A stretch of DNA of 64,000 nucleotides from Oikopleura dioica (taxonomy: Eukaryota; Animalia; Chordata). Each line of letters starts with the position of its first letter. Within the stretch, counting starts at the first letter, position 1. The stretch lies in NCBI GenBank assembly GCA_907165135.1, contig OU015568.1, positions 13,144,001 through 13,208,000 of the forward strand. Reading direction: 5' to 3'. The translations under genes and the position numbers were made by a program. The notes under the pieces are model-generated. The model saw only the letters and a list, made by a program, of their open reading frames with translations, made no database searches and was not told the DNA's origin. This document shows, in pieces, positions 1 to 64,000 of this stretch.

Positions 1-1219
1 ATTCCTCCAACTCAAGTGCAAAAAAAGTCGATTTTCCCACTGGCGCAACCCCAGGCATGATGAGTAGAACGATATTGATGAGAACGCAAAACTGAATCGT
101 TGCGTTTAGAGTTGGTAGCCATTCGAATAAGATGCGCTGCGTTGTCGATCCTCCGTCCACTATTTTTTCGATCTTTTTGTTTGCTGCTTCTTCTTTTTTT
201 ACTTCGTTTAGGCCGATTGTCATTCTTCGAAGGTGACTTACAGAGGTTCAAAATGACATGAATGATTGTTTCTTATCTTAGTATGATATCCTCGAAAATC
301 TTGAAAAATTCATGTATATAACTTATATAATATAAGGAAACATAATGAAACTGATTTGATAAAAATGCTTTGGAACCTAAAATATGTGCCTCCTGATCTA
401 AGGTCATTCGCCGAGAAGCTGTTCCAAATGCAGAAGCTCGTTGACTTGACCTGATTGATATGTTGGTGCTCCGTCTTCTATCTGCGAGCTGTTGCTGCTC
501 ATAATTCTAGCGCGAAATCAACACATAAGGAAAAATCTCTGAGTCTTACCAAGCCTCCGAACACGTTTTTGACCATTTACACGTTCTTTCTTGCGGAATT
601 TACGTGTAAGAAAGAAAATGCTAATTTTCATAAACATTTCTTACGATCTAGAGACTGGTTCTCGAGACGAGCCGTAATGTTCTGAGTGATTTTTCGATGT
701 TGATAATTACTGACTAAAGTGATGAATGCATATTTGTGCCTTAAATTTGCTACTATGAAATAACAGCTTGATTTCGCCCGGGGGCGATTTTCGACCGCGG
801 TGGAGGTGCCCGGTACGCTCGACCCTGGTTGAAAAAAACTAACAAATTCCATATGGATTTTCTTCTTGAGCAGCCATGGGGGCTGATAGCCTTCGCAGAG
901 TTTATCCTCGTCCTTCTGTCAACTTACATGATTCTGCCGATGTATCTTCGAGTGTCGAACACCTTTTACGGCGCCTTTTATAGAGAGATGATAGCAGGTA
1001 CTTTTCTCACAAACATCATTATATTTTACACTTTATTGTCTCATTTCAATCCACATCTGTGTTTCTCACAAGATCATACCACCTAGGGAGTTCATCTTGC
1101 AATATTGTCGAACTAATCTGACCCAGCATAATTTATATACACGTAATCGTTCATTTTTTCTTCATAAGAATACGCTAGAACAAAAGATTACCGACTAAAA
1201 CTTAAAATAAGATGACGAG

Positions 1220-1935
1220 ATGAACGATCAAGACGATGCCAACATTCTAATTCATTCCAACTCCAGAATCTCCTGCTTCGTCCAATCCTTCTTTGTGACA
1301 GTCGGCGCCTACTATCTCTGGTGGGTTGGTGCGCTCAATCTCTACGAGCCGGCACAAACTGGAAACGATCTCGTGAAACTTCTTCTTGCCGTGCATCTTG
1401 GACACACGGGCACGGAGTTCGTAAACGTTTACATCAAATCAGATTGGAAACAAAGAAACTATGACTTCTTCACTAACTACCACATGTACATCAAAATCAT
1501 TAAATGTTTATGCTTCATTGATGCTTTGGTAAGATATCATTTCGAGGCAAAAGAACGACGTTTAAGTTTAGAAAACTGCGAATTATGGGCTTATTCTCGC
1601 CTGGCGATTGATGATGGAGCTTCAAACCTTCTGGGAATGCCCTCTGTAAGTCCCGTATTTTATTGCCCTCAATTTAGTCAAAAATTTTCAGCTATTTCTA
1701 CTCCACTGCCTACTGCATGTTCGAAGATGACATTTTCAGCACAATAAGCACCTTCGCTTTCATGGGCTCAATCGTTCTTGGAGCTATCACTAGAATTTGG
1801 TTCTGGTGGTGCTTTTTCGGATTCTTCCCCGCACTCGATATTGGATTTTATTCCAGCTCGCTACTTTTCCTTAACTGTTTCCTTCTTGATGGATGTTTCT
1901 TTGCACGCGTTGTGGCCACCCAGTTGGGTGAGTAG
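1220..1935 (+). CDS. Multi-pass membrane protein, possibly TLC (TRAM/LAG1/CLN8)-domain; spliced, exon bounds approximate
   Basis: Hydrophobic ORF segments 1220-1747 and 1717-1935 with GTAAG donors near 1528 and 1645; motifs LLAVHLGH and RLMMELQTFW resemble TLC helices. Confidence 0.35.
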
Positions 1936-2087
1936 ATATTCCTGAGTTCAGGCAAAGCAATTTCTGTACTTAGAGAAAATATAGCCCCAACCAATTCAAT
2001 ACATGATTTTCAAATTATCTGTCCGTTCTTTATTTCTAAGCATCGGTTTTTCAATTTTTCTAGGACGCTACAATTCATCATGTTCTT

Positions 2088-3250
2088 CTAGCCATTGAAG
2101 TTTTTTCGTGCGGCCTTAATAAATTTGTCAATTTTAAAGTCCAAAGAAAAGCAATTATTATCTACCTTTAAAACTTCCTTGTCCGAAGCTTTCTGAATGC
2201 AGGCCCAAAGTTTGTCCTCGTCAATGTTTTTATGTTCAATAAAAGGCTTGACCAACTCAACAGGTCCATTTTTACAGGCTTCTAAGAATGGAGTTTGACC
2301 ATTTTTCGCATTGAATCTCCAGTGATGCAGGTCTAAGCCAAACTCTTCGAATACTTCGACGACTTCGACGTGTTTACGCTGGCAAGCTCCGAGCAGAGGA
2401 GAAACAGTGTGCTCGTTTCGTATGAAAAAGTCCGCGCCAAGTTCAAGCAGAAGTTTGACAGATTTTGGTTTACCCATTATAGATGCGTAGAAAAGCGGGG
2501 TAAGGCCAGGTGTTGCATCATCGATGGCGTGCCCTTCGTTGAAGTATTCTAATGATAAAGGTAAACAATCATCTGGCTGAATTATCGGAGCGAGAAGTAA
2601 GTAAAACTGGTGGAGCTCAGCCCGTATCGTCTATTCGCCATTTGCGAAACGTTATAGTCTCCCAACTTATCTCCGAGTACAGTATCTTTGCGCTTACTTT
2701 TGATCATCTCCAGATCCTCCAACTCGGTGTATTTGAACAGTGCGTTCTTTGACGTTTGAATGTTGAATATCATTCGTTCTCTCTGAGATGCCTGGCCGTT
2801 GCCTGTCACAAAATTCATTGCTAAGAAATATAAGACCTTCATTTTTTGAAATCTCACTATATTATTATGACCGGCTTGTTGGAATTGTCCGATAATTGGT
2901 GAGCAGTGCTCAAAAATGCCTTGGGGGATTAAGTCATCCTTGGCTTCCTGCTTGGTAATGCTATGATCAGGGTGAACTTTTTGATTCACAGATTTGAAAC
3001 TGTATCCATGCTCGTCACGTGAAACAGAATAATTTGCTTGAAAAGAAGAAGTTCTTGCTCTCTTCCTTTAGATTATGCCCTGAGCCGTCTTAATAACGTT
3101 CTTTGAAGGTGATACTTGCTCAATGGCATTATTGACACTAGGCGCTCTGGTGAAAATCAACCCAAGAAAAACAAATTGCTTAGCGCAAAGTATTTCTAAT
3201 GATGTAAAAGGTGATGAATATTCTCGCGACTGGACATCGAAGACACCTTT
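2088..3250 (-). CDS. Ankyrin-repeat protein (spliced; 5' extent uncertain)
   Basis: Minus-strand ORF 2088-2477 contains ankyrin consensus repeats: (GLTPLFYASIM)GKPKSVKLLLELGAD, SPLLGACQRKHVEVVEVF, GQTPFLEACKNGPVELVK. Confidence 0.65.
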
Positions 3251-4110
3251 CACAGAAAGCGCAGGATAATCGCTCCCTTTCGAGTGAAAGTCTGTTTCAA
3301 GTCTTGCAGGTCAGAGGGTGTGTCCGAATAGGCTACTAAGAAGAGCGATCCGATAATTTAACAACTCTGCCATAGACTGCTTATATCTTCTGGAATATAA
3401 TTTGACTACACGTCAATTATCGTCAAGATTATTTATAATAAGATCGTCTATAAAATCTATGCGGCTTTTTTATTTTTGCTTTTATTTAATTATGACGTCC
3501 GAAGCCAATTTAGTTTAATATTTATTTTATTGTCGCGAACTTTTTATGTGGCTTTTCTCCTAGAAGAATTATCTGATTTCCGTCGTGCTCACAGAAGCAG
3601 GATCCAAGGTCGTCGCCTAAAACGTAAATAAAAAATGACGGATGATGCGTTTTCTGGATAGAGTCGAGGAGACGTTTTTTACTTTTGATTGCCGAAGAAA
3701 AGACTTACCTCTTGTTGCTTTTGAATGTGTCTTGTTATGAAGTTTTCCCCACCCATGATGAGGATCAAAAAGATGATGAAAAACGGTACAAGCAAGAAAG
3801 GAACCACCTTCCACAAATGCTTTCGGTAGCATTTTTCGTCTTCTGCCGTTTCCTGGTAATAGTATGCACCTGAATATATGGTAATAATACGTTTACAAAT
3901 TAAATGTCTTGTAAATTTATCAAAAATGATGATCAGATTGATGATGAACATCTCAATTGTAGATTCTCAAAAATATTCTTACTTGGGCCGACTAAGGATG
4001 AGTGACCGCTGAAAATGCTCTGTCTTCTCTTTTGCTCCGGTACATTGACACTCGTATAAGATCCTTTTCGATTAACTCTCATTTCGAAGAAAATTCAATG
4101 TTCGGGTTTA

Positions 4111-4377
4111 GAATCTAGGACAAGGGATTAGCAGGCCGCTAAAAATAGAACGCGGCAGCGGAGCCTAGTCAACGGCAGCAGAGACTCCCAGGAAACGGCG
4201 GAAGGTGTCACAGGCGCGCGAGAGCATCTAGATTCAAGCGGGTGCCCCGAAATCACGCAGGTTCATTCCAAAAGGTTATAGCTTGAGGCTAAAACCTTAA
4301 ATTGGGAAACTTATATTAGAGACTTTTTCTCAGCAGGAGCATTACCAATAAGACTCCTACCTGATTCAAAAAGACTC
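4111..4377 (+). repeat. Split direct repeat A1 (267 bp)
   Basis: Identical by eye to 18272-18538; begins GAATC and ends GACTC. Confidence 0.97.
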
Positions 4378-4692
4378 TAAGGTAGACCATCAATCGATAC
4401 TACCGCTTATTTCACCTAAAGTCCAAGGACTATAAAAAAAAAAAAGGGGGAATTCCCTTCTTCAGAATCTAGAAGCGTATTCGGCCTCTTTGACTCACCT
4501 CTCAGAGCACGGGTTTCCTTCGAAATCGTCGAACGCTAAACCGACCCACCTTGGCTCCGCCAATCAGGTGCGCCGCGATTATTTCTTAAAAAAAAAAGAG
4601 ATTCAAACTGCGAGGAAAAAGAGAAATGAGCCGTTTCACTGCCGTTCCAGAATCCTTGACTCTCTCATCTTTTAAAACTCCCTTTTCAGACC

Positions 4693-7600
4693 ATGATCGA
4701 GAAAGCTTTCCTCGAGGCAGCCGAGGATTTTGCCCCGAAATGGGGAATAGCCCTGGATTCTGACCCGTCCAAGCCATTGGAAAATTCTGAAAGGAGAATC
4801 CAGACTCTGAACGAGACTGTGACCAGGAAAGGATCTTAAGCTCTCTCAGATTCTTAACTTCTGAAATCTTTTAATATGAAGAGAGTCTTATCCATCAAAA
4901 GAAATTCCCTGCTGCTTTCGAGTCAGGTGAACTGGAAAAGAATCTCACGCACATCCACAGCGAAGCCAAAGATTCAAACAAGGCTGATCAGACTCTACGT
5001 CCCGGCGGACGCGAATGAGCCACTCTCCAACCACAGGCTGGCCTTTGATCTTCAAGCCCCTTCAAAAGCGAAATTCAATTTCGCGGAGCTAGCATCCTGG
5101 ACAAAAATCATCTTCACTTCACCCATGGGTAAAGAGTCACTTTGGGCAGCGAACCCGCGCAACGAGCCCAGCTTCACTCTCGAGCAAATTGCTGAAGAAA
5201 TAGCTGAAGCAGAAAATGACTCCCCCGAAGATTGGAGCCTAGAGTCGAAGCCATTTCCCTTCAAACCGCTGCTCAGCCCAACAAAACTCCTGAAAAAAGA
5301 TGCCTCAGGCATGAGCGTAGAACCAAGCGTCAACATTACCGACTCAGAGACATTGGAGGAACTCCTGAAAGCCCTGAACATAGAGAAAGGCCCGTTAAGA
5401 ATCTTGGCCCGACGAGGAGACACACCAGCTTCAAAAGCCGCCCCAAAGCCTGACGAGAAGGGCAAACTCTATCCCACCAATGTGATGGAAGAATTTTCAA
5501 AATGGAACAAGCTGGTGAGCCAAGACTGGTTCCAAGCATGGGAAGACTCTGAAAACCAGAATGTTCTCAACAAGGGTTTCTGGCACCATGTCTGTCTCCG
5601 AGTAATCATGGAGGACAAAATCAAGGCTCAAGCAAATTACGAAAGACCTGAATTCCCGGATGAACACTGGCTCCAGAGACTCTTAAAAAAGGGACTGGAA
5701 GAAATCTTCAACGGACTCAGTTGCACAGAAGCAGACGCAAACCCGGCGGAGTTCTTTGACTCACTCAAACAAATGGAAGCGATCAACAGCGACTGGCGCG
5801 AGATCTGCCACCAGGAGAACGCCTGGTTGACTCTCAAGAAATACGGTGAAACGAAATGGGCAAGAAAGGAACCAGCAAATAAAAACAGCTGGATTCTGGA
5901 TGTTATTGGTGAATTCAGACTCGAAGACTCCGAACAACCGGTTCAGACTCCATTATCAAAAACCCTCACGCCACTAGTACTTCACCTAGCTCACCGACAG
6001 ATCTCAGAAGACTCAGTCATAAGCCAAGACGGAAGCTGCGAGATTATGCTGACTCAGTGGCACATAGAATGGCTCGAGCTCAAAAACAAGAAATCGCTGA
6101 AAAAATGGATTGAAGCAGCAGCAAGAAAGGTTGTCCCCATCAACACAACCGCCAGAATCAAAGAAATTGGGGAAGGGGATTCACATTGGATAATGTGGAT
6201 TCCATACAAGGTGATTCCGCAACTGTGGGTCTTCAATATTGGGAAAGATCAAATGCATCGAAGGGAGAAATCATTGCTCTCACTAGCAGCTCACCCAGGA
6301 CTCGCTCCGGAAGAATCAGAAGCGCTAAAGACTCTATCAGCCCAACCATGGACCGAAGAGAACGTCCGGAAATGCATCAGACAATTCCAAAAGCCCACCA
6401 GAAATTTCTACGCGTCAGGAAAAGCCTGCATTGTGGGAGTCAACCGCCCCTTCTCGACTCAAAAGGACATTCTCGAAATCATCGGGAAAATAGTCAGAGA
6501 CACAAAAGCTTGCCCTCAGTCCCGCTCAATAGAGCACAACCTCGGAGTCCTGACAGCTGGATGGAACTGGACAAGTGGCAAAAGATTCAGCCCAAACTCG
6601 ATTTTAAGATGCTTCATAGACAAATGGACTCAAAAGAGAGAAGAGATTTCCAAAGTGCCAAGACTCCAATTCCAGTGCGAAAAACTGGAAAAACGGAAAA
6701 GATCCTGCGAATGGCCGTTCTGCGGCGAAGCCGATGGAGATTCAGCCTGGTGCAGCAAACACCAGGAAGCACAGGAGATCAGAGAACTCAGACAGCCTCA
6801 ATGCACGGAAAGCTGCATGTCCAGAAATGGGATGTTCCAAAAAGGACTCTCAGGAAAGCGTCTCGAGATCGGAATCTCCAGCGACGAGTGGCAACAAATC
6901 TATGTCAGACTCTCAGAAGCCTTCAAAACCCCTAACCTAGCAGACCTTGACGCTGAGCTCATCCAAACCATCCAGAACACCACTGTTCACGGTTTTGACT
7001 CAGTAATAGAAGCATGGACATCGACAACGATCCTCTTCCAAGGGCAGAACGACTCCACAGCAAGCTTCAGAAAGCTCGAGGACTCCGAGAAATGGATAGC
7101 GAAAAGGCCACGTCAGGAGAAGCCAGAAGCGGCGGGAATCGTCATTTACCACGCTGGCCTTGCAAGATGCGGCAAAAAGTTTGACGCTTTCGTGGTAGGA
7201 AACAAAACGGCCGGAAGGAATCAGCACTTGGAGAATCTAGCGAAAGAAATCTCCAAGAAATCAGGAGATAAATGGCTCGAAGTAGCAGAGCTGATCAGCG
7301 AGCACACAAGATTCAAACACACGACTCTGCTCCTACCTTCATACGAAGACGCAAAAGAACTCCGACGGGCCTTGGTCGCCTGGGCAGCACCGTATGTTCG
7401 ATTCGTTACTCAGACTCTGGAAAAGGGCTTCTTATCGAACCTCAAAGGAGACCGAAATCAACGATATTCAGGATTCTGGGAAGTCTTCTCAATGGCTTGC
7501 GATGGAGACTATGAATCTAGAATCACACCTTGTTGGGGCCACCCAAGAGTGGCAGAATTCATGGCCAGAAGCTGCAACAACCTTGGGACAGCGAAAGAAG

Positions 7601-7872
7601 GAATCCAGAAAGTGGAAGGACTCAGAATCAGAGCCAACAGAACAACTTGGGAAGACGCGGAGTCAAAAAGACACAAACTAATGCCAAATACCCCTTTCTC
7701 GACTCACCTCCGGGACATCTTGCTGGACGGAATCAGAGCCGGAGAAAACCTCGACATGGAAGGGAACGAACGAGCCGGAGCAGAAAATTTCTTCCCCAAC
7801 GTCTGGACTCAAACACAACAGACTCTCGAAGATCGGATGGCACGACTAGAGCTCCTTAAAGCCGACAACTAG
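4693..7872 (+). CDS. Element gene A: ~1000 aa orphan protein with a Cys/His cluster
   Basis: Uninterrupted 998-codon ORF 4876-7872; probable short first exon from ATG 4693 (preceded by TTTTCAG|ACC), junction unresolved; motif CEWPFC-x9-CSKH; AATAAA near 7920. Confidence 0.8.
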
Positions 7873-8519
7873 ATTCAAATTCAGGAACGGACTCAAAGAT
7901 AAAATACTTTTAGCGTCAAAATAAATAAAAAATTGAGTCAAATTAGCCACCCCAGCCAAAACACTAGAATCAAGGAACAGGTTTACATGAATCTACCGAT
8001 TAAGGCAGCTGAGCGAGCCAAATTAAAAAAAAAGAAGAGAAAAATCTTATTGTAAACCTTCAAAAACAGCCAAAAACCCTTCCTCCTCTTCTTCTGACTC
8101 CCTACTGCCATCTTCTGGAATCCACAAAACGCACAAAAAGAATCCATTCCAGGCCAGGTCCAAGATATTTAAGCATAAAGAGTCAAAATAGCATTTTAAA
8201 ACAAGATCCGGGACCGTGGGAAAGTCTTTCCGCGACCCGAGAATCGGGGGCGCTGATTGGCTGGCGCGCGCGCCAATGGACAAAGGACGGGATCAAAAGC
8301 CAAATTCTCAGAAATTTTTCCATTTTCAAAGAATCAAGGATTAAAATCCCAAGAAAAAGAGAATCTCAGACGCAAAAGAAGCCAAACCAAAAAGAAAAAT
8401 TTAGCTTTTATTCCTGACTCGAAAATTGTTTCTAGATTCCCTTCCATCCCAAATTCTCCTGGCGCCAAAAATTTTTCCAATCCCCAGACTCTAAAACGAA
8501 ACTTTTTTCAGACTCAGAA

Positions 8520-11115
8520 ATGCCAAGAGACGCAGAAAAAGTCCAGATGCCCAGCGGGGATGAACTAGAGAGACTCCGAAACGAAGCTGGAATCGTCCAA
8601 GACCCCATCGGCGACGAAAACTTCTGGAGACAGAGAAAGTCGGCAATCAGATTCGACCCGGTGACGCAGAGACCGAACGAAAAGAAGGGCCGAATGCTCA
8701 ACCGGATGAGACGCAGAATCGCAGACAGATTCACGGATCTGCTGGAACAGATTCTCGAAGGAAAGGGTCCTCTTAATTTCCCAAGAATATTTAAAATAAA
8801 AGAAAAAGCTTTGATTAAAACTTCTTAAAGAAAAAGAAGGAAAAGAAATGACCCAAATTAAAGGATTCTCCGATCCAAACAGGCAGATGAGTCTCGACGG
8901 CTGGCAACTTGCGATCAACGGCGCTTCGAACGTTCTCTCGGATCTTATCCGAGAAGAAAACGGAAAGTTCAACGAAGACGACCAGAATCAGTCAGACGAG
9001 AGTCTTTTCTACGGATGCCTCAACACTGCCAAGACCACCATGGACATCCCACCGCTCCTCAACGTCGTCTACGTCGACAAAGACCGCCAGATTCCAGAAG
9101 GAAGACTCCCCGCCTACCAAGAGAGAGTTTCAGCTATCAAGGAATGGGTTCAAAAAATTCTAGAACTAAAAAACAAGAAACTTAGTACGCCTAATAAAAG
9201 GAAAGAAAAAGAACCCGAAATAAAGTCCAGAGCGGATTTCCTGTTCAGGAAAGATAGACTCCCAAAAAGAGGCGAAGACTCCCTCGAGTCCTGGAAGGAG
9301 AAGCGAAGAGATGAGTACATCAAAGACGGAGTTCCAGAGGACATCGCCAGAGTCCTGACCCGTCGAGACTCAGGAGTCATCGGTTGGACGTCGAGACGAG
9401 ATGGAACCTGCCAGACCGACAGTGTGGACGCTCAGCAGGCCAAGACTCAGCAGACTCAGACCAACTCAGGGACTGGTTTCGAAAACCCGAAACAGAAATA
9501 TAAGACTCAAATCAGTCAAAACTTGACTTCATAAATTCGGAAATCAAACCATTCAAAGACTCAAAAGACTCCGAGACTCAAACCGAGATGTCCAGCACCT
9601 CGATGGCGACCCAAACATCAGCGCCTGCGACGGAAACTGGAACAATTAGCGACACAGACTCAGAAGATTCTTTCAACGCACGCTCAGGAAAGGGTTTTTT
9701 GCCGGAAAAATAATCCCTTAAGACACTAACCCAGTTTTTTCACCATATATACAATAAGCCGGAAAAAACCTGAGAAAAGATCCAAACCAGTTCTTCCCTC
9801 CAGGCTACCAACGAAATGTGGCGCTGACGGATCAAGACTCCGGCTCCGACTCCGACGACCAAGCGATCAGAGAGTCCGACGACGAGGGAGACAACCAGGA
9901 CTGGAACCGACGCACCGATACCCTCTTCGCTTCAGCAGAAGAAGAGGCAGAGGCAAAAGAAAGAAGCGCGAGAATCGCCAAAGAAATGGAAGAACGCCAG
10001 GGCCAGCCACTGTCGGACATCATCGAGGAGTCTGAAAGCCGATCGCTGGAAAGAATGGCTCAGAAAGAAGAGGCGGAAGCTCAGCGACGAACTCAGAAGG
10101 CGCGCATCGACAGACTCAAGCAAGAAGCAGAGGCAGAAGCCCAGAGAGCAGCGGACAAAGCCAGAGCCAAAGAAGCCTTGAAGATCCAGATGAAGAGACA
10201 ACTGGACGAGAACACCAGAATCCGCCGGGAATACGCCGAGCAAATCCAGCGCGAAAAAGAGGCGAAAGAAGCTCAAGAAAGACGCATGGCTCGAGACAAG
10301 GAGGCAGAAGAAAAACGACTCGCTGCGATCAAGGCTGCAGAAGAAAAAGTCCTCACAGAGCCGAGAATTGGAATCAGACTCGTCGCGGAGACCGGAGCCA
10401 AAGGCAACTACTACTACCTCTCGAAGAAGGAATCCAAGCTGATGGAAAGATCCGCAGGAAAGGGCCCTTAGACTCAAAACAGTAGACTTCAAATCTAAAA
10501 ACTCTAAGAATCTTAATCCCAAACCAAAAAGAAAAAAGTCTTTTCTCACAAAACTTACATATCAGGGCCCCTTTAAAAGTTCGAGACATGCTCGACAACC
10601 GAAGCATCAGCAACTTCAACGAGGTCAAGCAAGCCTGGTTCAGCAGCACCGGACTCCAGAAGTTCAAAGACTCTCGACTCCCCGGCCACCGCCACTACAA
10701 ATACAACAACAGAAGCAGCTGGGAAATCAAGGAGGGAACCACGGAATGGAGACTCGACCCAATTGACTACCTCACCAAAGAAGAAAGAGCTGTCATCCAT
10801 TATGTGGTGGAGTTTTTAAACTATGAAGGAATCAAACGAAGATTCAAAGAAGCCATAGGTAAGACACACAAAATATAGAATCAAAAAAAAAGTAATAACC
10901 AGCAAAATAAGAGTCATAAAAACTTATGCAAATCTTTAGACTCTGGACTCCTCAAGCCAAAGAAGCTGGACGTCATCCTTCTCTTCGCGTACAAAATCTG
11001 TGGAAGTAACCTGGTCCACTACATGCGCTTCATCTTCGTCCGACTCTACAAGCTCCACGAGATTCCCATCCCTCCAGTGCACTCCGACGCTGCACCAAGA
11101 CCACCCAGATACTAG
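8520..11115 (+). CDS. Element gene B: ~702 aa, 6 exons, acidic linker plus E/A/K/R coiled coil, function unknown
   Basis: Exons 8520-8766, 8864-9475, 9559-9693, 9804-10463, 10580-10858, 10940-11115 join in frame (2109 nt); four GT-AG introns and one GC-AG intron. Confidence 0.7.
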
Positions 11116-11381
11116 AAGACTCAAGAATACAAACTGCCATGAAAAAAAAAAACCTCATTGATAAAAAACTGTTAAACTGACTCTTACTTCCCACTGAAAA
11201 AAAAAAGACTCTTTCACATTTTTAAATCAAAATTGACAGAAGCTGTGCTTAATAAATTAGCCCGATCTCACTAGAAGATCCTAGACTCTTTCTTGACTCC
11301 AAAATGAAGAGCATATTCAGAACCGTAAAAGAATAAATAATAAATACAAAGAAGCTTAAACTTTTTCGCTTTTCAGACGCA

Positions 11382-12850
11382 ATGGAATCGCAATATCTAA
11401 CACAAAAAGAAGCGCCTAATGCGCTAGAAATGCCATCGGATTCAGGGAGCGGCTACAAGAATCAATATTAAAATAAAAAGAAACTTAAAAAAGAGGCCAA
11501 AAAAGCCCTAAGCAGGCCTAAAAATCCTAAGCCAGTATAAAAGAGGATTCGAATGCGGAAGCACCCTCAGACGAACCATCCCAAGACTCATCCCCAGCAG
11601 CAGATGCAGGTGCAGCCGCGGGCGAAAACCCAGCGCAGATAGAACACTCAAGCGTCGACTTAGAGATGCTCAAAGGACTCGTCTGGGACATACAAAATAG
11701 TCTCAACACGAACGCAGCAGTCCCACCAAAAAGAATCCCATGCTACGGTTCGACTCTCGCCGAGAAATTGACGAATCTCGCAGCTGAAGCAACCAAGATC
11801 ATTGCAGAGTCACAGGAAGTGTCCAATAGCATCAGAAAGATTCTACAAGAAGCTGACAACGAGGGCCTCCAAGGGGCTCAAATGCTGGAAACCTTCCGCA
11901 CTATTGCCATACTGGCCCACAGCCCTTCGATCGGGATCAACCGCCGTCTAGCCTCAACCAACAAAGTCGACATAGAAAACATCCAAGACACGCTCGAACA
12001 CACAGTCAGACCCCTCGTCTCGGACCTTATGCGACAGGTTTACGAGAAAAGCGTCTATAACTCGGACGAAATCGCATTTTGGGCAAGAATGATGGAGCCA
12101 TTAGAAAGAGACTCGATCTCCAAACCGGATCTCCTCAAATTGGAAGAGGGTGTGGCATGGATTCTCCTAAGACTCTGGGGAGAGCCGGCGGAGGCCATCT
12201 TCAGAATGATTCTAGCGCAATGTAAGCCCCCAGAAGAATCGAACTCTCGGATATCGCCAAGACTCACAATGGTGGCCCACATTTGGAACTGCAGATTCAA
12301 GAAGATGCTCGGACGCCCGCCGGCGGAAAGACGAGCTTCTTTTGCAAACGAAAGGCAACTGTGTGCAACAATAGCGAATGCGATCTTCGGAGAAATCCAT
12401 TTCCAATTGACCAACACCAGATGCATCTTCCCAAGACTCCTCTCGAGTGCAGCCAGATCGGCCTGGACTCATTTGAACACAATCTTCGGGCCCGCGAACC
12501 CACTTAGCCTAACGCTCAGAAATTTTCTAACGAACATTGACGCGAATCAAGATTACACTGCGTGGGACGCGATTGGCACGCTGCGCAAACTATGGCCGCA
12601 TAGAGACGCAATTCCAGAGGCACAATACAAGACGCTGAACCTCAACGACATCGATAATCGGCTAGAAAAAGGACTCGAAGATCCGTCCTCACTCTACGGC
12701 ACCACGTACGAGAAGCTCTTCTGGAAAATTCCGATCCCAAGAAGCTATGAGTCTACCTACCCAGTCGCAGGACCCAAAAGAAAGAGACAAAAAACAGAAG
12801 ACGAAGAGCTGGAAGGAAATAGAGGCGGAAATGAAGATTCTCGCCAATAA
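11382..12850 (+). CDS. Element gene C: ~450 aa orphan ORF directly upstream of and in frame with pol
   Basis: ORF 11666-12850 is open upstream to ~11531; likely first exon from ATG 11382 (after TTTTCAG|AC), intron near 11450-11535 with an unresolved non-canonical donor. Confidence 0.7.
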
Positions 12851-15261
12851 AGGAGTCTTCAACAGACAAAAATCCCAATTATCTACCCTGTCACCATAAG
12901 CAACACAATCACAAATGGCCCAAAAACTTTACCAGAATGGAAAATCTACGAAACAGAACTGCTGCATAGAGTCATCAGAGTCTTAAACAACGAGGAAAAG
13001 CCAGATTGGGACAAATTAGCGCTGAAGAAAGAATCAGATTTCGTCTCAGGACTCTGGACACACAACAAAGACAACTGGAGGACACTTATCCATCAAATGC
13101 CAGAGAAAATACGGCCACTAATTTATCACTTTGTCCACGCGGGTGCCGACCTATTCCTGAACCTCAAACGGATCCCCCCGAAGAAACCGGAAAGATTCAA
13201 ACACAAAGAGCTGGTGACAATATGGAAGAGAAACGAAGCCAACACGGAAACTCTGAAAAAACTGGGTGGAAATTTTAAAACCTGGTACAATGATAGACTC
13301 AGACTCTCAAAATTCGTGCCACGCCCTTATGAGAAAATCGGTAAACGATTCAAGACTCTGTCCGTCCCGAGCCAAGAAGCAGTGAAAGAAAGGAACGAAG
13401 AAATCATCAACCAAATAACCGAGTGGTGCGACATGGGATCAATCTCAAGACTCACAGACTCGAAAAAATGCTGGATTCAGGCAGGATTTGTCCTCGTCGA
13501 TAAGCCAGGAAGGGAAACCAGAGTCTGCTGGAATGGTGGAGTCCTCAAGCCGCTCCAACTCTACACCTTTCCCTGCAAATTAGAAGGAGTCGGAGCAGCG
13601 ATTCAGATGCTAAAAAAGGGAGACCTACTCTTCAAATTCGACGATAAGAAGGGTAAGGAAACTCGGCCAAAAATCTATCAAATAACACCGAAGCCCTAAC
13701 CACACCTTAAGGTTTCCACCAGCTTCCGCTCAGCGAGGAAAGCAGGAAAATGGCATGCTTCGAATGGGGAGGCCAAGTCTTCAGAAACAACATCCTCGCC
13801 TTCGGAATCCCGGCAGCACCAGGAATCTATCAGCTCATGAATCTCTGCGGAGTCAACTTCCTAAGGAAAAATGGAGTCAGGATAACACTCTATCTAGATG
13901 ACAGACTCTTGGCAATCACACCAGACTCTGATAAAGAACGAAAAGAGCTCCTCACAGGCGAGAAAATAAGCAAAGAAGTCTGGGCTACAGTTGCGACTCT
14001 AGTGGCCCTTGGCGGATACGTCAACATAGCCAAGAGCACATTTACACCCACCCAGAGAATCGAATTCTTGGGTTTCATTCTGGACACAACCGAAGAAACT
14101 GTTGAAATACCGTTGCAAAGATGGGAAGCCCTCAAAACCCTTATGAAAGACGCAGAGGCCAAGAAAACGATCCAGACAAAAACGCTAGAAAGAATCAGAG
14201 GCACAATGGCGAGCATGGCAGAAGTACTGACAAACATGAGGATGCTTATTCGACAAACAACGATTCTCATCAGCCAGGCATTGAGAGAAGAAAAAGAAAC
14301 CTGCGCCCTTACAGAAGAGGTCAAAGAAGAATGGAGACTCTGGAGCCTGCTAGAAGAGAAAGGGCTCAAAAGACACTGGACAAAATTAAATCGCCAAGAG
14401 ACAGGCCTAATAATTTACACAGACGCATCCTCTCACGCGGGGGCCATCGTTATTGAGCAATGGAACTTAGAAGAAAGATTCGCTTGGGAACCAGATCTGG
14501 CAGACAAGCACATCGGGATCAAAGAGGCAGCGGCGATCCAATTCACTCTGGAATGGTACGGGCAGAAGCTGAAAGACAAAAGAATCCTATTTTTGTGCGA
14601 CAATGATAGTGTAGTCCAAGGTGTAATAGCCGGAAGCAAAGATCCGGAAATGAATAAGATTCTAGTCAGAATCTGGACTCTAGCGCAGCGCTCAAACATC
14701 GATATGAAAGTCGATTGGGTTAGCACCAAAAAACAACTTGCAGATGGCCCCTCAAGGAATTTAGACTCGCGAGAACAAAAACTAACGGCTGACGGATTCG
14801 CATATCTTCAATCTCACCTCTCGGACTCCTTGGACGTCGACGTGGCAGCAACGGTAAATTGCCTAAAGACTCGAACCAAATTATTTAACAAAATTCAGCC
14901 ACTGAACGCGAAATGCAGAGACTTCATCACGCGCAGAGAGACAAGAGGAGCTTTTGGAAAAGATTTCCTTAATTTCCCGATTCATGAGCTCATAGGAAGA
15001 AAGCTGTATGCATTCCCGCCTCCCAAAACAGCCCACAGATTCTATAACAGACTCGTAGAAATAGCCACGCCCTGGGCATTAGTTGTCCCCTGTTTCGAAT
15101 CAGAACCACTGGTAATCACAGAAGCCAGAATCAAGGGATACAGAATCTTCGACATCCCGGCTGACTCAATCCTCACCCCAGCAAAAGTTAAAACAGCCGA
15201 CGGCTACTGGAAAGTGGCATCTAACATCTCAACCATAAAAGTCGCCACAAACAGACTCTGA
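12851..15261 (+). CDS. DIRS-type pol: reverse transcriptase - RNase H - N6-adenine methyltransferase-like domain (3 exons)
   Basis: Removing intron 13653-13711 gives FKFDDKKG|FHQLPL...FEWGGQVFRNNILAFGIPAAP; YLDD; RNase H YTDAS...KEAAA...CDNDS...ADGPSR; removing in-frame intron 14854-14898 gives DVAAT|PLNAKCRDF...YAFPP...LVVP, the DIRS MT pattern. Start codon unclear (first in-frame ATG at 13097). Confidence 0.92.
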
Positions 15262-15447
15262 TATACCGATTCTGCCCCCTTTTCACACTCGACTCAAAAG
15301 GCCAGCAAGAATAGCCACTTCTGGCTCGTAGATTCTCCTAAAAAAAAAAAAACACCACTTACCCAACCTCACCACTATACTAAACTAGAAACAAAAGCCT
15401 TGGCGGTAACTCCTTCCTTTTTTTCAGACTCGAAATCCTTGGAAAAA

Positions 15448-16783
15448 ATGTCGGATCAGACCAAGACTCTCTCCAAGCTGCTGGCGGACCACACCAAGCT
15501 CACAGAGCAAGAGGCGAAGACACGAGCGGCAAGAGTCCAAATTTCAAAGGCCCAATTCTTCGAAATCGCTCAATCCAAGACGAGAACGGAAGAGGCGGAC
15601 AGACTCTTCATGGAAATCGAAGACATCAAGAAGGACATGTTGACTCACGACAAGTTCACCGACTCCCTCATCGTAAGTAGATGACTAGAATAAAATTCGA
15701 AACCCTCACCGCTTTTTCATAGGCGGAAATCGCGGAACTAGAGGCCAACCGCGACAAGAGTCTTGCGATCAAGGAAAACGAGCCAAACGCCAAAAAACGG
15801 TCAGAAGAAGATAACAAATTCTACGACCGTTGGAATCCAGCGGAGTTGGAGTCGAAAATCCGCCGGCTGATTGCGGACAAGATGGAGCGATACAGCCTCA
15901 AGGGATCCATGTTCGCCCAGATCAAGGCTCGAGAGTCAAAAATCGCCGAACTATCTTCAGGCGGCTCGGAAACTTCGGCGGTCTTCAAAGAAGTCGACCC
16001 GCTCACAGGAGAAGAGTCTTATTTCATGGTAAGTCCAGAAATTCAAAGGAAAATAACAAATGCACGCATACCAATAAACAGAAATCTATATAATTCCACT
16101 CAAAACACGCTTCAGACTCAAATAGGCACAAGCAACCTGCCTCAGGACGACGGCGACTCTCTTCGGGAAATGGGCAAGGAATTCCGAGCTTTCGTCTCAG
16201 ACGCGAAAAACCAGCGCACCTTCAAAAAGGACAAGCTCATGCGACTCCTGGGCAACTACAAAAGAGCCATGTCCCCAGAATACCCGGAGCGAGCAATCAT
16301 CGAAAGCATCTTGGACGAACTGATCAGGATGCCCGATATGACTCGAAAAGACGCGCTGCTCTCACTCACGGTAAGACTCGTAAAATAGCAACCCTGCTTT
16401 TAAAGCGTCGCATTCAGCCGCTCATGCGCCCGAACGTCCGACACAGCTTCGATCGCGCACTCACGATGAACACCAACCACCATGTCTTCAAGAAAATGAT
16501 CGGCAACCCCTGTGACGGCTCTGAAGACTGGCGGTCGGAAAAAGACTCGAAACCGGGTCGAGGACGCCGAGGTGGACACAATAACGGCGGTCAATCCAAA
16601 AAGCAAAAAACTGACCACCAAGGTGACGGCCAAAAGGCCAAGGACGGAGACAACGAGACTCATTCCGGAGGCCGCGGACGAGGCCGAGGCCGAGGCCGAG
16701 GTCGCGGAAGAGGCCGAGGCCGAGGAGGAGGAAATGCTGGTGGCGACACCAAGAAATTCCAAGATCAGGGTGGAGTCGAATAA
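15448..16783 (+). CDS. Element gene D: ~387 aa coiled-coil protein with a C-terminal RG/GR-repeat tail; Gag-like nucleic-acid chaperone candidate (4 exons)
   Basis: Exons 15448-15672, 15723-16028, 16116-16370, 16406-16783 join in frame via GTAAG...AG introns (50, 87, 35 nt); tail GGRGRGRGRGRGRGRGRGRGGG. Confidence 0.75.
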
Positions 16784-16943
16784 ACATCGCCACTGAAAGA
16801 AGCGCAACAAGCCAGAAATCTCAAACTAGCCGACTATAGACTCTCAGCTTTTTAGGACTCTTAAAAAAAAAACTGCTTCAAATGCTTAAATTCTCAGATA
16901 GATCTTCAAAGGAAAGGTCTCAAATTTTCAATTCTTAAGAACC

Positions 16944-18130
16944 ATGACCTGGCTCGACTACAAGAATCTCCTGGAACACTGGGAAGTAGCAGAAGCAATG
17001 GCCACGTTCAGTTACGACGAAGCCGAAATCGACGACGTGATTCAACACTTCCTCGACAGACTCCTCACAAGACCGACTCTCAAGGCCTACGCCTACGAGA
17101 AAGGGATCGTAACGATCCAGGACGTCATCGTTTCTCGACTCAAAAAACCGCTCACCCCGAAGCAAAAACGGAAAATAAAGACCTGGTGCGAGCACAGAGC
17201 GCGGGAGTCAGCAACCCAGACTCTGCAATACCCAAAGGTATAGAAAAAAAGGGAGACCCAGCCCGAAAAATAATACCCCTCCAAGCAAGCGGAGGTCGTC
17301 GACGAGCCCGAGGCAATCCGACTCTGGGAAGAGCTCCTGAAGACAAATAAGCCCAAGCCAAGAGAAGCGGCCATCGCTTTCTTCATCTGCTTTACGACGG
17401 GAGCAAGAATGAAAGAAGCGCTCAATCTCAGAGTCGAAGATCGAGAAGTCGTTACCGAAGACGGAAACGAATTTTGGCGATTCCATATTCGATGCAGCAA
17501 AACCGATCCGTTCTGCAAGCGAATGGAAACCCTCACCATCCCTATGGACATGCGGCATGGAGTCCCACTCGGCCTAGAACTTAGAGCCCAACTCAGGGAT
17601 CGAGATTCAGGTACTTATAGCACTTATTACTCAAGACTCAACAAGAAACTTTTTTAGGCCTTGTTCTCAAGACGCTCGAAGGCCATACTCGCATCGCATC
17701 TGACTACCTGGCGCGCTACGGAGCCAAGGCAAAACTGTCAAAAAAGGTAACCAATCAAGGAAGAAAACAAACCTCAGATTAATAAACGTCGTAGGTCTCG
17801 GCGCACACGGGAAGAGTCAGTTTCTACATCGAGGGACGCCGAACAGGCTTATCACAACAGACTCTAGCACACACACTCCGTTGGGCACCGGGAAGCTCCA
17901 TGCCAGACTACTACGAAAGGTGCTGGCTTGAATGTAGCAACTCAGGAGCGCCGGTCAGCGTGGCAAAATCTAGAGCCAGAAAACGAAACGACAGCACTAG
18001 CAGCGACCAAGACCAACCAAAGGTACTAACATTTAAAAATCCAAGAATCAATTATGAAAGGCCTTAGAGTCAAGAACGACCAGAAGCAAGTCAAAAGCCA
18101 AAGAAGCCGAAAAACACTGCTGAAGCATAA
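16944..18130 (+). CDS. Tyrosine recombinase, ~332 aa, 5 exons
   Basis: Exons 16944-17237, 17286-17610, 17658-17746, 17795-18022, 18068-18130 (GT-AG introns of 48, 47, 48, 45 nt) give TTGAR...RCSKTD...SAHTGR...LRW...PDYY, i.e. the R-K-HxxR-W-Y catalytic set. Confidence 0.92.
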
Positions 18131-18226
18131 AAAGAAAAAGAGGCCTTTTTTCCACTTTTAAACAGACTCGAATAAAAAAAAAAGACTCATTTTTACGATT
18201 GATGAGAATAACAAGAATGGTAGGGA

Positions 18227-18271
18227 GGGAATATTCCCATTACCATTGTTATTTATGCGTGATTATAATAC
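18227..18271 (+). repeat. Split direct repeat B1 (45 bp), abutting A2
   Basis: GGGAATATTCCCATTACCATTGTTATTTATGCGTGATTATAATAC is identical to 18670-18714; starts with the 12-bp palindrome GGGAATATTCCC. Confidence 0.95.
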
Positions 18272-18538
18272 GAATCTAGGACAAGGGATTAGCAGGCCGC
18301 TAAAAATAGAACGCGGCAGCGGAGCCTAGTCAACGGCAGCAGAGACTCCCAGGAAACGGCGGAAGGTGTCACAGGCGCGCGAGAGCATCTAGATTCAAGC
18401 GGGTGCCCCGAAATCACGCAGGTTCATTCCAAAAGGTTATAGCTTGAGGCTAAAACCTTAAATTGGGAAACTTATATTAGAGACTTTTTCTCAGCAGGAG
18501 CATTACCAATAAGACTCCTACCTGATTCAAAAAGACTC
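18272..18538 (+). repeat. Split direct repeat A2 (267 bp)
   Basis: Identical by eye to 4111-4377. Confidence 0.97.
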
Positions 18539-18669
18539 ACCCACCCACCATCCCTGAAATAAGCAGTACAAGTAGGGTAAATCGAGCACACGCCCTACAT
18601 ACTGCCCAGTCCTAACCTTAGAATCTCAGCGGAGCTTCTCTTACCACAGTATTGTAATTGCGCGTGCTC

Positions 18670-18714
18670 GGGAATATTCCCATTACCATTGTTATTTATG
18701 CGTGATTATAATAC
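18670..18714 (+). repeat. Split direct repeat B2 (right terminus of the element)
   Basis: Identical to 18227-18271. Confidence 0.95.
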
Positions 18715-20929
18715 TTTGATTGGTATAACTAATGAGACCACCGAAACTTGCGTTAATAGTTCTAGCAGGTGCTCGTAAACTCAGACTTGACTTTTATGAC
18801 GAGAGACTTTCGATGGATCTCTCTAACATTGTGTCATGCCATCTTACTTTTTGTAAACAAAAAAAAATAATTTATGTTGTTTTACGATTTATCAGCTGCT
18901 CTTGGAGAGTTTCGAATTCGATATCTTCTGCTTATAAAAGCTGTAAAAATAGATATAAGTTGTCAGAAGATTGCAATCAAAAGGTTAAAAATGATAAAGG
19001 ATCAAGTAAAGGTGCACCTCAAAAACCTCAGCTTGGCACAAGCTTCTCAAAGTTATACTTCGGTTTCAACTCTTAAGCTCTCCTGGGTATCCAATGTGCA
19101 TATCGGACCTTGCCAGGTAACTTACCCCTCCCACAAGAGCTACCCAATCTAGGTAACGTTGAGCGCGCTTCTCGTGCGGTAAGAAGCTTTCAGTCTTATT
19201 GAATGCAGCTGTAATGAGTATCAATGAACAGAAAAGGAGTAATCTCTGGCAAACTGAATAATTGCCCACAAATGACCGAAATCTCCCTTTTCTATTTTGA
19301 ACATTCTTTTCTAAAGCATCGAGTTTCGTAAAATTCTAAAGAGTTGGAATCGGACTCACGTGCTTGTCGACCAACCGGTCGTTTCAAACGCCGCCCATTA
19401 TCGATTACGCGTCGGATTAATACGCCATTTCAGAATTATGATCTCACAGCCGTAATCGAAGACTTGCTTATCCCTTTAACGTCAAATGTAAGGAAAACTT
19501 GATCCGTTTGGAAGTAAATCCGAGGTTACCGTAAGCCTAAATTTAAGGATCGAGTCTATTTATTCAAGGACAGCAAGAATAGTATAACGGTAAAAATTAA
19601 AATAACGCTGAAGGCTCATAAAAGAACGGATCAGAATGATATTTATCTCAAACGAAAAAGAAAGAAACAAAATACGATTGTTTTTGTCTGTGTTGTTAGT
19701 CTACCTTGAAGGAGATTCGAGCTCCTGCGTAATGAGCATGTAAGCTTGGAGACGGAAGTGGTCAGCTCAAAGTATTTCCAGCAACAGGTTCCCTAAGAAC
19801 GCGCCAGGATCATCTGAGACACTTCAGAATCTCGTGATTATCAAAATTGAAAGAATGTGTATAGAGTTTCATTTCATGAACCATTCTAGCGCAATTAATT
19901 TGGTGCGAACTTGCTGTTCACAAAGCACAAATCTCGCAGCAAATCTGGCAGCACGTGACTAGTGGCCTCCGATAGAAGGTGTTAGAATCGGCGCAGAGAA
20001 GAAGCTTATCATTATCCTGGTCAATACAATAATTCCTCTTCGAGTCTTATCCGGCACTAGCGTTCATCCTGCAATTCGTTAGAAACGCGTGAGATTTTTA
20101 TATCCGCGCTCTTGACGAAAATCTCAATTATTGAAGCAGCAATAACCTATCTTCTATCATCATCATATAGTCTATGCTTTCTTGGTTTTATTGAAAGAAA
20201 TATTTGAGAAAATAGGAAAATATTTAAATCTAATAGTCTAATAAAAGAATTACTTAGAATCTTTCTTTCAGATAATATTCAAAGAGGTATACGTTCAAGT
20301 AATTTTATAGGATTCAAATTATAAGAAATTAATTTCGGAAACAATAATTTAAAAATTTCAAACGAAATTCGACAAATGAATAAGTGTCAAAACAGAGATT
20401 TGCTATATTGATAGTCCATCAATGATAGAGAAGAGTTTTTGAATAAATTAATTGACAGTGCATTGAACTTTCTGAGTTCTTCTGAAATGCTCTTTCAAAG
20501 AAGTTGAACTTTCACGGGTTCAGGCTTTATCAGAAGAATCGTAGATGGCAGTCGCGCACTGGTGCTTGTGGTGGTGCGCCACCACCATTTACTACTCTTC
20601 AGAAAACAGAAGGAGAATAAAAAACTAACTCAATAATTTGCATTTCTAAAATCGTTAATCAACTCAAGTTCCACGATGAAGTGGAGCCTCTTTTTGCTTT
20701 TTGCTCTGATAAATTTATCGGAAAGTCTTACCAGACGAGAAAGAGAACAACGGGTAACATAAAGAAAATGAAAAATCAATAAAAAGTAAAATATTGTTAA
20801 GAGAGCTAAAAGAAGACAAGCGAAAAAGGAGAAACAGGACAAGAAGAGCCATTTGTTTGGATACCACGGTAATGACTGTTCTAACACGAGTTAAACTTTG
20901 ACTTTTCGAAGCCTAAATTTTGCATAGAT

Positions 20930-22780
20930 ATGAATGACCTCGTCGAGAAAAACAATAAGGGCGAGATCTCTCATTTCTTCCAATATGTTTACGGGATAAA
21001 AACGACTAAAAAGTCAACAACCACGACAACAACAACCACTACGAGCAGCGAAAAAACAACCACGATAGATCAGACCACAACGGAACAAACCACAACGGAG
21101 CAAACAACAACATCAGCCGAGACAACGACCGTTCAGACAACAACTTCAATCGACGATGTTAAAACTACGACAGAAGACATCAGGTTTTTGTCTGCAGCGG
21201 AAAAGAAAAAACGGAGAAAAGTAAGTAGAATAGAAGTTTTCATGAGATAACTTAAATTGAACCCGTATCTTATTGATTGTCTCAGGCACAGCGAATGAAG
21301 GCAAAGCAAGAGCGAGAAGCAGCTTCGACTTCTCGACCAGCGACGACGCCAAAGTCAAAAGGTGTCTACAGCAATCTCTCCGACACCGTGAACGAAGTCC
21401 AGAACTAGGTACCCGCTGAAATCTGAGTGGCCATTTTCTGTCTATCTTTACATGCAGTTTTCGGGGGCTGAAGTTTTATACAGTAGATGAATTATTTTTT
21501 TGAGCCAAAAAAAAAAATTTTTTTTTTTTAAAATTTTCACGTGACAAAATTTTCGTTTTAAATTTTGGTATTTCGGCTGTTACTCGTGAGCCTAAACAAG
21601 CCTAAAAATGAATCACATATGAGATGAAAGAGCTCAAAAAATGCTTTCAGAAAATGTGCCGCACTCAACGGCCGGAAGCGGCCGAAAATTTTTAGAGCCA
21701 AAAGATTGCCCAAAAATCAGTGATTTCAGGACAAAAATTGCGTAGGCGGACCTGTAATAATCAATTATTTATAATTTATTACTGAACATTTCATTTGTTA
21801 GGCTCGAGACTTACACCAGACGACTCAGTTTTGAAGTCTGGACATTTTTGTGTGCGAAAGTACCCCGAGTACAAATGTTCTAGAAAATCTTATCGCCGAA
21901 TTTCGATGACCTCAAATGACCCCAAGATGAACTTTTTTCCAAATTTTATGGTCAGACTTGAACTCTATGGTAGTAATTTAGTATACTCACAAAGTTTGAG
22001 CGAAAAATATGAGCGAAATCTACCGTTTAGTTTTTTCAGCGGGTACCTAGTCCAGAACATCATCTTCAGTCTCATCTGGAAGAATCAATTCTCCAACAAC
22101 ATTTTCACGCCCCCTCCAATGCCCGATTTCCCCTCAACAACTGACACTCCCCCGATGGAGTCGCGAATCATTCCTCGGATCCTGCCTGAAGATTTCAACG
22201 TACCAAACAAGGAAACACTCGATTTGATCATGAATTTCGAAGAGAGCCAGGGCAGATTCAATCGAAGACGCGAATTCGAAACTTCTGCTCAGCCAAAATG
22301 CAACGGAGAAGCGCTTCAGCTGAACTTAGAATGCGAAGGATGCCATGTTGGATTCCCCAAACTCGATCTTTGCGTTCGTTTCAGCAGAGAAGACAGTCTG
22401 CGCGACGAGAGCGAATTCAAGGTGAGCCACTCTTTATTCCATCTTGCTCGGATAAAAGCGCGCGAGGAATTTGTTGTTTGCGCCGCCAGTGAGCGTAATT
22501 TAAGACGGCTAGATTTCAAAGCGATTTTAGAAAAAACACCAGCAAACCTGGCGCTTTGATAAATATTCTTTGGGGCCTTATAAAGATTAAAAATCAGACA
22601 TCAACTGTTTTCTAAAAATGACCCTGATTTCAAGGACAATTCTGAATGTCAATTTTAGTGCAAAATCGACTGCGGCCCTGGTTTCAAAATCGCCGATGGT
22701 TTCAACAAAGTCAAGTGTACGAAGGACAAGTGGAAGCATCTGAAGAAGGACGTCAAGGAGAAGACCTGCGTCCGAGTTTA
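20930..22780 (+). CDS. Secreted or surface protein fragment: Thr-rich mucin-like stalk followed by a Cys-rich Sushi/CCP-like C-terminus; true 5' end probably further upstream
   Basis: TTT/QTTTE repeats in 20930-21250; spliced continuation KKRRK|AQRMK...VNE..NIIFSL; last exon CKIDCGPGFKIADGFNKVKCTKDKW...CVRV*. Interrupted by the MITE at 21406-22049. Confidence 0.5.
21406..22049. mobile_element. Non-autonomous TIR element (MITE), 644 bp, in a coding exon
   Basis: TIR TAGGTACCCGCTGAAAA / TTTTCAGCGGGTACCTA; flanking duplication GTCCAGAAC (9 bp, or 7 bp if the terminal C/G belong to the TIR). Confidence 0.9.
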
Positions 22781-23169
22781 ATTTATAACCAAACTCTCAA
22801 CATGCGCCTCTGAAGATGCCCCTCCCAACCAACCCTCCATGATACCTTCTTACAGCTGGAAACAACAAGTCGGCAGCTTTCATTCCATTCATGCCGAGCC
22901 TTTTTAAACTTTTTTTTCTTGTCCTGTTCGTTTTGTTCACACACACTTGTAAATTTGTAACGCCGCTTCATGCTCTGAAAATACAGATCTACTAAAAGTT
23001 CAACTCATTTGATGTTCTTATGAAAGTAGATTAACGTTTTCTACAGATAATTCGATTTCAATAAGTTTCAATAAGCAATAAGTTTATAAAATTTGAGGAA
23101 ATTACTTTTGTATTCGGAATTTTTATTTTGAGAAATTTTCTCTCATTACGTGATCCTGGGTTAACCAGA

Positions 23170-23230
23170 AAATTGGCGGAAATAGGGAAAATAGAATCTT
23201 CTCGCGCCGCGATTGGCGGAAAGCGCGCGT
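23170..23230 (+). promoter_or_regulatory. Candidate E2F-type elements upstream of DNA2
   Basis: Two TTGGCGGAAA copies plus TTCTCGCGCC in a GC-rich patch before the first DNA2 exon; motif match only. Confidence 0.3.
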
Positions 23231-23310
23231 TTTCTCGAACCCAAGTGGCCACTTCAATTGTTCTGCTGAAGAAGCAAGAACCTTCAGAAAGAAATGGAAC
23301 CCTTTCAGTA

Positions 23311-26300
23311 ATGAAGAAGTCAGTTTTGAATTCGAAGAAGTCTCAGAGACCAATCTCTACGTTTTTTATGAAGAACGAAAATAAGGAAAATGTCGAGAAA
23401 GAAGAAACGTCTCAAATGGAAGGAAAGTTGTTCATAAATAGGATTTTATTGAATAGAAAGATCAAAAAATAGTAATTTTTATGAATTTCTGGAAAGTGAT
23501 TCCCGAATTGGCGCCGACGCCTTGCCGGAAACGAACCCGCTCCCCAGGATCCTCTTCGGCACCGTATCCAAAAGTGAGCCGCGATATTTTCCAACTAGGC
23601 TCGGTTTGTCAAAGTTCTTATTTCATTTCTTTCTGCGTCTGAACACGATCTGACTTCGCGTTTGCGGGGCGATTGGCGAACCAAGTAAAGGGATTACGCG
23701 CAACGACGAGCGTGAAAAAGAAAATTTAAGACAAACTGATGATCTTTTCAGAGGTGGGATTTGCATTCGGTTACCCTTACAGCACTTGAGTGATTCATCT
23801 TTTCAGAGTCAAAGAAGGTGAAAAATGAGGAAGATGATTTCGACACGAGCATGGGACTCTTCGACCAGAGCATGGCGGAAGAAAGCACGCAGGAATCTCA
23901 AGGAATGGGTCTGTTCTTAACCTATTTACCAGTGAAATGAAGCTAATAAGAACCCAAAAAAAGACGTAAAAATGACGCAGGACACGCAAGAAATGAAAGA
24001 AGAAAAGGAAGAATCCGACTTCGATGATGACGACTTTGATTTTGACGAATTAGCTCTTGCTTCTCAAACCCAATCTCAACGCGAAATCAAATCTGGCGAA
24101 CTTCGAGGACGGGCGACTGTTGTAGAACGCATTGGACAAGATTACGTGATTGTTGAAAACACAAAGGGAGAGTTTTTCAAATTGAAAGTTGATCCAGATT
24201 GGTATTTACAAGTGAACGACATCGTCCACGGCCCTCCAGAATTCGGCTCAGTCGTCGTTGCTCATTCTGACACTTTGATTTCGTCGACGAATGTGGCGAC
24301 CGCAGCAAAATGCCCTCGAGAAGCAGTTCTCGGTGATCGTTTCCGAGATGCTGAGTATGGAAGTCGCGGCAGCGTTCGAATGCTCATCGGCACCATCCTC
24401 CACGAAGTGTTCCAAGAGCTGCTAACAGAAACAATCAAAGGGCGAATAATTTCTGTAGATAAAATCGCGAACGAGTTCAAGAAAATCGCCTCCAATTTCA
24501 TCGAAGATATCATGTTAGCAGGAAGCGACATCGATGCGGTGACGAAGGAATCTGAGGGCTACTTTGCGATGATTTCCACGCTGCTAAAAGGCCTCTGTCA
24601 GACTGGCTTCGATACAAAGCTTCAATTCGCTAGCTCTACGAATCCAAACATGACGAATTTCGTCGACAGCAAAATCAAAATAGAACAAGTTCCAGATATC
24701 GAAGAAAACCTTTGGGAGCCTCGACTGGGAATCAAAGGCAAAATTGATATAACTGCGAGGATAAGCGCGATGGATCTTGGAAAAAGATCGAGCGAAAAAT
24801 TAACGACGCCTATTGAATTGAAGTCTGGTCGAGGAGATCAGCTCATTCAAGAGCATCGAATTCAGACACAGCTGTACGGCGCTGTTCACGCGATTCGGGG
24901 CAAGCAAAAGTTTCAAAGGACAACCGGGCTGGTTTGTTACATCAAGACAGGAAAGGTGTTTTCAGTTCCTGTGAAAAAGATTGAAATTGACACGATTATG
25001 GAACGAAGAAATGTCGTAGCTAGTTATGTGCGGCGGCCATTAAAAGAGGAAGATGAAGATATTCGACCGCTCCCTCCACTCATCCCTGATGGAAGGCGCT
25101 GTGAAAATTGTTTCAAGCGATCCCTTTGTTCATTTTGGGCGAAGGCAGAAGGATTGATTCACGAAGACGCTAAAACGCAGGAAGTATTTGATGAAGAACA
25201 GAAAAATGTTACCCCAGAACTGCTAGAATACGTTATAAAATGGACAAAGTTGGGTCTCCTTGAGCAGAAAAACATCAGCAGAAAATTACGAGGCAAGGAA
25301 ATTTGGAACAATAAAGATGATCCGAAGTCAATGATGACAGGATTGGAGAGTCACGGGCCACCGGTAAGAACCGGTAATCGCTGGAAGACGGTCTTCAGAC
25401 TTCCGTTTGGCAAAAATTGGCCATTTGATCTAGGGCAGTCGGTCTACTTCTCTCACGGTGAGCGTCTCGCTGTCGCCAGTGGTTGGGTAACTCGTTTAAA
25501 CCCGAGCAAGGGGATGAGTTCTCGGGGAATTGTTGAGTTGAGCTTGAACCAGTGTCTTCCGCAGAAGAAGGATTACCAGGCGAATCTCGGAAAAGGCGCT
25601 GGCGGCGGAAATTTCGACACAACTCTCTGGCTTGGCAATATCATGCTTTACGCATCTCCATACGGCGAACAATTACAAAAACTACTCCTGAACGCTCCTA
25701 CTTATAGAAAAAATGTAAAGCAGAGTTTTCCGGAGACTTATGAGTTTGCGCGAGATACTTTGAAGAAAGCGCTGACAGGAAGACTGAATGTCCACCAGAA
25801 GAGAGCAATCAAGTTGGCTCTTGAAGCAAAAAACTACTCGCTGATTCAGGGGTTTCCTGGTTCTGGAAAAACAAGCGTAATTGTAGAACTGATTCGGATT
25901 CTTTTGGCGTTTGGGCAACGAGTACTCATCACATCGCACACTCACTCGGCAGTCGACAATATTCTGACTAGAGTTCTACCAAAGATGACAAAGCAGCAAG
26001 TAAAGGAGACGATCAGAATTGGTGATGACAAGAAAATCGAGATTTCTGTACAGCATGTATCAGAACAAACCCGGCTCGCGAATTGCAAGACTAATGAGGA
26101 CTACAAAAATGTGTACGAAAAAGCAAGACTGGTTGCTGGAACATGCATGGGTGTCTCAAGACATGCTGTCTTCACTGGAGGGCCAGTTGATTATGCGATT
26201 GTAGATGAAGCTGGACAAGTTTCTGAGCCAATTGTTTTAGGAAAGGCTCGAAAAAGTAACTTAATTTGGTCACGTTGTGCCTTTTTAACGTTGAAATAAC

Positions 26301-27189
26301 TGTAACTTCCATTTCGAAGCCCGGTACAGGCGCTCTTGTGCACTGTCGAAAGTTCATTCTCGTTGGCGATCCTTGCCAGCTTCCACCCCTTATCCATTCC
26401 CGCAGCGCTAAACAGAATGGAGCTCAAATTTCACTTATGGAAAGACTAGCGAAAGCGTATCCCGACTCCTTGCGACAGCTCCAAACACAGTATCGATTCA
26501 ATGCTGATATCACTGCCCTAGCGAATCATCTAACCTACGAGGGGAAAATGGAATGTGGTGAGGGCAACAAGGACCAAACACTGCTCTCGGTGCATCAGAG
26601 CTGGAAGTCTTCTGAATCGCAAGTCTGGCTCAACGACGCGATTGATCCGGCGAAAACAATCACATTTATTGATACCTCAGAAAAGCTTGGCTTGGAAAAT
26701 AAGATCGAAGGAAGAGGTTACACGAACCCGACAGAGGTTCAGATCGTCAAATATTTGGTCAAGAGATTGAATGTCATGAAGATCAAGAAGGATTGCATTG
26801 GGATAATTGGTGAGCCATTTTTCGCACCTTTCTTTTGAACAAAATTTCTAGCGCCGTACCGAGCTCAAATCGAGCTACTTCGAGAAAAGCTCGAATCAGA
26901 AGAAGGCGTTGAAATTGACACCGTCGACAAATTTCAAGGACGTGAAAACAAAATAATCATCATTTCCTTCGTACGATCGATCCCTGACATGGACGTAGAC
27001 AAGCTGAACTCGGAGCTGTTAGAGTCAGTAAATCGAATCAACGTCGCTTGTACTCGGGCACAATACAAGTTGATCTTCGTCGGTTGCAAGAAAACCATCG
27101 AAAAGATCGACATCACAAAGAAGCTCGTCAGTTTTCTAGAAAAGAATAAAAATATCACGAGGCTTGCTCTAGATCAATTCCTGCACTAG
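23311..27189 (+). CDS. DNA2: DNA2 nuclease/helicase
   Basis: GTILHEVFQ, EENLW..RLGIKGKIDIT, PIELKSG, HRIQTQLY, Fe-S cysteines CENCFKRSLC, helicase motifs QGFPGSGKT, VDEAGQ, LVGDPCQLPP, TVDKFQGRE, RINVACTRA. The start at 23311 is tentative (main ORF from 23972). Confidence 0.93.
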
Positions 27190-27287
27190 AATATTTTACC
27201 ATTTCACTCACAGTTTTATCCACTGCCTTATTTAATGAAAATATTTTGATGAAATTCTATCAATGGACTGAATTAAGATTGAAAAAG

Positions 27288-29457
27288 ATGATAATCCGTG
27301 TGCAGAGTCCGGAAGGCATGCATCGAGTTAATCTAGGCGAATCAGCTAGTATAAGCGACTTATATAAGGAATGGCTTTTAAATAAGAAATTTATTGATAA
27401 AAAAGCTATTGTTTTAAAGCCGAGCTTAGAAAACGACCGAAGTGTCCAAGATAGATCGAGCATGGACGCTCTACAAAGACAGGGAGAAGAAAACTGCGAT
27501 CAAGAAAACATCCCGAACGAGCCTCGGCCTCAAGCATGGCGACATTGTGTATTTATTCTTCAACTCTGGTTTGAATGTGACAGAGCAAGAGTCAAAACCC
27601 GAACCGGCAAATGCTACTGCAGCTAGAAAGGATGTGCCGGAGGATCCAGTTGATGTTGTACTTTGGACGAAGAAGTGGGATCATGGCTCGAAGAAAGGCA
27701 TGAATAAAGTCGACCAACTGATTCCAGATCCATGGGATGCAAGCTATTTGAAAGAGAAGGAAATCAAATTTCTTTCCTTTCACAGGTAACGGAAATCTAA
27801 AATTAATTAGTCACAGCATTTGTAGTTATATGCGAAAAATAACTTCGGGAATCGACAAGGGCAAATTCGTCAATTTGGAAAAACTCAAAACCTCTCGAGA
27901 AATCAAAGAAGGCGAAAACACCCGTGCGTTGTCCGAAATGCCGACGGCAATCACGCTCAACCGCCAAATTTACCGTCACGTGGACAATGTCTGCTTCCAA
28001 AATCGAGAAGTGATGGACAGATTCCTTGAGCGCTGGAGGAGTACTGGGCAGCAGCAGGCTGGATGGCTCTTTGGAAAATATGACGTCCATGAAGATGTGC
28101 CTTTTGGAATCAAATGCAATGTTTTTACGATTTATCCCATTCCTACAACTCATGTAAGCATCTTATTTACTTTTATTCGTACTCTTTTCTTTAGGCCAAA
28201 AATGAAATTTCCCTGTGCGACGACGAAAACGAGAAAACTATCCTCGAAATAGCGAAAAGAATGGGCCTCGAACGAGTTGGTTGGATTGTGACTGATTTAG
28301 TGCCGGACAAGGACGGGAAAGTTAAAGATGTTCGCAATAAAGATACCCACTACGTCACTGCCGAAGGTCAGTTAGCGAAAGCTTGCGATAATTTATTTGA
28401 ATCAAAGAGTGCATCATCGCCGGAAGACTTCAGGATTCGCATCCAAATCCCTGCCGACTTGCTTCATGTGGATATTATGGCTCAAAGTTTGTCACAGTTA
28501 TTGTTACAGGAAAAGAAGACGGAACCATCGATTTCCGAGGCTATCAAGTTTCCAATCAGGTAATTTGACGTTGCCCCTTTCAAGAAAATTACCTCCAAGC
28601 AAGGGTCAGTCCCTATCAGTCGATGGAACAATCGTACCAACGATCGATGCCCCTGAATACGGTTACACTCGAGAAAGTACCGACGATCTCTACTGTCCCG
28701 ATATCTTATTCCGCGAAAAGGATGAGTATGGAAATGATGTCACGAAAATTGGCCGACCACTGCCTATTGAATATTTATTGACCGACGTAAGATCATGCGA
28801 AGGATAACCGTTTCTGACCATGTATTCAGATGGGGTGCAACTTTGCAGTAAAAATGGACTACCGAGTAACAGCTAAAAACGCGGCTTCCGCTTCGATGGA
28901 GAAAAGACAACGATACAAGACATTGCTCTTTATTTAAAACATTTTGGAAAAGAAAACGTCCACGAAGCTGTTCGAGAGTTTAGCTTGATCATCGCTTTTG
29001 CTTGTAATGATACTCTACCTCTAAAGGTAAAATTTTTAAAGGGGATTTATTTACCAGTATTTTTTAATAGATGAGATTGCCGATGCTTCTCGAGGCGATA
29101 CGAGAAGGGGATGATGGGAAGCTCTTCCAGTTTCTGAATACTTCTGAATGGCTCACTGCTGCGGAGATTTTCGCTTCTTCAACGGAGGATACAGGGCCAG
29201 GTAAAATATAAAACCGAATAATATCGGCATTTATGTGGTATACAAACTTCATGTGGACATTTTTTATCAAAAGTGACCATTTATTTTCACTCATTGTATT
29301 TAAAAGCAGAGGAGGGGCGCCAAATATCTAGGTTACTGGCCTATCATTTATTTATATCGCAGTACTTATCACAGGTGTTTTTACAGGTGACGACCTCGGC
29401 ATGGATTTGGACGAAGAAACAAGGCTGGCCATCGAACGATCCTTGCGTGAAACATAG
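27288..29457 (+). CDS. NPLOC4: NPL4, Ufd1-Npl4 adaptor of p97/Cdc48
   Basis: MIIRVQSPEG, AITLNRQIYRHVDN, RWRSTGQQQAGWLFGKY, GLERVGWIVTDL, KDEYGNDVTKIGRPLPIEYLL. Confidence 0.9.
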
Positions 29458-29657
29458 CCGTTCAAGAATATTCCCCTCGCCTTTGCTTCAAAACAACACT
29501 TTTACATGTTCTTTATTTTATAAAAAAAATCTCTACAAGGATATTTACTTTTGTGCTAATCACTTCATAAACGAATCTTTACGAATGTTGCGAAAAAAAT
29601 ACAGAAACAATATAACAAGCAATGTCTTATTATTATTAAATTAATTGCGTAAGTAGA

Positions 29658-31896
29658 ATGGCCAAAACAAATATCGCGGAAGCTAGGTCTAGGATCGGGG
29701 GTGATCGCTGGAGATCCGAAATGAGGCGCTCGAGAGGAATCACCAATGAGTGGAGCGCGGGTTGTTTGGATCTCCGATTGCGTGGAGATCCGCGCGATCT
29801 CCACCCCGAAATTGCGGTGATCGATCACCACTCTCGATCTCCACTTCTTGGAGATCCAAAAATTTTCGATCCCCGAAGTCGGATGAGTCACGTTATAACA
29901 ATCTTATGCCTGCCTACTGATATCAGAAGCGACTGACCGGATCAACTTAAAAATCTCAGTCAATACTAATTCTGCAGTGCAGATTTCAAATCTTTTGTCA
30001 AAACAAGTGCATGGATTGTAATTTTGGATAAAAAATGTACTATTTAATATCTCTGCTCGAGTATTTTTCTCAATAGGATGGTTTTCAAAATTTTTCAACA
30101 CTTGAAATCACATACTTCTAAAATTGGTTCGGTTTCTATTTCCAAAGACTCAGCTCGGCGGGTGAGCGATAATTTCTTGAAGATTAGCATTAGAAATTAC
30201 TATTTTCTGAGATACTGACCTGCAAAGTCCCTGCAAAATATGAATTTAATCGAGAAAAATCCATGCTCGAGAAAATTCAGAGCTTCGATCACCGAAAACT
30301 GGAGATCGAAAAAATCCCTGGGATTCATTTGGAGATCGAGCTTCGATCTCCGCGCTCTGGAGATCCAAACAACCCGCGCTCCACTCATCGGTGATTCATC
30401 TCGAGCGCCTCATTTCGGATCTCCAGCGATCACCCCCCATCCTAGACCTAGCGCGGAAGTGCTATCCTTGCCTCGTCGGTGCGACATCGTTGATGAGCCC
30501 TTCTCGCCCGTTGCGTGCCTTCTCTGTGAAGAGACTTTCGATCTCGGTTGCTCGCAGAATTTCCTACGACATCTTCTTATCGAACACAAGTTTGTCATCG
30601 GAGATGTTAACTTGATTTGGGATCTTGGCTCGTACATCAACTATTGGAAGAACAGATTTAAAGATTTTTCTACGAGTGAGGCGGCATTACTTCAGTTTTG
30701 TACAGGTACAGACCACGTAAGACCACTGATATTCATAAGCTAGTTATGAAAACAAACACGGGCGACAATGACGTCTTCGAATCCGAGTTTTACTACTTTC
30801 TCTGCGACACAGTCCCAGAAGATCGTCAGTTGCGAGAGCATTTGAATCACATGCGCTTGGACGTTATTCTTGAAAATCAAGAACGAGATCGATCTAGAGA
30901 CAATTTTAACAAAATGTGTCTCTTTTGCTCGGCAGAGTTCACCGGTGGTTATAGCCAAGTCAAGGAGTTTTTCAATCACATGAGTGAGAAGCATCACTTC
31001 AATGTTGGACACCCAGACAACATGGTCTTCATTGACGATTTCATCGAGTCGATAAGGGGACGACTAGATGGGCTCCAGTGCTTGAGCTGTACGAAATGCT
31101 TCAAAGATAGAACGACGCTCAAGGATCACATGAGAAAGAAGTCGCACAGAGCTTTGAACAAAGAAGACAGGTCCTTCGACAAATTTTATTTGGGTAACCT
31201 AGTGAGAAAATCATTATCTGATCAAAAATTTAGTAAACTACCTCGAACTCGGAAAGCGCTGGACGCAACTGAACCAAGAAGACGACTCAGACGACGAGGC
31301 CAGTTGGCAAGAAATCGGTACTGAACCGATTGATCAGCACTTTTGCTTCTTCTGTGAGGAAGTATTTTGCAGCTACAAAAAACTCATCAGTCACTTGGAT
31401 GAAAAGCATGACTTCGAGTATGAAAAAATCAAGAGCCAGCTGAGCTTGTCCTATTATGAACAGTTCAAGCTTATCAACTGGCTGAGGATGGAAAAATTCA
31501 AGAACGAGAGCGATGATTTGGATGTGATGGAAATAACGGAGAAAATATTGGCAAAAGAGTGGAATCAGCCCCAGGTAAAAGCGTTAAACGGATCTCTTAG
31601 AAATGCTTTAGTTTTATTTCCCAACATATCAAGACGACGCGGTGCTAACAACTATCGAGGACACTGATGTCCAGGACAACGATGAACTCTACGTATTTCC
31701 AGAGACTCTCGAACACCCCGAAGATATTCGCAACAATTCCATCTTAAAAAATCTCGTCGCTGATTTGGTAGGAAAAGATAACGCTCAACACAACAAGCAC
31801 CACCGAAAGCCGAAGCGCCAGAAGCCGAAGCAGCAGCCTGTCAAGAAAAATCAAACCGTTCAAATAACTGTCGCCATGGATAATAAGATCGAGTGA
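29658..31896 (+). CDS. ZNF277: Zinc finger protein 277
   Basis: CLLCEE...HLLIEHKFVIGDV, ILENQERDR, CLFC, HMSEKHHFNVGHPDNMVF, CLSCTKCFKDRTTLKDHMRKKSH; exon 1 interrupted by a MITE. Confidence 0.88.
29683..30451. mobile_element. hAT-like MITE, 769 bp, in ZNF277 coding exon 1
   Basis: 93-bp TIRs (29683-29775 / 30359-30451, 3 mismatches) starting CTAGGTCTAGGAT; 8-bp TSD CGCGGAAG; repeated GGAGATC/GATCTCC subterminal motifs. Confidence 0.93.
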
Positions 31897-31940
31897 TGTT
31901 TTACATTCAACGATGTTCGTTTTTAGACTCGAGTCGGTAA

Positions 31941-34900
31941 ATGAGCGATCCTGAGGGTCCAGTCGATCAAGTGATAAATAGCGATGAGGGGAATTCCAGT
32001 GACGATGATCTCATAATTGTCCCAAAAGAAGTGAATTGTGAATCTCCGGATGATGAGCAACTCATACAGTACATGCTGGCTGTAGAAGATATTGATAAAG
32101 CCCTTGAGAAGCAAGACTTCAAGAGCTTCATTGAAACGAAATTCGATGAAATTGAGAAGTTAAACAGCGCGAAACTAGAGTCAATTTGTTACGGGTTATA
32201 ATTTAATATTTTAATTTATGTTTGATGAAATTAAATAACTTTTTGCAGCAGAAATTTTGACTTGTCGATTTTTTGAGCTCAGTAGAAAGAGCGAGAAATT
32301 CTGAGTCGAACCCACTTTCCCATGAGGAAAATTTTCTAGAGAATGACGTCACAAATGACGTCATAAGGTACCAAAAACCGAAAACTTTGAGTCGGTTTTT
32401 GAAAGCCTTTCCGATGGATATTTCAAGTGTTCTATGGGTCAAATGGAAGCTCAGGAGAAACTGAAGGTTCATTTTAGATGATTTTCGGAAAATTTCAAAA
32501 AAATTTGGCTCTAGAATTTTTTGAAAAAATTTTTTTTGTAAAAATAAAAAATATCAAAAATGAACCTTTAATTTTTGATAAGCTTTCATTTGAGCTATTT
32601 CACGCCGAAAATAACCAACTGAAAGGCATCTAAAAAGTGACTCAAAGTTTGCCCAAAATGGCTATTTTTGCCATCTTCTCAGGTCCCCTGTGACGTCATC
32701 GTCTGGTATTTTTTGGTCAAATTTTGACCAATCGAGTCAGAATTTTCCGGGCTTTCTTTAGAGCCCAAAAAATGAATGGGTCAATTTTTTTGCTGCAAAA
32801 AGTTTTTTAATTTCATCTTTAATTAATTAAATTTTAATTTATTGTAGTTTTGATTCAAACTGTTGAATAAATTGTGATCCTTTGAAAGCAAAAACCAGAA
32901 AGATATAGAAAAGAAAAAAGAAGAGGTAGACAACGAAAATAAAGAAATCAAAAAAGTCCTTGCAGATTTCGAAAATATTGAGAAGTGTATCGAAAAAACG
33001 GAGACGGCTCTTGAACAATTCACGAAAAGGGTGGAAGAAAATGTGGAAAGAGAACTCACTATTCCGCCTGAAACTATTCAAGAGAAAATTAACTCTGAGA
33101 CGGTTTCTCCTCTGGAAGAAAAAGAGGTTACGCTGGATGGAAATCTTACGCTTGGCGACTCCATTTACGTTATTGTGGAAGAGACTTGGCTGAAAACGCA
33201 CAAAATGCCGCATCTCATTCGTCGATGTATGCCAACGAGCAAGTGTGGTGACATGTCCCTCAATCGAAATTATTGGGATCTGCAAAATAAACTCACTGTC
33301 CCTCAGTGGTTTACCGGTCGCCTTGAAAAAGTTCTAGTTGCGAATGGAAAAGGAAGAGCCATTGACAGAGCAGAGTACCATGTCTCTCTGACAGGTCTTG
33401 AAGGCATCCCTGATCACAAATTCGGAGTTGTCGTTGATTACAAGAGGATCGCGTTTCCTCTGAAACCAGGAAAGATATGTCTCGGGCAGCGGATTATCGC
33501 TCCTCTGGATCCAATATCCGAAGGGGAGGAACACTACCATCAGAGAAAGTTCAACACGAAACTTAAAGTTGAAAATCAGTTGCTGTATCCCGGCTTGGTA
33601 GTCGAAATACCGAAGAGTAATAAGATGCGTCATCCGAATAATGGTCGGGCTTGTGTCTTCTTTACTTGTGGAATTTGGCGATATGTTGCCCCGGAGAAAA
33701 TTCGCGCTGTTGCCGATACTTATGTGAGCAAGTTCCTAATGAACGGCGACTTTAACGAATTTCCTTATGAGCGAATCAGCAATGCTAGTATTAACAATAA
33801 CCAGTGGTTGCGAAAGCAGAAAGGACAGCACTTCAGGGTATTCTCTGATAGATATATGATCAATAATCTTCTTGCGCCAAAGCCTAAAAATAATGTAAGT
33901 ATAAAAATGATTCTATTTTCAACACAAAAATTCTTTAGTACAAGCCGAGTATCTCCTGCATGATAAACACGCCCCCTGGAGTATCAGTGATTGAGTGTCG
34001 ATTGCCTAGTATCTTTCAACATCAGGCACAAAATCATGAGAACATGGAGCAGCAGAAAACATGGATATTCCACCCAGCAGAAATCGTAAACTACGACTGC
34101 AACATGGTTCTTCTCGAGTGGAAGTTCAATACGAAAGTTGCTCCTTTTTCGACCGAGCCATATGCACACATCTATCGTGAGTGGATATTTAAGGGTTCTC
34201 TCCAGATAAAGAAGCTTTTTGACCGATTCTTTCCCCACACTCAGCAAGAAGTCCAGTCAATAAGTAAACGACTAATTGCCCCTGCAAATAGACTCGGAAA
34301 TATTGCGCAGAAGCAAGGTGCCAAAAAAGGAGGACCTGCAGATTGGACAACAGGTTTTTGTGATCTAACCGGCGACGATGACGCGATTGAAAATCTCGAC
34401 TTCAAGTACTTGCCTCTCCCAAAATCAATGGTCAAACCTGGTAAAACTGGCCCCAGCCACAACTGCTCTACTGAATGTGCTGGATGGGTCGATTTAGCAG
34501 ACCCTGCGGAGATTATTAAATCATATCCACCGCTGTTACGGCCGATGCTATTTGGGTTTGAACGTTTTCCGAGAGTCGGAACGAACTTCAAGCATGCGGA
34601 GTTTTCTCATGATATGCTCAACATGTACTACAAAACAGCGTGCAAGAAAGATATCAAAAATAGGGCAGAGCTTGACAAATACCTCGTGGCAACTTCTCTT
34701 ACGGAGTTTCTCGAGCATGATTGCTTTTCCTTCGATAGCAAGGTTCAGATCAACCGACGGGTAGACAAAGCAAAGCTGAAGGGCTTCATATGTGAGGATT
34801 TCTCCGAAGGGAAAGAAAACAGACCCATTCCAATGTACAACCAAGTGGACAAAGATAGACCACCTAGTATGGTTTATTCGATTCGGCCGATTCTCCATCG

Positions 34901-36062
34901 TAGCGCTAGAATCAATGTAGAGCGAGATTTTCTCGTCAATTGTCAATGTACGGATGGCTGCCGAGCAAATTGCCCATGCAAACGACTAACCTACGAAGGT
35001 GCTCAAAAGATAAATGCTCTATACAAAAGCTACGAATACGGTAGACTCGTTGACATCCTTGCCACAGGCATCTTTGAATGCAACGTGAATTGCGGATGCA
35101 ATAAATGCGCTCAGAGGCCTTGCCAAAACTCTATCGTCCAACGAGGTGTGCGCCAGGATCTTCAGCTCTACAAAACGTTCAAAAAAGGCTGGGGTGTGAG
35201 AACAATGAGTGACATTCCTTTTGGTGCGTTCATCTGCATCTACGCGGGCATTGTGCGCAGCGAAGATGAGGCCGAACGACATGGGAGAAAACTTGGTGAT
35301 GAATACTTCGCGAATCTTGACTTTATTGAGTCTGGTGAAAACCTCAAGAAAATGATGAAGGACAAGAATAATGACTCTGGGCAAGAAAGTGAAGCAGAAA
35401 GTGAGGAGGAGAGTAACAGCATGGCGGAACCTGATGATAAGAAGGAAGAGGCATTCGTTCCTCGCGCCGATGAGCTGATAGGATCCACCCTGTCTGAAAC
35501 TGGGAATTTACGACGCTCGTCGCGAAAACGAAAAAAGAGGAAATCGCCAAAGAAAGCCAAGGGAAAACCGAAGAAGAAAGCTCAAAAGACAGAGGAAGGA
35601 AATGAAACTGACTCAGGGGTGTTTTTAAATACTATCTTTTTTGGTTTTCAAAAGTATCTTGACAGTTTTCAAAAGCAATCAAAAGACGAAGAGTGGAGTC
35701 GCACACGTGAGTATTTCCAAACTGAGGAGGAGTTGAAGCCACAAGAAGATCGAGGAAAGCGCATCATGTACGTTATTGATGCCAAGCATCAGGGCAACTT
35801 TGGTCGCTACCTCAACCATTCATGTGCGCCGAATTTGGACACACAGAACGTTATTATCAACACTGCGGATTTGCGTGTACCAACTGTCTGTTTCTTTGCA
35901 AGACGAAATATAAAAGGTAGCTCAATTCTTCTAACATGAAAATAACTGTATAAAGCGGGCGAAGAGCTTTGCTGGGACTACGGATATGAAATCGATCCCG
36001 ACCCAGAAAAGGGCCTCAAATGCTTTTGCGGAACCTCGGCCTGTCGTGGCCGTCTTAGATAA
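31941..36062 (+). CDS. SETDB1: SETDB1/eggless-like H3K9 methyltransferase
   Basis: Tudor-like region, MBD-like YYKTACKK, pre-SET EDFSEGKENRPIP...CQCTDGC...IFECNVNCGC, split SET GWGVR...YAG ...IDAKHQGNFGRYLNHSCAPN, post-SET CFCGTSACRGRL. Confidence 0.9.
32224..32817. mobile_element. Degenerate MITE in a SETDB1 intron
   Basis: Imperfect ~66-bp inverted termini (GATGAAATTAAATAACTTTTTGCAGCA... / ...TGCTGCAAAAAGTTTTTTAATTTCATC); no clear TSD. Confidence 0.6.
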
Positions 36063-36169
36063 AAATATACATGTATTTCATCTGCTCATATCACAGCTGC
36101 CAGTCCAATTGACACATTTCTTTATCTCAACCCTTTTAACAGTTAAATTTAAAAAGTACGGGAACTAGA

Positions 36170-38066
36170 ATGGGAGTAAACAACACTGAAGGTTCGTTTT
36201 TGGTGTTAACTACCAGACCAATCAAATTTGGGCCAGCTTCAACAGCTAATGCAGTTTTCTATGATGAAGGAAGGCGGGAAATTCTATCCGTTGATTCAAA
36301 TGGAACCATTACTGGTACAGCTAACTTTTTCTGTAACATCGAACGTTTCTTTTACAGTCACATCTCACAAGGCACACATTCCGAAGAAAACTATTCACCT
36401 ACAACCGACTGGTCAGATTTATGCGATTAAGCTGTCTGATTCTGGACTCGTTGCAACGCAACGCTCTCATGTCTCTCTTGAAATTTTCTTCAAGGACAAC
36501 TCGTCTGGAATTGCAGATATGTCTGTATCTCCTTCTGTCAAGCAACAAATAATTTCTTACTTTTGGCTGAAAAACGACCAGTTGGCACTTGTCACTACCA
36601 AATCATTGGAACTCATTCAAATTTCCGTGAACACAGCGAAATCCAAACTGCTTTCGAAGCAAGAAATTTCCGTAGCTTGGTGCAAGTATTCGAAGGAGTC
36701 GTCTGTCTTCGTCATTTCTACTGGCCAAGAGATCTCGGCATATTTGTATGGCAAAGATTGCATAACCAAAATCGCCAAGCTCGACATTCCTCGAGTCTCA
36801 AGCTTGAAAGAAAAGGCAGTTTGGCTTGTTCAGCTTTACAAAACGACCTACATCTGTCATTTGATCGTGCAAAATGACGAGACTCGGCTTATTCTGCACC
36901 AAGTGAAGAAAAATTCCGTCACAGAAGAGGCTTTCATGATTCTCGGGTCCGCCAAAGATTCTTACACGCTAAATGTCGTGGACAGTCTTGTTGTCGTTCA
37001 CAATTTGCAGGTGAAATCAACATCTGTTTTCGATGTCCGCGCGATCCCGTCTGAGCATGGCCCATCAATAACAGGCAGTATTGTGAGCATCAAAGGTTTG
37101 GCTCCTATGGTTCCTGGAAAACCAGTCAAATCATGGTGAGTTCTTCAGCATTTTTGTTATCTATAAATTATAATATTTTTAAAGCGTTGGTGAAACAACT
37201 AAAGACGGAATCTACATTCCTCAAATATCTTACTTCACTCCAAACATCATCGTAGACGTCCGCGACGGAAAACTCTGGGAACTCGAGCTACGTCTCGACA
37301 AAATCGGATTACTTTTCGAGAACGATGAACTATTCTTCCGGTTCTTGCTTCGCAGACGTTTTCACAAGGCCGTAGCATTCGATATTTTGCGCAGTCAAAT
37401 CAAGAAGTCGGAACCTGTAGAACGAATTTGTCGTATTTTTGATCAAATTGTGACGATGAAGCCCGAACCAAGTTTGTCTCAAACTGATATTCTTCTGCAT
37501 GTTTTCCAACCGTTGTTAACCGAGGGCGTATCGAGAGAAGAGTTGAGCAATTTGATGTTGCTCTTTCTTCGTTCACTGGACAAAATTGAAAAGGACGGAG
37601 AAGAACGCCTAATTTGCTTCCTTATCGATTGCTTGTTAAAAAGTGGTCAAGGTTAGAATATCTCTAGAAAGAATAGATCCTAAGTTTGTTTTAGCCATTG
37701 TGATCGAACAACTATTGCAGTGTGGCATTTTCCCGTCGACAAGTACAGTAGCATGCGCACTTTTGGCGCATCCTGAGACACAAGCAAGTGGTTTGGATAT
37801 TCTCAAGCAAGATAAAAATTATCTTCATGTTGCAGAGGTTCTTCTCAATAAGGGCGACATCCCACAAGGTAAAGCATGAAATGAAATGTAAAATGATTCC
37901 TTTAGCACTAAAATACCACTTGGCAGAGCGAAACTACGACAACTTCAAGAGTCAAAAGTACCTTGACGCGGCGCTCAGACAAGACGATCAGCTTTTTAGG
38001 GATATTTATAGACATCTTGAAGGTAAAAATCGTCATAACGACCAGAATAAAATCGACTTATTTTAG
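36170..38066 (+). CDS. RMC1: RMC1 (C18orf8/Mic1), regulator of MON1-CCZ1
   Basis: VFYDEGRREILSV, LNVVDSLVVVHN...SVFDV, FTPNIIVDVRDGKLWEL match the family pattern. Confidence 0.75.
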
Positions 38067-38343
38067 TTGAAAATGCCCGAATTCTAACATCAACCTCGCC
38101 AAAAGGGCCATTCTTGCACATCCCTGATGAATACAAGCAGCTTTATGTGTCAAAATTTGGCGATGATGATCTTTCACAGTTTCTTTCTTCCATTCAGATA
38201 AAGTAAAATTTATCAAGTGTATTTTCTGTACCAACTGCCGATTCTTCATTCAAAAATCTATTCGACTTTCTATTGATTTTATCTACTTTTAGAAATGGTG
38301 CTTTTACGAAGGCCGAGACCAGCACCTCCATCGCCCGTGCCTT

Positions 38344-40014
38344 ATGATCCCCCAGCGGAAGAAATCAGGCATGAGCGACAAAGATCGCCAACAAGGTAGC
38401 AATTCATTTTTTCCTTGCAACAAACCCATTTTTAGCGAAATGACAGCGGATGCTAGTTTTAAATCAAAAATTCTGCATCATCGAGTCACAACAACTCCTG
38501 CAACAGAGAAACGGGATGATCAGTCTTCATCGCGGCATACAGTTCAAGTAAAACTTGTCTATTCATTCTTTTACTCTATGAAAACATTTCAGAAACCGAT
38601 GGAGCCCGCATATAAGCAACAAAAAGAAGAAAAGCTGCAGCAGCGATCATACGTCCTTGATACTGGTCCCGACCCATTCCCATATCGAAGGAACAAACCA
38701 AATATGCAAGAAAACTCCCTGCTCCATTATTACAAACAGATTGATGATAGAGAAGACTTTGATGAAATTGAAGAACCAGGATTTGAACTAGCAGACTTTT
38801 CTTATGCTGGAAAGATTGAACCTGTACGGACATTCGGAGGAACAAAGCAGCTTGGTGCTATAAGAGCATTCACGAGAACTCTCTGCAAAGACGACCTAAC
38901 CTTCGTGGACATCAATGAACTAGTTACCTTGGATCCCGTTCCTACTCGCATTCCTCTGCATCAGTTCAAACTCCAGCAACAAGCACTAGAAAAACAAGCA
39001 AACAAGAACGAAGCTCTCCAAGAAAAAATCCTAAAATCATATGAACAACAGATTCCACCCTGCATTAAACGTCCAGTCAGTGAACTAGAAGATTACATAA
39101 CACTTGAGCCGAGAGAAGAGACACGTGACTATTTGAACAGTAGAAATATTTCAAGAGAGATGCTTCACGGAACACCAATCGATGCAATGATTAAATGTAC
39201 TCCACCAAGTCAGGTTACACAGTTCCAAGCAATGTCACGGGAGAATACGCCAGTAACAGTTGTTCATCATCAGTCAGCGCTAAAACATGTTGTGGAAGAA
39301 TCCTTCCAAGACAATGGTGGTTACACACTTTCTCTCCGTGGCTGGTTTTTGAACCATCTCATACGACTCAATCCGCTTGAGAGGAGCCTCGTCTACCTGA
39401 ATCTCTCTTTCAACTCATTTGAGGAATTTCCGCCTGCACTCTGGCACTGTAAAATGCTCAAAGTCCTCAAATTACGCGACAATCCAATAACTGAAATTCC
39501 TCCGGAAATCAGGGAATTGAGCAGGCTCAAAATCGTGATGTTGTCATTTTGTAAGATCGAGAAGATTTCAAAAGAGTTTTGCGAGCTCCCGGCGCTTGTT
39601 TATTGTGATTTATCGTACAACTATCTGTCTGAGGTGAGACCGGAATTCGGCCAGCTCAAAACGCTCAAGTATCTGAATTTGTCTGGCAATCAACTTCGTG
39701 GCTTCCCGAAACAAATGATGAAGCTTAATCTTGAACGAGTCAAATTCAAGAACAACTTCATGCGTGTCGCTTTTTGGAAAGACTTCAAGCTGGTAAAAAG
39801 AGATGATGAAATCAAGGAAGAAAATCAAAATTCCGAAGATGAAGAATTCTCGTGTGATATTTGCGGGGCTTCTGCTGGAGCTAACTCGTATACTGTTCTG
39901 CGACCGTGCTCAGAAATCTGGGGAAAGACAAAAGTTCCGTTCCTGATGAAATGCTGCGGCTGGGATTGTGCTCAGACGGCGAATGCTGTCCAGTCTGCAA
40001 CCGAACTTTCTTGA
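38344..40014 (+). CDS. Leucine-rich-repeat protein with a C-terminal Cys cluster
   Basis: LRRs LVYLNLSFNSFEEFP, LKVLKLRDNPITEIP, LKYLNLSGNQLRGFP; terminal CDIC...CCGWDC. Confidence 0.8.
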   Translation: MIPQRKKSGMSDKDRQQGSNSFFPCNKPIFSEMTADASFKSKILHHRVTTTPATEKRDDQSSSRHTVQVKLVYSFFYSMKTFQKPMEPAYKQQKEEKLQQRSYVLDTGPDPFPYRRNKPNMQENSLLHYYKQIDDREDFDEIEEPGFELADFSYAGKIEPVRTFGGTKQLGAIRAFTRTLCKDDLTFVDINELVTLDPVPTRIPLHQFKLQQQALEKQANKNEALQEKILKSYEQQIPPCIKRPVSELEDYITLEPREETRDYLNSRNISREMLHGTPIDAMIKCTPPSQVTQFQAMSRENTPVTVVHHQSALKHVVEESFQDNGGYTLSLRGWFLNHLIRLNPLERSLVYLNLSFNSFEEFPPALWHCKMLKVLKLRDNPITEIPPEIRELSRLKIVMLSFCKIEKISKEFCELPALVYCDLSYNYLSEVRPEFGQLKTLKYLNLSGNQLRGFPKQMMKLNLERVKFKNNFMRVAFWKDFKLVKRDDEIKEENQNSEDEEFSCDICGASAGANSYTVLRPCSEIWGKTKVPFLMKCCGWDCAQTANAVQSATELS

Positions 40015-40164
40015 AAATTTGTCTTTTTTGAATCATTCAACTTGAAATATTTATTTTTGTACCCCAATAAACTTATATTTTTGATAAATTCACAGTCTGT
40101 GTACCACTAAATTAGTTTTCTTGAAATCTATCGGCTCAAGCATCTGAGGTAATTTCTTTCAGAA

Positions 40165-41731
40165 ATGGATACCCTTTTATCCCATTTCGACGAGACAACC
40201 GTGACAATTCTTACCGGTGATGAGGAGGTGCAATCATGCCTAACTGGGCTCGGCAAACTGAGCTGTGTAAAAACCTGTCACAGGTCCTGTTTCCTGTTTT
40301 TGGGGAACCTGTCTGAGTACCTGTGTAAAATCGGGTAATAATTTGGGCCTGTCCTGTGTACCTGTGTAAAATTGGGGAAAAAATTCTCTTTAGCTGTCCC
40401 TGTTCCTGTTTCTGTCTTAAACAGGCCTGTGTTTCCCGCTCAGGTCCTGACCGTAGACAGGTTCCTGTGTAACCAGGTCAGGAACTGCATAAGTCAGGGA
40501 AAATGTTTAAAGAAATCAATAGCGAAAGACGTAAAAGGAGTTCAACAATCAAAATAACCGATAAATTCGCGTCTTTTTGTTTCTTTGTAATATTTTTTCT
40601 CAGAAATATCCTGTTTTTTGTCCTGTCACAGGGCCTGTTTCCTGTTTTCTGACCTGCTCAGACCTGTTCATGCAGGCCCTGACCTGTGTAACCTGTTTGA
40701 TAAGCTGTGTAAAAAAACCTGTCTGAGTACCTGTCTAAAATCAGGATATTTTTGCTTCCTGACCTGTGTACCTGTGTAAAATATGGGACAGAATTTTTTT
40801 TTCCTGTTCCTCTGTCTGTTCCTGACACAGTTTGCCGAGCCCAGATGCCTAATCCATTATCGAGAGATATTGGAGGAGATGGAGGAGGCTAATGATAAGA
40901 TACGAAGACAAATTGATGATTTTCAAATAAAAACCGATGCTTTGAGAAAAGAGAAATTGTAAAATCATTCTACCACTATCTCTGAGTAGCGTTTATTTAG
41001 TCGGATGGAATTTATACGCGATCAAATGAATGATCATCCGGAATACGATCTGAAAGATGCTGATCCAGAACCGAGCGAGATTTTATCCACAAAAAAAGCT
41101 TCAGAAGACAAAGAAAACATTCAACCCTTGAAGGACTCAAATGTTACAGGCAAAAAGAAAACAGTCAGTTCAAAGACCGGAAAGCCAAAGAAAACCGCTA
41201 AACGCTGGCTGATTCCTCAGATGAATCTGATGACTGAAGGTTTTTTGGTTCGATATATTTGAAATTATAAAAATTTTAGAGGAGTTCAACAAATTGACAA
41301 GGCATGATAGAGGGCGACTCAAATACTTGCAGCTGAAAATTTATATGGATGAGGTTAGAAACAAAACGATTTCTTGAGGCTTGAAACCTGTGTTAGATAA
41401 ATGAGGAGTTCCGCAAAAAGTACGACATTTTGGGTCGCTTCATGAACAAGGTCAAAATCACAGCAGATGAGAAATTCGCCGCGCAAACCTTCTTCAACGA
41501 CGATGATGACGGAGGAAAGTACAACTTGAGCGAAAAAGAACTTTCTCAATGCTCTTTCTTCAAGAAAGGCCATACAAAGGTATTTTTATAAAAAAAATGC
41601 CCAAAATTAGTTTTCAGGGGCAAATATTGAATATTCTGAAGAACACAAGTCGCATATCAGAAAAACGAAGAGCCAAAAAGACCACTCTCTTCCATCTCAC
41701 CGATCCAATTATCGAAGAAATCACCAAATAA
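40165..41731 (+). CDS. SKA1-like kinetochore protein
   Basis: N-terminal coiled coil; C-terminal TEEEFNKLTRHDRGRLKYLQL and ILNILKNTSRISEKR resemble the SKA1 microtubule-binding domain; exon 1 interrupted by a MITE. Confidence 0.55.
40244..40844. mobile_element. hAT-like MITE, 601 bp, in the SKA1-like coding exon
   Basis: Perfect 17-bp TIR CTGGGCTCGGCAAACTG / CAGTTTGCCGAGCCCAG; 8-bp TSD ATGCCTAA; many internal CCTGT/ACAGG motifs. Confidence 0.93.
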
Positions 41732-41830
41732 TGACAAACACTCACGTATTCTGCCACACTTTTTCCATTCCTAAAATACACTTAAACTCACATTATCACG
41801 TAACTTATGTAAAACTATTTCTCCAACAGA

Positions 41831-42097
41831 ATGGAATCAGCGATCCGCAATAGCTTGCTTCAGTCCCTTGATGAAGTAGAGCTGGCCGTTGAGCGGACGA
41901 AGAAGGGACAAGGAGATTTGAGTTCGAGGTTGGCTGATATTCAGACCACAATTGCTACCTTGCCGAGCCGGGATACATCAAAGTTTGATCCCAAGCGTAT
42001 TCAGGAAGCACAAAGAAAGCTCAAGGCAATTGAAGATACATTAGCTGCTGTGCAAAAAAGAGTCGATAGACTACACGAAATCTCAAGACCAATGTGA
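41831..42097 (+). CDS. Small coiled-coil protein, Snapin/BLOC-1-like
   Basis: 88-aa two-helix coiled coil ending AAVQKRVDRLH. Confidence 0.45.
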   Translation: MESAIRNSLLQSLDEVELAVERTKKGQGDLSSRLADIQTTIATLPSRDTSKFDPKRIQEAQRKLKAIEDTLAAVQKRVDRLHEISRPM

Positions 42098-42274
42098 TTT
42101 CTTCTACTCTTAGCAATCCTTCTGTTCTGTTTTTATGATAAGTAATTATTCATCTTTAACATAACGTTACGCACAAGTTTTATATGTTCTGTCAAAATAA
42201 TCTGTTTACTATAATCTTTAATTATTCAAATGCCATTATTAATATTGTTACCAAAAGAATGATAAAGAACTAAT

Positions 42275-43722
42275 ATGAGAACGATAAGCATTTTGAATCC
42301 GATTGAAATTTCCATTGAATCGTTCGAAATCGACAGCAAGGATGTCGCTTGGTACAAAATCATTATTAAAACTTCCGACAGGACCTGGTCCGTTCTGAAA
42401 CGCTATTCTGAATTCGATTCTCTGCACTCCAATATCAAATCGAAAATCAAAGGCGTTAAAATTCCACCAAAGAAAATACGCAAATCGGAGGACTTCCTTC
42501 AGTCTAGGAAAAATGAGCTGGAAAAATATTTGAATGAGGTCATAGAGGAAGTTAGCGAAACTGTTCCTATGGACTTGGTTACTTTTCTCAAGCTTGATTC
42601 CTTTGAGCCATATTCTATTGTCTCCGAGTTAGCGCTTACTTTGCAAAAGGTATTGTTTTCATATGTCTTAATGTTATTGAACAAAATAGAAAAAATCGAC
42701 GCTCTTATCTTCCCTTCAACTGAACGCGCTCTCTTTCTTGTCCGCAGATTCGCCTCTCTATCAAGAAGTTGTCCAGCAGTTTTCCCAACTCAAGTCCGTC
42801 AAAATAAAGGGCTCTTCGAAAAACGACCTTCACCACAGCAGCCTATCGCGGGAGAAACTCGCGTTCAGCGTAGCGTATTTTACGGCAGCGCACGAACTCT
42901 CATTACATCATTGTTACGCGGAGAATATTTCTGGATTCGATCGCTTGAAAAGCTCACTGAGAGTGTTGTCTTTTGAAGGACAATCAAAGTCGATAAGCAC
43001 CGTCCTCGCGAATGGAGGTAGAGCAGAAAAGAGAATTTCAATATTATATAATTTCCGTTTCGTAGATTCGGGTCCGTGGCAAATGCTCTCTCGAGTTAAC
43101 TTCACCAAATCGAAGCTGCAGAAAGTCGATCTTAACATGGGTGAGTCATTCAAACCATTTCTCTTTTGATTTATTGTCAGATCTCTGCCCAAACCTGGAG
43201 AACTTGAATCTGAACGGAAACCGCTTGACTGACATTGAAAATCTCGAAACCCTGATGAAGCTAACGATCCTAGACTTGTCAAACAACGGTCTTACCGCGC
43301 CCACATTTCTCTCACTTGGGAATATTTCGATTTTGAACATTTCCGGCAATCAAATTTCATCCCTCAAGCCTATCGGTCGTTTACTCGGTTTGATGACCCT
43401 CAACGCTTCCAAAAACCAAGTCGAGGATATTGACGAAGCAACTCATTTGAACAGGCTGCCAATGCTGACTGAAGTTGATTTATCGGACAACCCGATCGCG
43501 CAAAAGCTTGACTATCGTACTCAAATACTAGCTAGAGTTCCTAGGAGAGCTTCAGAGCTTATTGTAAGTTCAGCATTTTTGCCAGCAAGAGAAAAACGCA
43601 CGTATTCAGATCGATGGTATCATTCCGTCGAAAGAAGAACTATCAATGGCTGACATTTTCTGTGCCTTACGCGACGCCGAAAGCAAAGAGACCACAGCAA
43701 CGCTAAATCGGCGCAATTTCGC
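42275..43722 (+). CDS. PX-domain + LRR protein (nischarin-like)
   Basis: PX: WSVLKRYSEFDSLH...IPPKK...RKNELEKYL; LRRs LENLNLNGNRL, LTILDLSNNGL, LTEVDLSDNPI. Confidence 0.7.
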
Positions 43723-43919
43723 ACTAGAAACGAAAACGATACTCTAAGTTGCTTTGTTCATTGGTCGCGCCCAGATTGCTTTCAACCAACTTATTCCTCA
43801 TTCAATTTCTGCTCCATGTTCCAGACCTACTTTAATCTTCGTACGATTTATCACTCATTCAACTCAAGTCTTTATGTCCCAAAATTAAGAATGTGCTCGT
43901 GAGATTATTTTCAACAAAA

Positions 43920-46029
43920 ATGGAGCGTTTTTTCACGTTGGAAGCGCTGAAAACAGTGCCATACTACCACCTATGCATTGAATTGATTTTGATCTATTGT
44001 ATCTATTGGCTCTACTTTTCTGGACCCCAAAGAGATCGAAGGAGAAGACCCGAACTGACAGAAGCGGAGAAACAGAAACTTATAGGTATTTTCTGTTAGA
44101 CAAATAAGCATCGACATTTTTTCTGCAGATGAGTGGGAACCTGAGCCTCTCGTTCCGATCGTCGAAGAACCGCAAGATCGAATCGTCAAACAGCTCCCGG
44201 GGTCAAAAATTATCGTCGACGGTGATGAGTGTCTTGACTTTGGATCATTCGATTTCCTCGGCTTGAACAAAGATGAGGCTGTTGTGCAATCTGGGATGGA
44301 GGGAATAAAAGACTATGGCGTCGGAAGCTGCGGGCCAAGAGGCTTCTTTGGCACCTTTGATGCGCATATTAACCTTGAAGTCGAGCTGGCGAACTTCCTA
44401 GGGGTTGATGAAGCGATTCTATACAGGTGGAGCTAGATTGCTTGTATCAAATATATTTAATCAATAATAGTTACGGTTTTTCTACAATCGCCTCCGCTAT
44501 TCCTGCGTACGCAAAAAAGGGCGATATTCTTTTTATCGATGAGCAATCAAACTTTGCGATTCAACAAGGTGCTAAAGCTTCGCGCTCAACCATCCGTTGG
44601 TACCGCCATAATGACATGGATCACTTGAAAGAACTGCTTGATTCTCAAGCTGCCATTGAAGCCAAGAACCCCAAAAAGAAAGCAAAAGTCACCCGAAAAA
44701 TACTCATCGCAGAAGGCATCTACCAAAATACAGGCTCAATCGCTCAACTAAAAACGATGGTAGAATTCAAATACAAATACCAAGTCAGAATCTTTCTTGA
44801 CGAGTCTAACTCGTTTGGCGTTCTCGGTGAAAGCGGAAAAGGATTGACCGAACATCTGAATGTAAGTTGTTTATTTTTTTCATTTTCTTTTTATATTTAG
44901 GTTGATGTGCTGGATATTGATCTGATCAGCGCAGAAACTGAGCGTGCCATCCCTTCAATCGGAGGTTTTTGCGCTGGCTCGGCATATGTTGTCGACCATC
45001 AACGGCTAGCCGGGCTTGGCTATTGCTTCTCAGCCTCACTACCTCCTTACCTAGCTCGTGCGGCGCTGACCGCTCTTAAAATCTTCCAGAATGAGCCGAC
45101 GCGGCTGTGCCGCCTCCGTGCAAATGCCAAATTCTTTCACAAACTGCTCAAAAGCTGTAGAACACTCCAACGCCTTCGATCTAACCGGAGACGAAATAAG
45201 TCCTATCAAACACTTACTTCTAACACATCCAAATAATAATGAAAACCTCAATGCGATTAGATCGCTTGTTCAGTCAGGTGGGTTTTGAATTTAATCGGGC
45301 AATCTTGGTCCTGCTCTCTCCCAGATCTTGAAAACATAAACCAAACATATCATACATGTATGGATAGAGCTTTTAAAGATCTAGCAACTCTGCATTGGAA
45401 TTCCAAAAATATCAAATATAATCAGTTTTATCGGAGTTTTTCCTTCATTACTGGGTTGCATTTTTTGAAAATTGAACAGTGCGAGACATGAATTCAGATT
45501 AGATTTCAACATTTTAAACGCCTGAAAACAGGTAATTTTTGGCTGATTTGTCATTCAAATGCAGAGTTTATCAACCTGTGGGAGATCGAAAAGGATCTGA
45601 TTGTTAATTTTGGTGAAAACCGGCAATTCAGATAAAAATCGGTAAGTAAAAACCGGGAATTTCTATAGATTTCGGAAATTCCAATGCAGAGTTTGTAGAG
45701 CTCAAAAGCTCTTTCCAACCATGTGTCATATGTTGGGGGTTTATTAGAAAAGTTCGGAGCTACAGCCAAAGAAAGATTGCCCGATTAAATTCAAAACCCA
45801 CCTCAGCTCAAGCGCAAGGGATCGCGCTCGTCAGTGGCGAAAAACTAGACCAAGATAGAACATGCAATAATATTTCAATTAGGTGAGTCCCCCACCTATC
45901 AAAGCACGTATTAACAGTGTTTTAAGACTAACAGTTTCTGCTGCATTTTCCGAGGAAGAACTGTCTTCATGCGTCGATGTTTTATCAAGCCTTATCAAGC
46001 AGCTTACAGTTTCCAAGTCCAGTATTTAA
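43920..46029 (+). CDS. SPTLC1: Serine palmitoyltransferase subunit 1
   Basis: DEWEPEPLVP, YGVGSCGPRGFFGTFDAH, YSYGFSTIASAIPAYAKKGD, RIFLDES, GYCFSASLPP; apparent 1-nt frameshift at 45150-45153. Confidence 0.92.
45277..45802. mobile_element. PIF/Harbinger-like MITE, 526 bp, forming an intron of SPTLC1
   Basis: Perfect 30-bp TIR GGTGGGTTTTGAATTTAATCGGGCAATCTT; 3-bp TSD TCA. Confidence 0.92.
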
Positions 46030-46247
46030 GCCTATCCACCTTTATTTTTCAGTCGCTCTCAGATTCGTTGAAATGGGACCTTCAAGTGCGTGCTAACTAA
46101 CTTTGTAAAAATCCAAAAGCTTCGAGATTCCATTCAACAATTAAAACTTTGCACTTATGTATAAATCACTTATGTTACTTCAACTTTTATTTCTAAATAT
46201 AATTTCAGTTAGAATTTTTTTAAGAATCTTTGTTTAGAAATGATCGA

Positions 46248-47668
46248 ATGGGTGAAGTGAGGGAGTCAATATTCTTCGTCATTCTAATAGCAGTCGCGAT
46301 TTACACCTTCTCTGTCTTTCAGTCCGATTTTCAAGATGATTTCAAGATCTCTATCTCCGGCTTGTTAGAAAGTTACGAAGAAATTGAAGGTCACACTGTT
46401 GAGGAAACAAAGGCTGAAGTGGATTCATACGATTTTGATGCTGAAAGAAGCTGCAATCAAACATTTTATGAACAGTCTCACGGAGACGGTAAGAAATTAA
46501 GGAATGCATCACATAAAAGATTTTTCAGAAGGAAGATTTGATCCAGAGAAGCTAACTGGCATTCATGTTTTCATTCGGCATGGCCATCGTACTGCTATGG
46601 ATTCGAATCGAGCCAAGAAGACTACTCAAAGTCTCTGCGACATTCGTACGCCAGTTATGGAATTGATGAGAGATCTCAAAGGATGCTTCACGTAATTTTA
46701 AGCCCTAACATTTGATCTGACTAAAGCTTCATTTTAGTTTGTATTTGTCTTCAAAGATACAAGTCTATACTTCTTCCGAAAAATGTGTATCTGCTCAATT
46801 GACTTCCCTAGGGATCGAGCAGCACAAGCTTCTTGGTAGATATCTTCGTAGCCGCTATTTAAAATTTACCTCCGGCTTTACCGTCACTTCGACAACTTAT
46901 ACAAGGACTTTTCTTTCTGCTTTGGCCTTGCTTTCAACCTTCGATCCTTCTATCTGTTCCAACAGTGTAATTTCACCTACGAGAGATACTTATTTTCGGG
47001 CTGATCCCCAACCTTGCCAAAGCACGAACCTGTTGAAAAACTCTTATTACGAAAAGACATGGACGAATGTTTCGATTGACTTTCGACAAAAAATAACGAA
47101 GTTATTCAAAGAAACATGGATAGATGTCATTGCGGATCAGCTGTTTGTAGAGAGCTGTTCATCTTCTATTGTTTCTTATCAGTGCAAAAACTCTTCGTCT
47201 GCTAAACAGAATAAATGTTTATCAGCCGAAGAAATCGCTAATTTTACGAGTATGGTTTCTTCTATCAATCACGAGTACGTCAAAAATATAAATTATCAAC
47301 GAAACTCTTTTCTTTCTGTAAAACCTCTTATCGAGCAAGTCTTTGCTGAGAGCGAAAGCTTTCGACTTTACTCGGGGCACGATCTTACTCTTGGTGCAAT
47401 TCTTTCTTTCTTTGATTTCTTCCCCGATTTTCGAGTTCCCTTTGCTTCCCGGATTGTTTTCGAATTCTTCCAAGGTGATAAATTTCGCGTTCTTTTCAAT
47501 GGTGTTCAAATTTTTCCAAAACTTCCGGAGAAAGTTTTTCCTGTATCAGAATTTTCTTTTGAAAAGAAATTCCATTCACTTTTTTCAAAGTCTACTTCAA
47601 TTCAAGACGCATGTTCAAAACAGTCGATAGACAATTTTAGACGAAGAAAACGTCATGTAAGAGTTTAG
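46248..47668 (+). CDS. Histidine acid phosphatase, type II membrane (PXYLP1/ACP-like)
   Basis: N-terminal TM; FIRHGHRTAM; YSGHDLTL; PFASRIVFE. Confidence 0.8.
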
Positions 47669-47877
47669 ATTACGTTTTTAGTTACAAATATTCAATCTAA
47701 TCGTTATCTCAAAAGATGTTCCTCATTCACGCAAAATAGTTATTTGTTCTTCCCGAACCATTTATACTTCTATATTCTGGCTCTTATGGTTCCTTATTAA
47801 ATAATATTAATATCAAAGAATAAATGTTTATCACTTCCTTCTTCAGAAATGGAAACTATTTGATTTCGTCAAATAAT

Positions 47878-49569
47878 AATGGTCGTTCCTGGCCGTGGTA
47901 AAAGATTTTTCGTGGTGCTGGTCGGATTGTGTGGTCTATCCTTCTTCGTTTTCAATGTATGACCCTCTCATTTTCGCTTGAAATACAAAATGTCTTAGCT
48001 TATCGACAATGAAGGCCTGAGCTACAACTATCAAGAGCCCCTACTTGCAGATCTCAATGTTTACTGCAATCAACCAGATCAGCGAGTCACGGGCATGGAG
48101 GGGCATCTTAGCTCCAAGAACTTCGATCTCGTCGGTGCTACTATTTTCCTGCGACATGGCGAACGCACTCCCATGGGAACAGGTAGACTTACTCTCGGCG
48201 CGGCGAAAGCCGAAGCTCTACTTTCAAAGATTTTTGATCTGCGGTGTAAAATTGGATTTGCTCGTAATCTTTTGATTTTTCAGGCAACCTGAGCTGGAAA
48301 GAGTGCAACACGGGCGCCACGGTGAATCAGTTTATCTCGCGATATTGGAGTTGTTTACACCCCGTTGCGATCAGCCTTTTGCGAGGCCTTGCCAGAGACA
48401 ATAAAAAGTGCCAAAGTGCACAGCTGACCTTGAATGGAATCAAACAACATAAGAAACTTGGCCAATTTTTTAAATATCGATATGGGTAAGAGAAGAGAAA
48501 TGAAAGGTTGTTTAATTTTTCAGCTCGCTTTTCGGCCGAGATACGGAAATCATCTCCACCCAATACTCCAGAACAATCATGTCGCTACTTTCATTCTTGC
48601 TCGAGTTCAAACCAAAGTGGTGCCAAAATGAGAAGCCGCAATTTAATCTTACACGGGTGTCGCACAACTATCATTTCTCGAGGACGAACTGTGACTCTAT
48701 CGATTTGTTGATAAATAAGGCGCCGAAAATTGACAACAGTACTTGGACCATCGACTTGGCGTATATAAAAAATCTTTTTGAGAACCCAGAAAACAAAGCA
48801 GATGATTGGGACGGAAGGTAATCCTTTGATACTCTTCCTTGATTTCAATAGCTTTTTAGGAGAAATCCAGAGTCTGTTGCGGATTACGTTACCGCTAGAT
48901 ATTGCGTATCGAAACGACTTCCAAAAGTACTTACAGAGTTTAGTCATTAATTATCAAGTTTCCCTCTATAGCTTTGTATGGCCGACCATGGAATGAGTGA
49001 ACGAGAAGATACTTGCGTAACAATGGCAGACTATGAGAACTTCTTTTCCACGACGAATTCCCAATTCAAAAGCCGTGCAAATGACGTGAACTATCTCCGC
49101 TCACGCTATTTAGCCGCCTATCCCATGCTACTTGACTATGTTTTGCGCCCTATGAGAGAGTCTCGCTTAAAAATCCTTGCAGGTAAAGTGCCTTTTTTAG
49201 CCTTCGATTTATTATTTTAAAAGGACATGACATCGACTTAGAGGCTGTTCTTTCAACACTCGGGCATGTCCAAGGGGTCCACGTCCCCTACGCCTCGCGG
49301 CTCGTTATCGAGACCTGGAAGAGGCCCAAAATCCCACTCGCTTTTACCGAGTGTTACTAAATGGCCAAGTGCTGGCCATCCCCTCATCGCCTACTGCCGA
49401 GCACAACGCAAACGTCTTCGACAATCTAAAGCTTCTGCCTCACGCCGACTTCGAGGACTACATCTCGAACGTCCAAGAGAATCTTTTTTCGCACAAGGAC
49501 GCTTTCAGTCCCGAAGTTTATTCAAATTTATGTAGCCAAACCTATACTGAACAATTGCTAGAAATGTGA
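47878..49569 (+). CDS. Second histidine acid phosphatase, type II membrane
   Basis: N-terminal TM; IFLRHGERTPM; HD motif near 49225; multiple short introns. Confidence 0.7.
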
Positions 49570-49599
49570 TTTCTGAAAACCTACTTTATAAGTGCAATC

Positions 49600-50541
49600 T
49601 TGCCAAAATATATAATATATTCCATCATTCAGTTCAAAATCTACCCGCGAATTCTCACAAGTTTACTTCTTAGATGGTTCGTCGTGGCGGTGGTGGACCA
49701 CCTAACCCAGGAGGTTGGCAGACTCCGCCTGGAATGGTTTGATCCACGCATCTTTCAGTATTCATATCAAAGCTTTCAGAATCCCGAATTTGGCGGGGGC
49801 CGACCACAAGCACAATCAAAAGGTCTTCTTGGTGGGATTGTTGGCAGCGCCATTCTTCCGCTTTATCTTGTCATCGTTTTTGCATACGCTCTTTATGTTT
49901 TCTTCAAGGGTATGAACTTTCATAATTTTTGTGAGAAAATCCCATCTTTAGCCAGGAACAAAGACGCCGACGGCTCATCAAAAACATCCGACAGAAAGAA
50001 AGAAATCGATGATCTTCGAGCCCGGCTTGATAGAACTGAAAAGGCGCTGAACAAGCTCGTCCAGGCGACAGAAACGCTTCAGAAAGCCATTCCCGAAGAA
50101 GAAATGAAAAAGATCTTTGAGGACTTTTGCCTTGACAACAAGCAAGCTGTTGAAGACATTTCTGCTCAGTCTGAATCTACTCAAGAAACTTCAGAGGAAA
50201 TCTCCAGTTCGGCAAACGACGATGCTACTGCTTCGGATGAGATTTCTGAATCACTGGACGCAGAAGAATCTCAGTCACTATCGGCATCCAATTCAGCACC
50301 TACTGATAGCGAGATCAAGCACGAACTGTTGTCCGAAGAAACATTCGACGACGATTCTGAGGAGGTCTCGGAGCCCGAAAAAATTTCCGACGAGATCGAA
50401 GAGCTTTCCGAAGAAAAACTGTCCGAAGATGAGGTCCAGGTCATCAATATCGACGATAAAAACGAGGACAGTGATGACATGTCGGAAAATCCGAATTTGC
50501 GTCAGCGCATAGTCAAATCGAATGAATCATCCAATGAATAA
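49600..50541 (+). CDS. RIC3: RIC-3 nicotinic receptor chaperone-like (start uncertain)
   Basis: GLLGGIVGSAILPLYLVIVFAYALYVFFK TM segment, coiled coil IDDLRARLDRTEKALNKLV, acidic tail. Confidence 0.65.
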   Translation: MPKYIIYSIIQFKIYPRILTSLLLRWFVVAVVDHLTQEVGRLRLEWFDPRIFQYSYQSFQNPEFGGGRPQAQSKGLLGGIVGSAILPLYLVIVFAYALYVFFKGMNFHNFCEKIPSLARNKDADGSSKTSDRKKEIDDLRARLDRTEKALNKLVQATETLQKAIPEEEMKKIFEDFCLDNKQAVEDISAQSESTQETSEEISSSANDDATASDEISESLDAEESQSLSASNSAPTDSEIKHELLSEETFDDDSEEVSEPEKISDEIEELSEEKLSEDEVQVINIDDKNEDSDDMSENPNLRQRIVKSNESSNE

Positions 50542-50862
50542 AGCTGTCTTTACCTATTCACAGTCTTTCTTGTCTACTTCTATTGACTTTTTACTTGTAT
50601 TTTTCCCAAAACTCGACTGAATTCCAGATTTTTTGTCCGAAATGATTATTTACCCGAAAAATGTGAGTAAATTTATCTTCAGCATACCTCTATTTTATAT
50701 TTTGCATCTTTTACTTCAAAAGCCTTTCCAAATACCTACCTTCAAAATCTTCCATGATTTCTAAAATCGTTGCGTTCGAGAAACTGACTAAAACTTTTAT
50801 TTGTTGTATTTACTAATAATATAAGCTAGGATTTAACTTTGAGCAATAATTATTTATAAAAG

Positions 50863-52662
50863 ATGGATTCTGAAGAAAGCCCAATCGAAACAGAACAGGC
50901 GCCAGTTGTTCCAGTTCCCGCGCCTGTTCCAGTTACAGCCGTGCCAGAACTTGACGATGTAAGTCTCTCTGTTCCAACAGATCCTGTTGGCGAAGAAGCT
51001 GAAGCCGAGAAAGAAAATGTCGCTGAAAACGGAGACGAAAGAGATGAAAATGTATCAAAGATTTTAAACAGGAATTACTATCAGATTGCGCATGATCTTC
51101 AGCAGCATGATGGAAGTGGTGGTAAATCACACTTCGATGAAAATGTTTTACCTCTTTCCTTAGATACTGGAGGTAACGGATCACTTCTACCGGAGGATGA
51201 AGATCCACTTGACGCATCTTCCTCTAAAAAGACCACCGATCATATAAATACAGAGGAAGAAGAGCATCTTGACGCAGTCGGTGGACCACTAGAAGTCGTT
51301 GTTGCGAATCCCGAGAAAACGCAAACCCCCATGGAGTCATTCATCACGTATGAGGTGAAAACGGAAACTGCCAGGTTGGAATACGCCGCGTCGAGTTTAT
51401 GTATTCGTCGGCGATTTCAGGATTTTATTTGGCTCAAGGTAAAATGACATCCTTGAAGAAGCGCCCTATAAAATAAATCAGGAGAAACTCGAGACACATC
51501 ACCCTGGTTGTCTTATTCCTCCACTCCCATCAAAACAGCATATGAAAGGCATTCTCGATAAATTCTCAGTCGAGTTTGTCCGGAAACGATGCATTCAACT
51601 CAACGCGTTTGTACGCCGGGTCTCTGCTCATCCAAAACTTACTCGTTCCAAATTCTTGCGAAAGTTCCTTACTCTTCCGAGCAGCGATTTCACGCTCGTT
51701 CGGAAAAGGTAAGATTATAATTGAATTATAACTCTCATCAAAAATAGCGAATCGTCCGGATTTGCATCTAAACTAACAAACATGACGAAGCTCATTTCAC
51801 CAATGACCATCAAGCCCAAATGGACAGCTGAAAGCGAAACACAAGAAAAGCTCCAGCACAGAATGGAGGGCCTCGAGCGCAACACAGAAGTCCTCGGAAA
51901 TATTGCCCAGAAACATATCGACTACTATGACTTGCTACTGCCGAGCATTATCAATTGGGAGAAGAGCGAGACTAAGGAAGATCTTTGCAACTCATTAAGG
52001 TACTCTTCCTTGTTTTCAAATCGCAAAATTTTCAGTAAATTTCGCGTTGCAACTGCTGGATCAAAGGAATGCGCAGAGACTCTTCACTCGAAGCTTGCTG
52101 AAAACATCCAGCCAGTATTTACTGAATATGGTCGCTACTCAGATTCTGTAAAAAGACTTCTGAAGAGAAGAGATGCTTCTCAAGCTGAAGTTGAAGATTT
52201 CCAGGAAACAATCAGTTCAAAAAAGGTATGCAAAGAAAAACATATTTTTCTATGATTTCAAAGGCCGACGAAAACGCAACGCGTCTTGGAAAATTCACAA
52301 TCGCAGGGATGTTGAGTGGCAATAGCGAAAGCCAGCGACAAGAAAGAATCTCGAAGCTTCAGGTCGAAATAAAAGAGTTCGAAGCCGCGGAGAAATGCGC
52401 AGCAAAGAATCTTGAAGCTTTGGAAGAGGAGGCGAAGGATGAGATCTTGGTAAATAATTGATCGATGAACTTTCTTTTTATGATGATTTCAGAAATATAA
52501 CCAGCAGCGCGCGTGACTTGGCAGATGTTTTCAGTAAATTTGCTCAGTATCAGGTAAAGGAAGTCCATAAGTAGCCATAATAACCATTTGTATCAGGCTT
52601 CGTACTATGAAGATATGGCAAAAACCTGGCGGGCTGGAACCTCGACAGATCTAGGGGAATAA
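50863..52662 (+). CDS. PX-BAR sorting nexin, SNX7/SNX30 family
   Basis: NPEKTQTPMESFITYEVKT...RRRFQDFIWLK; LIPPLPSK; C-terminal BAR-like helices. Confidence 0.85.
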
Positions 52663-52954
52663 TTTTCAATTATCACTCTTTCCCAGCAGTTCCATTTTCT
52701 TACTGTTCTACACACGAGTTCTACTTTCCTTCAAATAAATATTGTGCAATAGAGACTATCATCTAATAAATATAAATAAAACCAATCGTACTGATTCGAA
52801 AACGATCTTGCATTAAAAAACTTCTGGAGTATTCCATGTATGTTACGTAACAGGTGCAAAATACCTTTGAATCTTAATTGATTTTTGCAGTGACAGAGAA
52901 TAGATAGCAGGTAATAAGGTTTAAAATCGACTAGCAGACTAGCAGAGAGAGCAT

Positions 52955-54368
52955 GTGCATAGAAAACATCATCTAAGGGACAATTTTCAGAATGATTTGC
53001 TCACGACTTTGCGGAGCTGGAAGGAGTTTTGTTCAACGACCGATTTTGAAAATCACAATTCGTCAGGGATGAGGGTTGAATTCAAGCTAATGATGCGGAA
53101 ACCTTATTGTTTTATAACCCACAATGAGACGAGTCAAAGTGCGGCAGTTCGAGAGACCCCAAAAAGCGTAGCGTACTGGCTTTATGGGATTGCCGGAGCG
53201 ACCATCGTTGCTGTCAGTCTTGGCGGCATCACGCGGCTGACAGAATCCGGCCTTTCTATGACAAGCTGGCATCTGATTAAAGACATCACGTGTCCAACGT
53301 CAGAAGAAGAGTGGCAACAAGAATTTGAAAGATACAAGACATTTCCTGAATACGAAGCTGTCCATTCTGATCTTACTCTTGATGGATTCAAGTTTATTTA
53401 TTACATGGAATGGGGCCATAGAAACTGGGGCCGCTCTATTGGCGTCATGTTCCTTCTCCCATTTCTAGGATTCGCAGCTTCGAAGGTTGGATTGCTCCTT
53501 TTCTATAGATTTACTCATTGTATTTTTAAAGAAATTGTCGCCCCAAGTTTTCAAACGTACTCTCGGTCTGGGATGTTTGCTTGGATTTCAAGGCGGGCTT
53601 GGATGGTACATGGTGAAATCTGGTTTAGAAACGCCTCAAGATCCCAACGGCCCGGTTCGAGTGAGTCCGTATCGGCTATGCGCGCATTTGGGCACAGCAT
53701 TCACCTTTTTCGTTGGCAGCTTGTGGACCGCGCTCGACATTTCATTTCACAATCGCGGACAGCCTACAGCACTTCCCGATCATCGGTGAGCGGTTTTTAT
53801 ATTCTCGAGCGCCTTATATTTTATTTTAGCTTGACAAATGTCCTCAAGAAGAAATCAATTGCCCTAGCAGCGTTTACTTTCTTTGTTGCAATGTCGGGCG
53901 CTTTCGTTGCTGGTAACGACGCTGGTATGGTGTATGGAACTTATCCCAAAATGGGCAATGATTGGATTCCTTCTGATTACTGGGATAAGCAGCTCAGCAA
54001 AGTCCGGAATATGTTCGAAAACTCGACTGCCGTGCAGTTCAACCACAGGACTTTCGCTCATCTTCTCATTTTGGGAGTGACATCGTGCTGGTTTATGGGA
54101 CGAAAAGGTATCCTTTTCTGTTTTTGATTTTCATTCTAGCTCCATTTTAGCTGGGCTAATTGGACGACCAATGATGTTTTTAAACGCTGCCATGGCCTTA
54201 GTTTACCTGCAAGCATGTATGGGCATTGGCTGTCTTTTATACGAGGTGCCAGTTCCACTCGGGGCGGCGCATCAGCTCGGCTCTGTTTTTCTTCTCGGTT
54301 CGATGGTTGCATTTTCACACGAAATGCGCCGCGGCCGCATCCTCCAAGCTGTAAAAAAGATGGCCTAA
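52955..54368 (+). CDS. COX15: Heme A synthase COX15 (start uncertain)
   Basis: LGGITRLTESGLSMTSW, YMEWGHRNWGRSIG, VSPYRLCAHL, VQFNHR, PLGAAHQ. Confidence 0.92.
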
Positions 54369-54507
54369 TAAACTCTTTCCAAATTTCCGTTCAACCCTTC
54401 GTGTTTTATTGTTCTGCATTCATTGACTTCTAATGAGTTATTACCGCAATCATAAAACCTTATTAAAACCAACGGTTTTCCCCCTTGATTCTACAGAAGG
54501 ATAAAAA

Positions 54508-54819
54508 ATGACATTTTTGATTTTTGTCAGCATTTTGCTGGTGAATTTGACAGAGGGAAGTGTGCTACTCAATACCAAAGATCGCGTTCTTGGCTCGCGA
54601 CAAGACATCTTCAACAAGAATTTGCTGAAATGGATTGGTATCATTTTGGGTGTTGTCCTGGCCTTCGTCATTGCAGCTGCCTGCTTGTATCAGCGTAAGA
54701 GGGCGGCCGTGAATCCACTTGAAGCTCTGAAATCTCGACAATCAAAAGACAGTACCAAGCACTTTGACGTCAACAAAGGAAAGGTCACTGATAAGATTCT
54801 GTACTTACGCGCAAATTAG
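54508..54819 (+). CDS. Small single-pass membrane protein (signal peptide + TM), partial
   Basis: MTFLIFVSILLVNLTEG...WIGIILGVVLAFVIAAACLYQRKR. Confidence 0.35.
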   Translation: MTFLIFVSILLVNLTEGSVLLNTKDRVLGSRQDIFNKNLLKWIGIILGVVLAFVIAAACLYQRKRAAVNPLEALKSRQSKDSTKHFDVNKGKVTDKILYLRAN

Positions 54820-56702
54820 TTAATATTTAAGCTCCTAAAAGATCAATAGTCCGCTAAAAATGGTTTAATTGATCATTTTTTTAATTAATGACCGAGTCTG
54901 AGTTCAAGCCAGAATCACCAGATTCGATACTCGATATAAATCTTTAATCCCAGACTAAACTGGTTCTGTTCTATGTTCAATTAGTGACCAAAATCTGAAG
55001 CGATCAGGGCTCACGATGCGAGAATGGCGACGCTCGGCCGCAAATACGGCGATGATGGTCATCTTATTTCTGTTTGAGTTTTCCGTGTATTGAGATCCCG
55101 TCAAATACAAAGACTGAAGTATAAATATCGTCATTTTTAATTAAGGATAAACTAGTGATAGTTCAAAAAAGCGAGCGGAGGGAGTCGTTTATTAATTCAT
55201 ATGCGTATGATATGATTCCGAGCATTGTCTACGATATCAACTCGTTTTTTAGGTTTGTGTCGTTGACAACCCTCCGCTTGCGCTGCACTGGCAGACGCGC
55301 CAGCCGCTGAGGAAAATCGCCAAGCAAAGGGTCTGACAAAAGGCTACTGTATCAAAAGCCAGGCGGCTTAGTTAAGAAAAATAATAGAAGAAAAGACAGT
55401 ATTTATAAAAGAAAACAGAGAGCCTTGATACGTCGTCGTGATTGTAAGTAGAGAGGCGAGTTTTTAATATGTTAAATGTTATCTAGTAATTGGATAACTT
55501 AATTATTGAGGGTCAGCGGTGCATATGTTTTGCCATTTTATGTCAACCGCGTTTTTCTTATTTGCGCTTGCTTAGTATGTTCGGTTTTCCCGCTGCTCAG
55601 CATTTGCTCAAAGTCATTAACATTTTTGCATATCTCCTGTGATCCGTGTATGCTGCTTGTTCGGGCACACACACAACAGCGCGCACAGCCGAATTCTGAA
55701 AATTTCAAAGAGCGCGTTACATTGAGTATATTTTTCGTTCTACAATTTTTATTTACTGGAGAGATAGAGCGAGCCCAGAGATGTCAGGCAAAGAACTTTC
55801 GTCAGCAGGTCGGATACTAATTGGAAAGGATATCATTTTTGATGTCCAGTTGACATTTTTGCTCGAGTAAGGAAAAAAGGGCGCGTTTTTTATCTCAAAG
55901 TCCCAGGAGGAAAGAACGGGAGGCCAGATCTGATCTAAGGCCCTCAGAAGAGAGCCCGGCGCGCTTCTCGCTCCTTTTTGAGGATTTATTTTGAATGGAA
56001 CACAATAGGCTGTGAGCGGGGTTAACTAGAGACTTTAGAAATTCTGAAGCTTTACCAGCTGAGGTGCGGATACAACGAAATGGCGGATACAGGAAGGGTT
56101 GAAATTAAAATTGCAAATTGTGTTTTTTGTTGCTTGTCGATTATTTTTCGTCAAAATTTGATCATAATTAATAAAAACTAAACCCATTCGGTAGCAACAG
56201 CTGATGTCTCCGTGAGTTCCCGACGCCGCTCGTCTGGCGGCCTTCGTCGAAATGCCTCTCACGACATCACTGATCAAATAACAGACAAGAAACTTTTAGA
56301 CTTAAAAAAGGTAACTTACGAGTTCAAAAAGAGGATTGATAATTATTGATCCGGGAAAATGGAAAGGACTCCTGGAAGTCATTGACTGATCGATTTCCTT
56401 TTCAGGTTGCTTCTGACGAATCCTCGTTTACTGAGGAAGGTGCCACTTCAGATGGAGAAAAAACTGAGTCCGCTGATAGAGAAAGTGAGGATGCGGCTAC
56501 GAGCAGTGCTTCGAAATAGATTGACAGACTGCACTTGATAGACTCTGTTTGCTTCCATACTGTATAAATCTGATAATGCTCAACAATTTTACAAAATAAA
56601 GTTTCTTAACAAACATTGAGTGACACTTCTGCAAGGGCGTTCTTAAAATTAAATGCATCAATGAAATCAAGGAAGAATAAGAAGTCAAATATTCTTGTCT
56701 AG

Positions 56703-57986
56703 ATGGAAAATCGAGGATCGACAAAAGTGGGTCGATATGAGAAGCTGGAAAAGATTGGAGAGGGTACATACGGAACAGTTTTCCGCGGGCGTGACCGAGA
56801 CGGCAGTGATGTTGCTCTCAAGAGAATCAAATTAGACGATGACGAGGAAGGCGTTCCATCATCAGCGCTGCGTGAAATCTGCTTGCTCCGCGAACTGAGG
56901 TTCCAATTTCTGTCCGATTAAAGACAAGTTATTTTCTTAGGCATAAGAACGTGGTCCGACTTCTTGACGTTCTACACACGGATAAAAAATTAACACTCGT
57001 TTTCGAGTACTGCTCTGTCGACCTCAAGATCGTATGGTTGAAAATAGAGGAGAGTCTTTGCCAAATAAAAACAAGATAATATTTTCAATTTGCAATTGAC
57101 GATAAAAATATGACCTGCGACCCGTCCTGAGAACATACTGAGCTAGACAGACGTCATTTTGAGGAGCTAATCTAATTTCTAAGACGCGGCCGGCGTTCTG
57201 TCCGAAACTGCTCATAAATCTTTCTTGGGAATATCTAAATGAACTCTTTTCAACCCAAAAACAGCGTTATTTTGAAATCAAGGGAAAGCTTCATGCACCT
57301 GAAGTGTCCGCGCTCTTCTATCAACTTCTCAAAGGACTTTCTTATTGTCATGCAAAGTCCGTTTTACATCGTGATTTGAAGCCGCAAAATCTACTTATTC
57401 ACGAAGGAGTTCTCAAGCTTGCTGATTTTGGCTTAGCAAGGTCAGCAAAATACGATCCACCTCAGTCTTCCTAGCGCGATTTCTCTTAATAAAACTTCTA
57501 GAGCCGTCGGCCTTCCAGTTCGACAATACAGTAATGAAGTCGTGACGCTGTGGTACAGGCCGCCAGATGTTTTGATGGGCGCGCGCGTGTATACTTTTAC
57601 TGTAGATTCGTGGTCGGCTGGGTGCATTTTCGCGGAAATTGCGAACTCAGGCACACCGCTCTTTCCCGGTCAAGACATCGAGGTAATCCATTAATAAACT
57701 ACGCAAGCTCAACCTTCAGGACCAATTGAGAATCATCTTCCGTCTGGTTGGCACCCCTACAGACACCGAATGGCCAACAATGCGTCGTCTTCCCGATTAT
57801 CGTCCCTTCCCCCGTTTCCCTGCCCAGACGAATTGGGCCGAGCATGTTCCAACTCTCTCCGATGCAGGCATTGATCTTCTGAAAAAGATGCTCATGCCGA
57901 ATCCGCAAAGTCGTCTGAACGCTGACCAAGCACTAATGCATCAGTATTTCACAATGTTAAATGGAAACAGCAGGACGCTTTTATAA
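56703..57986 (+). CDS. CDK5: Cyclin-dependent kinase 5
   Basis: [50 protein letters not shown]. Confidence 0.93.
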
Positions 57987-58269
57987 AAAAAAACAGATGC
58001 TTCTTCGTACCTAGTCCAAATTTTCCATATTTCTCAATCAAAAAACAAAGTACAAAACCAAGAACAAAGTTATTTTTTCATCTTAAACCTTACTGTGCTT
58101 TCCTTTACTTCAAATGCGTTTTCACTTTGAATGTGTATATTTTTCTACAAGCCCGTTAGAATGTCTTCATCCTTTCAAATGTCTACTGTTGCTACACTTC
58201 GAGCTAAAGTTATGTCGCAAACTTATTTATCGATATTCAAGTTCTTTTTCATTTAGAAAGAGTATCAAA

Positions 58270-61200
58270 ATGGATCAAGCAGCGGTAGAGCAGCTTGTAA
58301 TGATGGGATTTCCAGTCAATGCCTCCCGAAGAGCCCTCTTCAACTCGGCAAATAACGTCGAGATGGCCATGGATTGGCTTTGCACACACATTGATGACCC
58401 AGACTACAACGCTGAGTTCACGCCTCCGGAACCAGTGCAGTCGAATGTGCCACAGAAGCCATCTGCAAGTGACTTGGAAGGATTGTCAGATGAATTCAAA
58501 GTGTTTAAGGATCTCATTTCTGGAATCAACTGTCCCTCGCAGAATGATAAAATTTTCAAAGAAGAATGTATCGTTACCTGTGATAGTTGTTTCTCAGAAA
58601 AGGTTTAGAAATGCTCTCTATATACCTCTCTATATAAAGAAACATCATTTTATCAAATATATTTATTCTTCAATAGACTATGAAAACCAATCTAAGAATT
58701 CTAGGGTCTTTTCGTTTGCCTCAAAACCTTCAAATCATTCGGCTACAAGATCATTCCAGACTACGTTTCTAAAACTGGGAACAAAGTGTTTCTCAACATC
58801 AAGAAATCCAGATTAACAAAGTCTCCAGAAGAGGAGCCAGAAGCGAAACGACTTGCAATTGGTGGTGAAGATGGGTTCAAGCCCGACGTTTTGCCGTGGA
58901 AAGAGACGCAGACAGAGGAGATTTATGTCCATCCTGATCAATACTTTCCTGTCGAGTCTCTACCGATCGAATACGTCAAGAGAGTAGCTCAGGTCTGTCA
59001 TCGTTAATCTTACTGTTTCTTATACAGTTATTATTCGATTTTAACATTTTATTCAGGCAATTCTTGACTCAACTTCCGCCGAATTCAAAGCAGAAGTGGC
59101 TGCCTGGAAACCCGATCCTCCCAAAAAATCTATCCACGCAGACAACCTCATCCAACTCGACAACGGAGTCAAAATCCCTTCCGACCCTTCAAAATGGAAA
59201 TGCTGTAAATGCGAGCTCACAGAAAACTTGTGGCTCAATCTTTCCGATGGATCTCTCCTGTGTGGAAGAAAGAATTGGGATGGATCCGGGGGAAATGGGC
59301 ACGCTCTCGAGCATTTTAACGAGACAAAATATCCATTGTGTGTGAAGCTAGGCACGATTACTTCAGAAGGAGGAGATGTATTTAGCTACGCAGAAGATGA
59401 TATGGTCACTGATCCACATTTAGCGAAACATCTCAGGTACGTTTTTGAATTTTGAATTTATCAGGAAGTATCGGAAGGAATATCGCTTTTTTCAAATAAA
59501 CTCCTTTGATACTTCTGTACTTTTCCTGTTTCCCACTTTTGATGTCGGCTCATCAGCTGCGCCCAATCTAGAATTTTACTGATCGCAGGGGGAGTCATTT
59601 CCTTAGAAGACAAAAGTGATGCGATCAGCATCATCAGCTGTACTCGTGGAACACAAGTGATTTTCCGTCACAGCTGGGCTTCATTACATGACTATCACTC
59701 TAGCGCCGAAGGGATTGAAATATAAATATCCTTCCTGTGAACCCAACATCATTACAATTTCGAGAACAACTCGATAATTCCACTTCGACAACAACGAATT
59801 AACAACTAGTGAAAAAATGACCTTTGAAGCCGTCTACCTCGATCGCAACAACTACCGTGTCTACAGACCAAAAGCGGAAGTGAAACTTGAGTATTTCATC
59901 CCTCTCATCATCATCGCTGCTGCCATGCTGATACTGGCGATCCACATCCTCATCGTCCGAATCCGCGCTAGCTACAAAGAAAACGAAACGAATAGAGAAG
60001 GGGGACTCCCAGCGTATTGGGACACGATCGTCCCGCCACCCACTGAAGAATCGATCACCGAACGCTTTACCGTAACTGCCAACCCGCCAGCTTATGAAAT
60101 CGCCGTACAAGACGATGTCCTACCTGAGTATGAAACTGTAGCAAAGAAGAATGACGAAGGCGTCGAAAACCCAGCCTTCACTATGGATCCTCCTCCCTAC
60201 TCACAAGAGCCTGTTATTTGTACTCAGTTTACTACTATCTTCTAATTCTAAGTTTCTTTTTAGAATTCTTTCTTTCACATTCCTGTCAATATATTCACTC
60301 AATCAAATTCTAGTCTCTTTTTATCAGTCGGAATATTTGCAATCATAGAGAGAACTATCTCTTACTTTCACTCTAGCCATTGGGGAATTGATGTTGCAAG
60401 CTCAAAGAAAACAGAAATGTCGATGGCCGAGATGGAACTGGAAATGAACAAGAAGGTCGGCTCTGAATATGCAGCCATCGTTGAAAGCGGTCAAGAACTC
60501 GAGCCACTCTTCGGCGCTTTCCACACTGGAATCAAAAATTTGGGAAACACTTGCTACATTGGCTCCATTCTTCAAGCATTATTTGCACTGCCATACTTTC
60601 GCGAAAATTTCCATCAGCCAGCGGAATACGACGCGAATTGCCATGAGAACTTTTGGAAGCAGTTTCAACGAGTCGGACATGCCCTTTGCTCGGGAGACTA
60701 TGCTCGGCCTATAATCGCTAAAGGTTTCTTTATCATTTCAATTTGTTTATTGAATTGTACTTAGACGCCTCTGGAACAGCGATTCCACAAGGATCAGAGC
60801 AGGAAGGCATTTCGCCTGGTCTTTTCAAATCTATTGTATCCAAAGGCCACGCAGATTTTCAAACGAACCAGCAACAGGACGCGGTCGAATTCCTCCTCCA
60901 TCTGCTCGATGTGATCATGAAAGAAGCGAAGAAAGAAAAGCGAGAGAATGCTTCAGCAAATTTCGGATTTGAATTGGAAGAAAGAGTCGAGATCGGTCAA
61001 TCGGTGCAATATAAAATCACCCATGAGTTGATGCTGGGGTTGCCTGTTGATGAAAATGATATCGAAAACAAAGAACAGGTCAAAGGTGAGCTTGACCTCT
61101 GTTTAATCTCATAATAAATCCATTGCCTCTAGAATACGAGCAAAAGCTCGAAGAAGCTCGTGCGGCGAAGCAAGCAGATCCCGAAGTTGTCCGCGGAGTC

Positions 61201-63012
61201 GTCTCGTTCAAGAGTTCCTTTTCTCGTTTACTAGCTTCGGAAGCAATCGATCACTTCAAATCGCCCATTGACGGGGCTCTCATCACTGCCTACCGATCCG
61301 CCCGAATTTCTAAATTTCCCAAGTATCTTCTTATCCAATGTCGGCGATTCACAATCGGCGAGAATTGGCAGCCAAAGAAGTTGAATGTCTCGTTGGAAAT
61401 GCCAGAAGAACTGGATCTGGAACCATTGAGAGCGAATGGGCCACAAATCGGCGAGGATGTTTTTAGTGAAGGAAAGGCTCGTTGATGGTGCAATTAAGGG
61501 ATCCCCCCCTCTTTTTTCAAATATTTCTGACGGGTCTCTTTGCAGCATATTTAGATTCCTCGTGTTTTGAGGATCATTTTGATGTATCACATGACCCCTT
61601 AACGAACATCTATCCCCGAAATTTTAGCCTTCGAAAATTGCCAAAATGCATGTAAATTGTACTTAGCGTGAAAATCGGATTTTTTTTCGGTTTTTCAATG
61701 TAATCGAAATACGACATATTAGGGGTCTATCGAAAGCTTAGAATGCACTGAAAAATAATATTATAACCGCACTAGAAATATCAGCCTTATGTTGGCGCTA
61801 GAGAGCGAAAAAACACCAAAAAACGCCAAAAATAGGTACATTTGGTTGTTCTTAAGAAAAATTTCTTATTACTTGACCAAATGACTTCTCTGTACTAGAG
61901 TTTTAAGATTAAACTCTACCCTTTCTAAATTCAGTCGCAGATTTATTCTAACTAAGCCTAAAAAAAAGTAGTTTGCCCTTGAAAATGGCCGAAAACGGCC
62001 TTTTTTCAAAATACACTAACTTCAGCGCCCCGTGTGGCAGGTTTGCGTTTATGAATTTTTATCTCTGTACTAGAGAATTAGCCGCTATAAACGAGCTTTC
62101 ATTTGCGCTATTGCACGCGTAAAATTGAAAGCCCAAAAAAAAGTAGTTTGCCGTCGAAAATGGCGAAAACGGGGGGGGATCCCTTATTAAGACACTTCTT
62201 AAATTTCTTAAAGACACTCTTTTCCGCTCTAGTTGAAGCAGAACACATGTCGAGTCCCGAAAAACAGATGCGCCAAAGGTCGACGAGCAGAAAATTAACC
62301 AACTGGTCGACATGGGTTATCCTTTTAACGCCGCGATGAAAGCACTTTATCACACAAACGAAAGCCTAGAGGTTATCAATGCTCTAATAAAAGTCGAATA
62401 ACGAATAAAATTAGCTGGCGATGGAGTGGTTGATGAGCAATTTGGACAGTCCAGATTTCAACGAACCACTGAAACTCGACAAAACGGCGAAAAAGGAAGA
62501 GAAGACCTTTTCGCCAGAAATAATTGCGATGGTTACATCAATGGGATTTACTGATACGCAATCGAAGAAAGCATTGACAGGTTTGTCCATTATCAGTTGT
62601 TTTTCGAGCTTGAAAAACAAATCAACCCAAATCGATTGATTTTCAAAGTGGAAATGAGCCACTTTGCCGATTACATTTCACGGAGCTTTTTTCACTCTGG
62701 TTATTTTTAGCAACTGACGGGAATGTCGAGCGCGCTATCGATTGGATCTTCTCACACATGGACGAGCTGAACGATGAATCGTCCCCTGCCGAGTCGAGTT
62801 CTTCCGGACCGAACCAGCTGGTTGGTTCTGATTCGTCAAAATACCGCCTCCGCGCCTTCGTCTCGCACATGGGCTCGAGCACGGCCTGTGGACACTATGT
62901 GGCGCACGTGAAAGAGGACGCCCGTTGGATCCTCTTCAACGATAATAAAGTCGCCGTCTCCCAGAAGCCGCCCAGAGACCTTGGCTACCTGTATGTTTAC
63001 GAACAGATATAA
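58270..63012 (+). CDS. USP5: USP5/USP13 (isopeptidase T)-like deubiquitinase
   Basis: ZnF-UBP WKCCKCELTENLWLNLSDG...VKLGTIT, GIKNLGNTCY, QQQDAVEF, two internal UBAs, FVSHMGSSTACGHYVAH; extra N-terminal UBA. Confidence 0.9.
59817..60245 (+). CDS. Nested single-pass membrane protein with multiple PY motifs
   Basis: 142-aa ORF inside USP5 intron 59437-60376; TM FIPLIIIAAAMLILAIHILIV; LPAY, PPAY, LPEY, PPPY. Confidence 0.7.
   Translation: MTFEAVYLDRNNYRVYRPKAEVKLEYFIPLIIIAAAMLILAIHILIVRIRASYKENETNREGGLPAYWDTIVPPPTEESITERFTVTANPPAYEIAVQDDVLPEYETVAKKNDEGVENPAFTMDPPPYSQEPVICTQFTTIF
61496..62185. mobile_element. MITE, 690 bp, inside a USP5 intron
   Basis: 14-bp TIR AAGGGATCCCCCCC / GGGGGGGATCCCTT flanked by ATT on both sides. 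Confidence 0.7.
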
Positions 63013-63246
63013 AAAGAAAGAAAAACAAAGAGAAAGATATTTTCGTTTTGGATATTTCGTGTTTATTTCAAAATGCTCCGAAATCTCCTGAAGCGTAAAA
63101 TTTGACAAATATCAACATTTTACATGTCACCTTCACAGAAAAGTTCAATTATACTGTTATCAGCTTTTTTCCCGCCACTCAATCCATTTACAATACGAAA
63201 ACTAACCATATCTCCATTTCTAGAGCCAAAAAAACAGGATTGAAAA

Positions 63247-64000
63247 ATGAGTGCCACATTGAAATCGGGTCTAACGACGCGCAACAAGAATCTCGATCTA
63301 AAAAGGACGACGAAGAAGACCACCAAGGCCAAGGTGGAAATCTTCAAGGTAAGAACGATTCTGATTTCGATGACAATCAGGAAACGCGTCTTTTTTCGCG
63401 AAAAATCGCTTCCTGTTTTGATTCAAAATGACTCATCATCGTGTTTTAGGAGTCACCGAAAAAACGCCGAGAAGCCAATAAGAAGGCCGAAAAGGCTGCT
63501 GCAGAGAAGGAGAAGACTGAAGAAATTGCAGAGAATTACTGGGAGCTTCTCGCCGAGGAGCGCCGGGTCAAGCTCGAGGCCGCGCTCGAAGAGAACAAGG
63601 ATCTTTGCGAGCTTCTCGAGGTTAGTTGCTGTAACAGGAAATGATACTGGTTCATGTCGTAGTTGATTGAGTGAAGAAAACATCTGACTTGAACCTTGTC
63701 CTTCCTGATTGGCTGGGTTCAAAAGATTTGCGATAAAAAGGGAGAAGTCTTCCCTTTTTCATACCAAATTTCACTCTTTGCGAATGTTCATTTTTCAAAT
63801 GTAAAGAAAGAGGAAATTTCGCAATGATTTATTTGAGACTTGGGTTTTCATTTCCAGACCTTCGCCTTATTCAATTTTCACTTCTAGACCCGAAACGAAG
63901 AGAAAATGGAGCTGGAGCGCGAAAACGAAGCTCTGACAAAAGAGAACGAGTTGCTTCGAGAAAAGGCGATGAAAGTGAACGATCTCGAGAGCATCATCGC
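63247..64000 (+). CDS. GMNN: Geminin-family coiled-coil protein (runs off the window end)
   Basis: NYWELLAEERRVKLEAALEENKDL matches the geminin coiled-coil signature. Confidence 0.75.

Follow-up and report, generated by a model that had tools for sequence, protein, structure and literature searches.

We find that a large retroelement of Oikopleura dioica carries a GANTC site roughly every 55 bp along its entire length and that related families are saturated with other short palindromes or with none. The element occupies positions 4111–18714 of the forward strand of the window, the 64,000-nucleotide stretch of DNA analyzed here, and counts and shuffles identify 266 dispersed sites within it. 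Because relatives carry GCNGC, CTNAG, TCCNNNGGA or no palindrome, the motif is best read as a lineage-specific, dyad-symmetric "barcode" rather than as part of a fixed GANTC/adenine system. The explanation that we favor, at a little short of an even chance, is that the palindromes are dispersed recognition sites for a co-evolving reader encoded by the element, with its methyltransferase-like (MT-like) domain as the leading candidate. The family-specific palindromes would point to an undescribed way of recognizing a mobile element as "self".

The element is complete at 14,604 bp and is a PAT-like (split-direct-repeat) tyrosine-recombinase retroelement. Its coding strand is A-rich and T-poor, and the composition steps at both ends. 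The 267-nt terminal direct repeat A1 (4111–4377, forward strand), which begins with GAATC and holds six GANTC sites, is 100% identical to A2 (18272–18538, forward), found by repeat search. A2 directly adjoins the 45-nt repeat B1 (18227–18271, forward), and the B1|A2 junction duplicates the joined ends of the element internally. B1 opens with the 12-bp palindrome GGGAATATTCCC and contains no GANTC in its 45 nt; although the pol DNA of families A, B and C is only ~65% identical, this repeat is 87–92% conserved among them. The initial annotation had ended the element at 18538; the end lies instead at 18714, because the second 45-nt repeat, B2 (18670–18714, forward), is found there and a second genomic copy supports it. 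This copy, at O. dioica locus L009, is 99.2–99.4% identical, and its alignment spans exactly 4110–18715. Both the A1...B1-A2...B2 layout with its internal copy of the joined ends and the order of reverse transcriptase (RT), RNase H (RH), MT-like domain and tyrosine recombinase are those of PAT-like DIRS elements, and DIRS1-like elements are already on record for O. dioica. The element appears to be an active and unusually large PAT/DIRS-type member, with 14.6 kb and six conserved ORFs, whereas the DIRS literature gives three ORFs and 'less than 6 kb'. Its pol also contains conserved spliceosomal introns, unlike that of described DIRS/PAT elements.

The genes all lie on the forward strand. ORF1 (4876–7872) is an uninterrupted, 998-aa orphan protein without a Pfam or PDB match by sequence, and its AlphaFold model is poor (pLDDT 47); its homologs, only 14 among 1.84 billion representatives, are confined to the Oikopleura clade, and its position is syntenic across families A, B and C, with 25–60% identity. 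For the ORF2 region (8519–11114), the twin copy L009 has a spliced gene model of 676 aa, from which the coordinates were inferred through the alignment, and pieces of the region are conserved in L001–L005. ORF3 (11666–12850; 394 aa), with ~42% identity in families B and C, sits in a Gag-like position immediately upstream of pol. The pol gene (13097–15261), defined by its spliced translation and an RVT_1 match, encodes RT, RNase H and the MT-like domain in 686 aa and contains two introns, at 13653–13711 and 14854–14898. The spliced translation is free of internal stops and differs by 2 residues from the annotated O. dioica protein P0001, with the YLDD motif of the RT at 13891 and the YTDAS motif of RNase H at 14416. 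The ORF5 region (15443–16775, also placed by mapping from a 382-aa L009 gene model) ends in an Arg-Gly-rich tail. The tyrosine recombinase gene (16937–18128, from alignment to a 333-aa L009 gene model) is 46–90% identical across families; the piece from the window matches PF00589 weakly (E 0.028), and the orthologs in L003 and L004 carry precomputed PF00589 matches. Among proteins with recognizable domains, only Pol (RT-RH-MT) and the recombinase are common to all motif-bearing lineages examined.

The GANTC excess reported in the initial annotation is genuine, and its seven hand counts were all exact (10, 14, 10, 10 and 15 in the element; 2 and 3 in host DNA). There are 265 sites in 4111–18538 and 266 in the full element, or ~18/kb compared with ~4.4/kb in flanking host DNA, and 1-kb bins hold 11–25 sites inside the element and 0–8 outside. 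Across 300 dinucleotide-preserving shuffles, 91.2 ± 8.7 sites are expected (O/E 2.92, z 20.1). Each variant exceeds the shuffles, GACTC (123) by 5.0×, GAGTC (38) by 2.8×, GATTC (49) by 2.4× and GAATC (56) by 1.7×, and the extended form AGANTCT occurs 50 times against 8 expected. GANTC ranks first of all 256 XYNZW patterns in the element (z 18.4; runner-up 6.2), and the control words GATC, GANNTC, GANTG and CANTC are not enriched there (0.60–0.84×). In host DNA, GANTC is slightly under-represented (O/E 0.80–0.83). Measured against a sister-family background, the excess reaches 5.4× (z 44), and AGCNGC likewise reaches 5.4×.

The skewed composition and particular codon usage of the element would favor an incidental origin of the enrichment in base composition, in the use of codons or dipeptides, or in internal repeats, as would the fact that synonymous-codon shuffles keep more sites than codon-order shuffles, so that part of the signal is carried by protein sequence. 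We reject this explanation, to which we assign almost no probability, as the observed counts lie beyond the dinucleotide and synonymous-codon shuffles by z 4–20. ORF1 holds 59 sites where synonymous-codon shuffles give 28.5 ± 3.6 (z 8.5), the RT-RH-MT ORF holds 29 where they give 13.3 (z 6.6), and the sites occupy all three codon phases. As the initial annotation held, the enrichment extends over both coding and non-coding parts. Density is uniform, at 12–23/kb in ORFs, inter-ORF spacers, the 5′ UTR and the A repeats. Moreover, the element has no internal repeats besides the terminal ones, sister families of the same composition lack the motif, and only 12 of the 224 GCNGC sites of family B fall in a CAG-type 3-nt register.

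The motif differs from family to family. The GANTC excess is common to the L009 copy (99% identical) and to an 83%-related family, which form family A with the element, and is absent from families B and C, even though their MT domain is equally intact. Sister family B, with 61% Pol identity and the same MT-like domain, is saturated with GCNGC; CTNAG saturates family D, a distant marine relative, and TCCNNNGGA saturates another relative. Among the 16 pentamers of the form XYNY′X′, exactly one is elevated per family (GANTC 2.9× in A, GCNGC 2.4–2.6× in B, CTNAG 4.3× in D), with the remainder at 0.5–1.7×; the host O/E values for the three are 0.83, 1.31 and 0.89. The level of saturation is alike in unrelated lineages, at 14–20 sites/kb or about one per 50–65 nt. 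Of ~18,000 patterns scanned, only ~2% are palindromic, yet palindromes are among the highest ranked in four independent lineages (GANTC/AGANTCT, AGCNGCT/GCNGC, CTNAG and TCCNNNGGA); z peaked at 4.3–6.3 in 12 null simulations, none of which ranked a palindrome first. The motifs built up independently at non-homologous positions: in aligned pol DNA, the GANTC sites of A and the GCNGC sites of B share 1–2 columns, the chance level, compared with 23/41 and 24/30 sites shared within motif groups. Family C, L020, L033 and others show no palindrome saturation despite the same F-P-P MT-like domain, and so this domain alone is insufficient for saturation. The only word of family C is the strand-specific AAGCC, with 113 copies and 12 of its complement.

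That sister families in one genome differ in motif favors an element-encoded reader and self-recognition. The initial annotation had proposed that the element evolved a high density of the site of its own adenine methyltransferase, or of a site bound by its MT domain, and so can be marked as self. This interpretation is partly supported: some form of self-marking or self-recognition is retained, whereas the tie of GANTC to the MT domain as such fails with families B and C, and GANTC as the element's own adenine target is weakened by the lack of a fixed adenine in GCNGC and by the state of motif IV described below.

The MT-like domain spans 14773–15258 on the forward strand, as defined by alignment, Pfam, AlphaFold and Foldseek. 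The initial annotation correctly recognized a DIRS-type MT domain but placed it at 14830–15130; the 45-nt second pol intron lies inside it. The domain is modeled with high confidence (pLDDT 95.4) as a methyltransferase fold that appears nearest to adenine-N6 (RNA) methyltransferases. Its best Foldseek matches are to PCIF1/CAPAM, a cap-specific adenosine-N6 methyltransferase (TM 0.68–0.70, E 4e-5), at an identity of ~13%; the PCIF1 profile-to-sequence match is not significant (E 0.24), and the element's domain lacks the helical and WW regions of PCIF1. Among 28 aligned relatives, 19 match PF05869 (Dam) and 10 match PF12237, the Pfam family of PCIF1. The sequence of motif IV is Y-A-F-P-P-P, its Phe being encoded at 15013, and the catalytic Asn/Asp position is Phe or Tyr in 28/28 relatives, which extends to all of them an earlier caveat that the motif reads AFPP rather than N/DPPY. 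The corresponding motif of PCIF1, which we take to be NPPF, differs from the F-P-P of the element. Between families of different motif, the domain is ~55% identical by eye, compared with ~61% for Pol overall, suggesting that it has not diverged unusually, a point against its being the reader. The literature gives the function of the DIRS MT domain as unknown.

If the domain were an active N6-adenine DNA methyltransferase targeting GANTC, the element DNA or its circular intermediate would be marked with 6mA. In keeping with this idea, GANTC is the target of the adenine methyltransferases CcrM and M.HinfI, the fold is nearest adenine-N6 enzymes and has phage Dam kinship, all four GANTC variants are enriched, and an adenine lies near most sites, even those of GCNGC, because families A and B favor A at −1 and D favors it at +5. 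The Phe/Tyr of motif IV argues against it, as does the presence of the same domain in B, whose motif has no fixed adenine, and in C, which has no palindrome; sequence and domain searches also found no similarity to CcrM/HinfI-type enzymes for any element protein. Related domains are treated in a 2026 preprint on DAM-TEs, retrotransposons with prokaryote-derived Dam-like domains (bioRxiv 10.64898/2026.05.21.726589), which describes the same domain family fused to pol, discusses a retained 'catalytic pocket' and gives an Asn-Pro-Pro triplet as nearly universal, where the element and its 28 relatives have Phe/Tyr-Pro-Pro. According to this preprint, expression of DIRS DAM domains in Escherichia coli gave no 6mA, the N-terminal halves for catalysis and recognition are missing from the DAM domains of eukaryotic TEs, no link was found between DAM-DIRS and the host 6mA enzyme AMT1, and metazoans are without abundant 6mA and AMT1; it names no target sequence, and the sections consulted do not treat motif enrichment in the elements. 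Neither Oikopleura nor GANTC turned up in a term search of the preprint. That the chemistry is adenine methylation is unproven and weakened, and we regard it as distinctly unlikely.

The strand on which the motif is written bears on a different explanation, in which a Gag-like or other element protein, perhaps ORF3 or ORF5 with its Arg-Gly-rich tail, reads single-stranded genomic RNA and/or cDNA as packaging, coating or nuclear-export signals; as the core is palindromic, the same word would be readable on plus RNA and minus cDNA. On the sense strand, GACTC outnumbers GAGTC by 27:5 even within non-coding DNA, and family A shows only a weak enrichment of T at +5, and so a purely symmetric double-stranded DNA mark does not explain everything. 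Central base and 5′ flank are strand-biased in the preferred forms of the other families as well (AGCAGC and CTTAGA), family C's only word is strand-specific, and coverage is even at one site per 50–65 nt. An RNA-marking or export device is plausible because unspliced RNA is needed as template while pol needs splicing, and the closest solved folds to the MT domain act on RNA. RNA viruses such as those of the MS2 type have dispersed packaging signals with multiple coat-protein sites, which by analogy resemble the element's motifs in being many, weak, ~50–60 nt apart, lineage-specific and tolerated in coding sequence. Those signals, however, take the form of stem-loops whose loop carries a motif on one strand, whereas the element has a bare palindromic pentamer of which all central variants, complements included, are enriched. 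In addition, the flanks in family B are symmetric (A at −1 1.65–1.75×, T at +5 1.6–1.9×), plus-strand reading alone hardly explains four lineages with palindromic cores, and domain searches identified no RNA-binding domain in any element ORF. We consider single-strand reading unlikely, although a serious contender.

Short palindromes are also typical of dimeric DNA-binding proteins, and host transcription factors or chromatin proteins, a different one for each family, might be recruited for expression, insulation or escape from silencing. A dense GANTC cluster would stand out, since host DNA is slightly poor in the word (O/E 0.83). Such recruitment would demand three or four host factors of the same 2-N-2 architecture, bound at 15–20 sites/kb over 5–15 kb including coding sequence; known regulatory clusters are local rather than element-wide, and no candidate factor was identified. 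We think it improbable.

We return to a reader encoded by the element. Selection has most likely shaped the whole sequence to hold a dyad-symmetric pentamer per ~55 bp, one that goes with the element lineage (GANTC here and in two other families, GCNGC in the sister, CTNAG in the distant marine relative) and that is most likely recognized by a sequence-specific, co-evolving, element-encoded protein. The machinery of the element would bind its own nucleic acid end to end and possibly mark it chemically, whether as cDNA in double-stranded form, as an RNA:DNA hybrid or as the integrated copy, and would ignore host DNA and co-resident families. The leading candidate is the domain of methyltransferase fold that is joined to RT-RNase H. 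With Phe in place of the catalytic Asn/Asp, this domain more probably serves for binding, or as a noncanonical enzyme, than as a classical N6-adenine methyltransferase.

Motif saturation has no earlier description in the literature searched, and saturation with a lineage-specific palindrome sets the element apart from the DIRS, PAT and Ngaro elements described there. The three saturating motifs belong exactly to the class of interrupted 5-bp palindromes of type II restriction-modification systems: HinfI recognizes GANTC, Fnu4HI GCNGC and DdeI CTNAG. No sequence relation of the element's proteins to these enzymes was found, the element's context is the eukaryotic nucleus, and bacteria tend to avoid such sites or treat them as neutral rather than accumulating them 3–4-fold. 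Bacterial DNA uptake sequences (USS/DUS) and Chi sites are over-represented self-recognition words and offer an analogy, each being a short, above-chance, evenly spread and lineage-differing word by which a protein may tell self from non-self. They differ in being 8–12 nt long, strand-oriented or non-palindromic, and genome-wide, whereas those of the element are 5–7-bp palindromes confined to a mobile element in an animal genome.

Maintenance by selection, as opposed to mutation, is suggested by positional data. A replication-linked mutational or repair bias, comparable to very-short-patch repair, could turn near-cognate words into the motif without any need for the sites to have a function; on sequence alone, it is inseparable from selection. 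One-mismatch neighbors are somewhat depleted in family A (pooled O/E 0.90; GANTT 0.53, CANTC 0.67) and in D (0.73), and site turnover is high, with the two A families having only about half of their sites in common (123/260 aligned GANTC sites shared over the whole element, at 71% DNA identity). Neighbors in family B are undepleted (1.03), however, and a sequence-specific, lineage-specific reader would still be required. Spacing more even than random (CV 0.77 vs 0.98 ± 0.06) and positional conservation above average between the A families (47% vs 29%) suggest selection, and we know of no eukaryotic precedent for such a bias, which we judge quite improbable. Recent substitutions between copies, however, strike motif positions at the neutral rate (6/69, compared with 7.3% expected).

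The PAT-like retroelement of the window is saturated with the interrupted palindrome GANTC, with 265 sites over positions 4111–18538 and 266 over 4111–18714. Each 1-kb bin holds 11–25 sites within the element and 0–8 outside it. From 300 dinucleotide-preserving shuffles of the element we obtained an expectation of 91.2 ± 8.7 sites, which places the observed 266 at a z of 20.1. The four central variants each exceed expectation, led by GACTC at 5.0-fold and followed by GAGTC (2.8-fold), GATTC (2.4-fold) and GAATC (1.7-fold), and the control words GATC, GANNTC, GANTG and CANTC stand at 0.60–0.84 of theirs. The hand counts and the presence of all four variants reported in the initial annotation were reproduced exactly. 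Among the 256 patterns of the form XYNZW, GANTC is an extreme outlier in the element (z 18.4, against 6.2 for the runner-up). Host DNA has slightly fewer sites than expected (O/E 0.80–0.83), with 355 against 428 in 82 kb of flanks from the window and the related loci L001–L004 and L009. In the same O. dioica flanks, GCNGC is mildly over-represented (O/E 1.31).

The excess is not confined to one kind of sequence, as density stays at 12–23 per kb across the ORFs, the spacers between them, the UTR and the terminal A repeats. Synonymous-codon shuffles leave it in place, with 59 sites against 28.5 in ORF1 (z 8.5) and 29 against 13.3 in the ORF for reverse transcriptase (RT), RNase H and the methyltransferase-like (MT) domain (z 6.6), and the sites occupy all three codon phases. 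The initial annotation had thought a single codon bias an unlikely cause and had proposed the comparison with dinucleotide- and codon-preserving shuffles; the dense non-coding regions agree with that judgment, and the excess persists in both types of shuffle. Codon-order shuffles yield fewer sites than synonymous ones, so the protein sequence accounts for part of the signal. The sites are spaced more regularly than in random placement (CV of 0.77 versus 0.98 ± 0.06), and the element has no internal repeats able to generate the signal. An artefact of composition, codon usage or dipeptides is contradicted by the dinucleotide and synonymous shuffles and by the backgrounds of the sister families, and we regard this explanation as refuted, with virtually no probability left to it. 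Two known words were also set aside. An m6A-type DRACH reading of AGACU is ruled out because 74 of the 83 AGACT occurrences continue with C, enrichment extends to the other central variants and the word of sister family B lacks RAC. The AP-1/GCN4 site TGA(C/G)TCA is rejected because only 25 of the 265 GANTC sites have T at −1, and binding of some host factor to the sites is, more generally, an improbable explanation.

The element measures 14,604 bp and extends from 4111 to 18714, as the terminal B2 repeat and a second copy show; the initial annotation had ended it too early, at 18538. Repeat A1 (4111–4377) is identical to A2 (18272–18538), which is adjoined by the 45-nt repeat B1 (18227–18271) that recurs as B2 (18670–18714). 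This split-direct-repeat layout, A1 ... B1-A2 ... B2, is PAT-like and is also found in L001, L002, L005 and L009, and the internal B1-A2 junction equals the joined termini of the element. Conservation of the B repeat, which contains no GANTC, reaches 87–92% between families with only approximately 65% identity in pol DNA; on its sequence the repeat is a candidate for the place where the recombinase binds or the circle is joined. In the window and these four loci, it opens with the perfect 12-bp palindrome GGGAATATTCCC. The second copy, L009, lies at a different chromosomal site, is 99.2–99.4% identical and aligns exactly over 4111–18714, which suggests that family A (the window element and L009) is young and probably active. 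The genes flanking the window element encode, by Pfam, Dna2, Pre-SET/SET, LRR and COX15 proteins.

GANTC is not an integration target of the recombinase, as the host flanks of five insertions lack it. These flanks share 0–5 nt of microhomology with the start of repeat A and nothing more. At the 3′ junctions that we compared (18715 in the window, 15513 in L001, 15081 in L002, 14635 in L005, and that of L009), three insertions have host DNA just 3′ of B2 that matches the opening 3–5 nt of repeat A (GAA, AGAAA and GGAAA), and the start of repeat A is not repeated there in the window copy or L009. The pattern hints at a short crossover microhomology at integration.

Six syntenic ORFs are common to three O. 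dioica families, namely ORF1 (998 aa), ORF2, ORF3, Pol, ORF5 and a tyrosine recombinase. DIRS1-like elements are described in a 2011 overview as shorter than 6 kb with three ORFs (PMC3266345), so that the window element, with six ORFs and more than twice the size given there for any such element, belongs to a known retroelement order but is a marked variant of it, giant and with introns in pol. Three relatives from marine metagenomes (L006, L008 and L014) lie on contigs of 20–25 kb with about 20 ORF fragments on one strand. An annotated O. dioica protein (OKI2018_I69 chr1) shares 97% identity with the Pol ORF. Searched without its first exon, the window ORF matches RVT_1 with an E value of 7.6e-6 and 26.2 bits, slightly below the gathering score of 29.6; homologues of the window Pol carry PF00078, and the YLDD motif lies at 13891. 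The recombinase is predicted from a weak PF00589 match on the window piece (E 0.028) and from unmarked PF00589 matches of the orthologous genes in L003 and L004, and there is no Pfam match to an integrase or rve domain in the element. Two short spliceosomal introns interrupt pol, one in the RT (13653–13711) and one in the MT domain (14854–14898), at positions shared with other families. Without them pol encodes 686 aa, which depart from the annotated protein at 2 positions; the RT intron has to be removed for Pol to be read, as it carries a stop and puts the sequence out of frame. Because both introns are retained in every copy, the reverse-transcribed template must be unspliced RNA.

ORF1 (4876–7872) is an intact orphan for which 1.84 billion representatives yield only 14 homologues, and it evolves faster than any other ORF of the element (25–28% identity between families). 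The gene called for it in the twin copy by the OKI2018 annotation covers its last 126 codons only. We found no Pfam or PDB match for it and no Foldseek match below an E of 0.2, and the AlphaFold model has a pLDDT of 47; together with the few homologues, these results led us to reject it as a recognizable DNA-binding or enzymatic protein. ORF5 ends (16640–16780) in an Arg-Gly repeat encoded by GAGGCC-type repeats, a possible nucleic-acid-binding tail.

We scanned related loci for enriched patterns, for which 12 null simulations gave a maximum z of 4.3–6.3 for the top pattern. GANTC is the word of family A (97–99% Pol identity to the window), of family A2 (L001, 83%; 282 sites versus 99, z 18) and of a fourth family, L016 (17.8 per kb), whose Pol is 58–63% identical to those of A, A2 and B. 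Family B (L002, L005 and the marine metagenome locus L017; 61%) instead has GCNGC (226 versus 86, z 15) and AGCNGCT (55 versus 8), with GANTC at an O/E of 0.9–1.0. Its GCNGC sites number 10–21 per kb along the element and 1–5 per kb in host DNA and outlast synonymous shuffles (z 4–8); an origin from CAG microsatellites is ruled out, as a spacing of 3 nt is seen for only 12 of 224 sites. Family C (L003, L004, L018 and L024; 61%) has no palindrome and a strand-specific excess of AAGCC/AANGCC of about 2.5–3-fold. The distant marine family D (L019/L021, one element; 34–38%) carries CTNAG in all four variants (O/E 4.3, z 15–17, 18–20 per kb), and family E (L006/L007; 38%) carries 36 dispersed copies of TCCNNNGGA versus 5.3 expected (z 13). 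No motif rises above the null in L008, L014, L020, L022, L023, L025, L028, L029 and L033 (25–38%). The weak palindrome TCNNNGA (z 5.5) in a small canonical DIRS element (L010/L011) falls within the null range and was left out of the tally.

In a matrix of the 16 pentamers of the form XYNY′X′, a single one is raised in each motif-bearing family, the others lie at 0.5–1.7, and no family avoids the motifs of another. Much like USS/DUS- or Chi-like self words, the word of the window element is over-represented in self (O/E 2.9 versus 0.83 in host flanks), and set against the same logic, GANTC in sister families reaches just 0.9–1.0. Motif-bearing lineages are scattered on the Pol tree, where B differs in state from C, and D from L020. 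As L016 also has GANTC, we infer that the O. dioica clade may have started out with this word, B later switching to another and C losing it.

Families A and A2, at 71% DNA identity, have 123 of 260 aligned GANTC positions in common, that is, 47% compared with 29% for the average four-base pattern (rank 4 of 195). Within one motif group, 23 of 41 and 24 of 30 sites coincide in aligned pol DNA, whereas the GANTC sites of family A and the GCNGC sites of family B coincide in one or two columns, the level of chance. Each lineage has thus built its own several hundred sites at new positions, and a concerted conversion of homologous sites from GANTC to GCNGC is excluded by the differing alignment columns. 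Words one mismatch away from the motif show a mild depletion in A and D and none in B. We consider a mutational bias that creates the motif very unlikely. Motif positions take 6 of the 69 substitutions that separate the 99%-identical copies, a neutral rate that is uninformative about purifying selection and is expected after insertion.

Palindromes make up about 2% of the approximately 18,000 patterns tested, and they rank within the first three in A and B (rank 1 or 2 per copy) and first in D and E; a palindrome was never the top pattern in the null simulations. The dinucleotide-corrected flanks of family B are symmetric, with A at −1 raised 1.65–1.75-fold and T at +5 raised 1.6–1.9-fold. Those of family A have a strong 5′ A (1.4–1.5-fold) and a T at +5 of just 1.1–1.3-fold. 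The central base is strand-specific, being C in A, A in B and T in D, and the bias in the window holds in non-coding DNA (27 C versus 5 G). A dyad-symmetric core with a strand-biased center points to a reader that would see the core but not both strands equally. This pattern fits an asymmetric enzyme-like monomer acting on a duplex or hybrid, and it also fits single-strand reading on both RNA and cDNA; packaging or export signals on such single strands are a rival of some weight, if still an unlikely one.

In the window pol, the DIRS-type MT domain that the initial annotation had recognized comes after RNase H, and its block D..A..N ... Y-x-F-P-P aligns with 27 DIRS-like relatives, with D23, P67 and P68 invariant. 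The annotation had also seen that motif IV departs from N/DPPY; in place of the catalytic (D/N)-P-P-(Y/F/W) it reads Y-A-F-P-P-P in the window, and the residue before Pro-Pro is Phe or Tyr in all 28 aligned domains and never Asn or Asp. The AlphaFold model is confident (pLDDT 95.4), and by this prediction the domain is of class-I methyltransferase fold. Its nearest solved structures by Foldseek are PCIF1/CAPAM (TM 0.68–0.70, E 4e-5), followed by KsgA/Dim1 and Erm, with an overall TM of 0.5–0.7; each of these enzymes methylates adenine N6 in RNA. By sequence profile, PCIF1 gives no significant match. Weak matches to PF05869 (Pfam Dam) occur in 19 of the 28 domains, the best at an E of 1.4e-6, and to the PCIF1 family in 10 of the 28; the window domain directly matches neither, so its relationship to Dam comes solely from the alignment. 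Neither pol nor any ORF piece has a Pfam match to the CcrM/M.HinfI-type beta-class N6/N4 family. The window contains no MT-less Oikopleura element within its 64 kb. A 2026 preprint on "DAM-TEs" (bioRxiv 10.64898/2026.05.21.726589) describes no 6mA after expression of DIRS DAM domains in Escherichia coli, reports no target sequence and finds DAM-DIRS not associated with a host 6mA enzyme; a term search of the preprint returned neither Oikopleura nor GANTC.

We propose that the dispersed sites are selected for as recognition sites of an element-encoded reader, the specificity of which would change over time. A specific dyad pentamer, even coverage of the whole element, similar saturation in unrelated lineages, differing words in sister families that share one genome and gain at non-homologous positions all argue for selected reader sites, and we place this general form of self-recognition a little short of an even chance. 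Methyltransferase-fold domains are the kind of module that reads short interrupted palindromes, and the proteins with recognizable domains present in all motif-bearing lineages examined are Pol (RT-RNase H-MT) and the recombinase; the MT-like domain is therefore the leading candidate reader, a role roughly half as probable as the general form. Relatives that have the domain and no motif indicate that the domain alone is not sufficient. Together with the Phe of motif IV and the GCNGC family, they also speak against classical adenine methylation as the general mechanism. Of the idea that the element marks its own DNA through its own methyltransferase, the self-recognition part thus gains from the lineage-specific sites, and the classical methylation part is weakened, leaving strict 6mA self-marking a rather improbable rival. 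In its most specific form, which we put forward tentatively from the sequence comparisons, appendicularian PAT/DIRS-like elements would carry a switchable 2-N-2 palindrome barcode every ~55 bp, read by a co-evolving MT-fold domain fused to the RT, which would give families private recognition or modification of the replication intermediate.

The function of the DIRS/PAT MT domain has been open since its description (PMC3266345). The elements apparently display candidate targets for it, three 5-bp palindromes in three lineages, each enriched 2.4–4.3-fold along the full element, and these make the question directly testable. If true, the barcode would assign a function to the domain and would be the first case of a eukaryotic transposon with a code for telling self from non-self. 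The literature that we searched holds no counterpart to lineage-specific palindrome saturation and no paper on GANTC and retrotransposons in this sense or on Oikopleura and 6mA. With or without a role for the MT domain, such element-wide saturation constrains the evolution of transposon sequences in a new way, with hundreds of sites gained at non-homologous positions, partly at the expense of the protein sequence. It suggests that families sharing a genome each reserve their machinery for themselves. Such elements can also be found and classified in genomes and metagenomes by a simple signature, a single palindrome at z > 12.

Some loci carry words of other kinds. In family C (L003, 1000–16016; L004, 1–15228), AAGCC/AANGCC occurs in 113 copies versus 12 of the complement, and GAATGG is likewise in strand-specific excess. 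The 3′ flank of the L003 element (16100–23625) contains a TCACCT-type tandem repeat of about 28 hexamer copies. L008 has, over 4500–22000, a longer strand-specific word, CTT(A/T)AAGGAG, in 28 copies at irregular intervals, which resembles a repeated gene-start or promoter signal more than a saturating pentamer.

Follow-up and report, generated by a model that had tools for sequence, protein, structure and literature searches.

Tyrosine recombinase (YR) retrotransposons are generally regarded as small, having about 3 ORFs, and Ngaro elements sometimes have an extra ORF. DIRS1-like elements measure 3,974–6,283 bp (PMC3266345), and a DIRS-type element of Oikopleura dioica, OdDIRS1, is already on record (Volff 2004, as cited in PMC2685390 and PMC3266345). 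In PAT-type elements (the Pat1-like echinoderm form, Toc3; PMC4157794), a pol with reverse transcriptase (RT), RNase H, and methyltransferase-like domains is found together with a co-oriented recombinase gene and with split direct repeats of the order A1...B1A2...B2, of which the internal pair lies downstream of the recombinase, and the target site is not duplicated. The Ngaro and VIPER elements are without a methyltransferase domain (PMC3266345, PMC4157794).

The element analyzed here is located in the pseudo-autosomal region of the O. dioica Okinawa assembly, within a 64,000-nucleotide stretch of DNA (the window). To our knowledge, the genome of this species is the most compact known among free-living animals. 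A previous sequence-only reading had described a YR retrotransposon of about 14.6 kb, far above the size of typical DIRS-type elements, and both statements hold: the unit has 14,604 bp, sharp termini, and RT/RNase H and tyrosine recombinase genes in one unit. The features of the DIRS order are present (RT/RNase H joined to a tyrosine recombinase, no match to a DDE integrase, no target-site duplication), and the repeat layout is that of the PAT type. We consider it likely that this is an autonomous DIRS-order retrotransposon of PAT-type layout, resident in O. dioica and recently active, in which a core formed by D, pol, and YR is accompanied by lineage-specific genes (A, Ba, Bb, and C) that it already carried before the Okinawa and Bergen lineages diverged.

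The element shares with PAT-type elements the features listed above, the methyltransferase-like domain being a putative one, but it is approximately 3 times larger, carries 4 further conserved genes (one of them, C, between pol and the recombinase), has spliceosomal-type introns inside its genes, and contains a unique spacer of 131 nt between rA2 and rB2. The Gag zinc finger of the Pat1-like subgroup is absent, and a gag-position protein without zinc finger is also found in Toc3 and kangaroo. With DIRS1-like elements, including OdDIRS1 of the same host species, it has in common the pol domain set and a Ty3-like RT, and, as in that group, pol begins within the end of the preceding gene in its sister copies; it differs in having neither inverted terminal repeats nor an internal complementary region, a comparison in which OdDIRS1 is represented through the papers that cite it. 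The domain that follows RNase H in pol is homologous to the methyltransferase-like region of its relatives, which speaks against Ngaro and VIPER, with the Dam matches of these relatives being sub-threshold. Like the Tor elements of O. dioica, with which it shares the host, and like complex retroviruses, the element has genes beyond gag and pol, with downstream genes that have to be expressed from one compact unit. Unlike them, it has no LTRs, integrase, protease, or envelope-like membrane protein, and integration would be by tyrosine recombinase. Finally, it differs from Crypton, a recombinase-only DNA transposon, in its strongly constrained RT/RNase H.

Termini, repeats, and copies of the element

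Comparison with 2 other insertions, L001 (14,507 bp) and L002 (14,723 bp), showed that the 3 share sharp termini, starting with GAATCTAGG and ending with GATTATAATAC, whereas their flanks are unrelated and target duplications are absent. The repeats follow the order rA1, body, rB1|rA2, 131 nt, rB2 (Table 1). The 267-bp repeats had been described as identical brackets of the element; they are indeed 100% identical, but the second copy is internal, and the ends are split direct repeats formed together with a 45-nt pair rather than simple brackets. This layout is also found in L001 and L002; the rB repeat is kept in L002 and L003, and L003 contains rB pairs. When compared with L002, which is a diverged copy, rA1 is 82% identical and the 131-nt spacer 81–89% identical, in both cases without codon periodicity. 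The 2 ends of the element have no inverted match of more than 10 nt, and Rfam and tRNA scans of the window returned nothing. The element is also set apart from its surroundings by composition (GC 0.46–0.50 and AT skew of approximately +0.3, versus GC 0.36–0.42 and AT skew of approximately 0 in the flanks).

Table 1. Features of the element, in positions of the window.
Feature	Position	Strand	Description
Whole element	4111..18714	+	14,604 bp; O. dioica Okinawa assembly, pseudo-autosomal region
Repeat rA1	4111..4377	+	267 nt, 100% identical to rA2
Gene A	4693..7872	+	probable 5' exon ~4693-4818, then 998-codon ORF ending at 7872
Gene Ba	8520..9534	+	annotated model, 275 aa, spliced
Gene Bb	9588..11115	+	annotated model, 410 aa, spliced
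Gene D	11666..12850	+	394 aa, unspliced
pol	12747..15261	+	RT (YLDD) - RNase H - methyltransferase-like; annotated model from 13097, 686 aa
pol intron 1	13653..13711	+	59 nt, GTAAGG...TTAAG, phase 1
pol intron 2	14854..14898	+	45 nt, GTAAAT...TTCAG, in frame
Gene C	15448..16783	+	annotated model, 383 aa, spliced across three frames
Tyrosine recombinase (YR)	16944..18130	+	annotated model, 332 aa, spliced
Repeat rB1	18227..18271	+	45 nt, 100% identical to rB2; palindrome GGGAATATTCCC at its start
Repeat rA2	18272..18538	+	267 nt, 100% identical to rA1
Spacer between rA2 and rB2	18539..18669	+	unique, 131 nt
Repeat rB2	18670..18714	+	45 nt, 3' terminus of the element

Exact-protein look-up returned 2 near-identical copies. 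The second of them, L001, is a full-length copy on chr1 that is 99.2–99.4% identical to the window copy from end to end and has different flanks. The 28 substitutions that separate both copies in firm coding stretches are distributed 6/6/16 over the 3 codon positions (p = 0.03). The 100% identity of both repeat pairs in the window copy indicates a recent insertion (repeat identity is taken as a sign of this in PMC6681497). Together with the near-identical copies at different loci and the 3 independent insertions with like termini, this agrees with the earlier proposal of a young and probably mobile element. L002 has decayed: its gene A contains 2 in-frame stops, the frame changes at the D-pol junction, and its repeats are 98% identical.

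Diverged collinear copies are present in both the Okinawa and Bergen genomes. Within the shared termini, L001 and L002 have the order A-B-D-pol-C-YR, which the Bergen copy L007 repeats; gene order is also collinear in L003 and partly in L006. The copies on Bergen scaffolds are located next to unrelated genes. The collinearity in 5 copies from 2 O. dioica lineages, together with the purifying selection described below, supports that the accessory genes belong to the element.

Core and accessory genes

We used the gene models of the RNA-seq-guided annotation of the same locus (L005, corresponding at 100% to positions 1666–22850 of the window; annotation method in PMC8008620). Seven gene models are present in the window copy (A, Ba, Bb, D, pol, C, and YR), and all coding is on the + strand. 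The co-orientation that the sequence-only reading had reported is thus confirmed but its count of 6 genes is not, since B consists of 2 gene models, which in the window copy are set apart by a stop codon and 53 nt. Among the sizes given for the genes, approximately 1,000 aa was right for A, approximately 387 aa for D is corrected to 394, approximately 450 aa for C becomes 383, and the approximately 702 aa of B are replaced by 275 (Ba) and 410 aa (Bb). The annotation at present lists the genes of the element among ordinary host genes and does not call the 998-codon ORF of gene A.

Every annotated frame is backed by third-position-biased substitution relative to L002, and dN/dS values of 0.04–0.36 over all genes indicate purifying selection. 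In this comparison dN/dS was 0.15 for A, 0.16–0.36 for the B pieces, 0.07–0.16 for C, 0.09 for D, 0.07 for pol, and 0.04 for YR. The ORFs had been considered apparently intact, which we assessed using the database models and exon-by-exon tests, with each exon taken separately. Gene A is open for 998 codons and all frames are under constraint, in line with that description; the pol 5' extension without a start codon and a single-base frame difference depart from it. When all ORFs and stop-to-stop pieces were scanned against Pfam, the scans produced only RVT_1 and a weak Phage_integrase match, with no integrase or protease family match in any piece, and no membrane segment was detected in the proteins of the element. 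The proposed virus-like character found no support: likeness to capsid, envelope, protease, or integrase was not found, and neither was a fold match in PDB or viral models.

Gene D is 100% identical at the amino acid level to its counterpart in L001, 72% to that in L002, and 42–44% to those in the Bergen copies. From its position alone, we infer a gag role. Its AlphaFold model is all-alpha (mean pLDDT 59, core 70–90) and had no fold match in PDB or viral models; a PDB sequence search was also empty, and the CCHC knuckle CX2CX4HX4C is absent from every + frame. On this model, describing D as capsid-like is unsupported rather than refuted.

The pol of the window copy matches RVT_1, and its best PDB matches are Ty3 and other retroelement RTs. 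The spliced model aligns gaplessly and from end to end with P0016, a protein with RT, RNase H, and Dam-like domain, the last of which aligns with the C-terminal 160 aa of pol. The Dam matches of P0016, P0032, and P0039 are all below the Pfam cut-off, and the window pol itself has none. The 5' extension of pol is conserved and, in sister copies, reaches into the end of D. In the window copy this extension has another frame relation than in L001 and the Bergen copies; a single-base length difference sets it apart from the sister copy and may be an assembly error, the Okinawa assembly being Nanopore-based (PMC8008620). Stop-codon readthrough as a general D-pol mechanism was ruled out because in L001 and the Bergen copies pol has a separate ATG and a reading frame that overlaps that of D. 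In the recombinase, the motifs R...K...HxxR...H/W...Y are invariant in 4 copies, and in all 4 YR matches Phage_integrase (best E 1e-4); a PDB sequence search with a recombinase exon gave no match.

The accessory genes A, Ba, Bb, and C are, as judged by sequence searches, 4 orphan families with relatives only in Oikopleura-type sequences. Gene A has a probable GT-AG intron at ~4819–4881, and its 5' exon is conserved and coincides with the annotated start of the protein P0047. It is 60% identical at the amino acid level to the L002 protein and 25–29% to the Bergen proteins. A HMMER search of 1.84 billion proteins found 14 relatives of A, and every named one is from O. dioica. Exact-protein look-up and word-index search with A gave no match, the former because the long ORF is not annotated. 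A had no Pfam family, PDB sequence, or fold match; its AlphaFold model, built on an 11-sequence alignment, has a mean pLDDT of 46.6, and the Foldseek matches obtained with it are meaningless. The structural look-up suggested for the accessory genes, carried out by modelling A and D, thus gave no match. The exon pieces of Ba (57–59% amino acid identity to L002, dN/dS 0.32–0.36) had no Pfam match. Bb has a charged, helical, E/K/R/A-rich middle and a conserved C-terminal part, and its pieces are 56–68% identical to L002 and 37–43% to the Bergen copies (dN/dS 0.16–0.33). Gene C has a helical N-half and a tail of RG repeats. A word-index search with one C exon as query found a single relative, P0070 of O. 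dioica, and C had no Pfam, family, or fold match. That C is a readthrough extension of pol was ruled out, since the segment from the pol stop to the C start shows no codon periodicity and is gappy relative to L002.

Introns and rival explanations

The gene models imply introns in 5 genes. Intron 1 of pol splits the RT domain and, across deep divergence, is found at one codon position with GT...AG ends in 5 copies (window, L001, L002, L003, and L007), with different lengths and unrelated interiors, and pol intron 2 is also present in the L002 model. Retention of introns sits awkwardly with copying through RNA. Penelope-like elements and the Ogre LTR elements of legumes keep introns while copying through RNA; those belong to other retroelement orders, and the element described here differs in having introns in several genes, one of them within the RT domain.

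The introns would be explained if the element moved mainly as DNA in a Crypton-like manner, with YR excision and reinsertion or rA1-rA2 exchange freeing a circle and the RT being a passenger or rarely used. The presence of the recombinase and insertions without target duplication fit this explanation, which we nevertheless regard as unlikely: few parts of the element are as constrained as RT/RNase H, the rB1|rA2 junction is a hallmark of cDNA end-joining in the PAT/Ngaro models (PMC4157794, PMC6681497), and the copy number is above 1, with 2 near-identical full copies. The introns could also be artefacts of a gene predictor that bridges frameshifts and stops in a decaying element, as frame changes are frequent and the Nanopore-based assembly shows single-base length differences between copies (PMC8008620). 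Such an origin is highly improbable given the fixed GT...AG position of pol intron 1 despite unrelated interiors, the alignment across RT motif A with a relative that has no intron, which becomes gapless once it is excised, and the dN/dS below 0.1 of the exons beside it.

Genes A and B are neighbors on the 5' side, are without known domains, and show faster evolution than pol, which would fit a composite in which an ordinary DIRS-type element received them as a separate insertion or as captured host genes. We give this composite origin hardly any weight and rejected it on the repeat comparison and the collinear copies: neither A nor B is bordered by further repeats, and both occur in the same order within the same termini. 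No relative of A was found outside O. dioica-type sequences among the proteins searched. The absence of A and B from other copies had been named as what would refute the idea of a large accessory repertoire; A and B are collinear in the related copies, and the purifying selection on all genes together with these diverged copies indicates that neither is a one-off capture. The purifying selection that acts on every gene and the annotation as host genes are also compatible with a domesticated, immobile cluster that derives from an old element and now serves the host. This is very improbable, since the flanks at 3 insertion sites are unrelated, intact and identical termini are present, one copy (L002) has decayed, and the Bergen copies adjoin unrelated genes.

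A possible route of copying and expression

For the autonomous PAT-type retrotransposon that we favor, the PAT/Ngaro and DIRS-1 models (PMC6681497, PMC7192593, PMC4157794) suggest that a full-length unspliced + strand RNA would serve as the template for reverse transcription, that the internal rB1|rA2 junction would guide the joining of the cDNA ends, and that the recombinase would insert the product by site-specific recombination. A candidate binding site for the recombinase is the conserved palindrome GGGAATATTCCC that opens rB. Judging from the anatomy of the element, proteins would be produced from spliced mRNAs, translation of pol would begin in the overlapping frame within the end of D, and the 7 genes could be reached either via an operon-like transcript and spliced-leader trans-splicing by the host or via internal promoters. 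O. dioica resolves its own operons by spliced-leader trans-splicing (PMC6883708), and in its Tor elements env is expressed by splicing or from an internal promoter (PMC4402516). The element would have to shield its unspliced RNA from splicing, and we guess that the RG-tailed C and other accessory proteins may be candidates for handling this RNA. How an RNA-copied element spares its genomic RNA in a splicing-proficient host is a question that this intron-keeping element makes testable.

A more far-reaching proposal, which we put forward tentatively and consider rather doubtful as a whole, is that this is the first characterized member of a lineage of giant, multi-gene YR retroelements of marine plankton that are organized like host operons. 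One transcript would be both genome and pre-mRNA, cis-splicing and perhaps trans-splicing would free 7 mRNAs, and the unspliced RNA would be protected, or directed to reverse transcription, by A, Ba, Bb, and C. If true, a retrovirus-like division of labor would have been reached independently in the DIRS order. With 14.6 kb and 7 genes under selection, the element contrasts with the usual view of YR retrotransposons and lends itself to studies of how accessory genes are acquired by retroelements. A and D profiles showed no likeness to the large ORFs of one metagenome relative (L008). In the metagenome relatives, a pol without introns and a recombinase are accompanied by co-oriented orphan ORFs that extend over more than 21 kb, which hints that large accessory repertoires are common in the clade.

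Terminal repeats, location and classification

The ends of the element are split direct repeats, arranged in the order rA1, body, rB1 directly abutting rA2, 131 nt, and rB2 (table), and comparison of both element ends showed that inverted terminal repeats are absent. The sequence-only reading had described identical 267-bp repeats bracketing the element; their identity was confirmed along the whole length, but they do not bracket it, being part of the split arrangement instead. Three Okinawa insertions begin with GAATCTAGG and finish with GATTATAATAC, and a target duplication is absent in all of them. At the start of each rB repeat (positions 18227-18238 and 18670-18681) there is a perfect 12-nt palindrome, GGGAATATTCCC, which is kept in the near-identical and the diverged chr1 copies (L001 and L002, respectively) and in the Bergen scaffold L003, and which is a candidate recombinase site.

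Positions 1666-22850 matched the public record of this locus (L005) at 100%, an exact look-up of the protein encoded by D, the gag-position gene, returned two loci of the OKI2018_I69 assembly, L005 being one of them, and the reverse transcriptase (RT)-bearing piece was 97% identical to an O. dioica OKI2018_I69 protein. The window lies at approximately 13.14-13.21 Mb, on the long arm of the pseudo-autosomal region (PMC8008620). The element differs from its flanks in GC content and AT skew, and no other part of the 64-kb window matched it in a repeat comparison. It is placed in an intergenic gap, with an ankyrin-repeat gene (2088-2842, minus strand) on one side and a 220-aa gene (18991-21408) on the other. 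Positions 19000-64000 are dense with host genes on the plus strand, which include those for a Dna2-like helicase/nuclease, a SET/Pre-SET methyltransferase, an LRR protein, RMC1, a PX-domain protein, a histidine phosphatase, RIC3, and COX15.

On structural criteria (PMC4157794, PMC3266345), we classify the element as PAT type, DIRS order: its recombinase is co-oriented, its direct repeats are split, and pol has a putative methyltransferase-like domain. As in Toc3, the gag-position protein lacks a zinc finger. The termini separate the element from DIRS1-like elements, which have a published range of 3,974-6,283 bp (PMC3266345). DIRS1-like elements have been listed for O. dioica (OdDIRS1; 4 sequences in 2 families; PMC3266345; PMC2685390). 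Full-text searching of the literature on Oikopleura DIRS-type elements returned no paper reporting a giant or intron-bearing one.

Gene models, introns and the D-pol junction

RNA-seq-guided annotation of the locus, performed as described in PMC8008620, puts seven co-oriented gene models on the element, which together account for 79% of its length (table). Six genes had been proposed from the sequence, all in one orientation; the orientation stands, but the count in this copy is seven, B being made up of Ba and Bb. This gene is likewise represented by two models in L002 and by a single 676-aa model in L001, whose B region shows one 90-bp length difference from the window (where the Ba-Bb spacer occupies 9535-9587). 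No part of the element is more variable than the spacer separating the B halves.

Coordinates of the features of the element and of its chr1 copies
Feature	Position	Strand	Description
rA1 / rA2	4111-4377 / 18272-18538		repeat pair, 267 nt each, 100% identical
Tail of A	7492-7872	+	126 aa; annotated model, full ORF not called
Ba	8520-9534	+	275 aa; annotated model
Bb	9588-11115	+	410 aa; annotated model
D	11666-12850	+	394 aa; annotated model
pol	13097-15261	+	686 aa; annotated model
pol intron 1	13653-13711	+	59 nt, GTAAGG...TTAAG; shifts frame, interrupts RT motif-A region
pol intron 2	14854-14898	+	45 nt, in frame
C	15448-16783	+	383 aa; annotated model
YR	16944-18130	+	332 aa; annotated model
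rB1 / rB2	18227-18271 / 18670-18714		repeat pair, 45 nt each, 100% identical
L001	chr1, 3.35 Mb		full copy, 14,507 bp, 99.2-99.4% identical to window element, unrelated flanks
L002	chr1, 4.06 Mb		14,723 bp, collinear throughout, 43-89% DNA identity, same repeat layout

Accessory gene A is open over 998 codons (4876-7872). A conserved 48-codon ORF at 4693-4836 corresponds to the annotated first exon of its Bergen homologue (P0047), so that A probably starts at 4693 and contains a single short intron. The 998-codon ORF is missing from the public gene set, which calls no more than its final 126 codons here and in L001, and a comparable 128-aa tail in L002; the remaining genes of the element are filed there as ordinary host genes.

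Spliced products were assessed from the models that databases give for sister copies (P0001 and P0070) and from exon-by-exon searches. Removal of both pol introns produced a gapless match to a metagenome pol relative (P0016), and the spliced model P0001 aligned with P0016 free of gaps over 689 columns. The pol ORF is uninterrupted in the metagenome relatives. L001, L002, and the Bergen scaffolds L003 and L007 also have intron 1 at this codon and with GT...AG ends; its length is approximately 43-60 nt and its interiors are unrelated. To judge from the frame maps and the lengths of the models, Ba, Bb, C, and YR probably contain introns as well.

In this copy, no start codon occurs among the 82 codons that run from the D stop to the annotated pol ATG. 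As coding sequence they are conserved in L002, L003, and L007, and their product matches P0016 at its N-terminus. The frame of the pol extension opens, in L001 and the two Bergen copies, at an ATG of its own within the last part of D, which results in overlapping ORFs in the +1 frame. Relative to L001, the window shows one single-base length difference here, which puts the pol extension in the frame of D, behind its stop. This difference is either a single lesion of the frameshift type in this copy or an error of the Nanopore-based assembly at a homopolymer.

Other copies, selection and metagenome relatives

The loci used for comparison are chromosomal or metagenome contigs bearing copies or relatives of this element. 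As in the window, genes A, D, pol, C, and YR of L001 are either open or have a model, and besides the 90-bp difference in B there are a few short length differences. L002 is decayed, with two in-frame stops in A, a frame change at the D-pol junction, and rA1 and rA2 repeats that are 98% identical. The gene order A-B-D-pol-C-YR recurs in L007, at 27-61% amino acid identity. In L003, A, part of Bb, D, pol, C, and YR were matched in the same order, and no match was obtained for the Ba region; a third Bergen copy (L006) is cut off by an assembly gap. Genes A and B might have been a one-off insertion lacking from other copies, but both are present, in order, in L001, L002, and L007.

Comparison with L002 gave the following dN/dS values: A, 0.15; pieces of B, 0.16-0.36; D, 0.09; pol, 0.07; C, 0.07-0.16; and YR, 0.04. 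A sliding tally of the codon positions at which substitutions fall, made independently of the annotation, recovered every frame and detected no codon periodicity in the repeats or intergenic spacers. Between the young copies, the 28 substitutions in firm coding stretches are distributed 6/6/16 over the codon positions (p = 0.03), which modestly suggests that some of the divergence arose in replicating lineages.

Five marine metagenome contigs (L008:1-21715, L009, L010, L011, and L012) contain an intron-less pol and a recombinase amid long runs of co-oriented orphan ORFs. Their pol is 31-38% identical to that of the window. In L008, a pair of 55-nt direct repeats (21166-21220 and 21492-21546) is located 6 kb past the recombinase, and the 5' end is not reached, so the L008 element exceeds 21.5 kb. 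Profile comparison revealed no likeness of the large L008 ORFs to A or D.

Encoded proteins and proposed mode of retrotransposition

The pol product matches RVT_1 and has a YLDD motif, and P0016 carries RT, RNase H and a Dam-like domain, the last of these sub-threshold. When a profile of pol relatives was compared with solved structures, a viral RT-containing polyprotein ranked at the top, followed by the Ty3 RT and then by retroviral RTs. The recombinase exons retain the R...K...HxxR...H/W...Y residues in four copies, each of which has a Phage_integrase match (best E 1e-4).

Protein A had no match in Pfam, the PDB or a word-index search, and when 1.84 billion representatives were searched in full with HMMER, 14 relatives were found, of which every named one is from O. 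dioica and the others are unnamed marine metagenome fragments. The fold checks suggested for A-D were run as predicted structures on A and D, and neither gave a fold match: the AlphaFold model of A is poor except for a core at residues ~425-560, and that of D has an all-alpha core with no PDB or viral fold match and no zinc knuckle. Bb contains a long charged helical stretch, and no membrane-spanning stretch was present in any piece examined. With no fold match for A and D and no membrane stretch, nothing points to a capsid or envelope, and the proposal of a virus-like lineage is unsupported. The C-terminus of C is a run of approximately ten Arg-Gly dipeptides (16650-16780). Such repeats are a frequent motif of RNA-binding proteins.

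Retrotransposition of the PAT/DIRS kind is the best-supported mode of movement in our analysis. Unspliced RNA would serve as template, the cDNA ends would be joined under guidance of the rB1-rA2 junction, and the product would be inserted by the recombinase (after PMC7192593 and PMC6681497). Proteins would be expressed from spliced mRNAs, downstream genes could be reached by a polycistronic or internal-promoter route (PMC6883708, PMC4402516), and the accessory proteins may take part in RNA handling. An AATAAA is located at about 18166-18175, ~40 nt past the recombinase stop and ~55 nt upstream of rB1. Were all transcripts to end there, the RNA would stop short of both rB repeats, of rA2 and of the spacer; either the genomic RNA therefore reads through or the signal is for mRNAs only.
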